Assembly (NCBI GenBank): GCA_022072255.1
Contig: JAJVHZ010000027.1
Location: 18,660-82,659 of the forward strand
Length of the DNA stretch: 64,000 nucleotides
Reading direction: 5' to 3'
Origin: Gammaproteobacteria bacterium
Lineage (GTDB): Bacteria > Pseudomonadota > Gammaproteobacteria > JAJPIJ01
This document shows positions 1-64,000 of this stretch, piece by piece; the stretch's first letter is position 1; the number at the start of each line of letters is the position of its first letter. A program made the position numbers and the translations under genes. Below the pieces are notes generated by a model. The model did not search any database, was not told the DNA's origin, and saw only the letters and a list, made by a program, of their open reading frames with translations.

Positions 1-89
1 TGCAACAATACCTCATTCACAACGGAAAATCACAGTTACTATGAATAATAATGAATCGTTTGATCCATCGTTGAAACTCCTCTAGGTGC

Positions 90-119
90 TTGACAACATC
101 TAGCTCGAGAATCTACCAT
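90..119 (+). promoter_or_regulatory. sigma70-like promoter of czc operon 1 (near-leaderless transcript)
   Basis: TTGACA (90-95), 18 nt, TACCAT (114-119); ATG at 128 follows 8 nt later with no SD. Confidence 0.55.
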
Positions 120-127
120 AAACTTTA

Positions 128-541
128 ATGATCCAAACAAAGACGGTCTCAAAGATAGCCAGATGGATTTTGGGTGTCTTTCTCCTGGTGGGGATGTTCT
201 GTCCTTGCCGGTGGTTCCCTCCCCATTCCCAATCGCCACATGCCATTGAGCGATTCTGTTGCCCAACCTGCGAAGACGAACAGAGGAGTGATCAGGAGGA
301 CTCCGGAAGCATCCCGGAGACGTGTGAAAGTGGCTGTTGCAGTTCCTGCCTAACCCCGGAGAGGGGGGGCAATTGGAGCCTGGATCATGCCACAACCTTT
401 CTCTCGGTTATCTGTGTTGTGCCTCTCGTTGAGTCCCTCGTTGCATTTTGTAAGCTGGCCCCATATCCCCTCCTACCTCTTGCTTCTCCTCCAATATATA
501 AAGGTTGCCCCTTCCCCAACCTGGGTTCTCTCCTGATCTGA
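128..541 (+). CDS. Cys-rich leader/upstream ORF (paralog 1 of 7)
   Basis: N-terminal hydrophobic stretch ending CPC, then CCPTCE and CESGCCSSC, Pro-rich linker, C-terminal LGSLLI; same layout as 8270-8680. Confidence 0.65.
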   Translation: MIQTKTVSKIARWILGVFLLVGMFCPCRWFPPHSQSPHAIERFCCPTCEDEQRSDQEDSGSIPETCESGCCSSCLTPERGGNWSLDHATTFLSVICVVPLVESLVAFCKLAPYPLLPLASPPIYKGCPFPNLGSLLI

Positions 542-634
542 ATCCCGCTCGTTACTTCCTCTTCATCCACAAGATAGCAGTAGTTATGACGCTTACAGGT
601 TTACCGCAATGGAAACCTGAAATAGGAGGAACAA

Positions 635-2683
635 ATGAGCAGCAATTTCAAAATCGCATTTGGAGTATCATTAGTGCTCCTGGTAATCGGTACGGCAGTG
701 ATCTTCGGTGCCCGTGATGTCAACGGATGGAACCATTTCAGTGGATTTGTTGCGAAAGCATTTGACCAGTTGTATATCGAAGCACTTGCGTCTGATCAAC
801 CCTCCACGGAGGCAACTGGAGACAGTTCTGGTGATTCAGCAGATGGAAAACCGGAGGACACCGCGGATTGGGACGTTGAATTGAGTTCAACGGTTCCCAA
901 TGTGGCGTTGCCAGAATTCGATGCAGGAAAAGTCGCGGAGTTCAAAGCCAAGGGAGATTGGTGTACCTCTCATAATGTGCCGGAGTCAATGTGCATTATG
1001 TGCAATCCAGACTTGATTCCAAGATTCAAGGGAACCGGTGATTGGTGCGCTGGTCATGGGGTTCCAGAATCGCTTTGCACTTCATGCAACCGGAAGTTGG
1101 CTGATCTGGGCATTGGATTCACTACGCCTCAAACGTCAGGGACCCATGATTCGGGCAGCCCCGAAACCCTCACGAAGGAGAAGCTTCAGGAGTTCAGGGC
1201 CAAAGGTGATTGGTGTACGGAGCACAACATCCCAGAGTCTCTCTGTACAAAATGCAATCAACAATTAGCGGCTGAATACAAGGCAAAAGGCGATTGGTGT
1301 GCGGAACACAAAGTCCCCGATTCACTTTGTCCAGACTGCAAACCGGCGATTGCTGCTCTCGGTATCGGAAGAGATTGGTGCGAGAAACACAATCTACCCG
1401 AGTCCCAGTGTGTCTTCTGCCATCCTGAACTGGCCCTTTCGAAATCACAACTGGCAATTTATGCCAATGCCGGATTGGACCTTGGTTTGTCGGGTGAAGG
1501 AATCTTGAAAAGTCTGGAGATGAGCATATCTCAGCACCTCCCGATTGCAGTGGAACCTATGGACGAACCAGACCAACGATTGGGAATCAATCCAAACTGC
1601 CATCTCCACGGCACGCAGATTCTGTTTGCATCCCCTGAGGTCGCGGGAGAAGTAGGGATCGCCGTGGTAGATGCGAAAATGGATCTCGTCACGGAGTCGT
1701 TACCCTGCTACGGGGAGGTTCAATATAACAAGAGCAGGTTTGTCTTGCTCTCCTCGAGGGCACCGGGGATCGTTGAATCTGTTCAAGGAGACCTCGGTGA
1801 TTCCGTGAAAAAGGGCCAGGTTGTAGCCATCATCGACTCGGCCGAACTGGGTGAGGCCAAAGCTGCTTTGCTTCGCGCACACTCGGAACGCAACCGTTGG
1901 AGTTGGGTTACCGAGTCCTATGAGAGTTCCAACGGGAGCGGGGCGATTTCCCGGAAAGACCTGGTCGAAGCCAAGGCCGCCTTAGCGGGGGCAAGTATCG
2001 AGGTCGATATTGCCGCTCAGAAACTTAGGAACTATGGCCTCGATGGAGAGATGCTGGAACAGATCGTTGAAAATCACAACACTTCCACCCTCCTTCCCGT
2101 AATGGCCCCATTCGATTCAACCGTGGTAGAGTTGAAAGCGGTTCCGGGTGAAGTTATCGAACGAGGTGGTCCCATCTTTGCGTTGGCCGACACATCAACG
2201 ATGTGGGCGATGTTAGACATTTTTGTGAGGGACCTCCCGAAGGTCAAGGAGGAAATGCCTGTTGTCTTTTCTCCCGACGGATTGGATGGACAAGTCTTTC
2301 ACGGGAAAGTCGATTGGATCGGTTCGCAGCTGGATGAGAAGACCCGAACTGCGAAGGTGCGTGCGATTCTACATAACCACGATGGCCAAATCCGTTCGGG
2401 TCTTTTTGGCAAGGGTGAAATCGCGCTTCACCAAAACGATGGGGTTCTTACCGTTCCGCGCGAATCTGTCCAGTGGGATGGTTGCTGCAATGTTGTGTTT
2501 GTGAAGAAGTCCGACGTGCTTTATCAACCTCGGAAGATTCGAATCGGCTATGCAACAGACGATAATTATGTCGTCGAGGCTGGCCTTATCTCAGGAGAGA
2601 GAATTGTAACAACGGGAAGTTATCTTCTCAAGACTGAAATCCTTAAGGGAAGCATCGGCGCCGGATGCACCTGCGGAGGCTAG
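635..2683 (+). CDS. czcB: HME-RND periplasmic adaptor (CzcB-like) with five N-terminal WCxxHxxPESxCxxC repeats
   Basis: SD AGGAGG; N-terminal TM segment; adaptor core (SRAPGIVESVQGDLGDSVKKG, LDEKTRTAKVR); directly upstream of czcA-type gene. Confidence 0.85.
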   Translation: MSSNFKIAFGVSLVLLVIGTAVIFGARDVNGWNHFSGFVAKAFDQLYIEALASDQPSTEATGDSSGDSADGKPEDTADWDVELSSTVPNVALPEFDAGKVAEFKAKGDWCTSHNVPESMCIMCNPDLIPRFKGTGDWCAGHGVPESLCTSCNRKLADLGIGFTTPQTSGTHDSGSPETLTKEKLQEFRAKGDWCTEHNIPESLCTKCNQQLAAEYKAKGDWCAEHKVPDSLCPDCKPAIAALGIGRDWCEKHNLPESQCVFCHPELALSKSQLAIYANAGLDLGLSGEGILKSLEMSISQHLPIAVEPMDEPDQRLGINPNCHLHGTQILFASPEVAGEVGIAVVDAKMDLVTESLPCYGEVQYNKSRFVLLSSRAPGIVESVQGDLGDSVKKGQVVAIIDSAELGEAKAALLRAHSERNRWSWVTESYESSNGSGAISRKDLVEAKAALAGASIEVDIAAQKLRNYGLDGEMLEQIVENHNTSTLLPVMAPFDSTVVELKAVPGEVIERGGPIFALADTSTMWAMLDIFVRDLPKVKEEMPVVFSPDGLDGQVFHGKVDWIGSQLDEKTRTAKVRAILHNHDGQIRSGLFGKGEIALHQNDGVLTVPRESVQWDGCCNVVFVKKSDVLYQPRKIRIGYATDDNYVVEAGLISGERIVTTGSYLLKTEILKGSIGAGCTCGG

Positions 2684-2686
2684 ACG

Positions 2687-5600
2687 ATGCTTTCACAAAT
2701 CATTGAATGGTCTCTGAACAACCGTCTCCTGGTTTTGTTTCTCAGTCTGCTGCTTGTGCTGACTGGGCTTTGGTCGCTAAAGGAACTGCCGATTGATGCT
2801 TTTCCGGACACGACTCCTGTTCAGATCCAGATCAACACGGTGACTCCGAGTCTCTCGCCGGAGGAAATCGAACAACAGGTCACTCTTCCAGTTGAATTGG
2901 CCATCTCCGGGCTGCCGGGACTGCACGTGGTCCGATCGGTTTCGAAGTTTGGATTCAGTCAAGTGATGGCAATATTTGATGACAGCATCGACATCTACTT
3001 GGCGCGCCAAGTCGTGAATGAACGGCTTCAAACGGTGCAGCTTCCAGTTGGAATACGACCACCCGAACTGGGGCCGGTCTCCACGGGGTTGGGAGAGGTA
3101 TTCCACTATGTGGTGTCCTCATCAAAACGGGATTTGACGGAGTTGAGAACGCTTCATGATTGGGTTGTCAAGCCCATTCTTCGCTCCGTTCCAGGTGTCG
3201 CCGAAATCAACTCCTGGGGTGGTTTTGTCAAGCAATACCAAGTCCTGGTCGATCCTTTGAGACTGCTGAAGTTCAATCTCGGAATGGATGATCTCAAGGA
3301 AGCCTTGGAAAACAACAATGCCACTATGGGTGGGGGCAACGTGATCCAGGCCGGTGAACAGGTGCTTGTTCATGGTGTAGGCCTGGTAACCACGATACCT
3401 CAGATCGAAAATATTGTGATCACCTCCCATGATGGAGTCCCGATTAAGGTCAGGGATGTCGCCGATGTCGAAGTGGGTCACGAAATCCGACGAGGCGCTG
3501 TCACGGCCATGGGCCAAGGCGAGGCTCTACTTGGTCTTGGGTTCATGCTCATGGGAGAGAACACTCGCATCGTAGCACAACGTCTTGAAGACCGTCTGGA
3601 GGAAGTGCGTCAAGCGCTTCCTCCAGACGTCAAGATCGATGTTGTATACAACCGCATGGACCTTGTCGATAGAGTTCTCCACACGGCCCGGAAGAACCTC
3701 TTCGAGGGCGCATTGCTTGTCATTGCGATTCTGTTTGCGCTCATGGGAAATTTACGAGCGGGCCTGATTGTCGCCCTTTCGATCCCTCTCTCAATGTTGT
3801 TTGCGTTCAATCTGATGCTTAAGGCGGGAATCGCCGGAAGCCTTCTCAGTCTTGGAGCCATCGACTTTGGTATTGTTGTGGATAGCTCTGTTATTATGGT
3901 GGAGAACTCCGTGAGGAGGATCGCCGAGAAACCTCCTGGGAGATCGTTCATCGACACCATCAAAACCGCCTCGCTCGAGGTCCGGAAGCCGACGCTCTTT
4001 GGAGAAGCAATCATCATGATCGTTTACCTTCCGATTCTGACCCTTGAAGGGGTGGAAGGGAAACTGTTCCGCCCCATGGCTCTGACCGTCATCTTCTGTC
4101 TTCTTGGCTCCTTGGTCCTTTCTCTGACCCTAATGCCAGTATTGGCCAGTTTGTTTCTACCCAAGAGGATAAAACATCGAGAGAATTTCATCCTTAGAGG
4201 GGTCAAGTTCATTTATGACCCACTTTTGAGATTGAGTATGAAAGCTCGGCCGCTTGTGCTCGGACTCTGCCTCCTTCTGCTTGCTATAACTATTAGGGTT
4301 GGAATGAACATCGGGACCGAATTCATTCCCGTACTCTCAGAAGGATCGATTGTGATCAATACTGTAAGGCTCGCGGGGGTTTCCCTTGAAGAGTCTATTC
4401 GCTATGGATCTCAAATTGAACAAACGATCCTCAGAAAGTTTCCGGATGAAGTCAATAAGGTATGGACACGCACAGGAACTCCGGAAATTACAACTGATCC
4501 CATGGGTCTGGAGGTTTCGGACATTTTTATGACGCTGAAACCCAGAGAAGAGTGGAAGAAAGCGTCTTCACAAGAAGAACTGGTTTCCGCTATGGGCACT
4601 GAACTCTCAACATTTCCAGGAATGAGGATGGTCTTTACTCAACCGATTGAAATGAGATTGGCAGAGATGACCGCAGGCGTCCGAGCCGAGCTCGGGGTCA
4701 AGGTCTTCGGGGATGATTTCCAAAAGTTGGCTTCTATTGCCCAGGAGATCGATGCATTGCTGAGGCGGATTCCTGGTGCATCGGATGTCTCAACGGAGCA
4801 ATTGACTGGGCAGCCTGTGTTTCAAGCAACGCTCGATCAGGAAGCGCTCGCACGCTATGGAATCCCTGGACGGGGAGTTCTTGAAATTATCGGATCTGTG
4901 GGAGGGCTTGAGGCCGGGGAAATTCGCGAGGGACAGAGGAGATTCGATCTCGTTGTTCGACTCAAAGAAGAATACAGAAGAAATCCTGACAGGATACGAG
5001 ATATCCTGATTCCGAACCCGAATGGGGCAAATCTCCCACTCAGTGAACTTGCCTCACTCCGATATATCGATGCGCCCTCGTCGATTCAACGGGAATGGGG
5101 AAAGCGAAGAATTACGATTCAATGCAACGTGCGAGAGCGTGATATAGGTTCTTTTGTTAAGGAAGCCAGACAGAAGATTTCGGAACAGGTGAGTCTGCCA
5201 ACGGGGTACTATATTGGTTTTGGAGGACAGTTCGAGCACATGGTAACCGCTCAGCAACGGCTAATTGTTGTTGTTCCACTTGCTCTTGGATTGATCTTCT
5301 TCCTTTTATACATGAGTTTCCATTCCGTCAGAGATGCAGTTCTCGTTTTATCGGGGATTCCCTTGGCTACCATTGGGGGAGTCTTCTCTCTGTACTGGAG
5401 AAATATTCCATTCACCATTTCTGCCGGTATCGGTTTCATCGCATTGTCCGGTATCGCTGTTTTGAATGGCCTTGTTATGGTGTCCTATATGAAGCAACTA
5501 ATGCAAGAAGGAGTCTCGCTCCAACAATCAGTTTACCAAAGCGCATTGGTCCGGCTTCGTCCAGTCCTGGCTACAGCAATCGTGGATGCAGTGGGTTTTG

Positions 5601-5764
5601 TTCCGATGGCTTTGTCCACGGACGTGGGTGCTGAGGTTCAACGTCCATTAGCAACGGTGGTGATTGGTGGGGTCATCTCCTCCACAGTTCTTACGCTATT
5701 TGTCCTGCCTGCACTATATTCCTTGTTTGGAAGAGACTTGAGTCGGGGCAAGACACAAGAATGA
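2687..5764 (+). CDS. czcA: HME-RND permease, CzcA/CusA family (CzcA-type)
   Basis: 1025 aa; IDAFPDTTPVQIQINT, GAIDFGIVVDSSVIMVEN, RLRPVLAT, EVQRPLATVVIGG. Confidence 0.92.
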   Translation: MLSQIIEWSLNNRLLVLFLSLLLVLTGLWSLKELPIDAFPDTTPVQIQINTVTPSLSPEEIEQQVTLPVELAISGLPGLHVVRSVSKFGFSQVMAIFDDSIDIYLARQVVNERLQTVQLPVGIRPPELGPVSTGLGEVFHYVVSSSKRDLTELRTLHDWVVKPILRSVPGVAEINSWGGFVKQYQVLVDPLRLLKFNLGMDDLKEALENNNATMGGGNVIQAGEQVLVHGVGLVTTIPQIENIVITSHDGVPIKVRDVADVEVGHEIRRGAVTAMGQGEALLGLGFMLMGENTRIVAQRLEDRLEEVRQALPPDVKIDVVYNRMDLVDRVLHTARKNLFEGALLVIAILFALMGNLRAGLIVALSIPLSMLFAFNLMLKAGIAGSLLSLGAIDFGIVVDSSVIMVENSVRRIAEKPPGRSFIDTIKTASLEVRKPTLFGEAIIMIVYLPILTLEGVEGKLFRPMALTVIFCLLGSLVLSLTLMPVLASLFLPKRIKHRENFILRGVKFIYDPLLRLSMKARPLVLGLCLLLLAITIRVGMNIGTEFIPVLSEGSIVINTVRLAGVSLEESIRYGSQIEQTILRKFPDEVNKVWTRTGTPEITTDPMGLEVSDIFMTLKPREEWKKASSQEELVSAMGTELSTFPGMRMVFTQPIEMRLAEMTAGVRAELGVKVFGDDFQKLASIAQEIDALLRRIPGASDVSTEQLTGQPVFQATLDQEALARYGIPGRGVLEIIGSVGGLEAGEIREGQRRFDLVVRLKEEYRRNPDRIRDILIPNPNGANLPLSELASLRYIDAPSSIQREWGKRRITIQCNVRERDIGSFVKEARQKISEQVSLPTGYYIGFGGQFEHMVTAQQRLIVVVPLALGLIFFLLYMSFHSVRDAVLVLSGIPLATIGGVFSLYWRNIPFTISAGIGFIALSGIAVLNGLVMVSYMKQLMQEGVSLQQSVYQSALVRLRPVLATAIVDAVGFVPMALSTDVGAEVQRPLATVVIGGVISSTVLTLFVLPALYSLFGRDLSRGKTQE

Positions 5765-6495
5765 AAAAGGGATTTATTGGAAGAGATAATTGTTGATACT
5801 ACAATCAAACCTGAGTAAGTGGGAGTGCGCATCCGATCACATGATCTTTGCAAGGCGGAGGTTGATTAGCTGCTATTCCTTTAATTTCCAAAGAAAACAC
5901 CGAGTCCGTGTTCGTATATGTCATAAAAGACACTCCCGAGAAGATATGGAGGGACATCATGATCGTGAGGAATCTGAATACCTATATGAACATTATTCCT
6001 ACACCGCATGCGCTGTCCACAACTCAGGTTGATTCACATTCTCATACTGATGTCAAAAATAAACCATATCCGGCTAACGGTGATACGATTGATGGGATAA
6101 CATCTAGCGAGTTGAATGGAATGATTGTGAGTTTCTTTCTTGAGTAATGCGTCGTGTTTATTACACAATTATCCGGAGACTGAAATGCGCATACTTTTAC
6201 CGAAAATAAAGGAAGTAAAGGTCGGAGGTGTTTCTAGTCGTGAGAATCTTGAAGGTCGACATGAGGTATCAGTTGACGAGTGGATGATTACAGATACATT
6301 GTTACAGCAATAGAACCTTTTGGATGGAACCAACTATGAAGTGGAGAATAGATGTTTCCGTGAGATTGACTGAAGACGTTACCCCAAACGTGGCTGATCG
6401 TTTATTTCCAATAGTGCTCACCGTATGGAATGGTAAGAAGATCTGGAGGCACTACAGATCGGTCAGTGACTGATAAGATCTGTCCGCAGGACGAC

Positions 6496-6975
6496 ATGCT
6501 CATGATCTCTCGGAGGTTATCCCTTTTCCTTTGTTTGGTTCTCCTTACTGGTCCAACCCCTGATATCTGCTGCTGTTGCCACACTGTCGATACCGAGTCC
6601 CACAAAACTTCTCCCAAGGCTTGGTTCGCTCAAACCTACACTCACCGCGACGTCTCGGGTTGTATCTGCTGTCAGATTCCCTCATCTGAACGAATGGGAT
6701 GCTGCGATTCGGGGGATTGTGTTCCATTCGACCCAACTGGTTGTAATTGCTGTGTAAGAGGACAGAACCCTGACAATCAGGGGACTCCACCCCCCAAGGC
6801 GTTGGAGAAAGGAACGAGTTCGAATCGCTTGCTGTTTCTTACAGCGATCCACTCGAACTTCAGTCGCGCTTATCTGGCCCGTGGCACCACCTCACCGCTT
6901 TTCGAGCAATCCCCTGATCCCTCCGGGTTTGCATATCACCCCCTGTTCTTACTCAATTACTCCATCCTTTGCTGA
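6496..6975 (+). CDS. Cys-rich leader/upstream ORF (paralog 2)
   Basis: Hydrophobic N-terminus, CCCCH, CICC, GCCDSGDC, CNCC; ends PLFLLNYSILC; same length (480 nt) as homolog 22383-22862. Confidence 0.7.
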   Translation: MLMISRRLSLFLCLVLLTGPTPDICCCCHTVDTESHKTSPKAWFAQTYTHRDVSGCICCQIPSSERMGCCDSGDCVPFDPTGCNCCVRGQNPDNQGTPPPKALEKGTSSNRLLFLTAIHSNFSRAYLARGTTSPLFEQSPDPSGFAYHPLFLLNYSILC

Positions 6976-7192
6976 ACCTCCTTTAGTTGAGGCCGCTCGG
7001 AAAGTCTGTCTACGCCACGAAAAGAGCTGCGCTGGATGATGATTCGCATGGCCTCACACTAATCCCAGAAACCCATTCCAACAGGATCAAATGACGTGCC
7101 CTACCGAGGCGCCCGCTCTCACCTCCCTTGTAGGCCGAGGGGCTGGCTCTCGAGTCGGGTCCGAACAAAGAGGTAACAAAGGAGGTTTCACC

Positions 7193-7852
7193 ATGAACAG
7201 CATGAAAACCGGCATGGGCCCACTACTCATGCCTCACGACACTTCAACTGAAGAAGCAGAATGGCTTGCTGATGATCCGTCGTACCTTATCCAGTCGCTG
7301 GACGCGATGCCGATCGAGATGGCGGCGTCCTGGATGTTGACCTGGTACAGGAGTGGAGACATTTGGAGGGTGGCGCTCTCTTCCCATTACTTTGCACAGT
7401 GCCGCTATCAGTCTTGGATTGAGGGGATGATTGGGGAGATACGGAGCGGCATTGACTGGCGAGTCGGTTTCGTGGTGGACCAACTTGCGAACTATGGAGA
7501 ACCAGCGGTTGAGAAAATTCTGCCACTTTTTGGCGACACCAGTTTTCGCTCTGCAGCCGTCGAAATCATTGGGAGGATGGATCTCCATGTCTTGCCCAGA
7601 ATCATCCGAGAACTCAGCAGGACATCGTGGGGAACTCGGCTGAATCTCATTAGGTCATATACCCTCAGCCAACCAGAAGCAGCTTATGGGTTGATGGTTG
7701 ATCTCCTCTACAGCGAGAGTTCGCGGGTAAGCTGCCGGGGTTCTGTCAGGAAATCATCCTCTTTATCTCCCTCTACTTGCCATTCGGAAGCAGTCGGCAA
7801 AGGGTCAGTTCAGTTCCTTTACGACGTTCCTCTCGCAGGAGGATCCCAATGA
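7193..7852 (+). CDS. hypothetical helical protein, WYRSGD family (copy 1 of 3)
   Basis: SD AAAGGAGG; motif WYRSGDIWRVALSSHYF shared with 21508-22167 and 32588-33154. Confidence 0.75.
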   Translation: MNSMKTGMGPLLMPHDTSTEEAEWLADDPSYLIQSLDAMPIEMAASWMLTWYRSGDIWRVALSSHYFAQCRYQSWIEGMIGEIRSGIDWRVGFVVDQLANYGEPAVEKILPLFGDTSFRSAAVEIIGRMDLHVLPRIIRELSRTSWGTRLNLIRSYTLSQPEAAYGLMVDLLYSESSRVSCRGSVRKSSSLSPSTCHSEAVGKGSVQFLYDVPLAGGSQ

Positions 7853-8022
7853 AACAAGGGAATCACACAGCAAGGCTCCTGATTGTCATCTCACTGGGGG
7901 TATTCCTCGTTGGATGCACATCGGCAACCGGATTTCGAAGGGGATCGGTCTCACCTGCAGCATATGACCAGAATGTCTACGGACTGGGATACGACTTCAA
8001 GCATGCGCCTCAGCCATTCTGA
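7849..8022 (+). CDS. 57-aa putative lipoprotein (copy 1)
   Basis: ATGA overlap with upstream gene; lipobox-like LVGC; C-terminal YDFKHAPQPF identical in the second copy at 21338-21511. Confidence 0.65.
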   Translation: MKQGNHTARLLIVISLGVFLVGCTSATGFRRGSVSPAAYDQNVYGLGYDFKHAPQPF

Positions 8023-8101
8023 AAGAGGTATTGCAGTGAACCAGTGGTTGGTTAGCCCAGAACGCAGCCAACCGGGAAAGTAGAACCGAGGAGAAATCGC
8101 A

Positions 8102-8233
8102 ATGAAACGGTACAAAGCGGGTCGTTCGATTACTCTCAACTTGCTTGTTGTGACGTTGACCACAGTCGCTCTGACTCTTGTCCCCAGCCAAGCGTTCGCC
8201 GGTGCCTACGTCCAGATCGGGGACAGAGATTGA
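8102..8233 (+). pseudogene. 43-aa signal-peptide-only ORF, probable truncated copy of the SGNH hydrolase gene
   Basis: Manual translation MKRYKAGRSITLNLLVVTLTTVALTLVPSQAFAGAYVQIGDRD*; N-terminus matches MKRYKTRNSITLNLLIV of 19739-21259. Confidence 0.5.
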
Positions 8234-8258
8234 CCGTGATCGCAGAATAGGATAACGT
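8230..8258 (+). promoter_or_regulatory. sigma70-like promoter of czc operon 2
   Basis: TTGACC (8230-8235), 17 nt, TAACGT (8253-8258); ATG 8270 lies 11 nt downstream. Confidence 0.55.
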
Positions 8259-8269
8259 AACTTTTAGCA

Positions 8270-8680
8270 ATGCTATCACAATCGTTCGCACATCGGCTTG
8301 CACGGTGGTTCTTCCCACTCTTCGTGGGAGGGTTCTTCCTCTGTCCATGCCGTGGCTTTGTGGACCTTCTGAAGCCAGCTGAGGCGTCTTCTGTTTCCTG
8401 CTGTGAGAATTGTGAGCGTGAGAAACAGAATCATAGAGTCCCACCAGGAAACGGCCAAGACTGTAAGTGTGCGACTGGTTGCTGCAGTCACTATTTGGTT
8501 CCAGAAAGTGGAGATTACTCCCATCCGACTCCGCCTCCTCAAGAGGTGCCGCCTTTTCTCGGGTCTTCATCCGAAAGCCCTATTCTTGCTCTCTGTGTCG
8601 AAGGAGGGGTGCCTCTCAGGTTTCTCCCGCTTTTCCATAGAGGGAGCCTCTTACCCGCCTTGAATGCCCTTCTGATCTAG
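8270..8680 (+). CDS. Cys-rich leader/upstream ORF (paralog 3)
   Basis: Hydrophobic N-terminus ending CPC; CCENCE and CKCATGCC; ends LNALLI; paralog of 128-541. Confidence 0.68.
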   Translation: MLSQSFAHRLARWFFPLFVGGFFLCPCRGFVDLLKPAEASSVSCCENCEREKQNHRVPPGNGQDCKCATGCCSHYLVPESGDYSHPTPPPQEVPPFLGSSSESPILALCVEGGVPLRFLPLFHRGSLLPALNALLI

Positions 8681-8776
8681 TCCTTTCTCCTTAGGTCTCA
8701 ACGAGATTGAGTCACAAGAAGATTTGCGTGTCTCGCATCCAAGATGCGAAGCCAAGAATCGACAAGGAGAATAAAC

Positions 8777-10594
8777 ATGAGCCGAATGGGAATTAGTTTC
8801 ACCGGCCTTTTGCTGGTTATTACGATTATCGGGACACTGTCCCTTCTTGAGTATTCTGGGACGGTTGCATCAATTCTATCGGGTGCCGGGAAATCCACTA
8901 TCCCCACCGCAGTGGCAGAAGGAAGCCCCGTGGCTTCCGAGGATGACGACCGGGAGACGGATTCCGGCGATGGCTGGAGCATGGAGACGCCACCTGCCAA
9001 CGACGAGGGCGCAGCCTCTGCTGTGAAAGCGGCGGGAGACACTTGTTGTCCTCCGGGTGCCAAGAATCCTACCTGCGAGGTCGGCGGGCTTTTCGACCCA
9101 TCGAAGATCGAGCAATACAAAGCCTCCGGGGACTGGTGTACGCCTCACGGGGTTCCCGAATCGATGTGCGTCAAATGTAATCCCAATCTAGTCGTCCAAT
9201 TCAAGGAGAAAGGCAACTGGTGCGCCGGCCATGAGCTTCCCGAATCTCTGTGTCCACTCTGCCACAAGGAGTTAGCGGAGGCTGGGGTCGGTCGCGATTG
9301 GTGCTCCGCGCACGGCCTCCCCGCGTCGCAATGCATCATCTGTAAGAACCGTTCAAAACAATCCACGGGCGAGAACGGCTTGGTATCTTCACTTCAAAAC
9401 CAAGTCGCAGAAATGGCACTCGAGCTCGTCCCCTCAGGAGATGGCGGAACGGATTCGAAAATCAGCGCGGCGAGCGGGATCGGCCAGAGAGTATCGATCA
9501 ATCCGAACTGCCTCCTTCACTTGGCTAAAATCCGGCTGGCCTCTCCAGAAATTGCGGAGAGCGCGGGATTGCAGGTGGAGAGTGCGCAAGCCGCGGACCG
9601 GAATCGGACTGTTGATTGTTACGGCGAGGTTCAATTCGACAAGACCAAATACGCTCTGATCTCACCCCGTAGCGGTGGCATCGTGAGAACGGTGGAAGTC
9701 GATCTGGGCCGGGCGGTGAAACGGGGCGATGTTCTGGCGAATGTCGATTCGATCGAATTTGGCCGCGCCAAAGCAGATTACCTTCGGGCCTGGACCGAGT
9801 ACGAGCGTTGGACTTGGATGGACGAGTCTTTCGACCGCGCCATTAGTGTAGGTGGTATTGCCCTTAAGGAAAAAGTGGAAGCGAAATCTTCCCTTGACGC
9901 CGCCAGCGTGGAGATCGCCATCGCCGCTCAGGACCTTAGGAATTATGGACTCGAATCGGAAGATATCGAACGGATAAAACTGACCAATGACACCCGAACG
10001 GACCTTCCGGTGCGCGCTCCTTTCGATGGCACCGTGGTGGAGTTGAACGCTGTGGTCGGAGAAAGGGTCGTAGCAGGGGATCCACTTTGCTCGGTCGCCG
10101 ATTTGACCAGCGTGTGGGTAGTTGTCGATGTTTCCGCGAGCGATCTCCCGATGCTCGCCCTTGGGTCATCTCTGACGTTCCGGCCTGATAGTCTCATCGG
10201 TGAAACCTTTACGGGAACCGTGACTTGGATTTCGCCGAAACTCGACGAACGGACTCGGACGGCCAAAGCCCGGATGGAGATCCAAAATACGGACGGTCTC
10301 CTGCGTGCCGGTCAATTCGGACGCGGGTCTATTCAGGAAGAAGAGTTCCCGGATGCAATCGTGGTTCCCCGCGAGGCGGTTCAATGGGACGGCTGCTGTA
10401 ACGTCATTTTCGTGGAGGAATCTCAAGGTGTATACGAAACACGCAAACTGCGCGTCGGCTCCGAAACCGAAACGGAACGCGTGATCCTCACTGGATTGGT
10501 TCCCGGCGAGCGTGTAGTCACAACCGGGAGTTATCTCCTAAAGACTGAAATCTTGAAGGGGAGTATTGGCGCCGGTTGCTGTGGAAACGACTAA
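8777..10594 (+). CDS. czcB: HME-RND periplasmic adaptor (CzcB-like) with three Cys/His repeats
   Basis: SD AAGGAG before ATG 8777; paralog of 635-2683 (QWDGCCN, KTEILKGSIGAGC). Confidence 0.85.
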   Translation: MSRMGISFTGLLLVITIIGTLSLLEYSGTVASILSGAGKSTIPTAVAEGSPVASEDDDRETDSGDGWSMETPPANDEGAASAVKAAGDTCCPPGAKNPTCEVGGLFDPSKIEQYKASGDWCTPHGVPESMCVKCNPNLVVQFKEKGNWCAGHELPESLCPLCHKELAEAGVGRDWCSAHGLPASQCIICKNRSKQSTGENGLVSSLQNQVAEMALELVPSGDGGTDSKISAASGIGQRVSINPNCLLHLAKIRLASPEIAESAGLQVESAQAADRNRTVDCYGEVQFDKTKYALISPRSGGIVRTVEVDLGRAVKRGDVLANVDSIEFGRAKADYLRAWTEYERWTWMDESFDRAISVGGIALKEKVEAKSSLDAASVEIAIAAQDLRNYGLESEDIERIKLTNDTRTDLPVRAPFDGTVVELNAVVGERVVAGDPLCSVADLTSVWVVVDVSASDLPMLALGSSLTFRPDSLIGETFTGTVTWISPKLDERTRTAKARMEIQNTDGLLRAGQFGRGSIQEEEFPDAIVVPREAVQWDGCCNVIFVEESQGVYETRKLRVGSETETERVILTGLVPGERVVTTGSYLLKTEILKGSIGAGCCGND

Positions 10595-10597
10595 GTC

Positions 10598-13500
10598 ATG
10601 CTGAAGATTCTCGGGGCAATTCTTTCGTGGTCGCTTAGGAACCGGTTACTGGTTCTGGTCCTGACTGGTCTGCTAGTGGTTACAGGGGTTGTGTCCCTTC
10701 AGCGCTTGCCGATTGACGCTTTTCCCGACACCTCGCCGACACAGGTTCAAGTCAACACAGTCGCGCCGAACCTGTCGCCTGAAGAGATCGAACGGCAAGT
10801 TACGATCCCGGTCGAACTCTCCCTTTCCGGAATGCCGGGAATCGTCGCGATGCGGTCTCTAACCAAATTCGGATTTTCCCAGGTCATCATCATTTTCGAC
10901 GACCATACTGACGTTTACAGGGCCCGACAAGTGGTGGGCGAACGCTTGCAGACCGTCGATCTTCCTGAAGGGATCGGCCCACCGGAGATGGGTCCCATCG
11001 CGACCGGGTTGGGGGAGGTCTTCCACTATCTCCTGACATCCACAACCCGCGACCTAACAGAACTGCGAACCCTTCATGACTGGGTGGTTCGGCCCATTCT
11101 TTCTTCGGTTCCGGGAGTCGCGGAAGTCAACACTTGGGGCGGGCTTGTCAAACAATACCAAGTCGTTATCGATCCGCTGCGGCTAGCCAAGCATGGCCTT
11201 TCTTTGGAGGAGTTGGTCGACGCTCTCAGGAAGAACAACTCCAATGTGGGGGGTGGAAACCTCGTTATTTCAGGCGAACAAATCCTTGTGCATGGCATCG
11301 GCCTGGCGCAGAACGTCGAAGATATCGAATCCATCCCTGTCGCCACTTTCGATGGAACTCCCATTCATGTCGCCGACCTCGCCGAGGTCCGTGTAGGGCA
11401 TGAAATCCGCCGGGGAGCGGTTACGGCGCACGGGGGAGGCGAAGCCGTGCTCGGTCTGGCCTTCATGCTGGTCGGTGAAAACTCACGTGTCGTAACTCAA
11501 AACCTCGAACGAAAGATGGAGGATGTTCGTCGCGCTCTCCCCGAGGACGTGGAGATCGAAGTCGTTTACAACCGAATCTCACTGGTCGACGGCGTTCTGG
11601 AGACGGTTCGTACCAACCTGTTGGAAGGCGCCCTCCTAGTTGTTGCGGTTTTGTTTCTCCTGATGGGGAATTTCAGGGCTGGGCTGATTACCGCGCTGGC
11701 CATTCCTCTTTCGATGCTCTTCGCCTTCAGCGCGATGCTCCGCTACGGGATCGCGGGCAGTCTGATGAGTCTAGGCGCCATCGACTACGGCATGTTCGTG
11801 GACAGCTCCGTCATCATGATCGAGAACAGTGCCCGACGCGCCGCGGAGGACGACGGCAGACGCCCCTTCAAGGAAGTCATCCGCGAGGCTTGTATGGAGG
11901 TCCGCCGTCCGACCCTTTTTGGAGAGGCGATCGTGATGATCGTCTTTCTTCCGATCCTCACGTTAGAGGGGATCGAAGGGAAAATGTTCCGGCCCATGGC
12001 GCTGACTTTCCTATTCTGCCTTTTGGGTTCCTCGATCCTGTCTCTCACCCTCATGCCGACTTTGGCTAGTTTCTTTCTCAAGCGCGGCAGCCGCCCACGC
12101 CCCAATCGACTGATGTCTGGACTTCTTTGGATCTACCGCCCCTTCTTGTCGGTCGCTCTGAAGGTCCCACTGTTGGTTGTCCTTGCGGCCTTGCTCCTGA
12201 TCGGCTTCTCTGCGTGGGTGGCAAGCGACCTCGGATCAGAGTTCGTGCCCAAACTCTCTGAAGGCTCTATCGTCGTCAATACGGTCCGGTTGGCCGGAGT
12301 TTCGTTGGAGGAATCCGTCCGCTACGGAACCCAACTGGAGAAAGCCTTGCTCAAAGAATTCCCGGACGAAATTGACCGCCTCTGGACCCGGACCGGCGCG
12401 CCGGAAGTGGCTACCGATCCGATGGGGCTGGAAGTCTCGGATATCTTCATCCGACTCAAACCACGCGAAACCTGGTCGCGCGCGAAAACTCAGGAAGAGC
12501 TAGTCGAACGGATGAGCGTAACCCTTGCGGCATTTCCGGGAATGCGGGCCGTTTTCACTCAGCCGATCGAAATGCGGATGGCAGAGATGGTGGCGGGTTC
12601 CCGGGCAAATCTGGCGGTCCGAGTCTTGGGCGATGACCTTAAGGAGTTGGAGCGGGTGGGGACGGAGGTGGACGCTCTGCTGCGTACGGTCGAAGGAAGC
12701 GCCGATGTCCGCAGAGACCAGCTCACGGGGCAGCCGATCCTTCGAGCGAAACTTAAAAAAACCGCATTGGCCCGACACGGTATCGCGGGGAGTGAAGTCC
12801 TCGACCTAATCGAGGCTATCGGGGGTCTTAAGGTGGGCGAAATCCGTGAAGGCGAACGCCGTTTCGATCTAGCGATACGTCTTGACGACCGTTACCGCGG
12901 CGAGCCGGAAGCCTTAAAAAAGGTCTTGGTCCCCGCTCCCAATGGCACGACCCTCCCTCTCGAGGCCTTGGTCGATCTCACTTTCGAGGAAGGACCGCAG
13001 ACGATCCGCCGCGAATGGGGAAAACGCCAGATCACCATCGAATGCAACGTGCGCGGTCGCGACATCGGGTCCTTCGTGGAAGAAGCGCAACAAAAGATTT
13101 TGGATGGAGTGTCAATTCCTGATGGGTATCTCGTCGAGTTCGGCGGACAGTTCGAGCACCTGATAGCGGCACGGCGCCGGCTGATGTTCGTCGTACCGCT
13201 GTCTCTCGGCCTCATCCTCGTGTTGCTGTATCTGACTTACCAAAGCGTGCGCGACGCCATCCTGATCTTTACGCAAGTGCCATTTGCGGTGGTGGGAGGC
13301 GTATTTGCACTTTATTTCTCCGGACTCCCCTTTACAATTTCGGCGGCGGTGGGATTCGTTGCGCTATCCGGCATTGCCATACAGAACGGTTTGGTCGTCA
13401 TCTCGTATGCCCGCAGCCTGATGCGCCGTGGTTCAGCCCTTCGAGAGGCAATCCAGGAAAGTGCCCTGGTACGCCTCCGTCCAGTCTTGGCGACGGCGCT

Positions 13501-13693
13501 CACAGACGTGTTGGGTTTCATTCCAATGGCCCTCTCGACTGGCTTAGGTGCAGAGGTCCAACGTCCGTTGGCAACCGTCATCATCGGAGGGGCTGTTTCA
13601 TCCACGCTGCTGACGCTCCTTGTCTTGCCAGCGGTCTATTCCATTTTCGGAAAGCAGTTGGACCCGTCGGATGGAGAAGAAGATTCCGGTTGA
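10598..13693 (+). CDS. czcA: HME-RND permease, CzcA-type (second copy)
   Basis: 1031 aa; IDAFPDTSPTQVQVNT, GAIDYGMFVDSSVIMIEN, EVQRPLATVIIGG. Confidence 0.92.
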   Translation: MLKILGAILSWSLRNRLLVLVLTGLLVVTGVVSLQRLPIDAFPDTSPTQVQVNTVAPNLSPEEIERQVTIPVELSLSGMPGIVAMRSLTKFGFSQVIIIFDDHTDVYRARQVVGERLQTVDLPEGIGPPEMGPIATGLGEVFHYLLTSTTRDLTELRTLHDWVVRPILSSVPGVAEVNTWGGLVKQYQVVIDPLRLAKHGLSLEELVDALRKNNSNVGGGNLVISGEQILVHGIGLAQNVEDIESIPVATFDGTPIHVADLAEVRVGHEIRRGAVTAHGGGEAVLGLAFMLVGENSRVVTQNLERKMEDVRRALPEDVEIEVVYNRISLVDGVLETVRTNLLEGALLVVAVLFLLMGNFRAGLITALAIPLSMLFAFSAMLRYGIAGSLMSLGAIDYGMFVDSSVIMIENSARRAAEDDGRRPFKEVIREACMEVRRPTLFGEAIVMIVFLPILTLEGIEGKMFRPMALTFLFCLLGSSILSLTLMPTLASFFLKRGSRPRPNRLMSGLLWIYRPFLSVALKVPLLVVLAALLLIGFSAWVASDLGSEFVPKLSEGSIVVNTVRLAGVSLEESVRYGTQLEKALLKEFPDEIDRLWTRTGAPEVATDPMGLEVSDIFIRLKPRETWSRAKTQEELVERMSVTLAAFPGMRAVFTQPIEMRMAEMVAGSRANLAVRVLGDDLKELERVGTEVDALLRTVEGSADVRRDQLTGQPILRAKLKKTALARHGIAGSEVLDLIEAIGGLKVGEIREGERRFDLAIRLDDRYRGEPEALKKVLVPAPNGTTLPLEALVDLTFEEGPQTIRREWGKRQITIECNVRGRDIGSFVEEAQQKILDGVSIPDGYLVEFGGQFEHLIAARRRLMFVVPLSLGLILVLLYLTYQSVRDAILIFTQVPFAVVGGVFALYFSGLPFTISAAVGFVALSGIAIQNGLVVISYARSLMRRGSALREAIQESALVRLRPVLATALTDVLGFIPMALSTGLGAEVQRPLATVIIGGAVSSTLLTLLVLPAVYSIFGKQLDPSDGEEDSG

Positions 13694-13855
13694 ATCGTGG
13701 AATTCTTGGAAGCGGTAGAATGGGTGGAAGCCTAATAACCTTATGCCTTCGGGGGGATATATCAGTGTAAGAGATGGCTCCCACATGTTGTGTGTACAAG
13801 GGGCAGAGTTTCTGCCCTTGAATTAGAACTCTCAGAAAGTTGGAGGAAGTCAATC

Positions 13856-14419
13856 ATGAGATGCACTCTTAAGAGTCTGGTCGTCACATTCATGGCAGTT
13901 GCCTTTTGCACGTTCCTTGCAGCAAGACCGGTAGTCGCCGCAGAATCAAAGGAAGGAGATTTCGAGTACCTCTACGGAAACCACTATTGCCCAGCATGCA
14001 ATTACTCGGACCTTGTTGACCCCCAATTCCACGCGGATATCTCGAACAAGAAAGCGGGCGCGTTTGCCCGTATTTATGTATGCTCTGCCGGCTGCGTCGA
14101 CAAGATCAAGAAAGACATTGCAAAGTACTACACCGAAATCTACCGAACCGATAAGAAGACAGGAAAAGAGAAACCAGCACTGGATCTCAAGAATAAAACC
14201 TGTCCTATGAGTGGCGAAGCCATTGATGGGAAAACCTCCATCGAATACAACGGAATGATCGTACACTTCTGCTGCGCGGATTGCACTAAGTCATTCGTAA
14301 AAGACCCCGAACCTGGTATGCGCAAATTACTGCCTGAAGCGAAGGAGTACAAGTTTCCCAAAAAGCCCGAGGGACAGGGCAATGCTCATGAAGGTCATAC
14401 CGACCACGATGGCAAATAG
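13856..14419 (+). CDS. exported Cys-rich double YHS-like metal-binding protein (copy 1 of 3)
   Basis: SD GGAGG; signal peptide; YGNHYCPAC..YVCSAGC..KNKTCPMSGE..YNGMIVHFCCADC; His-rich tail. Confidence 0.7.
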   Translation: MRCTLKSLVVTFMAVAFCTFLAARPVVAAESKEGDFEYLYGNHYCPACNYSDLVDPQFHADISNKKAGAFARIYVCSAGCVDKIKKDIAKYYTEIYRTDKKTGKEKPALDLKNKTCPMSGEAIDGKTSIEYNGMIVHFCCADCTKSFVKDPEPGMRKLLPEAKEYKFPKKPEGQGNAHEGHTDHDGK

Positions 14420-14752
14420 GGCTTGAGAACCGGAAACGCCGCCTGGCATGACGGACTTAGTGAAGTGTTCGCGACGCCTTTTGGGTCTTCGTACAGGTCC
14501 AATTCGCGATGCTGGGCGGCGTCTTCGCACTGTCTGGGTGGGGACTCCCATTTGTCGTCTCAGTAGTCTGAGTTTGGACCATTCGATTGAGATCACCGAA
14601 GGGAAATATCGCGGTCTGACAGGCTCCGCGCGATAGAATCTGGCAGGGCTGTTACGTCTCCTACTCTTGAAAATCCACGTGGCATGTCTATGATCTTGTA
14701 ACCTTCTTGCAGGAATCTATGACCGGTGGATACGGCATGAAAGGGCACAACA

Positions 14753-16105
14753 ATGACTCGAAGCACCCTAACCTTGACGGTCCTTCTATTCGTGGTGTCA
14801 GCGGTGTTCACGCCGAGCGGGACCAGTGCACAAATCCTGAACTCTGCAGGGTCGGTCCCACCAGCCCAATCCGGAGTGGTTCTCTCACCCATCGAAGATC
14901 TTGACCTCCCTCTGGAAGAAGCGGGTCTGGTGGCCTATGGCGAAACCCCAGCCATAGGCGGAGCGGTAGCTGGGTTGGATCTGAACACAATTGTCGATCT
15001 CGCGTGTCGTCAGAGCCCGCGGTTATCCGTTCAGCGAGCCAAACTCACTGCCTCGCAGATGCGATCCATGGCCACGGGGCTGCTTCCAAATCCCACTGTT
15101 GAGGGAGGCGTGAAGAAGGTCTCCGGCGATGGGACAGGACCGCTCCTCACAATCAGCCAGGAACTCCCGGTCAATGGCGTCCTCGGTTTGGAACGCCAGG
15201 CAGCGAACCTTGAGTACAGCGCCGATCGCGCTGCTCTCTCTCGCGAGGTTCAGACTGTTCTGAGTGAGGTCCAGACCACTTACATCCGAGTTCTCGCCAC
15301 CTTGGAACTTATGGCTGTGGAGCAGCATGGCCTGGAGGTAGCTGGCAGTTCGCTCAAACTTGTGTCCGAAACGCTCAAAGCGGGCCTCGTTTCCCCTCTC
15401 CCCTTTAACCTCGCCCAGGCAGAATACTCCAATTCAAGAACCTCTCACATGCTGGCTCAGCGCGAGACCGTGCTGGCGCGTGAGGAGTTGGCCGCGCTGC
15501 TTGGAATGAAGGGTGAGTCTCTTCCTGCGGTGTCAGGGGATCTGAGGCAGTCTCTTCTTCTGCCTGGAATGGATCCGTCGCAAAGAAACCGGGGTGATCT
15601 CCAGGCCGCCAACCTGCGTGTCCAAGCCGCCCAGTCCTCAGTAGCTGCGGCTAACCGCGACCGGATTCCCAACCCCGTCATCGGTTACAGCCGGGAAGAG
15701 GCAGGCGATGATTCAGAGAACTTCTTCACCATCGGCCTCGAGGTCCCGGTCTTCAACAACAAACGTCCTAAGGTCTATCAGCGTCAGGCCGAACAACTGG
15801 CGGCGGTGAGTGAGAAGAGCGCACTCGCCAAAACCATTGAGGCGGAAGTGGGCCAGGCAGCCATCCGACTCGAGGCCAAGCGCGAGGCGGTGCAAATCTA
15901 TGAGACCGAAGTGCGGCCTTCAATCGAGAAGTCCCTTGAGTCCGCTAACCTCGCCTTCCAAAGTGGCACCACCGACCTGAGCCTCCTCTTGCAGACCCAG
16001 ACCCGCTTGATCGAACACGAGCGTAGCGCCATCCGCGCAATGGAGGATTTACGCAAGGCCGAGATCGGTTATCTGTTCGCCCTGGGTGCTGTGCGGGATC
16101 GATAG
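14753..16105 (+). CDS. TolC/CzcC-family outer membrane channel
   Basis: Signal peptide; two OEP-like repeats (LLPNPTVE, RIPNPVIG..TIGLEVPVFN); follows the czcBA-type genes. Confidence 0.85.
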   Translation: MTRSTLTLTVLLFVVSAVFTPSGTSAQILNSAGSVPPAQSGVVLSPIEDLDLPLEEAGLVAYGETPAIGGAVAGLDLNTIVDLACRQSPRLSVQRAKLTASQMRSMATGLLPNPTVEGGVKKVSGDGTGPLLTISQELPVNGVLGLERQAANLEYSADRAALSREVQTVLSEVQTTYIRVLATLELMAVEQHGLEVAGSSLKLVSETLKAGLVSPLPFNLAQAEYSNSRTSHMLAQRETVLAREELAALLGMKGESLPAVSGDLRQSLLLPGMDPSQRNRGDLQAANLRVQAAQSSVAAANRDRIPNPVIGYSREEAGDDSENFFTIGLEVPVFNNKRPKVYQRQAEQLAAVSEKSALAKTIEAEVGQAAIRLEAKREAVQIYETEVRPSIEKSLESANLAFQSGTTDLSLLLQTQTRLIEHERSAIRAMEDLRKAEIGYLFALGAVRDR

Positions 16106-16352
16106 GCGTGGAGCGGTCAAGGGGCATCCGCTACAAATGCCAACGGCGGATTCCCCCGGCCATATATCAAGCATTTCGCCACCCGTGAGGATTGCCCATA
16201 TTAGGTCCCTCCCCCTCCCGCTCTGGAACCTTAGTCTCCATCAACCTCACCCGAAATTGGCCACGGGGCCCCGCTGCGAAACGCGACATGGGAAAGCCAG
16301 ACAATTCCGTAATAAACAATCCAAGTCCCACACAAGCCAATCTACAACGCCG

Positions 16353-16928
16353 TCAGCCCGATTTCGTGAAAACCAGCCCATAGTGAAAGGGTGGCAAGTC
16401 GAGCACCCCAGATGGCGTAGGAACCAGTCCAGCTTGCAATGACCATTCACAGCATTGCTCCGGTCGCGGGCGGATGTCCATCGATGGCCCGCGAGGTGTC
16501 GAGGGATCATAGCGCCAATGAATGACGTGAATGAGACCTCCTGGACGAATCACTCGCGACGCCTCCTCCAGGACTCCAACAGGGCCCTCACAGTGGAGGA
16601 TGTTGAATAACAGACAAGCATCTTGGGAATCTGAAGCAACACCAAAACCCTCAGTGAACACATCTCGAACACTGCAACTGATGTTCAGCACACCGGCGTC
16701 TGTAGCTCGTTCTCGAGTTCTTTCAACCATGTCCGAGTCGATATCATATGTCCCCAAGAGGCCTGAGATTCGTTTTGCGACGGGAAGACTGAATGTGCCG
16801 TAGCCGCATCCCAGCTCGACGACATTCCGCAGCTTGTCATCAATCTCAAGCCGGTCAAGGATGAGTGGTACATCGAACAGAGTCTCCCAGTAGCCCTCTT
16901 CGGGCATACCACTCTGACGCAGTTTCAT
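16353..16928 (-). CDS. class I SAM-dependent methyltransferase
   Basis: VVELGCGYGTF motif I, YDID acidic motif, LLFNILH, VIRPGG. Confidence 0.85.
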   Translation of the reverse strand: MKLRQSGMPEEGYWETLFDVPLILDRLEIDDKLRNVVELGCGYGTFSLPVAKRISGLLGTYDIDSDMVERTRERATDAGVLNISCSVRDVFTEGFGVASDSQDACLLFNILHCEGPVGVLEEASRVIRPGGLIHVIHWRYDPSTPRGPSMDIRPRPEQCCEWSLQAGLVPTPSGVLDLPPFHYGLVFTKSG

Positions 16929-16940
16929 GGTTGGAGGTGG

Positions 16941-17261
16941 TCAGACCGTGACCAGACGGTCGGAGTCGCGGACGATCTCGTAGTGGTCCTTTAGAGTCGA
17001 GAGAGGGCAGATTTCGGAACCCGCTGATTCACGTATCTTCAGGCAAGTCTCACAGGCGTAGAACCGTCCCCCAGCGTCGAGAACGATTCGCGCCTGCTCA
17101 CGTACATTGAACCGAGCGTCCTCTATCTTATCCATTTCGACACCTCGGCCGGACAGAAAAATCCTCACGTCATCCCCTTGATCCAGGCTGTACTTGGCCA
17201 AACGCAGGACGTTGAATACTGTCTCCGCGTCAGTTTGAGTGATCACAATGCCCAGATTCAT
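16941..17261 (-). CDS. DsrE/DsrF-like family protein
   Basis: 106 aa; VRIFLSGRGVE and ACETCLKIR motifs; ends SDRLVTV. Confidence 0.75.
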   Translation of the reverse strand: MNLGIVITQTDAETVFNVLRLAKYSLDQGDDVRIFLSGRGVEMDKIEDARFNVREQARIVLDAGGRFYACETCLKIRESAGSEICPLSTLKDHYEIVRDSDRLVTV

Positions 17262-17314
17262 TCCAAACCCTCCTCGCTACCCAACGTGGTCTTTTCCAAC
17301 GTGTTGTCAGATCA

Positions 17315-18127
17315 CTATTCCCCTGTGGAGGCTTCGTTCCATGCACATGCAGCATGGTGAACGAGGCGCAGAGAATCCGCGCAGCCGTTGTCTCCCCCCT
17401 TCTCGAAATCACCCTGAATCCTGCCCATCTGGTTTGTGACATGGGCGAAACAGACGACCGGCTTCTTCTTTGCTTCCGCAAAGGCGTAAAGAGAGGCGGC
17501 CTCCATCTCGACCGCAAGGATGCCCTCATTGCGCGCCTCCCCGATTGCATACTCGGTCTCCCGGTAAGGTGCATCAGTCGTCCATACTCTTCCCGTCTCC
17601 ACCCGAGGTGAGAAATGGTCGAAAGCGTTAACGAGGACCTCGCGAATAGATTGGTTCAGATGGGCATATCTTGAGGGAGGGAGGTAATGATAGCTGGTCC
17701 CTTCGTCCCGTAGAGCCGATTCGATCAACACAAAGTAGGGTGGATCCCAGTGTGTTGTGATCTGACCCGCGGATGTGATGCTAATCAGCAACTCACAGCC
17801 GGAAACGAACAGCTGCTCGGCAAGCAGGACAGCGAACGATCCCCCGACGGCACATCCGATAGTGCCATAGAGCTGACCCTCATGTTCGAACTCATAGAGA
17901 TCCGTGTGGTAGCAGGGCCAGGATCTGCAAGGTCTTCCTCGTTCGAGAGTCCGGAGATACGTGACAAGATCCCCATCCGGATCAAGGATACAGATGGAGG
18001 GCACACGTCCTTCAGGAACTGACTTCTGGCGGCGAGCCTCCCGTAAGAGGTTGTCTGGCAGGAAAGCCGAAGGACTCGAATACTGTTTTCGTGTAAGTAA
18101 CGGCACCTCAGTCAGACTCATGGTCAC
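17315..18127 (-). CDS. nucleoside phosphorylase (PNP/UDP family 1) domain protein
   Basis: ISITSAG, ALRDEGTSYHY, WTTDAPYRET, AVEMEAA motifs. Confidence 0.85.
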   Translation of the reverse strand: MTMSLTEVPLLTRKQYSSPSAFLPDNLLREARRQKSVPEGRVPSICILDPDGDLVTYLRTLERGRPCRSWPCYHTDLYEFEHEGQLYGTIGCAVGGSFAVLLAEQLFVSGCELLISITSAGQITTHWDPPYFVLIESALRDEGTSYHYLPPSRYAHLNQSIREVLVNAFDHFSPRVETGRVWTTDAPYRETEYAIGEARNEGILAVEMEAASLYAFAEAKKKPVVCFAHVTNQMGRIQGDFEKGGDNGCADSLRLVHHAACAWNEASTGE

Positions 18128-18464
18128 ACTTCACTCTTCGTAACTTACCTTCACGGCGGACGGAGACCGCAGATCGTGTTTTCAGCGGGTAGTCTTCGGA
18201 GAGGAATCTAATCAGGGCCGTCACCAGGCTCGGTCTGGTCAGGTAGTAACACCGGAGATTTCCATCCTCGTGAAAATCCACCAAACCCTCTCGCCGGAGA
18301 ATCACCAAGTGTTGCGAAACGTTTGCCTGTCCGACATCGAGCAACTCCTCGATGTCAGAGACACACTTGGCCCCCCTCCGGAGTTCCTCCAGAATGGCCA
18401 AACGGGTCGGGTTTCCGAGGACTTTCAGTAGATCAGACTTCTTTCTCAGATCAGGATCTTTCAC
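18108..18464 (-). CDS. ArsR/SmtB-family transcriptional regulator
   Basis: LKVLGNPTRLAILEEL..CVSDIEELL..QANVSQHLVILRREGLV winged-HTH signature. Confidence 0.9.
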   Translation of the reverse strand: MKDPDLRKKSDLLKVLGNPTRLAILEELRRGAKCVSDIEELLDVGQANVSQHLVILRREGLVDFHEDGNLRCYYLTRPSLVTALIRFLSEDYPLKTRSAVSVRREGKLRRVKCDHESD

Positions 18465-18768
18465 CGACGAGGCCCTATCCTTCCTATAGGCGTCCCTCCT
18501 CAGCGGAGGACAACTGCATGGTTCAAGATTATATTCGCATACTCGAATATATCTGTCCTATAGAATGCGGTCAAGGCCCCCTACGCTCCTCCGGATCGGC
18601 ACAACCTTTGAGTACCCCCTCCGTTTTCCCTTGGGAGTAACATCCCACCGGAGGTGCAACTCTATGCGTAAACCCAAGACCAAACTCGGATGGATCAGGC
18701 AATGGCTCAAGAGAAAATGGAGTCAGACAGGTACCCGGCACGGGACATACGAACGTGTTGTGGTGATC

Positions 18769-18959
18769 CTAACCACCCCCTTTACGCAGGCGGTAAAGGA
18801 TCTGTCGTAGTTCGTTCATGTGGATAGGCTCCATGTCTCCCCCAAAGTCATCAGAGTTGGAGGGATGGTAGATCCCGATTCCCCCGGGTCAAACCGGCCG
18901 ATCCCAGGTGGGTCAATCCGGTCGACTATAGGTGGGTCAATTTAGGGCGGTGATTGAGA
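18769..18959 (-). mobile_element. IS21-family remnant: terminal repeat array plus 21-codon istA-like start
   Basis: Minus strand begins TCTCAATCACCGCCCTAAATTGACCCACC; three TTGACCC repeats at 23-24 bp period (18887, 18910, 18934); then SD and MEPIHMNELRQILYRLRKGGG* (18834-18769). Confidence 0.65.
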
Positions 18960-19742
18960 GCAAGCACACAGAGATCATCCACGACCTCATCTACTACCAC
19001 TCGAGGATCAATCGCCTGCTTGGTGACCGTCCACTTACCAGAATCACCACAAGTCAGCGTCAGTAGGTTCTCGACCAACCGTACAAGGCAGGCCACTTCC
19101 TCCAACATGCTCCCGATGACATCCCGGTAGGCGATGGAATCGAGGTTGTCGCGCAGGGCGACTTCGCCAACGCTCCGTATCGCTGTAAGGGGCGTACGTA
19201 GCTCATGGGAAGCATCGGAGGTAAACCGGCGCTGCCGTTCGAAGGCATCCTCCAATCGGGATAGTGCTTCGTTGAAACTGGTAGCCAGGAGTCCCAGTTC
19301 ATCACCCGGGTTTCCAACGGGCAGCCGTTGGCATAGTGACTCAGCGGTGATCTTTCTGGCCCGCTCCGCCATAACGCCCACAGGCGCAAGCAGGCGGCCC
19401 GTCAGGAAGTGGCCACCCGCCCAACCCGCCGAACAATACATTGACCCCAAGCATGGTGAATTGGTTTGCGTTCTCCATGGGGTCGTCCGGCCAGGAAACC
19501 CGGATGTCGACAAAGTAAAGAACGGAAATCCCAAGGGCTGCAGCCACGTTTCCCCTGATCCCAAACCAAAGTACCGAGCCCAGAATGATGAGCAGACAAA
19601 GCGTTCGAAGGAAGATGTGGACGAGATGCTGCTGATGATTCTCGGTTCCTGTCGCGAAGTGGAGCCCTGTCACCACCAAGCCGCCTCCGACCAAGAGGAT
19701 TGCCTGTAACATGCGATTTGAAGCTGTCGCTGTGGTCATCAA
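18960..19742 (-). pseudogene. disrupted membrane sensor histidine kinase (TM region, frameshift, HAMP-HisKA; no ATPase domain)
   Basis: HAMP (DELGLLATSFN) and H-box (FTSDASHELRTPL) lie in a different frame from the TM N-terminus (shift near 19410); reading runs into the IS end after DDLCVLA. Confidence 0.8.
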
Positions 19743-21259
19743 CTTGCTTCCGACTGTTGAACCCGAGCTAACCGATGAATCTGCAGGGTCTGGGGTGAGG
19801 CCCCTCTCAGGCGATCTTCCGGTGAGGGAATCCAGGACGGACCTATAGATTGGAGCTCGATCTCCACGGGGGCTCCTCGAAGCCTTTCCGGGACTGGGAA
19901 CGAGTAGACCAGATCCTTTCCACTGATCAAAACGGGTGGGCTGACGGGCACCCCTTCGATAACGGCCGACAGGAACTGTGGGGTTTCTGGAGAACTAAAC
20001 AGCGGCGAAACCTCGATCTCAATGATATTTCCGAGTCCGCCCAAACGAAAGAGAGATGTCCGGGCCATCTTGCCCTCCACATCAATCCCCCCGAGCACGC
20101 CTATGATCCCTTCTGCACGCACGATATCAATCCGCGCAGGTGCTTCAAGGCTCCTTTGTTCAAGCCGGCGTACCTCTGCAGGATCCATTAGCTCCACATA
20201 TTGGTTGTAGTGGATGGGTGTTTGGAAGAAGCGGGGAGCAAGGAGGCTTTCGGTCGCGAGGAAAGCAAGCAGCCGGTCCGCCATAAGGCTATGTCCAAGC
20301 GGATTACAGTGAGGATCATATCCCAAGGAATGAGTTCGTGTGTAGGAAGGGTAATCGAAGATGGGAAGAGTCGTGGCGTGTGGCAGTCCCCGTTCTAGGC
20401 ACAGCTTGTGAAGACGGGCAACCACTGGCTCAGCGCTTCCACGAAGCCCAAAGGAGTATACGAGCAGAGGGGTCTGACCTTGAGCACATAGGGTTTTCAT
20501 GCGATCCAGCTCCGTCGCAAATCCTCTCCATCGATGCAGCGTCTCGGGATGATCTCCCACAAGAAGCGGTGGAGGTAATGCGCAAATGTCCTCAAATTGA
20601 TTGTCAAACACTCCCTGCAGTCGTGTGAGAATCCCTGATGACTGCACACTGTTCCTTCGCAGCATCCACAGGCCCGGGAAGTCATCCATCACAAAAGCTG
20701 AATCCTCAGACCTGCTTGGATCAAGCGCCATTAGCAAGCCTCCGGGACCCACTGAAAGGGAATCATCCAGGTCGTTTTCCACAAAGGTGTACACGACTAC
20801 ATCGGGCCTGAGATGGCTGAGATAAGTCTCCAACAAACCCCGTATATTGCGAGTGTTATAAGCGCTAACTCCCGCATTGATCACATCGACAACAACGCCA
20901 GGTGCGGCATTGGCCTGCAAGTGTGCCTCGAGGACATTGGGGAAAGTCTGGTCATTTGCCACCCCAGTGCCAAAGGTGATTGAATCCCCAAGGCAGAGGA
21001 TACGGAATACGGAAGGCGACTTTTCAAAGATTGGGCGGTCACGAAAACCAAGTTCATTGGTCCGGAACGGGACTCCCAGTGTGATGAAGTCGCTGTTAGG
21101 ACGAATAATATAACACATGTCCGGATTGGGCGCCGGAGCGCACAGCCAGCGGTTATCTCTGGTTGATGTTTGTCCAATGGCTTCAGACTGTACAACTACG
21201 ACCAGTGCCACAATCAGCAAGTTGAGCGTGATCGAATTTCGCGTTTTATACCGTTTCAT
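19739..21259 (-). CDS. exported SGNH/GDSL-type hydrolase
   Basis: Signal peptide; TNELGFRD, LCLGDSITFG (block I), INAGVSAYN, ENDLDD, DPHCNPLGH (DxH). Confidence 0.85.
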   Translation of the reverse strand: MKRYKTRNSITLNLLIVALVVVVQSEAIGQTSTRDNRWLCAPAPNPDMCYIIRPNSDFITLGVPFRTNELGFRDRPIFEKSPSVFRILCLGDSITFGTGVANDQTFPNVLEAHLQANAAPGVVVDVINAGVSAYNTRNIRGLLETYLSHLRPDVVVYTFVENDLDDSLSVGPGGLLMALDPSRSEDSAFVMDDFPGLWMLRRNSVQSSGILTRLQGVFDNQFEDICALPPPLLVGDHPETLHRWRGFATELDRMKTLCAQGQTPLLVYSFGLRGSAEPVVARLHKLCLERGLPHATTLPIFDYPSYTRTHSLGYDPHCNPLGHSLMADRLLAFLATESLLAPRFFQTPIHYNQYVELMDPAEVRRLEQRSLEAPARIDIVRAEGIIGVLGGIDVEGKMARTSLFRLGGLGNIIEIEVSPLFSSPETPQFLSAVIEGVPVSPPVLISGKDLVYSFPVPERLRGAPVEIELQSIGPSWIPSPEDRLRGASPQTLQIHRLARVQQSEAS

Positions 21260-21337
21260 GGTGATGTCTCCTCGGTTCAGCTTCCCCGGCTGGGGCTGTC
21301 CTGGACGAATCCGCTTTTGATTCATCGATTCCCTCTT

Positions 21338-21511
21338 TTAGAATGGCTGGGGTGCATGCTTGAAATCGTAGTCCGACCCGTAGTCATTCGACGCGCTCAC
21401 CGCATAGGGGACCGTTCCTCTTCGAAATCCATTTGCCGACATACACCCAAAGAGGAACGCGCCCAGTGAGACGAGGATTAAGATCCTTACCGCGTGATTG
21501 CGTTGTTTCAT
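21338..21511 (-). CDS. 57-aa putative lipoprotein (copy 2; absent from ORF track)
   Basis: Manual translation MKQRNHAVRILILVSLGAFLFGCMSANGFRRGTVPYAVSASNDYGSDYDFKHAPQPF*; ATGA overlap with upstream gene. Confidence 0.65.
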   Translation of the reverse strand: MKQRNHAVRILILVSLGAFLFGCMSANGFRRGTVPYAVSASNDYGSDYDFKHAPQPF

Positions 21512-22167
21512 TGGAATCCTCCTGCCTGAGAAATGACGTAGAGGGACCGAACGGAGCCTTTGGTGGCTACTCCCTCCTGCTCTGCCGAGAGAAGAGACAT
21601 GGATAGTTTCCTGGGGGTATACAAACGGCTCACCTCTGAGCCCGCGTTATAGAGAACCTTAACCATGACTTCAAAAGCCGCTTCCGGCTTCCTGAGGACA
21701 TATGACCTAATGAGGTTCAGCCGGGTTTCCCACGATTCCTTGTTCAGGGCCCGGAGCACTCTTGGCAAAACATGGAGATCCATTCCCACGATGATTTCGA
21801 TGATCGCCGGGCGTACAACTGAATCAGACAGGAGTGATAGAATCCGCCTGATTGCCGGTTCCCCATATTTCGTCAGTGGATCGATGACAGAGACTTGGCG
21901 CCGTTCGACGCCGCTGAAAAGCTCCCCGACCATCCCTTCGATCCACGATTGGTAGCGGTGCTGTGCGAAGTAATGCGAGGAGAGCGTTACCTTCCACATA
22001 TCTCCGCTCCGGTACCAGATCAACATCAAGGATACCGATCTCTCAATCGGCATCGTGTCCAGCTCCTCGATCAGTTCCAGCGGATCAGCTGGAAACCAAT
22101 TCTCATCTTCAGTTGAAGCTTCGTAAGGCCTAGGAACTAAGCCCAAGCCGTTTTTCGTGCTTGTCAC
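21508..22167 (-). CDS. hypothetical helical protein, WYRSGD family (copy 2)
   Basis: GTG start with SD AAAGGAGG; WYRSGDMWKVTLSSHYFAQ..YQSWIEGM aligns with 7193-7852. Confidence 0.75.
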   Translation of the reverse strand: MTSTKNGLGLVPRPYEASTEDENWFPADPLELIEELDTMPIERSVSLMLIWYRSGDMWKVTLSSHYFAQHRYQSWIEGMVGELFSGVERRQVSVIDPLTKYGEPAIRRILSLLSDSVVRPAIIEIIVGMDLHVLPRVLRALNKESWETRLNLIRSYVLRKPEAAFEVMVKVLYNAGSEVSRLYTPRKLSMSLLSAEQEGVATKGSVRSLYVISQAGGFQ

Positions 22168-22382
22168 GGAATAACCTCCTTTGTTTTTCCCTGCTCCAAA
22201 CCGAGTCGGAACACCTTTCGTTCAACCGGCAGATGGCTTGGGAGCTGGCGTCTCCGCGTGGAGGCCTAATGCTCTTGCCAATATGGATTTCGACGATTGG
22301 TGCGAGCCCGTGCGATAAGTTATCTGACGCCACCTAGATTGCGGCAGAGACAGACTTCTCGAGCGGTTTCAACTGAGGAGGT

Positions 22383-22862
22383 TCAGCGAAGAATGGAGTG
22401 GTTGACTAAGAACCGTGGCGAATATGGAAAGATGAAACTACCCGAGGACTCATCGAACAGAGATGGGGTGGTACCCCTGGCCAGGAAATCCCCACAAAAC
22501 GTTGAGTAACCTGCCATCAAGGACTGCAGACGATTCGAAATCGTTTCGTTCTCTGACGCCTTTGGGGGTAGAGTGCCGTGATTGATTGGATTCTGTTCTC
22601 TTAGGCTGCAATTGCAGGCATTTGGCCCGAATGAAACACATGACCCCGAATCACAGCAGCCCATGCGTTCAGAGGAGGGCATCTGACAGCAGGTACGACC
22701 CGAGTGTTCGCAGCGAGAGCAGGTTGGAGCGCGCAAGGAATCGGGAGACTTATTGTGGGACTCGGCATCGGCCGTGGGGCAACAGCAGCAAATCGCGGGG
22801 ATCGGGCCGAGAAGCAGGACCAGACAAAGAAAGGAGACCACTATCCGATTCATCATTGGCAT
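22383..22862 (-). CDS. Cys-rich leader/upstream ORF (paralog 4)
   Basis: ICCCCP, CSRCE, CCQMPSSERMGCCDSGSC; ends FLVNHSILR; homolog of 6496-6975. Confidence 0.7.
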   Translation of the reverse strand: MPMMNRIVVSFLCLVLLLGPIPAICCCCPTADAESHNKSPDSLRAPTCSRCEHSGRTCCQMPSSERMGCCDSGSCVSFGPNACNCSLREQNPINHGTLPPKASENETISNRLQSLMAGYSTFCGDFLARGTTPSLFDESSGSFIFPYSPRFLVNHSILR

Positions 22863-23175
22863 ACGTAACTGTGGATGAATGTTGCCGGTTAATAACTGAT
22901 TCCCCACATCTTTCCTTTTCACCACCACCATCTCACAGGAAGGTTTCCACAAGCACGAAACGATTAGCCATGTTCGAAGTAACGATCGATCACAGGCTGT
23001 CGGGTACACGGACCCATATTGCTGTCAAGATTTTCGCGGAAGGCCTGTACCCTTTACGTGTCCTTGCCGAGAAGACCCGGCGGTGTTGTCAGATTCGTCC
23101 TCCCATCGAGAAACGGGACAGGAGGGTTGGGCCCATCCAACCAGATACTCCCTGATTAGGTCGAGTCTGATCTGT

Positions 23176-24666
23176 CTATTCGTGTTGTTCCGGCGTGGTC
23201 ACATCCACTTCGACCGGTTCATCTGTAAACGAAGACTGGCTGAGATCAGCAGGCTTTAGAATCGATTGGGAACCGTCATCTACCAACGACCTTCCAACGA
23301 GGGCTTCGACCTTGGCGAGAGCCTGAGCGTAGTCTGCGACCGATCGGTAGTAGCTTTCCTGGAACATGAGCAGCTCGCGTTGCGTGTCGACTAGTTCCAA
23401 GAAGCCCGATTCCGCGGAGCTGTAAGATGTTTCGGTAATCTGGACTGATTGGCGTGCCTTTGGAATCAGAATGTCTGTAAACAGGTGGATTTGCCGCTCT
23501 GCGTTGCGCAGCCGATAGAGCTCATTCTGGAGATCAACTGAAACCTTGTTCTTCATTTCCTCCCGCATACTTTGGACCTCTTGCACGGTGGCTTCCGCTT
23601 CTCTGACACCAGCAGCTAATCGCTTTCTGTATATGGGCAGGTTGATCTCCACCATGGCCATATACTCATCGCCCGGAGGTGCTTCCATTCGGTTGTTCCC
23701 GTTCTCCCAATTCAGGCCGAGTGAGAAATCTGGGAAGTATTGTTTTTGGGCAAGCGCAACCTGGTCCCGGCTCTTACCAAGGCGGGCGTCAAGTGCCTGG
23801 ATTTCCGGGTTGAGGCGGGAAGACATCGCAAGGACCTCCTCGGTATGCAGATCCAACTGCTTGACGTCCAGATCGGTAGGCGGCAAAATGGGCTCGCTGG
23901 TGGGACGGTTCATTGCAGCGTTCAATCGTGCCCGCACAGGGGCACGGGAATCCTCCAGGCTTCTCACATCGTTTTCAACCTTCCCCAACTCCACTTGGGC
24001 CTTGATCACATCCTGGTTACCACCGCGACCAACCCCATATCGCGCTGCAGCTACTCGCTCAAAACGCCGCAGGAGATCCAAGTTCTCACGGTTAATTCGA
24101 ACGGTCTCCTCGAGGTAGTAGTACTCATAGTAGGCGTCCTTCACATCTGCCCGCAGATCAAGGCGTTCTTTCTCAAATTCCTTACGCAAGGCTTCGGCCT
24201 CCGCTGACTCAATCCTGCCTCGCAACGCAAGTTTGCCAGGGTACGGTATCATCTGTGTGATCCTAATCTCCTCCGCAACCTCCATAGTCCTCTCGAGATA
24301 GTCCGTGAAGGTCAATCGTGGATCCTCAAGAGAAGTGACTTGGGGGATCTTCTGCAGGGCACTCTGCCATCTGTGATAGGCCGCCTTCAGCCCTGGGTTA
24401 TTCCTCTCCGCGAGAGCTAATAGCTCGGGAAGCAGGTTAGGAACCGGTGCTTTGGGAGGGCCAGGGGACCCCTCAGTGGGCATCACCACAGCGATAGAAT
24501 TGATGTCGGACTCCTGGAGTGAAAGCTGAGGAGCCGACTGGCAACGGACGGACAAATGCCAAGCGAAAAGGAGGGCCACCGACCCCACCCACGTAATCCA
24601 GCGCCGGTTCGATCCCAATCGAAAGCAAGTCTCACTAACCAAACACTTCGGGATTGGCAGTGCCAC
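23176..24666 (-). CDS. TolC/CusC-family outer membrane channel
   Basis: ERNNPGLKAA, SLEDPRLTF, QYFPDFSLG, INLPIY, FLELVDTQR; start codon uncertain. Confidence 0.85.
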   Translation of the reverse strand: MALPIPKCLVSETCFRLGSNRRWITWVGSVALLFAWHLSVRCQSAPQLSLQESDINSIAVVMPTEGSPGPPKAPVPNLLPELLALAERNNPGLKAAYHRWQSALQKIPQVTSLEDPRLTFTDYLERTMEVAEEIRITQMIPYPGKLALRGRIESAEAEALRKEFEKERLDLRADVKDAYYEYYYLEETVRINRENLDLLRRFERVAAARYGVGRGGNQDVIKAQVELGKVENDVRSLEDSRAPVRARLNAAMNRPTSEPILPPTDLDVKQLDLHTEEVLAMSSRLNPEIQALDARLGKSRDQVALAQKQYFPDFSLGLNWENGNNRMEAPPGDEYMAMVEINLPIYRKRLAAGVREAEATVQEVQSMREEMKNKVSVDLQNELYRLRNAERQIHLFTDILIPKARQSVQITETSYSSAESGFLELVDTQRELLMFQESYYRSVADYAQALAKVEALVGRSLVDDGSQSILKPADLSQSSFTDEPVEVDVTTPEQHE

Positions 24667-24917
24667 GATCGTAACCTCCCATATGGTCTTCGATGGTCAC
24701 GGATATCTCCATGCACCTTCTCCGCCTTTTGCATGAGACACGTATTGACAGAACTCGGACTAGACAGACCCACAGGCTGCCCATTGCGGCGTACGACCAT
24801 CCGCAATGAGATGGGAACAAACTATGTGAATATAGCCCCAGCCGAAGAAGGGGGGAAGGCGTAGTCGTCTCCCCTCCCCCCGGTATTGAGGCATTCGGAG
24901 AGTCCCCCCTCCTGTGA

Positions 24918-25523
24918 TTACTTACCTTTCATTTTCATAGAGTGGGACCCGGCTTTGGCTTCGTACTTGAACTCATCCGCCTTCGGCAGAAGTTTGGCCA
25001 TTTTCGCTTCAGGATCTTTCAGGAATTCTTTGGCACATTCCGGGCAGCAGAAGTGTACGATCATCCCGTTGTACTCGATCTTGGCGTTGGGATCGATCGG
25101 CTCGCCCGTGTTGGGGCATCTATCGTTCTTGAGATCCCTTGGCTCCATGGATTTGCCAGTCTTGGGATCGGTTCGGTAGAACTTCATGTAAGTCTCTTCC
25201 GCAGTCTTCTTAACCTTCTTCTCACAGCCCTGACAGCACAGGTAGATTCGCGCGTAAATCCCCTTCTCCTTGTTTTCATAAAGGAAGAAGGACTCCGGAT
25301 CAACTGGCTCTCCGGTCACCGGGCAGGCATGGTTACCGTAAAGATGTGTAAGCTTCTTTTCAGCCGTGGTCTTCTGGACAGGCGCGGTGTTGCTGCCTTG
25401 TGGCTTGGGCGCAGCGTGCTGGTGATTATGGTCATTACCAGCCAGTGAGAGAATGGCCATTCCGAACATGACCAGGACAGCTGTCGTCAGTGCTAGTATG
25501 GGTGTCGACTTGTATGCTTTCAT
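24918..25523 (-). CDS. exported Cys-rich double YHS-like protein (copy 2)
   Basis: Signal peptide, His-rich N-terminus; YGNHACPVTGE..YLCCQGC..KNDRCPNTGE..HFCCPEC. Confidence 0.72.
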   Translation of the reverse strand: MKAYKSTPILALTTAVLVMFGMAILSLAGNDHNHQHAAPKPQGSNTAPVQKTTAEKKLTHLYGNHACPVTGEPVDPESFFLYENKEKGIYARIYLCCQGCEKKVKKTAEETYMKFYRTDPKTGKSMEPRDLKNDRCPNTGEPIDPNAKIEYNGMIVHFCCPECAKEFLKDPEAKMAKLLPKADEFKYEAKAGSHSMKMKGK

Positions 25524-25766
25524 CAGAGATTAACTCCTCTTCTGGGTATCTGTTGCATGGATGAAATCCGAACTCCCGTCAAAGAAGCCATGCTTGCATG
25601 ACGGGGCTCTCGGATACGATGAGGGGACCTGGGATTGTGAGGACACCCGTCCGGCGGTTTCACCACGGACAGACGGCCAGACAGTCTACCAGCATCGAAT
25701 CGGTCACGTGGGATCGCAATTCGGATCCAGCTGGACAGGCCTCTCCCCTCATCGTAGCGGGGGGGG

Positions 25767-26219
25767 TCAACATCGGAAGGAGTGGTTTGAGAGATATGGC
25801 GGCGGAACAAGGAAACAGACCAGTTCCTGAGAAAAGTCTCCACGAGCTGTGTCATCCGAGGGGGATCCGACGGTCCGTCTCCAACGGCCTGATGGGATTA
25901 TCCCGCTCGGATGCTCAGGAAGCCTTTCCGAACCGGGGCGCGGTACTGCCGGTGGGGGTGTGGGACGTTCATTACAGCGGCAGTGGCCATAGGCACAGCC
26001 GCACTGTGATGGGTCACACCGGCTGCAGCAGTCACAACAGCCCTTGGATTTCCGGCAGCCCTCTCGAGGACCTTGGGCGTCTTCCACGCAGCAGGTGGAA
26101 CAGGCTGGTAACTTACATTCCGGTAAAGTGGAGTCACCTCCGCAACAGCTATAGCCCCACTGGGGACCAAGCCCTGTGACCACCAGAACGGAAAAGAGAA
26201 TCAGATACCTCTTCATCAT
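25767..26219 (-). CDS. Cys-rich leader/upstream ORF (paralog 5)
   Basis: Signal-like N-terminus; SCCGG, CSTCC, CCDCCSRC, CGC, CRC; ends PYLSNHSFRC; promoter TTGACG-17-TAACGT at 26260-26232. Confidence 0.68.
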   Translation of the reverse strand: MMKRYLILFSVLVVTGLGPQWGYSCCGGDSTLPECKLPACSTCCVEDAQGPREGCRKSKGCCDCCSRCDPSQCGCAYGHCRCNERPTPPPAVPRPGSERLPEHPSGIIPSGRWRRTVGSPSDDTARGDFSQELVCFLVPPPYLSNHSFRC

Positions 26220-26365
26220 AGTCCCTATTCAACGTTACCCATTGAGTGATGAGACGTCAACCATCGCGCCAGTACCGACAAGTGGAACCATACCTGTGGA
26301 GGAGAGTGAAGAGAAAAGATGGGCATTCCACCCGCCCTCGATGCCCTTCAGCCAACGGGTGCAAC

Positions 26366-26623
26366 TTAGCCATGACGGCCTCCTGAGCGCGGGCCAACAT
26401 TCCGATGCACGGTTTGCCCTTGGGAACCGCGATATCGGGACCCGTACCATGGGGAAGGATGGCTTCCATACATCGCCGAGAGACCGTAGCCTCCTCCCCC
26501 GTAGCCCCAACCACCACACGCTTGGGTGCTAGGAATCGGGTAAAGGGGGGTACCCATGGAGAGGGCCATCAACACCAGTAGGATTGGCCACCTTCTGAGA
26601 CTTCTGGACTTGTTTCCTATCAT
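26366..26623 (-). CDS. small exported Gly/Tyr-rich protein
   Basis: SD AAGGAG; signal peptide then CGGWGYGGGGYG; directly after cusA. Confidence 0.5.
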   Translation of the reverse strand: MIGNKSRSLRRWPILLVLMALSMGTPLYPIPSTQACGGWGYGGGGYGLSAMYGSHPSPWYGSRYRGSQGQTVHRNVGPRSGGRHG

Positions 26624-26703
26624 TGCTTTGTTCTCCTTTCTGCCAAATAAGGCCTTGCAGCGCAAGGCCAATGTGAGCATCTTTCAATATGATCCGAAAT
26701 CCT

Positions 26704-29700
26704 TCATGTTTGTGTTCCCGTTCGAGCAATATCCTTCATATCTGTCCGCAGGATCCGGAGCTTGTAGATGGCGGGGTAGACCAACAGCTCGAGGATGAAT
26801 GAAGTCGCTAAGCCGCCGATCATCGGTGCGGCGATCCGTTTCATCACATCCGCTCCCGCCGAATTAGACCACATGATGGGCAGCAAGCCCATGAACGCTG
26901 CGGCAACCGTCATCATCTTGGGACGGGCGCGTTTGACTGCTCCGTGAAGGATGGCAGCATCCAGCTCCTTGAGGTTCGTTAGGCGTCCTGCCTTCTTGGC
27001 CTCTTCATAAGAGAGGTCCAGGAACAAGAGCATGAAAACACCGGTCTCCGCATCCAAGCCCATCAAGGCGATCATGCCCACCCACGCAGCTATCGACACA
27101 TTGTAGTCGAGAAAGTAGAACAACCAGACGGCACCAATAACGGAGAAAGGTACGGCCAGCATGACAACCGTCGTCTTGAAGGCCGAACCTGTGTTCGCAA
27201 ACAGAAGGATGAAGATCAGCGCGAGAGTGATTGGGACCACCAGCTTAAGGCGCTCTCGCACACGCAACATGTTTTCGTACTGCCCGCTCCATTGCAGGAC
27301 ATAGCCGGGCTTCAAATCAAGTTTTTCTTGTACAACCCGCTTGGCTTCCTCCACATAACTTCCGATGTCGCGTCCCGTAATGTCAACGTAGACATACCCG
27401 GCCAGGAATCCGTTTTCGTCCCGGAGCATTGCAGGACCTTGCAACACCTTGATGTCAGCCAGCTGTGCCAAGGGAACCTGGGCGCCCACCGGTGTGGGGA
27501 CCAGGACACGCTGTAGATGGTCGATATCGTCGCGCAACTCCCGTGGATACCGGACGTTGACCGGGTAGCGTTCACGGCCTTCGATGGTTGTTGTGATGTT
27601 CTCGCCTCCGATGGCGCTGCTGATGATCATCTGGACCTGTTCGATGGTCAGTCCGTACCTCGCAAGTTGTTCGCGCCGAGGTTCGAAATCGACGAAGTAC
27701 CCTCCCGCCACACGTTCGGCAAAGACGCTACGCGTTCCAGGGATCTCACGTACAATGGATTCAAGCTCCTCTCCGATCCTCTCGATCTCAGTTAGGTCGG
27801 ACCCGAATATCTTGATCCCGATTGGTGTCCGCACACCAGTTGAAAGCATATCGATACGCGCTTTGATTGGCATGGTCCAGGCATTGGTGGTGCCAGGGAT
27901 CTTAAGGGCCTTGTCCATCTCCGTTACCAGTTCGTCCCATGAGATGTGTTCCGGCCAGATCCTCCGCAGGAAGGGTTTCAGCCACTCAGGAGCAGTCTTG
28001 GAATACCACTGATCCTTAGCTCGCCACTCGTCCTCCGGTTTGAGGATCACGGTGGTTTCCATCATGGAGAAGGGTGCCGGATCGGTGGAGGTATCCGCGC
28101 GTCCCGCCTTGCCGAAGACTCGTTCCACTTCGGGAAAGCCGCGAAGGACCTTGTCTTGTGTCTCCAGGAGTTCCCGTGCCTGGGTAACTGAAATACCTGG
28201 AAGAGTGGTGGGCATGTAAAGGATGCTCCCCTCATTGAGGGGTGGCATGAATTCCGAGCCGAGTTTGAAATACGCCGGAAGACTGGCGAGGACGAGTGCG
28301 ATGGCGAGAAAAATTACCGTTTTGGGGAACCGTAGGACGAGCTTGCAGGCGGGTTCGTAGAAAAAGAAGATTATGCGGCTGATTGGATGACGTTCCTCAG
28401 AGTAGTATTTTCCTACGAAGACGCGAGTCATCAGCCACGCCAACCAGCGCGGACGGAAGGCGAAAGGATCCATCCGGGTGAAGAGCATTCGCAAGGCGGG
28501 ATCAAGCGTGATGGCCAGAATTGCTGCAATCGCCATCGCCAAGTTTTTCGAGTAGGCCAATGGCTTGAAGAGGCGTCCCTCCTGGTCAACCAGAGCGAAG
28601 ATCGGGAGAAAGGCAACGGCGATCACGAGGAGCGAGAAGAAGACCGATGGACCGACCTCTTTGAGCGCCTCAAGCCGGACTTCATGAAAGTCGCCTTTTC
28701 TCCCCTCCGCCTGCCAATGATAGAGTTTGTTGTAGGCATTTTCGACCTCGACAATTGCGCCATCCACAAGGACTCCGATAGAAATGGCGATTCCCGCAAG
28801 CGACATGATGTTCACGGTCAAACCCATGTAGTAGAGAGGGATGAACGCCACCAAGACCGACACCGGGATCGTCACGATGGGCACGATGGCCGAAGGGATG
28901 TGAAAGAGGAAAAGGAGAATGACGAAGGAAACGATGATCATCTCGATGGTCAGCTCGTGCTTGAGCGTCTCCAGCGCCCGAGTGATGAGATCGGCACGAT
29001 CATACGTGGTAACAATCTCTACCCCCTTCGGGAGAGATGGCGCAAGATCCTTGATCTTTTCCTTGACCCGGTTAATCACATTGAGGGCATTCTCTCCATG
29101 GCGCATGATAACGATCCCGCCGACGGCGTCTCCATTCCCATCCAGGTCGGAGATTCCCCGCCGGATTTCGGGCCCCAGCTCAACACGAGCAATATCACCC
29201 AGGTGAACAGGAATGCCTCCTTCGCCGACTTTCACCACGATTTGCTCGAAGTCTGAAAGGGATTTCGCGTATCCCTTCCCACGAACCATGTACTCCCGTC
29301 CGCTCCACTCCAGGAGACGCCCTCCCACCTCGTTGTTGGAGCTGCGAATTGCGTTCACAACTTCATCCAGGGGAATCTGAAATGCAGCAAGGCGGTTGGG
29401 ATCAACCGTGACCTGGTACTGTTTGACAAACCCACCGATCGAGGCAACTTCAGCTACTCCGGGAACCGACTGGAGAGCGTAGCGCAGCGTCCAATCCTGG
29501 TAGGATCTCAGCTGATCAAGGGAATGCTCACCTGAGTGGTCCACGAGCGCATACTGGAAGACCCAACCGACACCCGTCGCATCAGGGCCAAGCTCAGTCT
29601 GGACCCCCTGAGGAAGACGCGACTGGATCTTGGACAGGTATTCGAGGACTCGGGAACGAGCCCAATACATGTCGGTTCCATCCTGAAAGATCACATAGAC

Positions 29701-29973
29701 ATAGGAGAACCCGAAGTCGGAAAAACCACGGATGGCCTTCACCTTGGGCGCACCCAGCAGCGCGGTAATGATTGGGTAGGTGACCTGATCCTCAAGAATG
29801 TCGGGCGAGCGGTCCCACTTGGAGAAGACGATGACCTGGGTATCCGAAAGATCGGGCAACGCATCCAGGGGAATCTCCCCCAGGATGTACACCGCGATAG
29901 CCGAGACGGCGACAACGCCCATGAGAACCAGGATCCGGTTCTTAGCGCAGAATTCGATTATTTTCTGGATCAT
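26704..29973 (-). CDS. cusA: CusA/SilA-type Cu(I)/Ag(I) RND permease
   Basis: LDALPDLSDTQVIV, DPAPFSMMET, RIDMLSTG, RARPKMMT, MKRIAAPMIGG. Confidence 0.92.
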   Translation of the reverse strand: MIQKIIEFCAKNRILVLMGVVAVSAIAVYILGEIPLDALPDLSDTQVIVFSKWDRSPDILEDQVTYPIITALLGAPKVKAIRGFSDFGFSYVYVIFQDGTDMYWARSRVLEYLSKIQSRLPQGVQTELGPDATGVGWVFQYALVDHSGEHSLDQLRSYQDWTLRYALQSVPGVAEVASIGGFVKQYQVTVDPNRLAAFQIPLDEVVNAIRSSNNEVGGRLLEWSGREYMVRGKGYAKSLSDFEQIVVKVGEGGIPVHLGDIARVELGPEIRRGISDLDGNGDAVGGIVIMRHGENALNVINRVKEKIKDLAPSLPKGVEIVTTYDRADLITRALETLKHELTIEMIIVSFVILLFLFHIPSAIVPIVTIPVSVLVAFIPLYYMGLTVNIMSLAGIAISIGVLVDGAIVEVENAYNKLYHWQAEGRKGDFHEVRLEALKEVGPSVFFSLLVIAVAFLPIFALVDQEGRLFKPLAYSKNLAMAIAAILAITLDPALRMLFTRMDPFAFRPRWLAWLMTRVFVGKYYSEERHPISRIIFFFYEPACKLVLRFPKTVIFLAIALVLASLPAYFKLGSEFMPPLNEGSILYMPTTLPGISVTQARELLETQDKVLRGFPEVERVFGKAGRADTSTDPAPFSMMETTVILKPEDEWRAKDQWYSKTAPEWLKPFLRRIWPEHISWDELVTEMDKALKIPGTTNAWTMPIKARIDMLSTGVRTPIGIKIFGSDLTEIERIGEELESIVREIPGTRSVFAERVAGGYFVDFEPRREQLARYGLTIEQVQMIISSAIGGENITTTIEGRERYPVNVRYPRELRDDIDHLQRVLVPTPVGAQVPLAQLADIKVLQGPAMLRDENGFLAGYVYVDITGRDIGSYVEEAKRVVQEKLDLKPGYVLQWSGQYENMLRVRERLKLVVPITLALIFILLFANTGSAFKTTVVMLAVPFSVIGAVWLFYFLDYNVSIAAWVGMIALMGLDAETGVFMLLFLDLSYEEAKKAGRLTNLKELDAAILHGAVKRARPKMMTVAAAFMGLLPIMWSNSAGADVMKRIAAPMIGGLATSFILELLVYPAIYKLRILRTDMKDIARTGTQT

Positions 29974-29985
29974 GGCTACGCGCTC

Positions 29986-31548
29986 CTAATGGGAGTGTCC
30001 ACCCTTATCGGAGGCTCCGGAAAAAGCGGCCTGAAGGCGTGATTCGGAATCGAGCAGGAAATTCGCCCGGGTTACTACACTCTCCCCAGGCTGGATACCA
30101 TCAAGGATCTGGGCCTTCCCTACGTCGCGGATTCCGACTTTCACCTTGCGCGGCTCAAACCGGCCTTTCCCCAGGTCGACAAAGACGATTTTCCTCTGGC
30201 CGCTATCCATCACCGCCGAATCCGGGATGACCACACCCTCGGTGGCTTCTACCTGCAGATCAACATTGACGTACATGGAGGGTTTGAGGAGGAGGTTGGG
30301 GTTGTCCATCTCGAACCGCACTTTGAGGGTCCGGCTCTCAGGATTCAGGGTCGGGCTAATGTAGGAGACGGTGCCGGTCGTTTCCGGGATCGTCCCATAG
30401 GGCATGCTAAAATTGGCCTGCTGTCCAAGTTTCACAAAGGTTGCCTCATACTCATAGATGGCCGCTTCAATCCAGATGTGCGAGAGGTCCGTAACTGTAA
30501 ACAGCTCCATACCCGGTTCCACCTGCTGCCCCTCGAATACCTCCTTGGCGCCGATGAAGCCGGAGGACGGAGCGGTGAGCGTTACGCTCTTCCGAATCTT
30601 CCCGGATTTCTCGAGTTCTTCGATGAATGTCTCCGGGACATCAAAAAGCTGCAACCGGTATCGAGCTGTCTTGACCAAATCCACTTCGGTCTTCATGAAT
30701 TCCGGTGAGTCTACACCCCCTACTTTCCCGATGCGTTCACGGACTGTCAGATATTCCTGTTGGCTGGCTACGAGCTCCGGCGAGTAAATTGACAGAATGG
30801 GAGAGTCCTTCTCCACCCACTGACCTGTGAAGTTGGCTTCGAGCTTCTCAATCCAACCTGAGATCTTTGTGTGCACATGCCGGACGAGGGTTTCATCAGG
30901 TGTGACGTAGCCAACGGTTCGGATGGTTCGAGCCAGATGTTCCTGAGTCGCTGTGGCAACCTGAATCCCCGCCAGCCGAAGTCCATCATTCGAAACCGTG
31001 ATGGGAACAAGACCCTCCACATTGGTGCCGGTTTGACTCGGTATCTCATCCGAGTAGACCGCCACATAATCCATCCCCATCTCATCCTTCATGGGTACAG
31101 GTGAGGTCACTTCGGGGTTCATGCGATTCCGGTAGAAGAGGATCTTCCTATCCCCCGGAGCGACCGGGGATCCGGTGGAATGCGAGCCGTCGGCATGACC
31201 CGTTCCGGGGCTTTCCGCAGGTGGAGTGTTGTCTGGTTCCTCCATCGGTTCCAGGTTCATCCCACACTTGGGACATTTGCCGGGTTTGTCGGAGACAACT
31301 TCGGGATGCATGGGGCAAGTATATTTTGTTCCCTCGGTGGGGGCTTTCTCCTTTTCCATTGGGACCAGTCGCATCCCGCAGATGGGACAGTCCCCCGGCC
31401 GGTCCGTGATGTAAGTGGGGTGCATGGGGCAGAAATACTTCTCCGCTGCCTTGTCGCCTCGGTTACACCCTATGATGAGTACAACGACTGCAAAGGCTAC
31501 AATTGGTGCCAGAGAGAACGATCTTAAGTCAGTTGACGCTTTCATCAT
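29986..31548 (-). CDS. cusB: CusB-type adaptor with N-terminal heavy-metal-binding (YxCPMHP) domains
   Basis: YFCPMHP..CPICGM, YTCPMHP..CPKCGM, FYRNRMNP..KDEMGMDY, YSPELVASQQEY; SD GAGGAG before 31548. Confidence 0.88.
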   Translation of the reverse strand: MMKASTDLRSFSLAPIVAFAVVVLIIGCNRGDKAAEKYFCPMHPTYITDRPGDCPICGMRLVPMEKEKAPTEGTKYTCPMHPEVVSDKPGKCPKCGMNLEPMEEPDNTPPAESPGTGHADGSHSTGSPVAPGDRKILFYRNRMNPEVTSPVPMKDEMGMDYVAVYSDEIPSQTGTNVEGLVPITVSNDGLRLAGIQVATATQEHLARTIRTVGYVTPDETLVRHVHTKISGWIEKLEANFTGQWVEKDSPILSIYSPELVASQQEYLTVRERIGKVGGVDSPEFMKTEVDLVKTARYRLQLFDVPETFIEELEKSGKIRKSVTLTAPSSGFIGAKEVFEGQQVEPGMELFTVTDLSHIWIEAAIYEYEATFVKLGQQANFSMPYGTIPETTGTVSYISPTLNPESRTLKVRFEMDNPNLLLKPSMYVNVDLQVEATEGVVIPDSAVMDSGQRKIVFVDLGKGRFEPRKVKVGIRDVGKAQILDGIQPGESVVTRANFLLDSESRLQAAFSGASDKGGHSH

Positions 31549-31613
31549 GCTTCTCCTCTGCTTTCCTTTTCGCATTGGTCCCGGTGGAACAAAGAGCTTT
31601 ACTGGGATATACC

Positions 31614-31862
31614 CTAATGCGACATATGGGAACCAGCCGAATATGAAGATCCCCCGGATTTGACGGAGCTCCCCATCGGTTTAAGATCCATCTTACATAT
31701 CGGGCACTGTCCAGGAGACTCGGATTTCTCCTCCGGGTGCATTGGGCAGGTGTACATTCCTCTCGACCTGGCCATCTCAGCACATCCCCCAACTAGAAGG
31801 ACAACCCCGATTAGAAGCAGTGCAGTGGCAATAACCTGCCTCCTCTTCATTCCTTCAAACAT
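31614..31862 (-). CDS. small lipoprotein with heavy-metal-binding domain
   Basis: Lipobox-like VGGC; [16 protein letters not shown]; ends HMSH. Confidence 0.75.
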   Translation of the reverse strand: MFEGMKRRQVIATALLLIGVVLLVGGCAEMARSRGMYTCPMHPEEKSESPGQCPICKMDLKPMGSSVKSGGSSYSAGSHMSH

Positions 31863-32134
31863 GGCGCAATTCCTCGATTCTTTAACCATTTAGATCCATC
31901 ACACTTGCCTCTGAAAAATCCTGACAAAGCGGCAGACTGTGTTGGATGGTGATCTCGCAGCCTCCTCACTCTTGTCCAACCGCGGAAGGATGAACGAACT
32001 CAGAGATGGGATACCGGGTTACTTACGTTTTGGCTCAAAGATGGAGAAGTCTGTGATCCCGAGTAAACCTCAGGCATTAGAACTCGTCTTGCCTGGTGTT
32101 CAGTGGACAGACCTATCGCGTCGATTGGAGTGAT

Positions 32135-32524
32135 TCAACACCTGAATGAACTATCGAGTAGATACAAGGGAGTGCTGCCAGAGCACGGCAGTAGCCATTC
32201 CACCTCTGAGGGTGAATAGGCCTGAGAGGATACTTCCACAACTGTGCCAAGGCCGGTTGGAATGATTGCCCCGAGCACGTTGTCATCAGCTCTTTCAGCT
32301 GGCCGCGGGGCTGGTACGGTTGGTTGAGGGGATTCCGCCTCGGTACAGCCGCACATGCACGGCCCACTATCAGACCCATCGCAGCAACCGCAGCCACACA
32401 TCCCCTTGTTATCATCGTTGGGACTGGGATCTGTGCCAGCCAAGTATTGAGCACAGGAGCACTCTGCCAACGGAAAGGCAAGCACCAGCGAAAAAATAAG
32501 GATCAGGCTCGCATAGCGTCTCAT
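32135..32524 (-). CDS. Cys-rich leader/upstream ORF (paralog 6)
   Basis: Signal-like N-terminus ending CSC; CGCGCCDG, CMCGC; ends PLYLLDSSFRC; promoter TTGACA-17-TAGCTT at 32567-32539. Confidence 0.68.
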   Translation of the reverse strand: MRRYASLILIFSLVLAFPLAECSCAQYLAGTDPSPNDDNKGMCGCGCCDGSDSGPCMCGCTEAESPQPTVPAPRPAERADDNVLGAIIPTGLGTVVEVSSQAYSPSEVEWLLPCSGSTPLYLLDSSFRC

Positions 32525-32587
32525 GATTCTCTAAGGAAAAGCTACAAACACATTCCTTCCATGTCAATAAGAACGTTTGTGGTTCTC

Positions 32588-33154
32588 CTAACGCAACGTT
32601 GGGACCTCATCACGGTCCCGTCGCTGCATCAGGCTTGAGATCAAGCCGATTCGCATATCCATGGACTGATTCCGGACACAACCGACTAAAACAGGCACCA
32701 CATGCTTGTCCATCTTGGCCAGGATGTCGATGGTCGACCACAGCAGGTCTGGGTCCGAAAGCAGGCAGATGATCTTCCTCACGACGGGTTCACCAATCCG
32801 AATCAGCGTATCTATCGCTTTCTCAACGATGTCTCGTTCGGCACTCCGGAGTTGACTGATCAGGTCATCGATGAGGTGAGGGAAATCGGAATGGACAAAG
32901 AAGTGAGCTGCTATGGCGACTCGCCACAGGTCACCGCTTCTATACCAGGCCATCATCTCCTCCGCAGCATGTTCCAGAGGCAGTTTCAACAGAACATCCA
33001 GTAGGTCCGTCGGATCTTCGCTTAGAGTGCCATATCCAAGGCCTCCTCCCAGTGTCGGATTCCCTTTCCACAATTGCGTCACAGGTCTTCGTCTTTCGAG
33101 CCTAACAAACGGCACATGTTTTTTTTCGACAACTGTATTATTGGTTCTTAACAT
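32588..33154 (-). CDS. hypothetical helical protein, WYRSGD family (copy 3, divergent)
   Basis: SD AAGGAG; WYRSGDLWRVAIAAHFF, IGEPVVRKII, MDKHVVP. Confidence 0.7.
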   Translation of the reverse strand: MLRTNNTVVEKKHVPFVRLERRRPVTQLWKGNPTLGGGLGYGTLSEDPTDLLDVLLKLPLEHAAEEMMAWYRSGDLWRVAIAAHFFVHSDFPHLIDDLISQLRSAERDIVEKAIDTLIRIGEPVVRKIICLLSDPDLLWSTIDILAKMDKHVVPVLVGCVRNQSMDMRIGLISSLMQRRDRDEVPTLR

Positions 33155-33246
33155 TTGAGACTCTCCTTTGTCTGCAGTCTTACAAGCCCCGCATCCCATG
33201 GATGGGGCGTATTCTAGGTTTCTCAGTTCACGTCTTCATGGATTCC

Positions 33247-33915
33247 TCAGAGCCAAAAATGCTGCTGGCTATCAATCCCGGGCCACACCAAGATCGTCTC
33301 CGGTGGATTCAATGCGTGAAACGGTGGCATCTGTCGTGGCATTGAAAACGTTATCGTTTCTCCTTCTTGATTGGCCTTGAGCCTACGAAGCGCTAAGTCA
33401 GGATCTCTCAGGAAGGAGTTGATGCAATTCTCACAATGGAAGTGGAAGATCACACCATTGTACTCAATCCTTACCTTAGAGAATGCCTGCCTCATTGGCG
33501 CCACCGGACAGAAATTGTTCTGAAGGTCAATGGGTGTCTCAGGCCAGCCTGTCCGCTGATTCATTCGGTAGGCTTTCATATAAGTCCCAGAAAGATTCAT
33601 GGCTGCTTCGTCTTTGCAGGCTTCACAGCAGAGGTAGAGCCGTCCTGCAAGGTTTCGTTCCTTATCCTGATAATCAAGGTAGATCTCCGGATCGATGGGC
33701 TGTTTCGTGACAGGACACAAGCGATTCCCATTGACAGGTGGGGTCTTTCCAGTCTGGAGACCAGGTGTTCCAGAATCAATTTGACGATGGTCACTCATGC
33801 CACCCTCAGGATTGATTCGTTTGTCCTTCGAGAGCTCCGCTTGTGAATATAACGTCGCGATCAAGACTCCGAGTGATAGCGCTAACGTGCTAACCGTTTG
33901 AGCGATAGTTTTCAT
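33247..33915 (-). CDS. exported Cys-rich double YHS-like protein (copy 3)
   Basis: SD AAAGGAG; GNRLCPVT..YLCCEAC..QNNFCPV..EYNGVIFHFHCENC. Confidence 0.68.
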   Translation of the reverse strand: MKTIAQTVSTLALSLGVLIATLYSQAELSKDKRINPEGGMSDHRQIDSGTPGLQTGKTPPVNGNRLCPVTKQPIDPEIYLDYQDKERNLAGRLYLCCEACKDEAAMNLSGTYMKAYRMNQRTGWPETPIDLQNNFCPVAPMRQAFSKVRIEYNGVIFHFHCENCINSFLRDPDLALRRLKANQEGETITFSMPRQMPPFHALNPPETILVWPGIDSQQHFWL

Positions 33916-34186
33916 GTTGAATTGTCTCCTTTCTCTTCTCCCGTCTCTCCTCACAGGACATACATACGGTGAGGTCCAACGACTTTTACTTGTCGGCTTC
34001 CCGACCCTTCCTGTCTGAATCTCGCGCTGCGCTAGACATGCTCAGACCGGTGGATGGATCAGGGCGTTACCTTACTGGACTCTGTGTGTCGTGGTGGTGC
34101 GAAAAGATTGTTGACCGAATGGAAAATCCTCAGCTGACGTAGATGCTAAAGAAGGATTCCTCTCGGATCAGGTGGAGTGGAAAGGG

Positions 34187-34660
34187 TCAACACTGAATGG
34201 AATGGTTGGTAATGTAGCGTGAAAGACCAGAGGGGTGGAAAACACAGTCGATGTAACTCGGTGCTGAAAGACGGTACCCTGCGACCAATGGGATTCCGCT
34301 GACAGGGCTGGAAAGCAGATCCAACACCCTTGGGAACCTTTCGGACTCGGATTCACTTCCCGGCACGGATGATTGAGCCTGACCTGATGTATCACCGTTG
34401 AGACAGCAACGGCAGGATGCGTTCCCGTTTGCCTGATCCGAGCAACTCACGAGGAACCCCGTATCCGATCCGGCATGGCTGTCCTCGCAACAAGAGGGGC
34501 AGGCATGGCTGGTTTCACCTATTCCCTCAGTACCACAGCAACCAGCCACACCATCTGCCGCGCGAATCGGGGAAGTGCCCGAATGGTTGCACAGGCACAG
34601 ACGAGGTGTCAGGCCGACAAGCAGAACCACGGAAAGTAAACTGGAGATCAGCTTTCTCAT
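34187..34660 (-). CDS. Cys-rich leader/upstream ORF (paralog 7)
   Basis: Signal-like N-terminus ending CLC; GCCG, CPSCC, CRCC; ends RYITNHSIQC; promoter TTGACT-16-TATCAT at 34697-34670. Confidence 0.68.
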   Translation of the reverse strand: MRKLISSLLSVVLLVGLTPRLCLCNHSGTSPIRAADGVAGCCGTEGIGETSHACPSCCEDSHAGSDTGFLVSCSDQANGNASCRCCLNGDTSGQAQSSVPGSESESERFPRVLDLLSSPVSGIPLVAGYRLSAPSYIDCVFHPSGLSRYITNHSIQC

Positions 34661-34719
34661 TACCACGGTATGATATCTACAGCCGACCGCGAGTCAACAG
34701 GAGGCACCCGTCCTCTCGG

Positions 34720-37038
34720 TCAGATCTTCAGGCGTCTCAACCGGAGTGCGTTGCCGATGACCGAGACTGAGCTGAAGCTCATGGCGGCGGCGGCGATCAT
34801 TGGGTTGAGCAGGAGGCCGAAGAAGGGGTACAGAACTCCCGCCGCGATGGGGATCGCTAGTGCATTGTAGATGAAGGCCAGGAAGAGGTTCTGGCGGATG
34901 TTGCGGAGGGTCTCCCGGCTGAGTGCGCGAGCCCGGACAACACCGCGCAAGTCGCCACTGATGAGGGTGATGCCAGCGCTTTCGACAGCCACTCCGGCTC
35001 CAGTTCCCATGGCGATTCCCACGTCCGCTCGCGCAAGAGCAGGAGCGTCATTTATCCCATCCCCCGCCATCGCGACAATGCCCCCTTCCTTCTGGATCTG
35101 TTCGACTACAGTCCGCTTCTCTTCGGGGAGGATTTCAGCCTTCACCTCGCGAATTCCAAGGCGGTATGCAATCGCTTGAGCGGTTGTTTGGTTGTCCCCT
35201 GTCAGCATCACCAACCGCAGATTCTCCTTGCGTAATAACCGGATCGCCTCGGGTGTTGATTCCTTGATCGGGTCCTCAACACCCAGGAAACCAACCATCC
35301 GGCCGTCGATCGCCACGAAAAGAATGGTATGGCCTTGGGATCGCAACGTCTCTGCTTTCTCACGGAGGAGGCCGGGATCGATCCCCTTCTCCTCCAAAAG
35401 TCGGAGGTTCCCAATGAGAAGAGCCTGCCCTTTTACTGAACCGGCAACGCCTCGACCGGTCAAAGATTCGAAGGATTCGGGTTCCGGGATTGTGAGGCCG
35501 CGTCGTTGTGCTTCGGTCACGATTGCCGCAGCCAGAGGGTGCTCGCTGGCACGCTCCAGACCGGCGGCCAAGCCAAGAAGATTCTCCTCGGTTGTGCTGT
35601 CGTGTGATTCCAGTGTGACGACATGGGGTTTTCCCTCGGTCAGCGTTCCGGTCTTATCTACGACAAGGGTGTCTGTCCTGCCCAGAATCTCGAGCGCTTC
35701 CGCATTCCGGAAGAGCACCCCCATCTGGGCTCCGCTCCCTGTCGCAACCATGATTGAGACCGGAGTCGCTAACCCCAGAGCGCATGGGCAGGCGATGATC
35801 AGGACCGCGACCGAGTTTACCAGCGCGTAGGCCAGAGACGGCTGTGGTCCCACCAACGCCCAGACCAGGAACGTGAGAATAGCAACCAGCACGACGGACG
35901 GAACGAAATAGCTTGCCACACTGTCCGCGATGCGCTGAATCGGGGCTTTGGTTCGTTGAGCATCCAAAACAAGCTGCACGATCTGCGAAAGGAATGTGTC
36001 ATCCCCAACCTTTTCGGCTCTCATGACGAAACTCCCGGTTCCGTTCAGAGTTCCTCCGGTGACCGGGTCTCCGAGTGTCTTCTCAACAGGGATGGATTCA
36101 CCCGTGACCATCGATTCATCGACTGCGGGATTTCCCTCCAGAATGATGCCATCGATGGGAACTCTGTCGCCGGGACGGACGCGAAGACGGTCTCCGACTT
36201 GAAGGCGATCCAATGCTATGTCTTCCTCAATCCCGTCGGGTAAGAGGCGTCGGGCGGTCGCCGGAGCAAGCTTCAGCAGTTCACGAACGGCGCCACTGGT
36301 CTTGCTCCTTGCTTTGAGCTCGAGCACCTGACCAAGTAAGACCAAGGTGGTGATCACTGCTGCACTTTCAAAATAGAGCGGAACATGGCCGTGGATATCA
36401 CGGAAGGCTGAAGGGAAAAGATTCGGGAGTACAAGGGCAATGGTACTATAGGAATAAGAGACCCCGGTCCCCATGGAGATCAATGTGAACATGTTGGGAT
36501 TGCGAGTGACCAAAGAGGACCATCCACGCGTGAAGAAGGACCAGCCCCCCCAGACAACTACGGGAGTGGAGAGGACGAACTGGATCCAACCCGATGAATG
36601 GCTCAGAAACGCTGATCCCAGAACAGGGCCACTCAAATGCTCAGACATGGCAATCAGGAAGACAGGAGCAGTCAGGACCAAGCTGACCCAGAATCGCCGG
36701 AGCATCTCTTGGTACTCCGGGTTCTCCTCCTCCGCTGCACTTGGCCTCATCGGCTCAAGGGCCATTCCACATTTCGGGCAGGGGCCGGGAGTGGTTCGTT
36801 GTATCTCGGGATGCATCGGACAGGTGTACAGGGAGCCGGAAGGCGCAATCTCCTCAGGCCTGAGCGCCTCGCTCTCCTCGAGATAGTGCTCCGGGTTGGC
36901 CTCGAACTTTCGCAAGCATCCCTCGCTGCAGAAATAATAGGCATGGCCCCGGTGATGGTGTGGCCCGTGAGCCGTTAATGGGTCCACCGTCATACCACAG
37001 ACTGGATCTACTGTGTGGTGGTTGTCTTGATCGTTCAT
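34720..37038 (-). CDS. copA: P1B-1 copper-exporting ATPase with N-terminal YHS and heavy-metal-binding domains
   Basis: [54 protein letters not shown] and MSFSS in C-terminal TM helices. Confidence 0.93.
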
Positions 37039-37403
37039 GTCTTCAGCATAGAAATGATTCCGGGATCTGTCATCCCGCCAATCCTCGTTCTTTTAATCTC
37101 TCCCCCTTCCTTCTTGACCACCCCTTGAAGTGATAGAACCCCTCATGTGCAGCCTCCGATTGGCGCCACCGAGAAGGGGCTCAAAGGTCTTGACCTGAAG
37201 CATGGAGTGAATCAGGCCCGTGGGGAATCCGATAATCTGAGATGTGTATTCGATGAACACAGTTTTGACGGCCTAGGAGTGAAACTGCTGGGATAGCGAT
37301 ATCCACTTTGGGTATCGGAGGCAGCCTCCAATACTTCCAGTTCTCTGCATGCATCCTGGGGAACGGCTGTCGCAATCGTTTCCTGGTGTGCTTTGGTGAC
37401 TAT

Positions 37404-38009
37404 CTAAAAGGTTGAGATCTGGTACAGAGGGGCAATCGTGTGAAGGACTGAACTCGCCAACGAGATCGCTCTGAGGAGCTCCGGTATCTGGTCTGTGAGT
37501 ATCCAAGCTGGTTGTGTGGTGAGTTCGGGTGGGAGGAGGTGGGGGTGGTGTTGGAGGATTTGTTGGGTGAGGGTGAGTTGGCTCTGCCAAGTAACGGTGT
37601 GCTTCATGATGGTCCAGGTGATGTGGTGGGTGTGTTGTTGGGTGATGAGGGCTTCGGTGAGAGTTTTTAGGACGGTGGTGTGGCCGGGGCCATGGGGTAG
37701 TGTGGCGTCGAGGTATGCGCGTTCGTATCCGCCTGCGGGGTAGTGGTGGTCGAGGAGTTGTTTGGCTTTTCCGAAGGCTTGTTCTGGGGTGAGGTCTGTC
37801 TTGAGGGGGAGGGCTTCTTTGAACACCAAGGTGGTGAAGGCGGTCAGGCTTTGGTTGAAGGTTTGGTAGTCGGTAGGTTCGGGGTGGGTTTCGAGGAAGG
37901 TGAGGTAGCATTTTTGGATGGGTTCGTCGTAGAGGGTGGCGAGGTGGTTCTCGTCCAGTTCGGCGAGGATCTGTTCCAGGGGGGATGGGTTGGTTTGGGT
38001 GGGGTTCAT
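37404..38009 (-). CDS. hypothetical protein, stand-alone copy of the ~195-aa repeated domain (D1)
   Basis: ATGA overlap with upstream ATPase; aligns by eye with 56436-57023, 57052-57642 and the C-terminus of 52998-54662. Confidence 0.72.
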   Translation of the reverse strand: MNPTQTNPSPLEQILAELDENHLATLYDEPIQKCYLTFLETHPEPTDYQTFNQSLTAFTTLVFKEALPLKTDLTPEQAFGKAKQLLDHHYPAGGYERAYLDATLPHGPGHTTVLKTLTEALITQQHTHHITWTIMKHTVTWQSQLTLTQQILQHHPHLLPPELTTQPAWILTDQIPELLRAISLASSVLHTIAPLYQISTF

Positions 38010-40546
38010 GGGAAGGTGTCGTATTTGAGTTCGGTATGGTTTGTGTCGCCGGTTGCTGTGGGTTCGGTTGCGGGTGGTGGGGTGCTGTATCTGTGTCGGC
38101 TGTTGCTGAGTCGTTTGGCTTCGAGGTATGGCAGGTAGTAGCGGCGGTGGGAGTTTTCGATGATTTGGTCGTGGTGGTGGGTTTCGGGTTGGGGTGGGGC
38201 GTTGAGGGTACTGATTTTTACGATTTCTGTGTGGATGCGGGCGTAGGCTTGGTAGGGGTCGAGGTGGATGATGTCTTTTGCGGTGACTTCTTCTTGGAGT
38301 TCGAGGCTGGCGCGGTGTGCTGATTCGGGGTCGCAGCGCATGATGATGGAGGCTCCGGCTCCGGTGAGGGCTTCTTGTTCGGCGGGTGTGAATTGGCGGC
38401 TGTAGTGGTGGGCGAGTATCCATCCGACTTTGGCTTTGCGGTCTTCGACGAGGCTGTCTTCGATGGCGTCGGTGACGAATTTGTGGGCTTCGTCGGCGTA
38501 GACGAAGAATGGAAGGTTGTCTTCGTATTTTTTGTTTAGGCGTCGTAGTGCGGAGATGTGGAGCATTGCGAATAGTAGGGATCCGAGGATTTGGCAGATC
38601 ATGGGTCCGATGGCTGAGAGGTCGATGAGTAGGATGTGGCCTTTTTCCATGATGTGGGGGATGTCAATTTTGCTTTGGGGGATGGAGAGGGTGAGGCCGA
38701 CGGTGTCGCTGTGGATGAGTTTGCTGAGGAGTCCTTGGGGTGGTTGGAAGGCCATTTTTTCGTAGTTTTCGAAGTCGTTTCTCCAGTATTGTTGGATGTC
38801 GGTGTCGTTGATTGATTTGAGGATTTTGCGGATGAGTGTCCGGCTTTCGTCGGATCCTCGGCGTAGGAGTGTGCTCAGGTCGCGGATGGTGCTGCCGGGG
38901 AGGTGGAGGAGGGCGTGGAAGCCGTAGCGTAGGATGTGTTCCATGCGGTTGCCCCAGGCGTTGTGTTCCATGAGTCCTTTGAAGGCGCCGACGATTTCGT
39001 CGACGGTGCGTCCGAGGTCTTGCAGGGTTCCGATGTCGAGTGGGTTCCAGCAGGGGGCGAAGGCGTGATCTTTCCAGGAGACGTAGACGACGCGGTCGAT
39101 GTGTTCGGGGGTGATGTAGTAGAGGAGTTTGTCGACGAGGGTTCCGTGGGGGTCGAGGACGCAGACGCCGTATCCTTTTGGGATGTCGTCAAGGATCATG
39201 GTGAGCATGGTGGTGCTTTTGCCCATACCGGGGCCGCCTTGGATGTGGATGCTGCGGAAACGCAGGTCTTCGGAGAGGTAGACGGTTTTGTCTTCTCCGG
39301 CGATGTTGGCGGTACCAATGGGGGTGCCTTCTTTTAGAATAGCGTCGGAGGGGATGAAGGGGGTGAGGTGAGTCATGGGGACGTCGTCGCGTTCTAGGGC
39401 GGATTCGGGTGGTAGGTGGACCAGTCCGGTGAGTTCTTGGGAGTTGAGGAGGAATCCTGGCCGGTAGGTGGTCCCCAAGTGCAGCATTTGATGAATCGCA
39501 TCAGGCGGGAAGTTGTCGCCGTAGCCTTGCTCAGTTAGACGATTGAGGGGGAGTCCGCCGTGTTGGAAGACGCACATTGAGGAGTCGAGCGAAATCATAT
39601 CGATGAGACGTTCGCTTGAGGAAGCGAGTCCGATGCGGATGGCGACTGAGAAGAAGGGTTTGTCGTTGTGGGCTTTGTTTTCGATTTCCATGGCTTCCTG
39701 GCGGTTGTCGGCTGATGGGGGGATCAGGGGCCGGTTCTGGGCGAGTGGGTTGTTGAGGGTTTTGATGAAGTGTTCCATATCCCGTAAGACGTCCACGTTG
39801 TGGTGCCAGTTGTGGGTGGGATTGGTGGGTTGGAAGGCTACTTGGTAGAGGCCGATTGCTTCCGTTGGAAGGCGGCCTATGAGGACGATGACTGGTTCCA
39901 GGGTGGAGAATTTTAGCTCGTAGGGTCGTGTGAGTAGGTGCGAGTAGGGGGGATTGGGGAAGTAGTCCAGTAAGTGGATGACCTGGCGATCCATTCGTGG
40001 GTTTCCCCAGAGTGTTTTGTTATCTGGCATGAGGCGGCATTCGGGGTAATGGGCTGCGAACATTCCTTCTAGAACCGGCCAGTCTTTGACAGTGGCAGAG
40101 AACTGGATGTCGACTCGCTCCTTGTTTCCGGCCACGGCGAAGAGGATCCGGTGGGTAAGCCCGCTGATCCCCTTGAGGAAGAGTTCGGATCGGACCCAGT
40201 CGAATGGGTGCTTCGGTGAGATCCATACCCTCCCGGTCTGCCAGACCGGCTCTTCTTCACAGGAAACCGATAGGGGAAAGCGTTGGGCGCTCCCAAAGTC
40301 TTTAGTCAGAACGATCGGTTCGTACCGGGGTTCAAGGTGTACCGGGTACGGATAGATTTCCGGGCTACAACCCTTCTCCATCTCGCCCGAAATGAGCCTT
40401 TCAGCGCTAGACCGCAGGAACTGGGGACGGCTGTACTCCACAATGGCACCGGCGATTGAACCCATGGATCTAGTTTTCTCCCGATCCTCTAGCGGCAGGC
40501 AAGACCTCCACTGTTCGGTTTCGCCTCTCAGGTTACCCCCGTTCAT
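38006..40546 (-). CDS. VirD4/TraD-like coupling-protein ATPase (FtsK-HerA superfamily)
   Basis: Walker A GGPGMGKS, CVLDPHG, WNPL, WGNRMEHIL, Walker B YADEAH, ILAHHY; start uncertain. Confidence 0.8.
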   Translation of the reverse strand: MNGGNLRGETEQWRSCLPLEDREKTRSMGSIAGAIVEYSRPQFLRSSAERLISGEMEKGCSPEIYPYPVHLEPRYEPIVLTKDFGSAQRFPLSVSCEEEPVWQTGRVWISPKHPFDWVRSELFLKGISGLTHRILFAVAGNKERVDIQFSATVKDWPVLEGMFAAHYPECRLMPDNKTLWGNPRMDRQVIHLLDYFPNPPYSHLLTRPYELKFSTLEPVIVLIGRLPTEAIGLYQVAFQPTNPTHNWHHNVDVLRDMEHFIKTLNNPLAQNRPLIPPSADNRQEAMEIENKAHNDKPFFSVAIRIGLASSSERLIDMISLDSSMCVFQHGGLPLNRLTEQGYGDNFPPDAIHQMLHLGTTYRPGFLLNSQELTGLVHLPPESALERDDVPMTHLTPFIPSDAILKEGTPIGTANIAGEDKTVYLSEDLRFRSIHIQGGPGMGKSTTMLTMILDDIPKGYGVCVLDPHGTLVDKLLYYITPEHIDRVVYVSWKDHAFAPCWNPLDIGTLQDLGRTVDEIVGAFKGLMEHNAWGNRMEHILRYGFHALLHLPGSTIRDLSTLLRRGSDESRTLIRKILKSINDTDIQQYWRNDFENYEKMAFQPPQGLLSKLIHSDTVGLTLSIPQSKIDIPHIMEKGHILLIDLSAIGPMICQILGSLLFAMLHISALRRLNKKYEDNLPFFVYADEAHKFVTDAIEDSLVEDRKAKVGWILAHHYSRQFTPAEQEALTGAGASIIMRCDPESAHRASLELQEEVTAKDIIHLDPYQAYARIHTEIVKISTLNAPPQPETHHHDQIIENSHRRYYLPYLEAKRLSNSRHRYSTPPPATEPTATGDTNHTELKYDTFP

Positions 40547-40567
40547 GCCAAATCTGAACTTCAGATG

Positions 40568-40607
40568 AAAAAAAACTCCTTGACCGCCTGAAGGTAATGA
40601 GTATCAT
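40568..40607 (+). promoter_or_regulatory. sigma70-like promoter of the plus-strand ATPase/kinase operon
   Basis: A-tract, TTGACC (40580-85), 16 nt, TATCAT (40602-07); SD AGGAGG before ATG 40729. Confidence 0.55.
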
Positions 40608-40728
40608 TCCTCATTTATTGTCGATATTGTTTGCATGTTTTGTCTCGGTCGCATCGTTTCGGTTTCGTTCAGTTCACACAAACCCTAGGTGTTCGTTTGA
40701 TTTGTCACTGAGGAGGAGGTGTGTAAGG

Positions 40729-42951
40729 ATGACATCTGAAGGGCCGGATATCGCCAAAGAGATTCCTGTCAGTATTGAGGCAATAGGGGACAAGGTACTC
40801 GCATCGCAGTTTCATGTCTCCCGAATTATCACTCCTTTCATCGGGTGGTTGCTGCTAACCTTCGTTCTCTTCGATGTAATGGGAAACATAATAGGATTCC
40901 CGGTTATTACAGGAAGTATCTTCGGTGGGGTTAAGCGAATCAGTGGCACTGATGATCCTTACACATCCCGCCATGGATTCGAAGTCACTAAGCGTGATTC
41001 GGAAAAGAGTCCCCAATTTCGCTGGGTAGCAGTAGTTCATACGCGCGCTGCCGGTGCTGTTTCATTTGGTATTCAATTGGTGATTCTTGTAGCATCCGTC
41101 GGTTTTCTCTACTTCTCTCCTTGGCGCTTTTGGCTTCCTGTAATGTTTTCCACTGACGAATTTGAAAGCGGAGTCTTTGAAAAGATTCCTTTGGTCGGTG
41201 GGAAATTTCGGTCCCTTTATTCGATCATTTCAGAGAGTGGACTCCGGATAGCCCAGGCTGGGATTAAAGAGGATGAAGATCCACACAGTTTTACGATTGG
41301 ATTTCGTGTTTTTCTGTCGGTAATCGTCATTGTCTGCTCAATGATTCTCATGGCTGTGTTGTGGCATGCGTCGGTAATGCTTCTTGTAATCGGCGTATTC
41401 GTTATTGTTTTTGGGGATAGTGCAATGAAGTGTGTTCACCTCTTTTGGCAAAGGATTAGTTCAGATTTCGGATCGTTGTTGGGAATGTATCTCGGTGTCG
41501 CACTGGCCGCAGCATTCTCTCTCCTCATGGGTGCACAATGGGGCCTCTATTACCAATTCCCCTTCCAAGTTTGGTTTTTGGGTGATTTTTTCGTCTTCCG
41601 GTTACTGGAGGTTTTCCTCCTTTCAGCGGTAATCCTGATGCTTTCTGTTCAGTCCCAGGCGGGATTGAAGTGTGCGGTCTTTTATCGTGCCCAGAAGCCA
41701 GAAGCGGGTTTCAGACGGTCTTATCATGTGTTTGATTACCGCAAGGTAGCATCATGGCCTGTGTTTGTTTACCTGGACCCAGACTCGATCACGAAGGCTG
41801 TTGTGTTGCTGCGGAGAGATGATAAGCACTACGAGGTGATCGACCACTCTCTACGGATTCCTTTGATGAGTGGCATATTCACGGTCTTGAATCTGTCAGC
41901 ACTGGAATCTCGTTTGGGGGACACTCGTGTTCGCGTCAAGGATGGAAGAGAGTTTTTCACTTGTGAGGCGGAATACCGAATCAGTCCTCGGTCTTTTGAT
42001 TCTCTCAAGAGCACGATGCTCGGAGAACTTGGTAATTCTCTTCCAGATAGAGCTGTTGGGCTTGTGTTGGATGAGATTTTTAAGAATGAAAAGCCGTTGA
42101 ACCTTTTTAATGACACGTTTGCAAAGGCATTTGTGGAATACTCGAATGGGAAAAATAAGACGGCAAGAGATATCCGCGAGAAATATACGAGTATTGAGGC
42201 CGAGATCCGTGTAGCGAGTATGTTTGTTGATGCTCAGCTCCAAATACCTTCAACTATGGTAGGCGGCGATGTCGGCGGCCTCGCGTTGAGTATTACTGGC
42301 TACAGCCAACTACGGGCAGCAGGGTCCCGCATGCGTGATTTGATTGAAGGGCCACGTGAGGAGTGGAAGTACTATCGTGAAAAGAAAGCTCAAGCCAGGA
42401 CGGAATTACCTGGCGTATTCTTGAATCATCTTCGCAGTCATTTCATGAAGGAATTGATACAGGGCGAGACAACTCCAGGAGATGAGGTGTTAGAGAAGAC
42501 GGCGGATTGTCTTCTGGCTTGCTTTGGGGTTCATCTGGTGGTCAATGATTTTGACTTTGCTCCGGGTCCGTCTAGGGAGTGCGAAAATATGATACAGACG
42601 CTTGAGGCTGGCTTTGCTGCTAAACAGGAGAGGATCGACCAGGAGATCCAACGTCGTGAACAGTCGATGTTGGATTTCTTCCAGCGTCGGATTGAGCGTG
42701 TCGAGGAGAATAAGCGGGAGGTGGTGAATCAATTGATACAGACGGCTCCGCATGTGCTCCCATACCTGTTACAGACTCGCGGTGGTGAAAGGTTGGTAGA
42801 TTATCTTTTGTCATTGGGTGAGTCGGCGTTACGTAATTCGGTTGAGAGTCTATCCCGGATTCCAGCTGATCGACCCGCTGAGATTGAGGCTCAGGTCAAT
42901 GAGCTGGCTGGGGTGGGAGGGGGTGGTGATCTAGGTGGGTCTGGTGCGTAA
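40729..42951 (+). CDS. polytopic membrane protein with C-terminal soluble coiled-coil region
   Basis: About 7-8 hydrophobic segments in the N-half; charged helical C-half (AKQERIDQEIQRREQ..RRIERVEENKRE). Confidence 0.7.
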   Translation: MTSEGPDIAKEIPVSIEAIGDKVLASQFHVSRIITPFIGWLLLTFVLFDVMGNIIGFPVITGSIFGGVKRISGTDDPYTSRHGFEVTKRDSEKSPQFRWVAVVHTRAAGAVSFGIQLVILVASVGFLYFSPWRFWLPVMFSTDEFESGVFEKIPLVGGKFRSLYSIISESGLRIAQAGIKEDEDPHSFTIGFRVFLSVIVIVCSMILMAVLWHASVMLLVIGVFVIVFGDSAMKCVHLFWQRISSDFGSLLGMYLGVALAAAFSLLMGAQWGLYYQFPFQVWFLGDFFVFRLLEVFLLSAVILMLSVQSQAGLKCAVFYRAQKPEAGFRRSYHVFDYRKVASWPVFVYLDPDSITKAVVLLRRDDKHYEVIDHSLRIPLMSGIFTVLNLSALESRLGDTRVRVKDGREFFTCEAEYRISPRSFDSLKSTMLGELGNSLPDRAVGLVLDEIFKNEKPLNLFNDTFAKAFVEYSNGKNKTARDIREKYTSIEAEIRVASMFVDAQLQIPSTMVGGDVGGLALSITGYSQLRAAGSRMRDLIEGPREEWKYYREKKAQARTELPGVFLNHLRSHFMKELIQGETTPGDEVLEKTADCLLACFGVHLVVNDFDFAPGPSRECENMIQTLEAGFAAKQERIDQEIQRREQSMLDFFQRRIERVEENKREVVNQLIQTAPHVLPYLLQTRGGERLVDYLLSLGESALRNSVESLSRIPADRPAEIEAQVNELAGVGGGGDLGGSGA

Positions 42952-42954
42952 AAG

Positions 42955-44130
42955 ATGTGCGCCCAGATTCGGTATCACAGGGAACTGATTGGTAGCGGTC
43001 CAGAACCCCTTTCGGCTGCTTCGTGTGGGAACGCCTTGATGCAGGCAGTTGGTGCGTTTCTCTCCCAGGGGGGAGACCGGTATGCAATGATGCAACTGAG
43101 TCTGGCCAGACAGTCCGAAGACGCGACTCTGGCGTGGTCTCTCTTTGACTCAGATGTTTCCCTGCTGTCCCAGGAATCAGCCCTCTTCGATCTGCTCTTC
43201 TCACGGGAGGATGGCTGGATCAGGACAGACGATGGGATGTCCTCTCCCGATAGGGCCTTCCCGAGTCCGGGTACTTCGTGCTGGACAACCTCACTCGCGC
43301 GCCGGATTCAGTTCCTTGATCTGCCGTTCCGTTTTCCCGCACTTCCCTCATCCCTGCCGAGTCCACAACCAATTGCCACGGGTAAGGGGGTCCCACCGCA
43401 ATCTTCTGCAGGCCGTCCGGATTCAGGGTCGGTTGCCGTCGGCGTCGGAGACCGTCGGCCATCCGCCATGATCTATCGCGGTAAGCGGAGGATTCCCCCA
43501 CTCGGCTTACCGGTGGTTGAGGATACTCTGGTCTCCCCGGTCTGTCTTCCATTCGTTATGGCTTTGCGAGGGGAGAATGCCATAAGGCGGGACTTCCGAA
43601 ATTTTATTCTCCGACTTGCGCCGATGGAGTTGAGGCTCACTTTCCGCGCTCCCGATGCCGAAGGCCTTTTTCAGGACAGGGCCACTTCGACTTATCTTCG
43701 GCAGTGGGTTGGCCGGCTTTTCGAGCCTGGGTCTTCGATGGTCTTCCCTCACTCCAGGGAAGCGTGGTCGTGCTATGGCCAGTATTGGTCTGCGCCTGAA
43801 GACCTCCTCGATGTGGCTATCTCAGTTGTGGCAGCAAGCCGGGATCGGATGCTTGCGCTCGCGCACCTTTTCTCCAGCGTCTTCCTCGCCACCGGTTGTC
43901 TGGGATCTGATCCGGACGGCGTAACTCAGGGAGAGCCCGGTGGGGAGTGTGGGGGCTCCGAGAAGTGGTTTGATGGCCGTGGTTTGCTTTACGACCAAGT
44001 CTATCAAGGATTCATGACGAGGATGCGCCAAAGGTTCACCGTTCAGGAGGCGCTTGTTCTGTCCAACAACCTGGCAGGCGCACTTGCGAGGTTTGGCAGT
44101 TTGAAAGAAGCGGCGGTGAGTGGAGTTTGA
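42955..44130 (+). CDS. hypothetical protein
   Basis: 391-aa ORF packed 3 nt after the previous stop and 18 nt before the ATPase; no motif recognised. Confidence 0.6.
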   Translation: MCAQIRYHRELIGSGPEPLSAASCGNALMQAVGAFLSQGGDRYAMMQLSLARQSEDATLAWSLFDSDVSLLSQESALFDLLFSREDGWIRTDDGMSSPDRAFPSPGTSCWTTSLARRIQFLDLPFRFPALPSSLPSPQPIATGKGVPPQSSAGRPDSGSVAVGVGDRRPSAMIYRGKRRIPPLGLPVVEDTLVSPVCLPFVMALRGENAIRRDFRNFILRLAPMELRLTFRAPDAEGLFQDRATSTYLRQWVGRLFEPGSSMVFPHSREAWSCYGQYWSAPEDLLDVAISVVAASRDRMLALAHLFSSVFLATGCLGSDPDGVTQGEPGGECGGSEKWFDGRGLLYDQVYQGFMTRMRQRFTVQEALVLSNNLAGALARFGSLKEAAVSGV

Positions 44131-44148
44131 TTCGGGTCCATTTAAGGA

Positions 44149-47100
44149 GTGGTAGCGGTCATGGAGACAGATCTTCCGGAGCGTGGGGAGGGTGTTGCTG
44201 TCTCGGGGGGCCAGTCTGGGCTTCCGGGTGATCCGTTGTTGCGAGTGGAGATTGATCCGGCGGTCGTGAATCCAAGTTGGGTGGCCACGTATGAGTTGTT
44301 GAGTATTCCTGATCCTTCCCGTTATTCGCTTAAGGCGGCGAGTCACGGGAATCCACGGGCCGCGATTGCCAGAGCTCATGAACAAGTGCTTCGTCTTATG
44401 TCTTCCTTTGGTTCCAAGGATGTGGTCTTGAGTCTTCGGTTGCATTTTGATCCGTCGTGCCGTCCGCTTCAGAGACGTTTGCGGGTTTTTCTGCGTATCG
44501 GTTTGAGTGAGAGGATGCCTTCCGAATTGGTGGTGGATCTGGTTGAGAGGGGGCCGTTGTGTCCCTTTTTCGGATTGGAGAGGGTGGTTGAAGGAGGTTT
44601 CCCGAAGGATTGGGATCTTGCTGATTATTGTTCGGGATGGGAGCTCGTTCGTGAGGAGATGTTGTTGCCCAGTTTGTTGGATCGTTCCGATAATCCGAAT
44701 GCAATTTCACTTGGTTATTATCTTCCTGGCCGTTTTTCGGCTTCGAGAGATAATGACGGACTTCTCCTTGACCGGCTTCTTTCGGGTGTTGAATCTCCGG
44801 TGGTAGTGGATCTGATGTTGACGTCTTGGGCAGCGAATGATTTGAGGAGGTCCCAGATTGCTTTGGCTGCTGCTTATCAGAAAGTGAATTCGTTTCGTGA
44901 CTTGGGCAAGAAGCGTATTCGGGGAATTGATCAGCGGGATTCACTGGAAATTCAGGGCTACGAGAAGGATGCCTTGGCGGATGAGGCTGTTCGGTATCAC
45001 CAGCGTTTTCGTGAGTTGTTGTGGAAGCCTTTGCTTCGTTTTCACTTTCGTGTGTTTGGGGTGCATGGGGAGGTTGCCCGGCTTGTGGCTGGTACGTTAG
45101 CTGAGTCTGGTCTAAAGGAGGGGAAGTATTCGCTCCTCCAGATGGAGGCCGGTTTGGATTTGGATGTAGCGAAAGATTCCGTGCTGGCATGCCGTTTTGT
45201 GGCGGTTCCATTCGATCACCAGGTCTGGGTAGGATGGATTTCTGGAGCGCGGGAGAAACCGAAGAGTGTTTGGCGGCACCTGAGTTCCCTGAGCCGGATT
45301 GGGACGGTTGAGGAGTTGGCTGGGGTATTTCGTTTGCCGGTGGGAGGTTTCGGTTCGGCTACGTGTATTCGCATGGATACCGATCCTGATATGGGGCGAA
45401 GGCCGGATTCGTTGATGATCGGGGCGGACCTTGAGAGTGGATTCGATGATTCCTCCTGGGCCTGGAAGCCTACGGCGGATTTGAAGTTGCTGTTCGAGGA
45501 GAGAGAGGCTGCTGTTTCCCATCTTTATCTCCCTTTGTCAGATCTTGCCAAGCACGCCTTTGTCGCGGGTGCGTCGGGGAGCGGTAAGACGACCGCTCTT
45601 TTTCATCTGTTGGTTCAGATGGCGCGTGAGGGTGTTCCATTTCTTGTGATCGAGCCCGCCAAGACGGAGTACCGTATATTGAAGATGTTGGGAGAGCATC
45701 CGGATCCTTTGGTTCAGGATTTTTCGCGCCGGCTTCGCGTTTATACGCCAGGCAAGGAATCGCTTTCTCCGCTTCGATTGAATCCTTTCATTATTCCAAA
45801 AGGAACCGAACCTGATCTGCATCGGGCTAATCTTCTTTCGTGTTTTGAGGCGGCCATGCCATTGGGTGGGCCTTTGCAGGCGTTGCTGGCGGAGGGGATT
45901 GAGCGGGTTTATGAGCTTTGTGATCCTCCGGACTTTCCGCAGATGAAGGATTTGTTTTTGGCGAGTAGGCAAATCCTTGAGGAGAAGTCCTATTCGGGGG
46001 AGGTTCGTGACCACTTGTCGGCGATGATAGAGGTTCGTTTGGGAATGTTGACCAAAGGGGCCATCGGGAAGGTGTTCTCCTCGAAGGATAACCTTCCTGC
46101 CATTCGTGACCTTCTCTCCCTTCCTGTCTTGATCGAATTGGATTCTCTGGCGCCGAATCATGCGTCGCTTTTGACACTTTTTATCCTCACGGCTATTCGT
46201 GAGGATGTGAAGGCGGCGAGGGTGTCGGAGCACGGGGTACTTCATCATGTGACGGTATTGGAGGAAGCCCACAACCTGGTGGGCCGGACGCAGGAGGCAC
46301 GTGCATCAGAGGAAAATGCTGATCCCAAAGCCTATGCGGCGGAATTTGTGACACGAATGCTGGCGGAGATGCGTGCCTTGGGAGAGGGGATGTTGATTGC
46401 GGATCAGCTTCCTTCGGCGGTTGCTCCGGAGGTGGTCAAGAACACGTCCTCGAAATTGGCTCACCGGTTGGTGAGTGTGGATGACCGTGAGGATCTTGGG
46501 GGGGCAATGCTGCTGGATGCAGCGCAGACGGAGGAGATCGCCCGCCTTCAACCTGGGGAGGCGTACTTTTATACCGAAGGTTTGTATCGCCCGCGCAGAG
46601 TCCGGGTGCCGTTTTCTTTGGGCTATCTCGGTCTGGTAAGTGGTTTTCCTCGGGATGCCGCTTTGAGAGCGGTTCTGGAAAGGGAGGACTGGTTTTGGGA
46701 TGGAGCGCTTCAAAGAGGTCGAGAGAAGACCAGAGCCTTGCTTGGCAGGATGGGTGAATGGGTGGATGGAATCCTTCAGTTGAGAACAGACCTTCTCAAG
46801 GAGTTACGGCGGTTCGGGACGTTGTCGAAGGTGGAATCGGATCGTCAAAAGAAGGAGGCGGCCATTTTTGATCATGCTGTGGTTGGCCTTGAGGGGAGGC
46901 ACAAGCAGCTGAATCCGGACAGGCTTTATAGGAAGTATGTGGAAGAGGTTCTTGAGGATCCGGATGTTCGATTGGCCCAGCGGCGAAAGGATTCTGAGTC
47001 TCAGGATTTGGCGGGTCAAGTAAAGATCCGTTGGTCTGGTCTGGTTGAGAAGTGGGGTTCCAATTCGAAGGAGTTGCTTGAGGCGCAGCGGCTTGTGAGG

Positions 47101-47166
47101 GTGCTTCGGAATGTTGGTCTTCTAGTCCCGGAGAGAAAGGAGAAATGCCGTGGCGATTGGAGATAA
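44149..47166 (+). CDS. HerA/VirB4-like ATPase (DUF87-type) with long N-terminal domain and C-terminal coiled coil
   Basis: KHAFVAGASGSGKT, LVIEPAKTEY, LRLNPF, Walker B VLEEAHNL, ADQLPSAVAPEVVKNT. Confidence 0.88.
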   Translation: MVAVMETDLPERGEGVAVSGGQSGLPGDPLLRVEIDPAVVNPSWVATYELLSIPDPSRYSLKAASHGNPRAAIARAHEQVLRLMSSFGSKDVVLSLRLHFDPSCRPLQRRLRVFLRIGLSERMPSELVVDLVERGPLCPFFGLERVVEGGFPKDWDLADYCSGWELVREEMLLPSLLDRSDNPNAISLGYYLPGRFSASRDNDGLLLDRLLSGVESPVVVDLMLTSWAANDLRRSQIALAAAYQKVNSFRDLGKKRIRGIDQRDSLEIQGYEKDALADEAVRYHQRFRELLWKPLLRFHFRVFGVHGEVARLVAGTLAESGLKEGKYSLLQMEAGLDLDVAKDSVLACRFVAVPFDHQVWVGWISGAREKPKSVWRHLSSLSRIGTVEELAGVFRLPVGGFGSATCIRMDTDPDMGRRPDSLMIGADLESGFDDSSWAWKPTADLKLLFEEREAAVSHLYLPLSDLAKHAFVAGASGSGKTTALFHLLVQMAREGVPFLVIEPAKTEYRILKMLGEHPDPLVQDFSRRLRVYTPGKESLSPLRLNPFIIPKGTEPDLHRANLLSCFEAAMPLGGPLQALLAEGIERVYELCDPPDFPQMKDLFLASRQILEEKSYSGEVRDHLSAMIEVRLGMLTKGAIGKVFSSKDNLPAIRDLLSLPVLIELDSLAPNHASLLTLFILTAIREDVKAARVSEHGVLHHVTVLEEAHNLVGRTQEARASEENADPKAYAAEFVTRMLAEMRALGEGMLIADQLPSAVAPEVVKNTSSKLAHRLVSVDDREDLGGAMLLDAAQTEEIARLQPGEAYFYTEGLYRPRRVRVPFSLGYLGLVSGFPRDAALRAVLEREDWFWDGALQRGREKTRALLGRMGEWVDGILQLRTDLLKELRRFGTLSKVESDRQKKEAAIFDHAVVGLEGRHKQLNPDRLYRKYVEEVLEDPDVRLAQRRKDSESQDLAGQVKIRWSGLVEKWGSNSKELLEAQRLVRVLRNVGLLVPERKEKCRGDWR

Positions 47167-47674
47167 ACCCAAACGCAGGGAGGAGATCGAGTCTGAAATC
47201 AAGGAGCGGGAGGAGGATCTTGAGGAGCGAGCGGAGAAAGAAGGTCAGGTTGTGGAGGATAAGGTTCACATCAGTGATGCAGCCAAAGAGCTGAACCTTG
47301 CTGGGACGGAAGATGGCGCCGACCAGATCAAGGAGTTGGTCACTGAGGGGGGTGTTGAGGTGGACGAGGAGTTTGAGCGGCAGGACGACGAACTCAGTGA
47401 GGTTCATGAGGAATGTAAGGAAGTTGAGGAAGAGCTCACTGACCGGGCTGAGAAGAGCTCTGAGGATGCGGAGAAGACGGCGGATGCCGCTGAGAAGGTT
47501 GAGACGGAAAAAGCTAGCCGTCAGTTGGATGAAGCAGCTAAAGCAGCCGATGAGGACAGTCAGTATTTGGAGGCTGCTGAGGAGGAACAGGAGTCGATCC
47601 GGGAAAAGAGTGAGGAGACTCAGGCTGAGCATCGTGAAGTTTTGGAGCATACCGAGATTGAGTTCAAGGAGTAG
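47150..47674 (+). CDS. extremely acidic all-helical protein
   Basis: 174 aa dominated by E/D; no Cys cluster or TM segment; start overlaps the ATPase 3' end. Confidence 0.75.
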   Translation: MAIGDKPKRREEIESEIKEREEDLEERAEKEGQVVEDKVHISDAAKELNLAGTEDGADQIKELVTEGGVEVDEEFERQDDELSEVHEECKEVEEELTDRAEKSSEDAEKTADAAEKVETEKASRQLDEAAKAADEDSQYLEAAEEEQESIREKSEETQAEHREVLEHTEIEFKE

Positions 47675-47678
47675 GCCG

Positions 47679-48236
47679 ATGGATCTTCTTGATCGAACTC
47701 GTGAGGTAATGGAGCGTTATCGCCGGGCTTTGGCGGAGTTACGGCGTCCACCGAAATTCGGTTCAAAGGGTGGGATCTTCGCTTTTGCCGAGGAAGAAGA
47801 GCAACGCCGGGTAAAGGATGAGTATCTTCATGCGCGCCAGGAGTTGAAATTCTGCGTGGATGAATTGCGGGAGGTTGTGTCGCTTCTAGAAATGGATGAT
47901 GAGATTTTGGACGACATGCCTTTGGTTACCAGGCCTGCCAAGGAACTTTTGGATCGAGCTGCGGAAGTTAACCGCAAGGATTTGGAGAGGGCTCAGGAGT
48001 TGCTCGATGCGGCTGGGAACGCGCTTGGTGAGTCGGAGGCGGGTGAGAGTCCCTTCCCTGTTTTTGGATCGGGCCGGATTTGGGATGGGTGGCCGATGGA
48101 GATTGTTGAACCTTGTGATGAACCAATTGCACCTCCGGATCCCTCTCTTGGATCGGCGTCAAATGAACCTGAGAGTTTGGAAAGTCTTTTGGGGCGTAGG
48201 AAGCGTTTGCCTGGAGAAAAGGCCAAGGAGTCGTGA
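47679..48236 (+). CDS. hypothetical helical protein
   Basis: ATG 47679 four nt after the previous stop; GTGA overlap with the WD40 gene. Confidence 0.6.
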   Translation: MDLLDRTREVMERYRRALAELRRPPKFGSKGGIFAFAEEEEQRRVKDEYLHARQELKFCVDELREVVSLLEMDDEILDDMPLVTRPAKELLDRAAEVNRKDLERAQELLDAAGNALGESEAGESPFPVFGSGRIWDGWPMEIVEPCDEPIAPPDPSLGSASNEPESLESLLGRRKRLPGEKAKES

Positions 48237-50215
48237 TGGTTGGAGCACAGCCGGTTCTGGATGATTCATTGTCTCAGGCGTTGGGGCCGAGGTCTGTGGT
48301 TCTCGCGTTGGCGGGTCCGTCGGCGGGGATTCATTTGTGGCCTGATGTGTTGGGACCTTTTCCAGGACGGGCTGTTGCTGAGATTGACTCGGTGTATTCA
48401 GTATATGCGGTAGCAGTGTCACCGCTTGCGCGTTTTATCGCATGGGGACATCGGAGTGGTGAAAATGGTTTTGGGGGAGGTGAGGTCTGTTATGTATCGG
48501 CCACCGAGCCTGGAATTGTTAAGACTGTCGGGCGTCATCGTGGGGGGTGTTTCTCGGTTTCCTTTTTGACTGAGGACACCCTGGTATCTGGAGGGGCGGA
48601 CGGTCATCTTCGGATCTGGGACTTGCGGTTGGGCCAGCAGGTCCGGGAAGTTTCCATTAACCGTAGGTGTGCTTTTTCGGTTTGTGCGCTCTCTCCTCGT
48701 CTCTTGGCGGTGCTGGGTGCGGATAGGAATGAAGGGGAGTTATCCCTTTGGAATGTGGGTTCCCTTTCCTTGCGTTATAAGGGGTCGCGAGTTCTTTTTC
48801 CACGAGGGTATGGATTGATTGAGCTCGTTTTTGATGAGGCAGAAATTTGTTTGTATCATCCCTGTGAGGATGGTTCGATCGCATCGTATGTGATTGATGG
48901 AAATGCTGTTCACGAGAAGTGTGTTCCGAGACATTCCAGTTTTTTCTATGCTGTTGGCTCGATCCAGGGTGCTGGTCTTGTTTCGGCTGGGTATGAAGAT
49001 TGTATGGTTCGAGTGGGGCCTCCGGGTGCTGTGGTCTATGAAATGCAGGTGCCTGGAAATCCATTGGTTTGCGTGCCGGTTCCGCCAGATTTTTTTCTTT
49101 TATTTGATCAGGATCGGAGGGGTCAAGTCTGGCGGTGGGTGAATCAGAGGTTGGAGCTGGTTCTGACACTGCCGGGATGGGGTGTGCGTGGTGTGGCGTC
49201 GATGCCAGGGAAAGCTCTGAGGCGGTGGGAACAGGAGGCAGTGGCATCCAGGAGGAAAAACTTGCTTTCCCAAGTTGATAAGGCCCAGAACGCCGGGAAC
49301 TGGGAGGAGTTGTATAACCTGTCAGTACCTCTTGCGGAGCTGGGTTTAATGGAGGATTCCTGGATGGCTCGTGCTAAAGTTGCTGATGCAAGGCAACAAT
49401 CTTTGGAATTGTTACAGGCTTTGCTGGCTCTTGAACGTCTCCTTCCTTCGGGGTCCCGTTGGCATAAGGAGGTTCATTACCGATTAGGTGATTTACTTGA
49501 AGTGTTAAACGAACCTCATGAAGCCATCGTACGGTATAGGGTTCTTCTTTCCGGGCCGGATGTACATAGAGACTTGGTGGAGAGGATTCATCGTCTGGAA
49601 GGGATTCCTGTGGCAGCTTCTGTTGGTTGCATGATTAGAAATGACCTTGCGGCAGCGGATGCTTTGGTGAGGTTTGTTCAGGTAAGTTCTCTATTGAATA
49701 GGCCGGTATGTGGTTTGTTTCCGTTGTTGGACTCGACCTTTCCTATCAATTATAGGCACCACCTTTCTTTTGAGGAGTTCTCTGGTGCGTTCTCGTTATC
49801 GTGTGATCGGGTGGGTTTGTGTGTGCGGTTGGATGGGCCATTCGAAGGGATTGAGTGCTTGGTGACTACCAGAAAGAGGGTGTGTTGGTGGCTGGTTGCA
49901 CCATCTGCAGGGACTTCTTCCAAGGTCCCTCTTGGAATGGCTGTGGTTATCGTCCTTCAAAGGAGGGAGGGAATCACGAAGTTGGCGCCTGTGGCTGTGT
50001 TGGACCCATCCCGGTGTGGGATTGATGAGGTGGAACCTACCAGGTTCAACTGTCGATTCGAGGAAATGTGGCGCTTGCTTCATGAAAGCGAGGATGTGGG
50101 TCTCTGGTTTGATTCCGTTTGTTTGAGCATTGATTCCGCCTTAGAGGATCTCCTGCGTGGGCAAGATCCTGGGCTTCCCTCCAGTCCCGTCAAGGAGTTT
50201 GAGGTCTTACCATGA
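48233..50215 (+). CDS. WD40 beta-propeller plus TPR-like protein
   Basis: GRHRGGCFSVSFLTEDTLVSGGADGHLRIWD, LVSAGYEDCMVR; helical VHYRLGDLLEVLNEPHEAIVRY. Confidence 0.75.
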   Translation: MMVGAQPVLDDSLSQALGPRSVVLALAGPSAGIHLWPDVLGPFPGRAVAEIDSVYSVYAVAVSPLARFIAWGHRSGENGFGGGEVCYVSATEPGIVKTVGRHRGGCFSVSFLTEDTLVSGGADGHLRIWDLRLGQQVREVSINRRCAFSVCALSPRLLAVLGADRNEGELSLWNVGSLSLRYKGSRVLFPRGYGLIELVFDEAEICLYHPCEDGSIASYVIDGNAVHEKCVPRHSSFFYAVGSIQGAGLVSAGYEDCMVRVGPPGAVVYEMQVPGNPLVCVPVPPDFFLLFDQDRRGQVWRWVNQRLELVLTLPGWGVRGVASMPGKALRRWEQEAVASRRKNLLSQVDKAQNAGNWEELYNLSVPLAELGLMEDSWMARAKVADARQQSLELLQALLALERLLPSGSRWHKEVHYRLGDLLEVLNEPHEAIVRYRVLLSGPDVHRDLVERIHRLEGIPVAASVGCMIRNDLAAADALVRFVQVSSLLNRPVCGLFPLLDSTFPINYRHHLSFEEFSGAFSLSCDRVGLCVRLDGPFEGIECLVTTRKRVCWWLVAPSAGTSSKVPLGMAVVIVLQRREGITKLAPVAVLDPSRCGIDEVEPTRFNCRFEEMWRLLHESEDVGLWFDSVCLSIDSALEDLLRGQDPGLPSSPVKEFEVLP

Positions 50216-52956
50216 TGGGGGGTGATTCACTCCCCGGTGATGAAACGGAGACAACGTCGCATTCCGTTTTGGATGCTGTCTGTTTTTCGCCACCTGTCCT
50301 TCTTTCCAGCCTTCCACCGTTGCAGCTGGGGACGATCTTGGGGGGGCGTTATCGTATTGATCGATTCTTGGGGCGTGGTGGTGTTGGGGCGGCCTATCAG
50401 GCCACCGATTTAAAGTGGAATGGAACTTTGGCGCTCAAAGTGGTGATCGAGGAGGGTGGGGGCCTGAGTGGGTGGCTTGCTTATGAATACTCGGTTTTTC
50501 AGCGGGTTGAACAGAATGCACATATCTTGAGGTTGTACGAGCCGGTTCTTGTCGAGCATGAGGGTTGCCCCCTTTCGCTGCTTCCGATGGAGTGGGCCGA
50601 TGGGGGGAGTTTGCGGGACTGGATTCAGAACCGTGCGTCATCTCCATTTCACCTAGAGAATGTATTGGATCTCTTCATCGAGGCTTGTAGGGGCGTCGAG
50701 TCCTTGCACAAGGTGCATGTGGCTCATCTTGATATCAAGCCCGAAAATCTCTTGCTTGTTCGAGGCCGGTTGAAGGTGGCGGACCTTGCATCGGCGCGTG
50801 TGGATGCGCCTTCCTTCATGAAAGGGTTTGAACAGCTTCCATCAAGGAGACGGGGGACTCCCGCGTACCGGAGTCCGGAGCAGTTCGTGGCCGCTCGCGA
50901 AGAAGATATCGACCATCGCTCAGACATCTATAGTTTGGGCGTGGTTCTTTATGAGCTGCTGGATGGCTCCAGGCCCTTTGACGGTGACGAGGCGGAACTG
51001 AGAGACAAGCACTTGAGTTTGCCGCCGCCAGTGATTCGGAGGGATTCCGGGGATTGGTGGCCGATTACGAGAAGGTGTTTGTCGAAGGGTGTCCTCGAGC
51101 GGTATCAGAGTGTTGAGGAATTACTTCGTGATGTGGACCGTAGAAGGCGTGGGTTGCCTGGTGCCGGTGATGTGGCCTGTAAGGTCTGCGGGCACCTCAA
51201 TCGAGATGAGCGGGCTTTGACCTGTGCGGTATGTGGAACGAATCTGGGAGAGGTTTTTCGAGAGTGTCCGAAATGTGGGACGAAAAATCGGCTGGATGTT
51301 GAGATTTGCCGTGTTTGTGGAACCTCCGTGGCGTGGTTGTTCTTTGGCCTCGATCGGATGCAGAGGATTCGTCAATCTTTTGATAGTGATCCTTGCCAGG
51401 CGGTTACGGATTTGGAGGAGATCCTCCGGCTGAAGATTCCAAGTGTCGAGAATGAAGCCTTGGATTTGTTGCGGGTTGTTCGAGGGCGGATGGAACAGAT
51501 CTCAGGGGACCTTGAGGAGGGGGAGCGTGCTTGGCGGCTTGGGAGGGTTGTGGATGCGTTGGATTCCTGGAACCGGGTCTTATCGGTTTTTCCACACCAT
51601 CGTTCCGTCTGTGAAAAGGTCCTTCAGGCGCAGGTGGTTCTTGCGGAAATTGAGTCTCTAAGGCATACCGCTGAGTCTTGCCTTGAGTCGGCGCGGTTTG
51701 GCGAGGGTCAAGAGCTATTGCGTGCCGGGCTCGCTCGTTTTCCTGGGGCTGATGAACTCCGTTCTCTTCTTGCTCAGGTTCCAGTTTGTCAGGATCGGTA
51801 CAGGAAGGCGTTTGCGGCGGCCAGGAATCACGCTTCCGCCTTGTCGCTCGCCTTGGCATTGGAGAGTCTTGAGGCAGCCCTTTCAACCTCACCAAAGAGT
51901 GAAGAAGCCCTTCTCCTGCAACACCAGATCCTGGAGAGTGTTAAAAAGGTTGAGGCTCTTTTGGATCAGGCTGCGAAGGACTTCGAAGCCGCGCTCTTTC
52001 CCAAGGCCTTCTCCTGTCTCGAACAGGTCAACAACCTTCAGAAGGATAATTCTCAGATGGATTGCCTGCGGAGCACGGGTGTAGAGAAGCAGGCGGGCTA
52101 TTCCGAGTCGTTTTCACAGGCTTCGGTGGCTTACGATGCGGGAGATCTGGAGGGTTGCCTGAAGACGGTTCAGGATGCGCTCAGTTTCTGTCCTACGTCG
52201 GAGGAGGCGTCGGGTCTTGCTCGTGAGGTTGAGGATCGTTTGGAGTCGTGCCGGGCATTGCTTGAGAGTGTTGCGGTCCATCTAAAAGCCGCTAGATTCC
52301 AAGAGGCTGCTGTCGAATTGAAAACAATCGAGTCTCAATGGGCATTTTGTCCTGGACTTGGCGATCTTAAGAAGAATGCTGACAAGACGAAATGTTCCTA
52401 TGCCGCGTGCATGGAAGCGGCTCGCAAAGCGCTGGGAAAGTGGGATCGCAATGGTTTCTTTGAAGCGGTCAGTGGAGCCCTGAGTCTTTGCCCTGACTCG
52501 GTGGAGGCCAAGGATCTGGCTAAGAGCCCGCCCCCGGTACCTCCTCCCCCGGTGGATTTGAGTTGGCTTTTTATCCTGGTTGGCTGGGGTGGCCTGATTG
52601 CCGCTGTGTGCTGGTTGGTGTACTCGCTTGTGATGTCTTTGGCTGCAGGCGTGTGGAAGGTGTGGTTGGTCACCCTGGAGGATCCTTTGCCTCTTTTGTT
52701 GTCCTTTCTTTTCTTGTCGGTCATCACGGGGATAGTGGGTTCTGTTCGGAGTTCCAACGCTCTTTTTTTCGAAAGGTTCGTCACGGCTTTCATATTGCCA
52801 TTTGCGGTCAGCGGCGTGATTGTTGGGTTCGGTGTCGGCATAATGCTATGCCAAAAGCTTCTTGAGTGGGATAACGCCAGTTCTTTCATTGGAGGACTGG
52901 TTGCAGCGAACGTGAGCGCCCTTGTACTTCTCATTGTAACTTTTCGGTCAAGGTAA
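50212..52956 (+). CDS. Hanks-type Ser/Thr protein kinase with zinc ribbons, TPR-like region and C-terminal TM anchor
   Basis: LGRGGVGAAY, ALK, HLDIKPEN, ADLA (DFG position), GTPAYRSPEQ, DIYSLG; four CxxC pairs; PPPVPPPP followed by about 4 TM segments. Confidence 0.9.
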   Translation: MMGGDSLPGDETETTSHSVLDAVCFSPPVLLSSLPPLQLGTILGGRYRIDRFLGRGGVGAAYQATDLKWNGTLALKVVIEEGGGLSGWLAYEYSVFQRVEQNAHILRLYEPVLVEHEGCPLSLLPMEWADGGSLRDWIQNRASSPFHLENVLDLFIEACRGVESLHKVHVAHLDIKPENLLLVRGRLKVADLASARVDAPSFMKGFEQLPSRRRGTPAYRSPEQFVAAREEDIDHRSDIYSLGVVLYELLDGSRPFDGDEAELRDKHLSLPPPVIRRDSGDWWPITRRCLSKGVLERYQSVEELLRDVDRRRRGLPGAGDVACKVCGHLNRDERALTCAVCGTNLGEVFRECPKCGTKNRLDVEICRVCGTSVAWLFFGLDRMQRIRQSFDSDPCQAVTDLEEILRLKIPSVENEALDLLRVVRGRMEQISGDLEEGERAWRLGRVVDALDSWNRVLSVFPHHRSVCEKVLQAQVVLAEIESLRHTAESCLESARFGEGQELLRAGLARFPGADELRSLLAQVPVCQDRYRKAFAAARNHASALSLALALESLEAALSTSPKSEEALLLQHQILESVKKVEALLDQAAKDFEAALFPKAFSCLEQVNNLQKDNSQMDCLRSTGVEKQAGYSESFSQASVAYDAGDLEGCLKTVQDALSFCPTSEEASGLAREVEDRLESCRALLESVAVHLKAARFQEAAVELKTIESQWAFCPGLGDLKKNADKTKCSYAACMEAARKALGKWDRNGFFEAVSGALSLCPDSVEAKDLAKSPPPVPPPPVDLSWLFILVGWGGLIAAVCWLVYSLVMSLAAGVWKVWLVTLEDPLPLLLSFLFLSVITGIVGSVRSSNALFFERFVTAFILPFAVSGVIVGFGVGIMLCQKLLEWDNASSFIGGLVAANVSALVLLIVTFRSR

Positions 52957-52997
52957 GGGTTCTTCCCTCCGCCGGGAAATGGTGTCTCGAAGTGTTA

Positions 52998-54662
52998 TCA
53001 GACCCGTTTGAGGTATGCCGCTATTCCTCCGATATTGTCGGCGAGGGTTTGGAGTAGTTCGGTGAGGTGGTTGGCGTATTGTTCGGGTGGGGCGTTGTGT
53101 AGGTGGCCGGGGAGGTTGTCACCGAGGCGGTCAAGGATTTTCTTGGTGAGGGTGATTTTGAGTTGGTGGTCGAGTGGGTTGATGGCTTGGGTGAGGCGGG
53201 TGGTGCGGTAGTCGTGGATGTGTTGGTGTTTGAGGTGGTTGGTGAGGGTATCGAGGATGGTGCGTAGTCCTCCGTGGGTGGGGTGGAGTGCTTCTTGGGT
53301 GGCGGCTCGGATGCCGCCTTGGTTTTGGTAGGCTTGGTCGAGTGTGGGGATGGCTTGGGTGGCGGCCTGCTCCAGGTCTGTTACTACGATGTGGTGGTGA
53401 AGGTGCCGCATGAGGTGGAGATAGAAAGCGGTGATGGTATTGTGGAATTCTTCCTCGTTTTCGGCAGTTATTTTTTCGAGGCGGTAGGTGTTTCGGGCGT
53501 GGTCGTAGTGGTTGCCGACTTCCTTGGCGAGGTTTTCGTCTGAGATTTCGAAGAGTATCTGGTTGAGGAGCCGGTCTGCATCATCCGTTCCCTGGTTTGT
53601 CTGCATCTCCTTAATGATGGGCCAGGTGCTTTCACTTATTTTTCCTGCAGCGATTTCAAAGATGTGTTTCAGGTCGTCGTGGTTTTCGTGGGTGGCCAGT
53701 TGGGCGATCCGGCTTGCTTGGTCAACACTGAGCGTTGTGGAGTTTTCCTTTTGGCGTATGAGGGGTGGCAGGGAGAGGATGAGGCTGTGCAAGTCGGCTC
53801 CGAAGTTCTTCGGGTATTGGCCGGTGTACGTTTGGTGGGTGATGAAGGCTTCCAGGGTACGGCGAGATCTTTCCGTATTGCCTTCGAGGTAGGCGTGTTC
53901 GAGGGTGTTCCAAAATCTTTTCCTGTGGTCCATCAAAATAAGGTTTACCGTTTTGTCGATGGGGGTGCCATTGGTGCTGAGGGATGCCTGGTCCTGATAG
54001 TACCCAGTCTCGAGGGCTGCGATGGCGATGTCGTCGGGGTCGATGGTGGTTTCGATGAGGTCGGCTATGTCGTGGATGGATTGAATCCTCATGTGGTTTT
54101 GGTGTTGAAATCTTTTTTCGCGGATGCGGTCGAGTTCTCGTGGTGTGAGGTTTTCGAGTGAGGGATCGGTGTCGAGTGCGGGGTGGATGAAGTGGGTGAT
54201 GCCTTGTTGGGCTGCTGCTTCGATTTTTTCCGGGAGGTGGTGGACGAGGCGGGTGTGGCCGTTGGGGTCGGCGATGTGGCCTGTGGCGACCATGTTTTGA
54301 GGGAGTGGGACTTGAGTGGCTGCGGAGAGGGCGGCGAGGAAGATGGGGAGGTCTGCCGAGAAACCGCTGATTGCAATGGGGCGGTTTTGGGTGGCGCTGA
54401 CGTTGAGGTTGGCAATACTGATTTCAAATCCGTTGACTGTGATGTTGACCTTTTTTAGGATGCGTTGGACGCATTCGAGGACTGTTTCTTCGATATGTTG
54501 TTGGATTTGAGTGTCCCATTGGGCCGGTCCTGTGATGCGAAGTCTTTCTGTGTTTCCGTCGTTGATGGCTTGGGCTGTTACTTCTGTAATGACGGCGACT
54601 GCTTGAGTACCGGTGGTTACGACAAGGGCGGCTCGAGTTTTGCCGATCGCTTTGGGGGTCAT
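52998..54662 (-). CDS. Lon/S16-type protease domain (no AAA+ module) fused to C-terminal repeated domain (D2)
   Basis: ISGFSADLPIFLA..TGHI..LPEKIEAA; Ser and Lys 44 residues apart as in the Lon dyad; ATGA overlap at 54659-54662. Confidence 0.7.
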   Translation of the reverse strand: MTPKAIGKTRAALVVTTGTQAVAVITEVTAQAINDGNTERLRITGPAQWDTQIQQHIEETVLECVQRILKKVNITVNGFEISIANLNVSATQNRPIAISGFSADLPIFLAALSAATQVPLPQNMVATGHIADPNGHTRLVHHLPEKIEAAAQQGITHFIHPALDTDPSLENLTPRELDRIREKRFQHQNHMRIQSIHDIADLIETTIDPDDIAIAALETGYYQDQASLSTNGTPIDKTVNLILMDHRKRFWNTLEHAYLEGNTERSRRTLEAFITHQTYTGQYPKNFGADLHSLILSLPPLIRQKENSTTLSVDQASRIAQLATHENHDDLKHIFEIAAGKISESTWPIIKEMQTNQGTDDADRLLNQILFEISDENLAKEVGNHYDHARNTYRLEKITAENEEEFHNTITAFYLHLMRHLHHHIVVTDLEQAATQAIPTLDQAYQNQGGIRAATQEALHPTHGGLRTILDTLTNHLKHQHIHDYRTTRLTQAINPLDHQLKITLTKKILDRLGDNLPGHLHNAPPEQYANHLTELLQTLADNIGGIAAYLKRV

Positions 54663-55309
54663 TTGTTCCACTGGAGTCGTAGGGTTCCGTTTTCGATCCC
54701 GGGAAAAACTTCGAGGAGGATCTCGCCGCCAAGTAATGGGGTGGTGGATGTGGGTTTGAGGTCGCTTGGTTGGGTTGCGGCTGCGGCGGGTAGGGGTTCA
54801 GCGGGGTGTGCCAGGCTCCAGAGGAGTTGTTCGGGTTCGAGTTTGTTGGACCAGATTTCGCGTCCGTTGGCGAAGGTGAGTGTGTACTCGCTGGGGTTTA
54901 TGCTTTGGAGGTCGTGGGGTTTTCCTGGGTGGAGTTGGATTTCCCAGTGTTGGCCTTCCGTGTTTTGGAGTGTGAGTTCGCAGGATGTGGTGTCGGGTGG
55001 TTCGGGGGATGGGATGGTTTCGCCTTGTATCATTTCGAGGAGTGCGTCGAGTTGGTCGTCGGGGATATCCTCGAATTCGCCGGTTTCGATTTTGTGGAAG
55101 ATGTTTTCGGCGAGGTCGGGCGCAAGGTCGCTGTTGGTGAGTACTTCGTGGAGGAATGTTTGGAAGTTTCGGTATCCTTCTTGGTATTCGGGTTGGTTGC
55201 GAAGGGAACAGATCTGGTCAAGGGCTTCGGCGATGGCCTTCTTGGGGTCAGGTGCGTCGTAGGCTTTGGTGAGGATGGCGAGGAAGTAGAGGTTTTGTTG
55301 GTCGGTCAT
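54659..55309 (-). CDS. hypothetical protein (helical N-domain, beta-rich C-domain); candidate partner of the HTH protein
   Basis: ATGA overlaps on both sides; C-terminal LLGGEILLEVFPGIENGTLRLQW. Confidence 0.7.
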   Translation of the reverse strand: MTDQQNLYFLAILTKAYDAPDPKKAIAEALDQICSLRNQPEYQEGYRNFQTFLHEVLTNSDLAPDLAENIFHKIETGEFEDIPDDQLDALLEMIQGETIPSPEPPDTTSCELTLQNTEGQHWEIQLHPGKPHDLQSINPSEYTLTFANGREIWSNKLEPEQLLWSLAHPAEPLPAAAATQPSDLKPTSTTPLLGGEILLEVFPGIENGTLRLQWNK

Positions 55310-56439
55310 TTTTGGTGTTCCTTGCGGGTTGGTTTGGTGGTGAGGGCTTTGATGAGGTCTTCTTGGTTGATTCCCGCTTCGTTAATGGATTCTTGGAATA
55401 AGGGGTTTTGGCTGATGACGGTGACGACGTTTTGCCATAGGTCGGGGATTCGTGGGTTTTCGCTTTCGTACCATTGGGTTCCGGCGATTTCGCTCATGGT
55501 GGCGAGTGGGATGTTGTAGGTTTCGGCGATTCGTCTGAGGTTGAATGTTCCTTCTGTGAGTTGTCGCAGACACATCTGGATTAGTGAGGGGAGTAATTCT
55601 TTTCCGAATCTTTTGAGTGTGGGGCGTAGGCGTTCGAAGTTTTCGAGTTTTTCTTCGATGACGGCGGTTTCTAGGCGGTGGTGGAGGCCGTCGATGGTGT
55701 TATAGAGTGTTTCTTGGTTGTCGCTAGTGAGGGGGAGGTTTTCGGTGTCGATGTGTTGTGGGAAGCGGAACCTGCCGTCGATTGTTTTTTGGATGGTTTT
55801 TTGGTCAAGTTGTTTTTGGCGGTTGTCTTGAGGGAAGTTTTGTTCGAGCCATTCCCTGATCTTTCTTGCGGTAATGCTTTTGGGGATTCGTAGGTTGATG
55901 GTTCCTTGGGGTGTTTTCCATTGGTATCGTCTTCCGGATGGGTCTTGGATGCGTTGGGCGTCAATGAGTGACAGGCCGTAGTGTCTCCAGACTAAACGTC
56001 CGAGAAGGGTGGCGGTGGTTTGTTCTGCTTCGATTTCTCCGAGTGGGGTGGTTTGGTTTTGTTGGTGGAAGGTGTTGAGGAATGCTTTGTAGTATTTGCG
56101 GCAGTCGACGGGGGGGCGTTTTGTGTCTTCGTGGATTTCGTACCTGGTTCCTGGGAGGGAGATGAATTTGTTGAGTGCGCGGTCGTGGGCTAGGTCGGCG
56201 GCTTCACTGTTGAGTGGTTCATTGCGTATCTGGGCTTCACGTAGTTGATTGAGATAATCCGACAGGATCAGGTTCCTCTTGCTTTTGTATTGAAAGATGC
56301 GGCGTGTGGTGAGGAAGCATTCGAGGGCGGCGGTGTCCGAGTTTTGGACGATTTGTTCGATGAGTTGGTGGGTGGGGAGTGAGCGATATTCTCTTGGGAT
56401 GAGGATGTGTATGGTTGCGGTATTGTTTGTGGTGGTCAT
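55306..56439 (-). CDS. hypothetical protein with C-terminal helix-turn-helix
   Basis: FNLRRIAETYNIPLATMSEIAG HTH-like pattern; ATGA overlaps on both sides. Confidence 0.65.
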   Translation of the reverse strand: MTTTNNTATIHILIPREYRSLPTHQLIEQIVQNSDTAALECFLTTRRIFQYKSKRNLILSDYLNQLREAQIRNEPLNSEAADLAHDRALNKFISLPGTRYEIHEDTKRPPVDCRKYYKAFLNTFHQQNQTTPLGEIEAEQTTATLLGRLVWRHYGLSLIDAQRIQDPSGRRYQWKTPQGTINLRIPKSITARKIREWLEQNFPQDNRQKQLDQKTIQKTIDGRFRFPQHIDTENLPLTSDNQETLYNTIDGLHHRLETAVIEEKLENFERLRPTLKRFGKELLPSLIQMCLRQLTEGTFNLRRIAETYNIPLATMSEIAGTQWYESENPRIPDLWQNVVTVISQNPLFQESINEAGINQEDLIKALTTKPTRKEHQK

Positions 56440-57023
56440 GTTTTTTTCTGGATGGCGTTTCGTAGTGTCATGAGGAGGCGTGGGTGTTGGGCGAGGGCGT
56501 GTGGGAAGTTGATGCGTAGGCGCATGTAGTTGTCTTCGGTGAGGTCTGGGGGGAGGATGTGTTGCCATTTTTGTCCGTATTCGATGGGGATGTCGTACTT
56601 CTTTTCGGTAAGGATTTGTCCCCAGTATTCAGTGACGCGGACGTGTATGAGGTTGTTGGCGATTTTTTCGGCCATGTGTGTGGCAAATTCTTTGAGGACG
56701 CCATAGAGTCCTCCGTTTCTTCCTGTTTGTGCTCGTAGGAATGCTTCTTTGTGGCCGTCGTGTCCGTAGATGGCGTTGAGGTTGTGGATGGCTTGTCCCC
56801 AGTTGATGGTGGGATGGACTTCAAGAGGATTCTTTAGGTCGTGGAGGTGGTTGGTCAGGTGGGCGTGGAATTGTTCCATGACGGTTTTGAATTCGTCCCA
56901 GTCGTCGACGCTTGGTTTGGTGTGGTGGAAGGTGTTGAGGGCTCGGTCTCTGAGTTGAAAGATGGCGTCATAGGTTTGTTCTGGGGAGATGGTTTCGAGG
57001 AAATCGTCGAGGTTGGTTCCCAT
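56436..57023 (-). CDS. hypothetical protein, repeated domain copy D3
   Basis: DDWDEF, GQAIHNLNAIY, GRNGGLYGVL, ILPPDL. Confidence 0.75.
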   Translation of the reverse strand: MGTNLDDFLETISPEQTYDAIFQLRDRALNTFHHTKPSVDDWDEFKTVMEQFHAHLTNHLHDLKNPLEVHPTINWGQAIHNLNAIYGHDGHKEAFLRAQTGRNGGLYGVLKEFATHMAEKIANNLIHVRVTEYWGQILTEKKYDIPIEYGQKWQHILPPDLTEDNYMRLRINFPHALAQHPRLLMTLRNAIQKKT

Positions 57024-57051
57024 GACTTCGATCTGTTTTTCGTGTTTTGTT

Positions 57052-57642
57052 TTACTGGCGGCTGAAGAGGCTGGTGGTTCGTCTTAGGGCTTCGGTGTAG
57101 CCTCGGACCAGTTCTTGGTAGTCGCTGGCGTATTTCTCTGGTTGGTCGGTACGGATGTACGGTGGCAGGTTGGGGCCGCAGGCTTGGAAGAGTTGGCGGA
57201 TGATGTTGACTTTTTCGTTCCATTCGGTGGGTTTGACGTGGGCGTCGAAGGCTTCGCGAATGTATCGTTCGACGGATTCGGTTTTAAGAGCGTCGGCGAT
57301 TCTGTCGAGGACGCCTCGGAGTCCTGAGTTGGTTCCTTCGCTGGCGTCGCGGAAGGCGGTCATGAGGTTTCCTTGGTGACGCCGGTAGACTTGTTCAAGG
57401 ATTTCCTTGGCGCGTCCGATGGCTTCGATGCGGTTGATTTGAGCACCTCGCGCCACGCAAGTTGTGTAGTGGTGGACGTAGTACTGTCCGATCATGTCAG
57501 AGAAATCGTCAAAGTCTCGGACGGTGTTCGAGCGGCAAATGAATCCCATACGTGCCTCGTCATGAGGGATTCCAACTCTCTGCGCGATCTCTCTTTCCTG
57601 AAGCGCCTTTGTCAGACTCTGAAAAGAACCCATAAGATCCAT
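57052..57642 (-). CDS. hypothetical protein, repeated domain copy D4
   Basis: RDFDDF, GRAKEILEQVY, GTNSGLRGVLD, NLPPYI, PEKYA; SD GGAGG. Confidence 0.75.
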   Translation of the reverse strand: MDLMGSFQSLTKALQEREIAQRVGIPHDEARMGFICRSNTVRDFDDFSDMIGQYYVHHYTTCVARGAQINRIEAIGRAKEILEQVYRRHQGNLMTAFRDASEGTNSGLRGVLDRIADALKTESVERYIREAFDAHVKPTEWNEKVNIIRQLFQACGPNLPPYIRTDQPEKYASDYQELVRGYTEALRRTTSLFSRQ

Positions 57643-57796
57643 GCACCTCCCAAGGAACTGGCAGCAAAGAGCATTCTAGCACTACACCAAAGACCCAACC
57701 AACCAGAAAATGTCAATGAAATCCATCCCCTAGGAACAGGGAATCGTCGGGGAGGGTGGGCGGGGTTACTCGTTCTTACCAGTTGATTCGGCTTCT

Positions 57797-58315
57797 CTAC
57801 TGGGTCGTGGCCACGATTGGGGGCGTGATGCTGTCTCGTTTGGCTTCAAGGATGGCGGAGTGGATTTCGAAGGTGCTCTGGCAGTGGTCGCGAAGAGCTT
57901 GGTTTTCGTGGTGGAAGATCACTTCCATTCCCGTGAAGAGGTCGGTGTGGTTTCTGAGTACGGTTAGGTTGTGTTCGCTGGCTTCTAGAACGAGTAGGAA
58001 GTGTACTTCCTCTTCCATTCCTTCCGTGAAGAGGTCTGGTCTGGCTTTTTGGAAGTATTCGCGTGCCCGGTGCACCTGGCGGATGGTTTCTCCAACATCC
58101 GCGAGCACCGGCTTGAGTTCGCACACCTGCCAGACCCCGCCTCCCCTTCCCGCTTTACGCTTCCTGAGGACCACGTCCACCACTCCCCGGTCCCCATAGT
58201 GGTTGTAAGGCACCTCACAACCCACAAACTCGAATCCCTCCCGTAAAGAAACCGAAATAAAACTCTGCATGAGGGCCGCATGCTTCCCATCATAGATCGC
58301 CGACTCCAACACCAT
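57797..58315 (-). CDS. PD-(D/E)XK restriction-endonuclease-fold protein
   Basis: EVPYNHYGDRGVVDVVL..VCELKP..DVGETIRQV (D..ExK with following Q helix). Confidence 0.65.
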   Translation of the reverse strand: MVLESAIYDGKHAALMQSFISVSLREGFEFVGCEVPYNHYGDRGVVDVVLRKRKAGRGGGVWQVCELKPVLADVGETIRQVHRAREYFQKARPDLFTEGMEEEVHFLLVLEASEHNLTVLRNHTDLFTGMEVIFHHENQALRDHCQSTFEIHSAILEAKRDSITPPIVATTQ

Positions 58316-58431
58316 GCCTCTCCCACGCAGCAACACCTCTATAAAAAACTTCACCACCACCCCAAAGAAACAACACACGCCATAGGGGGGGGTTTTTTGT
58401 CGGGGGTGTGGGGGTGGTGAAGGGGGGACGC

Positions 58432-58923
58432 CTATTTGGCGTCCTGTTGGATTAGTGTCCAGGTGTGGTGTGAACTGTTCCAGTTGTTGGCTCGTTGGAG
58501 CCGTTTCCTGCATCTTTTCAGGAAGTGTTGGCGGCGGGTTCCGGTTGCTGGTTTGTATTGGGGGTTGCATTTGAAGCAGTTCCAGAACACGGTCCCTCTT
58601 GGGGGATCAATGGCAGGTTGAAGAGGTAGTCCGCAGTGGCACCACGCGTGGAAGGTGAGATATATTTCAGTGTTCTCTCTTGTCCTACTCACCTCTACTG
58701 GCTCTGTTTTCCATATGATCAATTCCCAGATAATCTTTCGTATCTCGTTTTTGATTTCATGCAGTCCCGTGTACATGAAGTATTTGTTGAAGGAGTATGG
58801 GTCTCTGTCGGTTACACTCCTCCAGATCAATTCCTGTAATTCTTCGATTTTTTTGATGAACGTTCCGAGGGTGCTCTTCACGTCCTGGGTTTTTTTGTTG
58901 GTTCTTTCGGTTTCTCCTTTCAT
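58432..58923 (-). CDS. fused A+B protein, tandem unit 3 (coiled coil plus CxC/CxxC domain)
   Basis: MKGET start with SD GGAGG; WCHCG..FWNCFKC..ATG..R..FLK; 163 aa equals 80+83. Confidence 0.7.
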   Translation of the reverse strand: MKGETERTNKKTQDVKSTLGTFIKKIEELQELIWRSVTDRDPYSFNKYFMYTGLHEIKNEIRKIIWELIIWKTEPVEVSRTRENTEIYLTFHAWCHCGLPLQPAIDPPRGTVFWNCFKCNPQYKPATGTRRQHFLKRCRKRLQRANNWNSSHHTWTLIQQDAK

Positions 58924-59129
58924 GTTTTTCTTGCCTCCGATCAGTTTCGATGTATTTTCCTTTTTGTGCTGTGTCTTGTTCTGTAAAGGAGATACGGTTT
59001 CTCCTTGTTTTCCAATCACAATGGTGTCAATAGTGGGTGGGGTTCAGCCCGGTCTTGGAATGGGCCCAAACAACCATTGCTTTTTCCCCTTCCCAAAGGG
59101 GGGTTGCGATATCTGCGGAGGGAGACCCC

Positions 59130-59381
59130 CTAAATGGGGTCCTCCTCTAGCAGTTGTTCCGCGTACCATACGGCATATTGGTCTCCGACTTTATCCATAT
59201 ACTCCTGGAATGATTTCAGGAATTGACGGCGGATCGGTCCGGTTGCTCGCGTAAAATGCGGGAAGCACTGAAAGCAATTCCAGAACAGGAATCCCTTTTC
59301 GGCGTTGTAGGCTGGCTCGACTCGCATTCCACAAACGCATTTGCCGGTGAATCGGGAACCAATTCCATAGGGGAAAGTCAT
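59130..59381 (-). CDS. small CxC/CxxC putative Zn-binding protein B, unit 2
   Basis: RFTGKCVCG..EPA..FWNCFQCFP..ATG..RRQFLK; ATGA overlap. Confidence 0.72.
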   Translation of the reverse strand: MTFPYGIGSRFTGKCVCGMRVEPAYNAEKGFLFWNCFQCFPHFTRATGPIRRQFLKSFQEYMDKVGDQYAVWYAEQLLEEDPI

Positions 59382-59620
59382 GCTCTCACCTCCTGGTTTG
59401 CTGCTGCGTTCAGGAATACCATTTCACTCCAGAGTACGCGGATTTTGGTTTCGATCTCTTTCATTCTCATGTGGACATACTGCCCCTGGTCTTCCGGGCC
59501 GGATTCTCCGCTTCTTGCGACGATGGATTCCTTGAGTCTTCTGGCTTCTGCCGCGAGATCGACAAGACGTTTTTCAAAGTCCCGCATTTGTCTTTTGATG
59601 CTTTTGTTTTTTCCTTTCAT
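59378..59620 (-). CDS. 80-aa coiled-coil protein A, unit 2
   Basis: SD GGAGG; MKGKNKSIKRQMRDFEKRLVDLAAEARRL..EVRA matches the ArdC C-terminal extension. Confidence 0.72.
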   Translation of the reverse strand: MKGKNKSIKRQMRDFEKRLVDLAAEARRLKESIVARSGESGPEDQGQYVHMRMKEIETKIRVLWSEMVFLNAAANQEVRA

Positions 59621-59860
59621 GTTTTCGTACCTCCGTTCTGTTTCAATATTCTTCGTTTCTTTTCAGTCCAGACCGGCTTGAAAGCCGGTGACTGAAGAGC
59701 CTGATTTCGTTTCGCCTTTCTATTCACGCGAAGCGTGGTGGCGTCAATCTGTGGCTTATGGGGATCGGTTCCGATTTCAGAACCGATCCAAGGAAGCCAC
59801 GGTTTCCCATTCGGCTTTTGGTTCCAAATGGGTTTGGCCCGATGTGTGCAGAGAGACCCC

Positions 59861-60112
59861 CTAAGTGGGGGTTTCTTGAATCCGTTCCAGAACATACTGG
59901 GCGCCGTCCCAATCTCCGGCGCGGATCATCTGCTTTCTGAATCTCTTCAGAAAGCGCCGCCGACGGCTTCCGGTTGCCTTTGTGTAAATGGGGAAGCAGT
60001 GGAAGCAGTTCCAGAACACTACTCCGAGCCCGGAATGAAAGGCGGGCTCGACGGTTCCACCACAACAACACTTTCCAGTGAAGCGGGCGTAATGCGGGTA
60101 AGGTGAGATCAT
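59861..60112 (-). CDS. small CxC/CxxC putative Zn-binding protein B, unit 1
   Basis: MISPYPHYARFTGKCCCG..FWNCFHCFP; 83 aa, same length as unit 2; ATGA overlap at 60109-60112. Confidence 0.72.
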   Translation of the reverse strand: MISPYPHYARFTGKCCCGGTVEPAFHSGLGVVFWNCFHCFPIYTKATGSRRRRFLKRFRKQMIRAGDWDGAQYVLERIQETPT

Positions 60113-61299
60113 GCTCTCACCTCCGGGTACCCTTCCGCGTTTAGTCGAACCGTTTCTCTCCAGAGTTTGCGGATTTGTGCCTCGATTTCTCCAATCCTCA
60201 TGTAGAGGTATTTCCGGTGGTCTTCCGGGTCTGGTTCTCCTCTTCGTACAAAGAGGCTTTCTTGGAGTCTTCCGGCCTCTGCCGCGAGTTCGGCTAGCCT
60301 GATCTCCAAGTCCTGCATTTGGTTTTCGATACTTTTGGTTTCTCCTTTCATGTTTTCGTACCTCCGATATGTTTCGATTTGTTTCGATTCTTCCCGGTCC
60401 GAACCGGCTTCTAGGCCGGGGACGGAAGAGCATGATTTCTTAGTGAGTGCCTGGTCTGAGCCATGGAGGCCGGCGAGGATTTCTCTCGCCGTGTCCCGGA
60501 TCGCTTCCAGGGAGTGATAAAGTGTCTCTTTGTCTCCCTGGTAGATTTGGATGTAATCGCTCGATGAGGTGCTGGTGTCCAAACCGATTACCGAACAGAC
60601 CACGAAGGCTACGGCTTCGGCTTCCGTTTCTTTCACTGTCTTGGATGGGTTTTTCTCTCCCGGTTTCTGGTGTAGAATTTCATGCGCGAACTCATGCACC
60701 AAAACAGAGAATTCCTCAGCGGCGGGAAGGCCGGGCCGAATCAGGATTTTTCCGCCTGATGAGGCCCCATCGGCGAGCCCTAAGTCCGGCGTGGATTCGA
60801 TGGCGATTCCTCTCTTCCGAATGGTCGCAACCAAGGAAGAAAGGAGTCCGCCTGGATCGCCCCGGACGCGGGCGAATTCCGGAAGGGGTTTTCCCTCTGT
60901 CTGGTTGATGTCAAAAACGTGGGCCGGACGGAATCCGAAAAGGATCTCTTCCTCGGAATCGGATTCCGTCGATTTCCTATTCCGGACGATGGGGGCAAGG
61001 ATGAGAATTCCTTTCTCACCTTTCCGGACGTTTCTTCCCAACGATTTCCAAGTTTGAAACCCGGCCACGCGAGAGGCATCGGGTTTCTGTGTGCCGATCA
61101 AGAAAACATTCCTCAGGCTGTACCGGGTAAATCTCGCCATAGTGGAAAGGTATTCCTTGAGCGTCTGGCTCTTTCCGTTCTCCAGATCCTGCGCGAGCCT
61201 TTCGAGTGCCTGATCGATCAAGCCGTGGGCGCGGGTTACTTTGGGGTGGGGCGCGCGGGGAGGGGCGCGGATGAGTGGCAAAGCAGCGGGGGAGTTCAT
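60109..61299 (-). CDS. ardC: ArdC-like anti-restriction protein (ssDNA-binding domain plus HExxH zincin) with 80-aa C-terminal extension
   Basis: RYSLRNVFLI..VAGFQTWKSLGRNVRKGEKGILILAP, HVFDINQTEG, LVHEFAHEILH, ETEAEAVAFVVC. Confidence 0.85.
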   Translation of the reverse strand: MNSPAALPLIRAPPRAPHPKVTRAHGLIDQALERLAQDLENGKSQTLKEYLSTMARFTRYSLRNVFLIGTQKPDASRVAGFQTWKSLGRNVRKGEKGILILAPIVRNRKSTESDSEEEILFGFRPAHVFDINQTEGKPLPEFARVRGDPGGLLSSLVATIRKRGIAIESTPDLGLADGASSGGKILIRPGLPAAEEFSVLVHEFAHEILHQKPGEKNPSKTVKETEAEAVAFVVCSVIGLDTSTSSSDYIQIYQGDKETLYHSLEAIRDTAREILAGLHGSDQALTKKSCSSVPGLEAGSDREESKQIETYRRYENMKGETKSIENQMQDLEIRLAELAAEAGRLQESLFVRRGEPDPEDHRKYLYMRIGEIEAQIRKLWRETVRLNAEGYPEVRA

Positions 61300-61718
61300 G
61301 CTCTCCCCCCCGTGTGCTTTGCCTGGTCAATAGCCGCCCCGATTTCCGCGCGGTTCTTATCTTTGCGTGTCGCGTAGATCGTATACACGGGCACGATAAA
61401 CGGTTTCGGGATTTGCCAGTCCTCAAGTTCTGTCTTGAGTGGTTCCGGATCGAGTTCTCCCTTGATTCTCCGAAGGACTGATTGCAGAACTTCAATTTCC
61501 TCCAAAGGGAAAAAGACCACTTGTTCATAGCCGCGCTTTCGTCTTAGATCCGGATCGATGACTCTTAAGTAAACCGTCTTGCGAACCTCCGGCGGCGTTA
61601 CTAACGGGCTGTATCTCCTCGCTAGTGCTAAATTTCCTTCTTCTTCATGCACTCCCACTAGGAAGCGCCCGATTCTTATTTCACCCAATCCGCGTTTACT
61701 CAAATGGGCGAACATCAT
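61296..61718 (-). CDS. hypothetical protein
   Basis: SD GGAGGTG; ATGA overlap with ardC. Confidence 0.65.
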   Translation of the reverse strand: MMFAHLSKRGLGEIRIGRFLVGVHEEEGNLALARRYSPLVTPPEVRKTVYLRVIDPDLRRKRGYEQVVFFPLEEIEVLQSVLRRIKGELDPEPLKTELEDWQIPKPFIVPVYTIYATRKDKNRAEIGAAIDQAKHTGGRA

Positions 61719-61773
61719 GCTTTCACCTCCATTAAGTGAAAAAAACTTGTGCTCACTGGCCGGTAGTGACACT

Positions 61774-62046
61774 CTCCCGAAAGAGACCGCTGAATAAGCC
61801 AGCGGGGAGTCCTGTGACTGGGCCGGGTCTCCAATGAGTGAAGGTTTTTTTCCATTTTTTCCTTTTACCTTTACGGCGGCACGATCGATAAACTTTTAGG
61901 GCCGCGCCCGACCCCGAAGGGGGAAAAGTTTACGTATCGGGCCGCCGTTTGAAGAAAAAATGGAAACAAAATCGAGCGAAGCCGGAGACACGGTCCACCA
62001 AACTGGACTCCCCGATGGCACAAATGTCGGCGGTCTCTTTCGGGAG
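61774..62046. repeat. ~270-bp nested inverted repeat (giant stem-loop) in non-coding DNA
   Basis: Perfect paired arms of 17, 9, 6, 13, 8 and 9 bp arranged concentrically (coordinates in findings). Confidence 0.85.
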
Positions 62047-62351
62047 GCATACAGACGCGTGCGGGTGCGTCCATGCGTTATGTTTCATCGTCACGTAATG
62101 TCGTACGGAGAGATCAAGCGGATGCATAGGGTGGGGTTCTCCCAATGGAATTCGAATTCCGGTCACTGAGACAACTGCTGTGTTTTCAAGTAGTTGGCGT
62201 TGTCCCTTTGTGTCCTTTATTGACGGCATTCTGTCCTCATTGACCCGAATAACGGACACCTTTTGAGGCAATAAGGGACAATGCGGACAGAGACTGAGGA
62301 TGGTCCAGTCAAGGGGTTGTGGGTGGATCCGGTGGAAGATACGTGAATGGT

Positions 62352-63290
62352 TCATTGGATTTCACCTGAGCGATGGTGTTCGAGCCAGGCCCTGCCGAGA
62401 GAAGGTCCCAGGATGGACTCGTTGTCCTCTTTCTGGTTTCCCGCGCGATTCCATACGAATCCGCCGATTCCTCTGGCTTGGATCTGAACCCAGTCGGTGA
62501 TCCAGATGAAATCGTTGGGAGGAACCGACTGGACTAGCCGGGACAACTGACTGGACCGTGTTCGGTCTTGTGCCACGAAGAGCAGCCGGAAACCGTTGAA
62601 CTTCACATTCCATTCGGTCTCGTAGCGCTTGTATGCATTGGATTGAAAGTAGGCTTGGTAGCGCCGGACCTTTTCCGAGATCGCCCCTTGGCTACCAGTG
62701 GCCGTGGAAAGGCCCTCGCTTCCCATGTCGATTTCCACGAAGAAAAGCAGCGCCTTTCCTGATTGGGGCTCCGTGAGTGAAAGAACTCCATCCGGTGTGA
62801 ACCATTCCAGCTCACTTTCCAGATCGGAATCGGCCGCGAATCCCGCAATGTGAGGATGACCCGATTGGAGTGGCTCCAGAAATGGATTGGTGGATGTAAG
62901 GAAGCGCACTTCAAGGAAGGTTGGCACCAAGGCCAGTTCCCGGACGGATATGGCAAACCAGTTTACGGCGAGCTGGTGCTCCAATGTCCGGGTTGAGACC
63001 CACTGAACCCGCTCGATCGAAACATCCGCGCGAAGAAGGGCGCTCTCCTTGAGGAGATTGACAGCCTCTTTGGTGAGGGTGAACACCTTCTCCGGCTGGC
63101 CCCGCTTTCCTCTGAATCCCCTCGTGCTGGAGGCAACAAGTCCCTGTTCCGCCATGCCATCCGCCCAACGCCTGGCCGAACGCACCACCCCGAATCCTAA
63201 GGCGGACATTTGTTCGCTGGTAAGAACCCCGTATTCGACGAGGAGTGCCAAGCGGGTCTTGTCCAGATCGGTAATCTTCGGATGTCCCAT
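62352..63290 (-). CDS. replication-relaxation (Replic_Relax-type) relaxase
   Basis: SD GGAGG; N-terminal winged HTH; EHQLAVNWF, FTPDG..FFVEIDMGSE..KVRRYQAY. Confidence 0.8.
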   Translation of the reverse strand: MGHPKITDLDKTRLALLVEYGVLTSEQMSALGFGVVRSARRWADGMAEQGLVASSTRGFRGKRGQPEKVFTLTKEAVNLLKESALLRADVSIERVQWVSTRTLEHQLAVNWFAISVRELALVPTFLEVRFLTSTNPFLEPLQSGHPHIAGFAADSDLESELEWFTPDGVLSLTEPQSGKALLFFVEIDMGSEGLSTATGSQGAISEKVRRYQAYFQSNAYKRYETEWNVKFNGFRLLFVAQDRTRSSQLSRLVQSVPPNDFIWITDWVQIQARGIGGFVWNRAGNQKEDNESILGPSLGRAWLEHHRSGEIQ

Positions 63291-63433
63291 CGTGAGTACC
63301 TCCCACAGGAGAGCGGCAGACGGGTCAGGTTTGTTCGGCGGTGGAGTTTGTTTTCCTTGAAAAACTCGATGTGGTGATACTCCTGGCCCGGGACACGAAA
63401 GGTTTAAGAGGATAAGGCATCTGGGATCTATCC

Positions 63434-63769
63434 ATGTTTCGATGGCTTGTTTTCGGCCTTCTGGGAGGCTTGGTCCTTGGGTGTTCCAGCACCCAAACCG
63501 GGACTCCATCGGCTTGTGAGGGGATCGACTTGTCGGGGTATGTCTTCAATCTGGAATCTGAGGTTCCCCGGATCCATCCCGACCTGGCTTTGTACTTCCC
63601 GGAGTGTGCTAATGAGATTCTCCTGGGCCACGGTCTGCAGAATCTACATGTAGCCACCTTCGAGGAGCGTCGAAATCAGTTTGGACCTCTCTGGGAGGAA
63701 TCCTTCCGGATTGAGGCGTGTGTGAACCGAACCTGGCGAGGCCGAGTTCCTTCGATCTGCCAATCATGA
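63434..63769 (+). CDS. putative small lipoprotein
   Basis: MFRWLVFGLLGGLVLGC signal peptide with lipobox; divergent from the relaxase. Confidence 0.5.
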   Translation: MFRWLVFGLLGGLVLGCSSTQTGTPSACEGIDLSGYVFNLESEVPRIHPDLALYFPECANEILLGHGLQNLHVATFEERRNQFGPLWEESFRIEACVNRTWRGRVPSICQS

Positions 63770-63918
63770 ACCTGATCTGCTGGGTGACTGTTGTCTCCCA
63801 TCAAAAGCCTTTCTTTAGTCGAGTCTGTGGTGTCATTACCCCGTCCGAACACGAATACCGAAGAGACCGCTCATTGATACAAAGGACCCGAAATCAGGAC
63901 ACAGAAAGGAGAGTCGAG

Positions 63919-64000
63919 ATGACTCTTAAGGATGATCCTCAGATAGATCCCTCCGAGGTGGAGCGGGTTTCCCGCACCACATTCCAGCGGGATGCGTGGC
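63919..64000 (+). CDS. 5' fragment of a gene running off the window
   Basis: SD AAGGAG then ATG ACT CTT AAG..., open to the end of the window. Confidence 0.45.
   Translation, partial: MTLKDDPQIDPSEVERVSRTTFQRDAW

Follow-up and report, generated by a model that had tools for sequence, protein, structure and literature searches.

What does a nested stem-loop of 273 nt do between a relaxase gene and an operon that leads to an anti-restriction gene? The question is raised by one locus in the window, that is, the whole stretch of 64,000 nucleotides analysed here, for which a preliminary description made from the sequence had proposed a single-strand promoter of the Frpo/ssi kind or an origin of transfer (oriT), with a structured non-coding RNA or a MITE as alternatives. 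The answer depends on how the structure is built, on where related structures are found and on which strand has been selected to fold.

The hairpin and its genetic surroundings

The features of the locus, in order of position, are the following.

57797..60106, minus strand: rest of the operon, from gene calls and comparison with the related locus L001
60109..61299, minus strand: gene for an ArdC-like anti-restriction protein (ArdC-N domain, E = 1.8e-11, plus a weak match to M78/IrrE-like peptidases)
61296..61718, minus strand: orf140, the first gene past the hairpin, with no family match
61719..61773, minus strand: leader from the hairpin base to the start codon, with two small hairpins and a Shine-Dalgarno sequence
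61774..62046, plus strand: giant nested hairpin of 273 nt, from folding, an inverted-repeat finder and a sliding-window scan
61870..61954, minus strand (coding sense, the strand of the model match): conserved family core ('type A'), from a covariance model and nhmmer
61889..61932, plus strand: helix S, in which TAAACTTTT (61889-61897) pairs with AAAAGTTTA (61924-61932), enclosing Q and P; from sequence and fold
61899-61909, plus strand: mini-hairpin Q, GGGC-CGC-GCCC, from sequence and fold
61912-61922, plus strand: mini-hairpin P, CCCC-GAA-GGGG, from sequence and fold
62147..62160, no strand: perfect 14-bp palindrome GGAATTCGAATTCC, between the repeat cluster and the hairpin
62201..62289, no strand: phased repeat cluster, TGTCC at 62201, 62211 and 62232 and GGACA at 62254, 62276 and 62285
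62352..63290, minus strand: MOBC-type relaxase gene (Replic_Relax, PF13814), 312 aa (Pfam E = 1.7e-18)

The relaxase, orf140 and ArdC-like genes all lie on the minus strand, and the hairpin separates the relaxase gene from the orf140-ArdC operon. This context had been recognised in the preliminary description and is borne out by the Pfam matches to Replic_Relax and ArdC-N, with the correction that the relaxase is the 312-aa protein encoded at 62352-63290 and not the product of a 385-aa ORF. The protein combines a winged-helix domain with a PD-(D/E)XK nuclease domain, and its conserved residues include P166, D167, E186, D188 and K207; family PF13814 has been equated with MOBC (PMC5357655) and assigned to the PD-(D/E)XK fold (PMC3424549). 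On the other side of the hairpin, family searches with orf140 gave no match and its AlphaFold2 model was poor (pLDDT 49). ArdC-N genes occupy the equivalent position in the related loci L001 and L005 and in the Planctomycetota elements L033 and L061. The remainder of the operon consists of three repeats of a pair of small genes, encoding a coiled-coil-like and a Cys-rich protein, followed by one gene whose L001 counterpart has a precomputed match to PDDEXK_18 (PF26437). The Shine-Dalgarno sequence (GGAGGTG, 61724-61730) is 44 nt from the hairpin base at 61774, where about 45 nt had been estimated, the ATG is at 61718, and the leader is 98% identical to that of L001.

Folded as single-stranded DNA, the plus strand of 61760-62060 forms a single nested stem-loop of -92.9 kcal/mol, compared with -46.2 +/- 4.2 kcal/mol for shuffled sequences (z = -11.1; none of 100 shuffles was equally stable). 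This is the folding check that the preliminary description had asked for; the arm pairs it had listed were all recovered at the same positions, and the two mini-hairpins that it had named are present at the apex. The minus strand of the region reaches -82.2 kcal/mol, also as single-stranded DNA (z = -10.2). Among 1,593 sliding 280-nt windows covering the 64 kb, the hairpin was the most stable (-83.4 kcal/mol versus a mean of -36.2, s.d. 8.5), and its 17-nt outer arm does not occur in the window other than in the two arms themselves. When the two strands of the hairpin were compared directly, the values were -92.1 kcal/mol for the plus and -81.3 kcal/mol for the minus strand, and a gap of 9-11 kcal/mol was also found in the relatives L001, L005 and L007, which means in all four members of the lineage of the window. 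We infer that the plus strand, which is the template strand of the operon and the better folder, is the functional one.

The upper part of the hairpin is the part that is conserved. An inner stem X with conserved bulges carries the AT-rich helix S on top, and P and Q complete a three-way junction. The covariance model R1 recognises this core in the window with 62.5 bits (E = 1.3e-14), the nhmmer match runs from 61948 to 61876, and covariation across the family includes the two central pairs of helix S. Identity to L001 is 100% over positions 61881-61940, versus about 65-85% in the relaxase gene. The hairpin is a local, unusually long-stemmed member of a family of cis-elements.

Further DNA between the relaxase gene and the hairpin is also preserved. 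The six copies of TGTCC/GGACA compare with 0.2 expected per 180 nt and follow one another at spacings of 10, 21, 22, 22 and 9; the phased cluster, about 150-155 nt from the hairpin, is kept in relatives and could be a site at which a regulator or the winged-helix domain of the relaxase binds. More distant elements have analogous repeat arrays of other sequence, with a spacing of 21-22 bp, after the relaxase gene. The 14-bp palindrome is perfect in four of five aligned sequences, L001 being one base off. A separate observation concerns the synonymous sites between 37.4 and 57.6 kb, at which G greatly exceeds C and T greatly exceeds A on the plus strand regardless of gene direction, in the window and in L001. 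A strand that is frequently single-stranded would be expected to show such a skew, and it is the better-folding strand that shows it here; an account of the skew as time spent single-stranded, with nic at 62.2, 57.7 or 37.4 kb, was set aside, as no simple model gives a sharp-edged plateau. Metatranscriptome contigs over 58.5-63.7 kb have an even depth of 2-6x, intergenic regions included; they break at the palindrome, with no start site readable.

A family of structures ahead of establishment genes

DNA structures of this family, placed before establishment (anti-defence) genes, are widespread and have apparently had no earlier description. The core was detected in 15 of the 79 genome loci of the scan, from Planctomycetota, Desulfobacterota, Omnitrophota and Lentisphaerota, only on the relaxase-sense strand and 0.2-4 kb downstream of Replic_Relax genes. 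A circularly permuted form is present in Ignavibacteria, Zixibacteria, Gemmatimonadota and Syntrophales, so that the two forms together are known from about seven phyla; the core is also present in at least 120 metagenome contigs. The carriers include a cultured species, Desulfocarbo indianensis SCBM, in which two copies of the element family occur (L021 and L025), and the complete chromosomes OY759590.1, OY776568.1, OY759599.1 and CAWGVV01. The consensus includes the conserved blocks TATCGTAAA and TTTATCGA; most members were collected by a pattern-based scan that fixed 23 bases, and conservation at those positions is uninformative. Searches outside these elements were negative: phage contigs gave essentially no match, and neither blastn (word size 11) of 60000-64000 against the 72,556 plasmid records of PLSDB, in which F- and I-type plasmids are presumed to be included, nor tblastn against the same plasmids found any, so that there is no direct bridge to pAD1 or CloDF13. 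The Rfam search suggested in the preliminary description, run with Rfam 15, returned nothing relevant at E <= 10 in 60000-64000 of the window and nothing at E <= 1 in nine typical loci.

The arrangement of the copies is highly regular. One, two, three and four copies were counted in 78, 30, 9 and 2 loci, respectively, on one strand throughout the 119 loci, with distances between copies clustering at about 155, about 310 and 410-470 nt. From the end of the core to a co-oriented start codon the median is 86 nt (IQR 78-94), and inside arrays it is 88 nt (IQR 85-90). Between core and ATG the family has a second, variable, perfect hairpin and a GGAGG, and the outer stem is flanked by CUCC motifs. 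The copies serve a variety of small genes of establishment type, among them DUF4326, a very common family of 98 aa, acidic peptides and Zn-ribbon proteins, with ArdC sitting further along. Searches of Pfam and of PDB sequences with the 98-aa protein were empty, and the idea that it is PC4/YdbC-like was dropped; likewise, the 278-aa protein of L020, which has an HPPY motif and had been taken for a methyltransferase, gave no Pfam match.

In its copies, its single strand and its spacing to the start codon, the family is distributed as promoters are. A sigma-70 -35/-10 pair was nevertheless found on neither strand of 61500-62500, in keeping with the preliminary description, which had seen no clear boxes. 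Across 123 family members, a match to at least 8 of the 12 sigma-70 positions was present in 23 (coding strand) and 26 (template strand), versus about 42 in shuffles, which is fewer than chance. A -10-like TACGAT lies across the boundary between S and the bulge in most members, the copy in the window reading TACGTA.

The structure itself is strongly supported by covariation. In alignment A5, 23 of the 35 pairs change on both sides, and the cells with changes on both sides number 314 versus 82 in shuffles (none of 500 shuffles reached 314; slid controls collapsed); alignment A3 agrees. The structure used in these counts was set by hand and verified by pair counts, as the register chosen by RNAalifold from the first MAFFT alignment was poor. 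Pair counts also reveal which strand pairs. Read on the coding strand, one mid-helix pair is A-T in 59 sequences and A·C in 55 of the total of 125; the template strand has A-T or G·T at the same place. Over all pairs the coding strand has 112 A·C versus 33 G·T cells, or 57 versus 33 without that pair. Computed as DNA, 18 of 20 instances fold better as the template strand (mean -2.7 kcal/mol versus -0.05 in 217 control windows; p = 2e-4), and with RNA parameters the antisense strand is also the better one in 18 of 20. The P loops are mostly of the form G..A on the template strand (GAA, GCA, GGCA, GAAA; also GTAC and AAA), the P hairpin being C(UUCG)G on the coding strand. It is on the template strand of the downstream genes that selection has maintained pairing, which argues against an mRNA leader and for single-stranded DNA.

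Rival readings of the hairpin

The origin of transfer considered in the preliminary description would make the hairpin the large inverted repeat of a MOBC-type oriT, as in oriT2 of pAD1/pAM373: the winged-helix domain would bind the TGTCC cluster, the PD-(D/E)XK domain would nick in the extruded or single-stranded hairpin, and the hairpin would also aid termination and religation. The neighbouring gene does belong to Replic_Relax, the MOBC family (PMC5357655), to which TraX of these plasmids also belongs. In pAD1 the binding site of TraX is a set of five direct repeats at 70-120 bp from nic, and oriT2 unites phased short repeats and a large inverted repeat with an apical GC mini-hairpin, adjoining the relaxase gene (PMC12857230). 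The region between the genes for the coupling protein and the relaxase of pTEF1, a pAD1-like plasmid, reads as five 11-12-bp repeats that abut an inverted repeat of 140 bp tipped by a GC mini-hairpin; the window has its six phased copies about 150 nt from the hairpin, and of the 29 metagenome loci that extend more than 2.5 kb upstream, 21 have the relaxase gene there on the same strand. Distant relatives keep the hairpin core and have repeat arrays (21-22 bp spacing) of differing sequence, which fits the pattern of a conserved inverted repeat with element-specific repeats reportedly noted by Francia and Clewell in 2002. However, unlike oriT2, the element studied here is downstream of the relaxase gene and 56-160 nt before a start codon, exists in up to four copies and may be kilobases from the relaxase gene and the repeat array. 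In 41 of the 119 loci, two to four direct copies are separated by small genes, and deletion by the relaxase would be a risk if nic sites were repeated. Between the relaxase gene and the first copy lie anywhere from 236 to 4,040 nt, 8 of the 29 metagenome loci have no relaxase within 2.5-11 kb upstream, and the arrays of L029 and L020 are about 730 nt from the core. The core is instead locked to the next start codon, which is not a requirement of an oriT. Further, the oriT repeat of pTEF1, which on reading has no sequence similarity to the element here, is upstream of traX, and the position equivalent to that of the hairpin in the window is taken by another hairpin, which follows traX and precedes small genes and an anti-CRISPR. 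A MOBC oriT is expected to be a single site at a fixed short distance from its binding repeats, and the family as a whole is not arranged in this way. The relaxase family and the resemblance to pAD1 speak for an oriT, copy number and spacing against it for the family as a whole; it is the main rival of the reading preferred below, and we regard it as rather unlikely.

The hairpin could also act as sense RNA, in the form of a structured 5' leader or intercistronic element of establishment mRNAs (a stabiliser, or a signal for processing, antitermination or translational control) transcribed from a promoter further upstream, for instance by read-through from the relaxase gene. The tight distance to the Shine-Dalgarno sequence and start codon, the intervening second hairpin, whose 3' arm often includes GGAGG, the CUCC motifs beside the outer stem and the C(UUCG)G hairpin on the coding strand would all suit such a role, and read-through is plausible since no promoter lies between element and gene. 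The EGeRS1 elements of the pLS20 family of Bacillus are likewise multi-copy, promoter-less and structured before ardC and other establishment genes, and may act as RNA or as DNA; compared by description, they differ in being four-branched and 325-750 bp long, whereas the elements here have a three-way junction and about 110-270 nt (PMC8708921). An RNA read in the sense direction is nevertheless hard to reconcile with A·C at the mid-helix pair in 55 of 125 sequences, with the excess of A·C over G·U (112 to 33), with the better folding of the antisense strand in 18 of 20 instances even under RNA parameters, and with the absence of an Rfam match in the window and in nine typical loci. The structured non-coding RNA of the preliminary description is, in its sense or leader form, disfavoured by this strand asymmetry, and the sense-RNA reading appears quite improbable. 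Two other RNA candidates were rejected. A ribozyme of the hammerhead or twister type, brought to mind by the circular permutation, lacks its core motifs and an Rfam match, and an antisense small RNA is unlikely, given that the structure is not followed by a terminator and that such an RNA would be needed separately for each of ten unrelated gene families.

The attC sites of integrons fold as the bottom strand, have conserved extrahelical bases and lie in arrays between small, promoter-less, co-oriented ORFs. The elements here resemble them in all these respects, and the hairpin might correspondingly be a strand-specific recombination signal for an enzyme of the element, most obviously the MOBC nuclease, that bounds exchangeable anti-defence cassettes. 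One core stands before many unrelated gene families, units of element and small ORF are tightly packed in a single orientation, and the family is tied to one relaxase family. Recombination of this kind would also fit the circular permutation and the tandem copies, whose junction recreates the permuted form, and in pAD1 the MOBC nuclease TraX recombines two oriT copies (PMC5714925). However, the consensus has, by reading, none of the integron-type core sites of the R/L kind (RYYYAAC/GTTRRRY), the few loci whose genes were examined showed no integron integrase, and the elements are coupled to the downstream ORF, attC to the upstream one. Coupling at 86 nt to the start codon that follows suggests an expression signal, and ordinary homologous recombination between conserved cores of about 110 nt can explain the shuffling; a recombination signal is given only a slim chance. 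A MITE, another selfish palindromic repeat or a chance palindrome would account for a long, near-perfect, intergenic inverted repeat, but hardly for a single copy in the 64-kb window with no dispersed copies found, for copies elsewhere that keep the same genetic context and orientation, for covariation with conserved bulges or for a z-score of -11. The MITE alternative of the preliminary description was consequently rejected, and the whole group of explanations is scarcely credible.

A possible single-stranded DNA signal on the transfer strand

The explanation that we tentatively prefer, at somewhat less than even confidence, is that the hairpin is a signal on the transfer strand for early expression or priming, Frpo-like in function and not a relative of Frpo because sigma-70 boxes are absent. 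During conjugation, the plus strand of the window would enter the recipient as single-stranded DNA, and the element would fold into a long stem capped by the three-way junction, with the AT-rich 9-bp helix S, the conserved bulges alongside and the two GC mini-hairpins. The folded junction might then be read by RNA polymerase, a primase or another structure-specific factor, and RNA synthesis would start and leave through the stem into orf140-ArdC. The outcome would be early, transient expression and probably a primer for the complementary strand; once the DNA turned double-stranded, structure and signal would vanish. We infer three things here: the molecule that folds is DNA and not an antisense RNA, it is the plus strand that is transferred, and its folding leads to transcription or priming.

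Single-strand origins (sso) of rolling-circle plasmids and ICEBs1, and the minus-strand origin of f1, are orientation-specific imperfect palindromes of 150-300 nt, and an sso folds only in the displaced or transferred strand, where it recruits RNA polymerase or primase for a primer. Orientation specificity, imperfect palindromy and size are shared with the element here. In contrast, an sso occurs once per replicon without coupling to a start codon, whereas this family is repeated before genes, and neither the ssoA motif CS-6 (TAGCGT) nor TAGCGA is present on either strand of 61774-62046, whose apex loops are CGC and GAA. The comparison with Frpo/ssi promoters, known in classes 1-3 from F, ColIb-P9 and pESBL, goes further: these are large hairpins before anti-defence genes (PMC11541004, PMC12672017), screened for at a threshold of less than -75 kcal/mol (PMC12672017), below which the present hairpin falls with -92.9 kcal/mol. 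Like them, it is intergenic and precedes anti-defence or establishment genes of a conjugative element, several co-oriented copies may occur per element, the strand that folds is the template for the genes served and there is no usable double-stranded promoter. Unlike them, it has no sequence similarity to Frpo/ssi and no plasmid match, forms no -35/-10 boxes in its stem, and conserves a three-way junction with bulges, which also exists in a circularly permuted form. The hosts are environmental Planctomycetota, Desulfobacterota, Ignavibacteriota and others, the relaxase is MOBC and not MOBF or MOBP, and activity on single-stranded DNA is here a prediction from sequence. Of the Frpo/ssi-like role first proposed, then, a covarying structure that heads the ArdC operon, is reiterated before other establishment-type genes and pairs on the template strand, as a function of that type demands, has been upheld; kinship to Frpo/ssi, sought among 72,556 plasmids, and sigma-70 pairs have not.

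Some observations count against a promoter on single-stranded DNA. No -35/-10 pair can be placed in the stem, and in the permuted type the strands leave the junction through different helices, which fits a linear promoter poorly and suggests that the junction is recognised as a three-dimensional shape. If oriT lay at the repeat cluster and the plus strand were transferred, the operon would enter the recipient last and not first, which would also speak against such a promoter. The EGeRS1 elements that precede establishment genes in pLS20, also structured and multi-copy, sit on an element that transfers the non-template strand (PMC8708921), so that such elements need not be single-stranded promoters; pairing selection in the present family acts on the template strand. 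A variant that we consider distinctly unlikely is that the junction would not be a disguised sigma-70 promoter at all, and would instead be a structure-specific single-stranded DNA signal for one of the element's own factors (the MOBC PD-(D/E)XK relaxase, a primase or a single-strand-binding protein), repeated before every anti-defence gene. If true, it would represent a new modular cassette system in which each gene has a start, or a recombination site, that exists only on single-stranded DNA, and would account for the circular permutation, the specificity to one family of elements and the shuffled downstream genes.

To our knowledge, single-stranded promoters are the only route by which anti-defence genes can be expressed before the DNA becomes double-stranded, and we know of their demonstration so far only in enterobacterial F- and I-type plasmids. 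If the role preferred here, as a signal on the transferred single strand, is true, the principle would extend to integrative elements with MOBC relaxases in at least seven mostly uncultured phyla from sediments and sludge, and would rely on a compact, strongly covarying, sequence-conserved structure that lacks recognisable -35/-10 boxes and tolerates circular permutation. Activity on single-stranded DNA would raise the question of the factor that recognises it, and would make the element a simple tag by which sequence searches of metagenomes could find anti-defence islands in leading regions. Should the hairpin instead be the nic hairpin of MOBC relaxases, it would provide the first general oriT model for this poorly studied relaxase family. 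The small genes that follow each copy constitute an enriched list of candidate anti-defence proteins.

The hairpin and its locus

Folded as single-stranded DNA, the segment 61760-62060 forms a single nested stem-loop that contains all of the arm pairs listed in the preliminary description, each where it had placed them. The plus strand reached -92.9 kcal/mol against -46.2 +/- 4.2 for dinucleotide shuffles (z = -11.1) and the minus strand -82.2 kcal/mol (z = -10.2), and the hairpin window was the most stable among 1,593 sliding 280-nt windows of the 64 kb (-83.4 against a mean of -36.2, sd 8.5). The outer arm has no further occurrence anywhere else in the 64-kb window. The hairpin is a real structure, far above chance and single-copy within the window. 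Gene order and hairpin are both kept in contigs whose relaxases are 72-97% identical. The hairpin apex (61881-61940) is 100% identical to that of the close relative L001, as against ~65-85% per 60-nt bin for the relaxase gene, and the changes in the hairpin among relatives either fall in internal loops or retain pairing. Every gene of the locus lies on the minus strand.

Features of the hairpin locus and of the mobile element in the window
62352-63290, minus: Replic_Relax protein gene (312 aa, true length taken from homologues)
62201-62289: phased repeats, six TGTCC/GGACA copies, after the relaxase gene in the direction of transcription
62147-62160: perfect 14-bp palindrome GGAATTCGAATTCC, adjoining the repeat cluster just downstream of the relaxase gene
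61718-61296, minus: orf140, first gene after the hairpin
61299-60109, minus: ArdC-N/M78-like protein gene, next after orf140
58430-60106, minus: small-gene pair, three times in tandem, after the ArdC-N gene
57797-58570, minus: last operon gene (the L001 counterpart has a precomputed PDDEXK_18, PF26437, match)
57660-57740, minus: sigma-70-like promoter with extended -10 (TTGGTT, 18 nt, TGCTAGAAT; sequence reading)
44149-47166, plus: large ATPase 2, weak match to HerA/FtsK/CedD/TraD-type DNA translocases
38006-40546, minus: large ATPase 1, weak match to the same translocases

The relaxase family PF13814 is a PD-(D/E)XK nuclease family (PMC3424549) that corresponds to the MOBC relaxases (PMC5357655), of which TraX of pAD1 is the member studied experimentally (PMC12857230). 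The TGTCC/GGACA copies are in helical phase, and the region 62147-62289, largely kept in close relatives (the palindrome is one base different in L001), is a candidate for the place where the relaxase or a regulator binds. A variable spacer separates the palindrome from the hairpin (62046-61774), and two small hairpins and the Shine-Dalgarno sequence GGAGGTG lie between the hairpin and orf140. Each small-gene pair encodes a ~85-aa Lys/Glu-rich protein and a ~80-aa Cys-rich protein with the motif FLFWNCFQC; a CCCC..GGGG hairpin stands at the end of pairs 1 and 2, and strong structure (z = -7.4) is also present in the intergenic DNA at 59660-60130. Because two HerA/FtsK/coupling-protein-like ATPases lie further along, it is plausible that the mobile element is conjugative. 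Around both ATPases are encoded large proteins that match no family, a Ser/Thr kinase carrying zinc ribbons and TPR repeats, and a WD40 protein; the whole group may constitute a very divergent conjugation apparatus. Beside the mobile element, window positions 1-37100 hold three RND heavy-metal efflux sets (HlyD/CusB-like, AcrB/CusA-like and outer-membrane factor) and a copper-type P-type ATPase with YHS and HMBD domains; the sequencing runs containing window DNA came from activated sludge, bioreactors and biofilms.

A family of three-way junctions

In many of the 79 genome loci fetched with an alignment of 18 relaxases, the DNA 0.15-1.4 kb beyond the relaxase gene folds with unusual stability. 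On the coding strand, the core common to these folds reads X5' - TTA - TCG - TAAAnnTTT - (P: CCCC-TTC-GGGG) - TC - (Q: GGCC-loop-GGCC) - T - AAAnnTTTA - T - CGA - X3', in which a stem X with conserved bulges leads to a 9-bp AT-rich helix S and on to the GC mini-hairpins P and Q. The family is defined by this three-way junction. The two apex mini-hairpins of the preliminary description are exactly P and Q, and the window copy is a core of type A, one of two circular permutations, atop an exceptionally long stem. With a profile and a covariance model, type A was found on the relaxase-sense strand only, at 45-100 bits, with a palindromic echo of 15-34 bits on the opposite strand; the window core scored 62.5 bits (E = 1.3e-14, covariance model). 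Type A matches came from Planctomycetota, Desulfobacterota, Omnitrophota and Lentisphaerota, some loci having two or three, and type B was found in Ignavibacteria, Zixibacteria, Gemmatimonadota, Syntrophales and others. Type B arranges these blocks as Q5' - S - X(loop-closed) - S - P - Q3'; against the type A profile it aligned in its native form as two out-of-order pieces (10-18 bits) and, once permuted in silico, as a single collinear piece (17-27 bits). Both types co-occur in the same loci, co-oriented, each before successive genes. No Rfam 15 family, searched as the preliminary description had proposed, matched the window element or nine typical loci, and the PLSDB plasmids contained no similar DNA and no similar relaxase. 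The hairpin is the tip of a large conserved family, not found described in Rfam or the literature searched.

Beside the type A outer stem lie the unpaired conserved motifs CGCTCCGG (5') and CCTCCGCT (3'), at columns 2-10 and 117-124 of A5, the alignment of metagenome core copies. TTCGCTC, a sequence related to these motifs, is seen again where helix X ends, within the type B loop and in the window stem (reverse complement GAGCGAA, 61973-61979). A Hydrogenedentota locus (L048:7048-7452) has, downstream of its relaxase gene, two tandem copies of a ~190-nt GC-rich structured unit, possibly one more variant of the element without relation to the others.

Scanning by exact pattern located the core in at least 120 metagenome contigs and, among viral contigs, in one only. 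Among the matches listed, metagenome loci had one copy in 78 cases, two in 30, three in 9 and four in 2, multiple copies of one locus always sharing a strand, and copy-to-copy spacing in the loci listed clustered at ~155, ~310 and 410-470 nt. A same-strand Replic_Relax gene was present 236-4,040 nt upstream in 21 of the 29 loci listed with >2.5 kb of upstream sequence; in the remaining eight there was none within 2.5-11 kb. From core end to co-oriented start codon the median distance, again among the matches listed, was 86 nt (IQR 78-94), and 88 nt (IQR 85-90) within arrays, where the median gap from the preceding gene's stop to the next core was 33 nt. Within the core-to-start interval lie GGAGG and a perfect but variable hairpin. 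Most of the genes served have no annotation, and they are of diverse kinds.

Genes served by or neighbouring the element (counts among the matches listed)
190-aa family: served gene, 34 copies
78-aa family: served gene, 34 copies
Zn-ribbon family: served gene, 22 copies
DUF4326: served gene, 8 copies
Acidic peptides: served genes
98-aa family: most frequent element neighbour, 41 of 120 loci (for example metagenome locus L112:1587-1907)
ArdC-N genes: within the same islands

The 98-aa family, with the motif AKFKAGxVxAAIWEN...RRYKDKNG, matched nothing in Pfam or in a PDB sequence search and looks like a candidate PC4/YdbC-type ssDNA binder. On another comparison contig, L186, positions 8978-10057 (oriented) hold the gene for a TOTE conflict-system archaeo-eukaryotic primase (PF22548, E = 1.3e-29). 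It lies on the strand opposite to two tandem cores ~1.3 kb away, and the locus has no relaxase within 11 kb.

The folded strand

Covariation was counted on 125 distinct metagenome copies; the search pattern had fixed 23 of the bases, so that these positions are necessarily invariant. Standard pairs made up 92.2% of cells against 84.3% in shuffles, and both-side changes occurred at 23 of 35 pairs, in 314 cells against 82 in shuffles, a number reached by none of 500 shuffles; when partners were slid by one column, pairing fell to 56-57%. The relaxase-anchored set gave the same picture. The two strands are not equivalent in pairing. One mid-helix-X pair is A-T in 59 and A·C in 55 sequences on the coding strand, A-T alternating with G·T on the complementary strand, and its T/C switch recurs among copies sharing a locus. 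Coding-strand A·C and G·T cells number 112 vs 33, or 57 vs 33 minus this pair. The template-sense strand was better folded in 18 of 20 instances (mean -2.7 kcal/mol) whereas 217 control windows from the same loci were strand-symmetric (mean -0.05; Mann-Whitney p = 1.5e-4), and in the window lineage the strand difference was 9-11 kcal/mol in all four members. In the long stem, the alignment reads as one plus-strand wobble each in the window and in L001, at different positions, where the minus strand has a C·A mismatch. GNA loops with a C-G closing pair are especially stable in DNA, and the P loops on the template strand are mostly G..A (GAA, GCA, GGCA, GAAA), GTAC and AAA also being present. 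We conclude that pairing is selected on the template strand of the downstream genes.

A strand asymmetry extends over 37.4-57.6 kb, where at third codon positions the plus strand has G>>C and T>>A in genes of either orientation (GC skew -0.58 to -0.78 in minus-strand genes and +0.07 to +0.59 in plus-strand genes). Its edges are sharp, at ~37.4 kb and ~57.2-57.6 kb, and its onset in L001 is at the same gene. The direction hints at C and A deamination on a frequently single-stranded strand, and the skewed plus strand is the better-folding strand of the hairpin; none of the simple exposure-time models fitted the skew. On a reading of the sequence, a sharp edge coincides with the end of the ArdC operon and the sigma-70-like promoter at ~57,690. 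This promoter precedes a 196-aa gene and has a TTGACA further upstream.

Possible promoter, priming signal or origin of transfer

A leader acting in the sense mRNA is disfavoured by the strand test and is improbable. Antisense RNA, possible in principle, would have to do without a terminator and would require a separate RNA for each of ~ten unrelated gene families. The remaining natural candidate is template-strand ssDNA, and we tentatively favour the reading that the element acts most like an ssDNA promoter or priming signal. Frpo/ssi promoters consist of several large hairpins before leading-region genes and cease to act once the complementary strand has been made (PMC11541004, PMC12672017); if the template strand is the one transferred, the geometry of the element is precisely theirs. 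No ordinary promoter was found in 61500-62500 (the preliminary description had likewise identified no clear -35/-10 boxes), and sigma-70 pairs near 123 family members were rarer than in shuffles (23 and 26 on the two strands vs ~42). The missing promoter fits the ssDNA-promoter picture, but the same sigma-70 test separates the element from Frpo, whose defining -35 and -10 boxes rebuilt in the stem are absent here. The element is not a member of the Frpo family, though in function it would resemble the Frpo/ssi-like role first proposed. The sole promoter-like feature, TACGAT followed by GGGG, is on the non-template-like arm and comprises the end of helix S, CGA and the first base of the conserved TAA bulge; since the window copy reads TACGTA, it is kept only as a hypothesis. 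Type A strands exit the junction by way of helix X and type B strands by way of helix Q, and in both types the AT-rich helix S is directly upstream of the exit helix, compatible with a melting or entry site. Because of the circular permutation, recognition of the three-dimensional junction, not of a linear hexamer pair, is suggested.

Taken by itself, the window can reasonably be read as containing an oriT here: its phased TGTCC cluster lies ~150 nt from the hairpin, and in distant relatives the relaxase gene is followed by repeat arrays with 21-22-bp spacing whose sequences are different (for example GTGTGGATTAATTC vs AAATTGTATCnTAATTC, differing by element).

Repeat arrays and a hairpin compared with the window
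L029:5975-6184, L020:2215-2410 and L021:6554-6597 (comparison loci): direct-repeat arrays, 4-6 copies, after the relaxase gene
pTEF1 (L088), 17326-17525: second large hairpin, -46.8 kcal/mol, z = -4.4

Francia and Clewell reportedly placed nic, in 2002, inside a ~140-bp inverted repeat conserved between plasmids whose repeats differ. In the pAD1-like plasmid pTEF1, five 11-12-bp repeats likewise read as abutting a 140-bp inverted repeat whose apex carries a GC mini-hairpin, between the coupling-protein and relaxase genes. The only characterised MOBC oriT, oriT2 of pAD1, has TraX-bound direct repeats with nic 70-120 bp away (PMC12857230). The family as a whole is fitted poorly by oriT, however: copies are reiterated in direct orientation, they lie at widely differing distances from the relaxase gene and repeat arrays, some are far from any relaxase gene, and every copy is locked to the next start codon. 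Moreover, the pTEF1 position equivalent to that of the window element, downstream of traX, contains a different hairpin (17326-17525). The element may instead, or also, be a MOBC nic hairpin, a less probable reading; a cassette signal read by the relaxase is improbable, and the rest of the probability falls to mechanisms other than those named here.

The pTEF1 hairpin at 17326-17525, downstream of the MOBC relaxase gene, precedes small genes, the anti-CRISPR AcrIIA9 and SSB, and is a candidate ssDNA promoter in Enterococcus; at its apex an unpaired TATATAAAC adjoins a GAGC-AA-GCTC mini-hairpin. The ssDNA-promoter and oriT functions need not be mutually exclusive. Conjugation would deliver the template strand as ssDNA if that is the strand transferred, and by gene content and layout the loci of the family are islands of the establishment or anti-defence kind (compare PMC11541004, PMC8708921).
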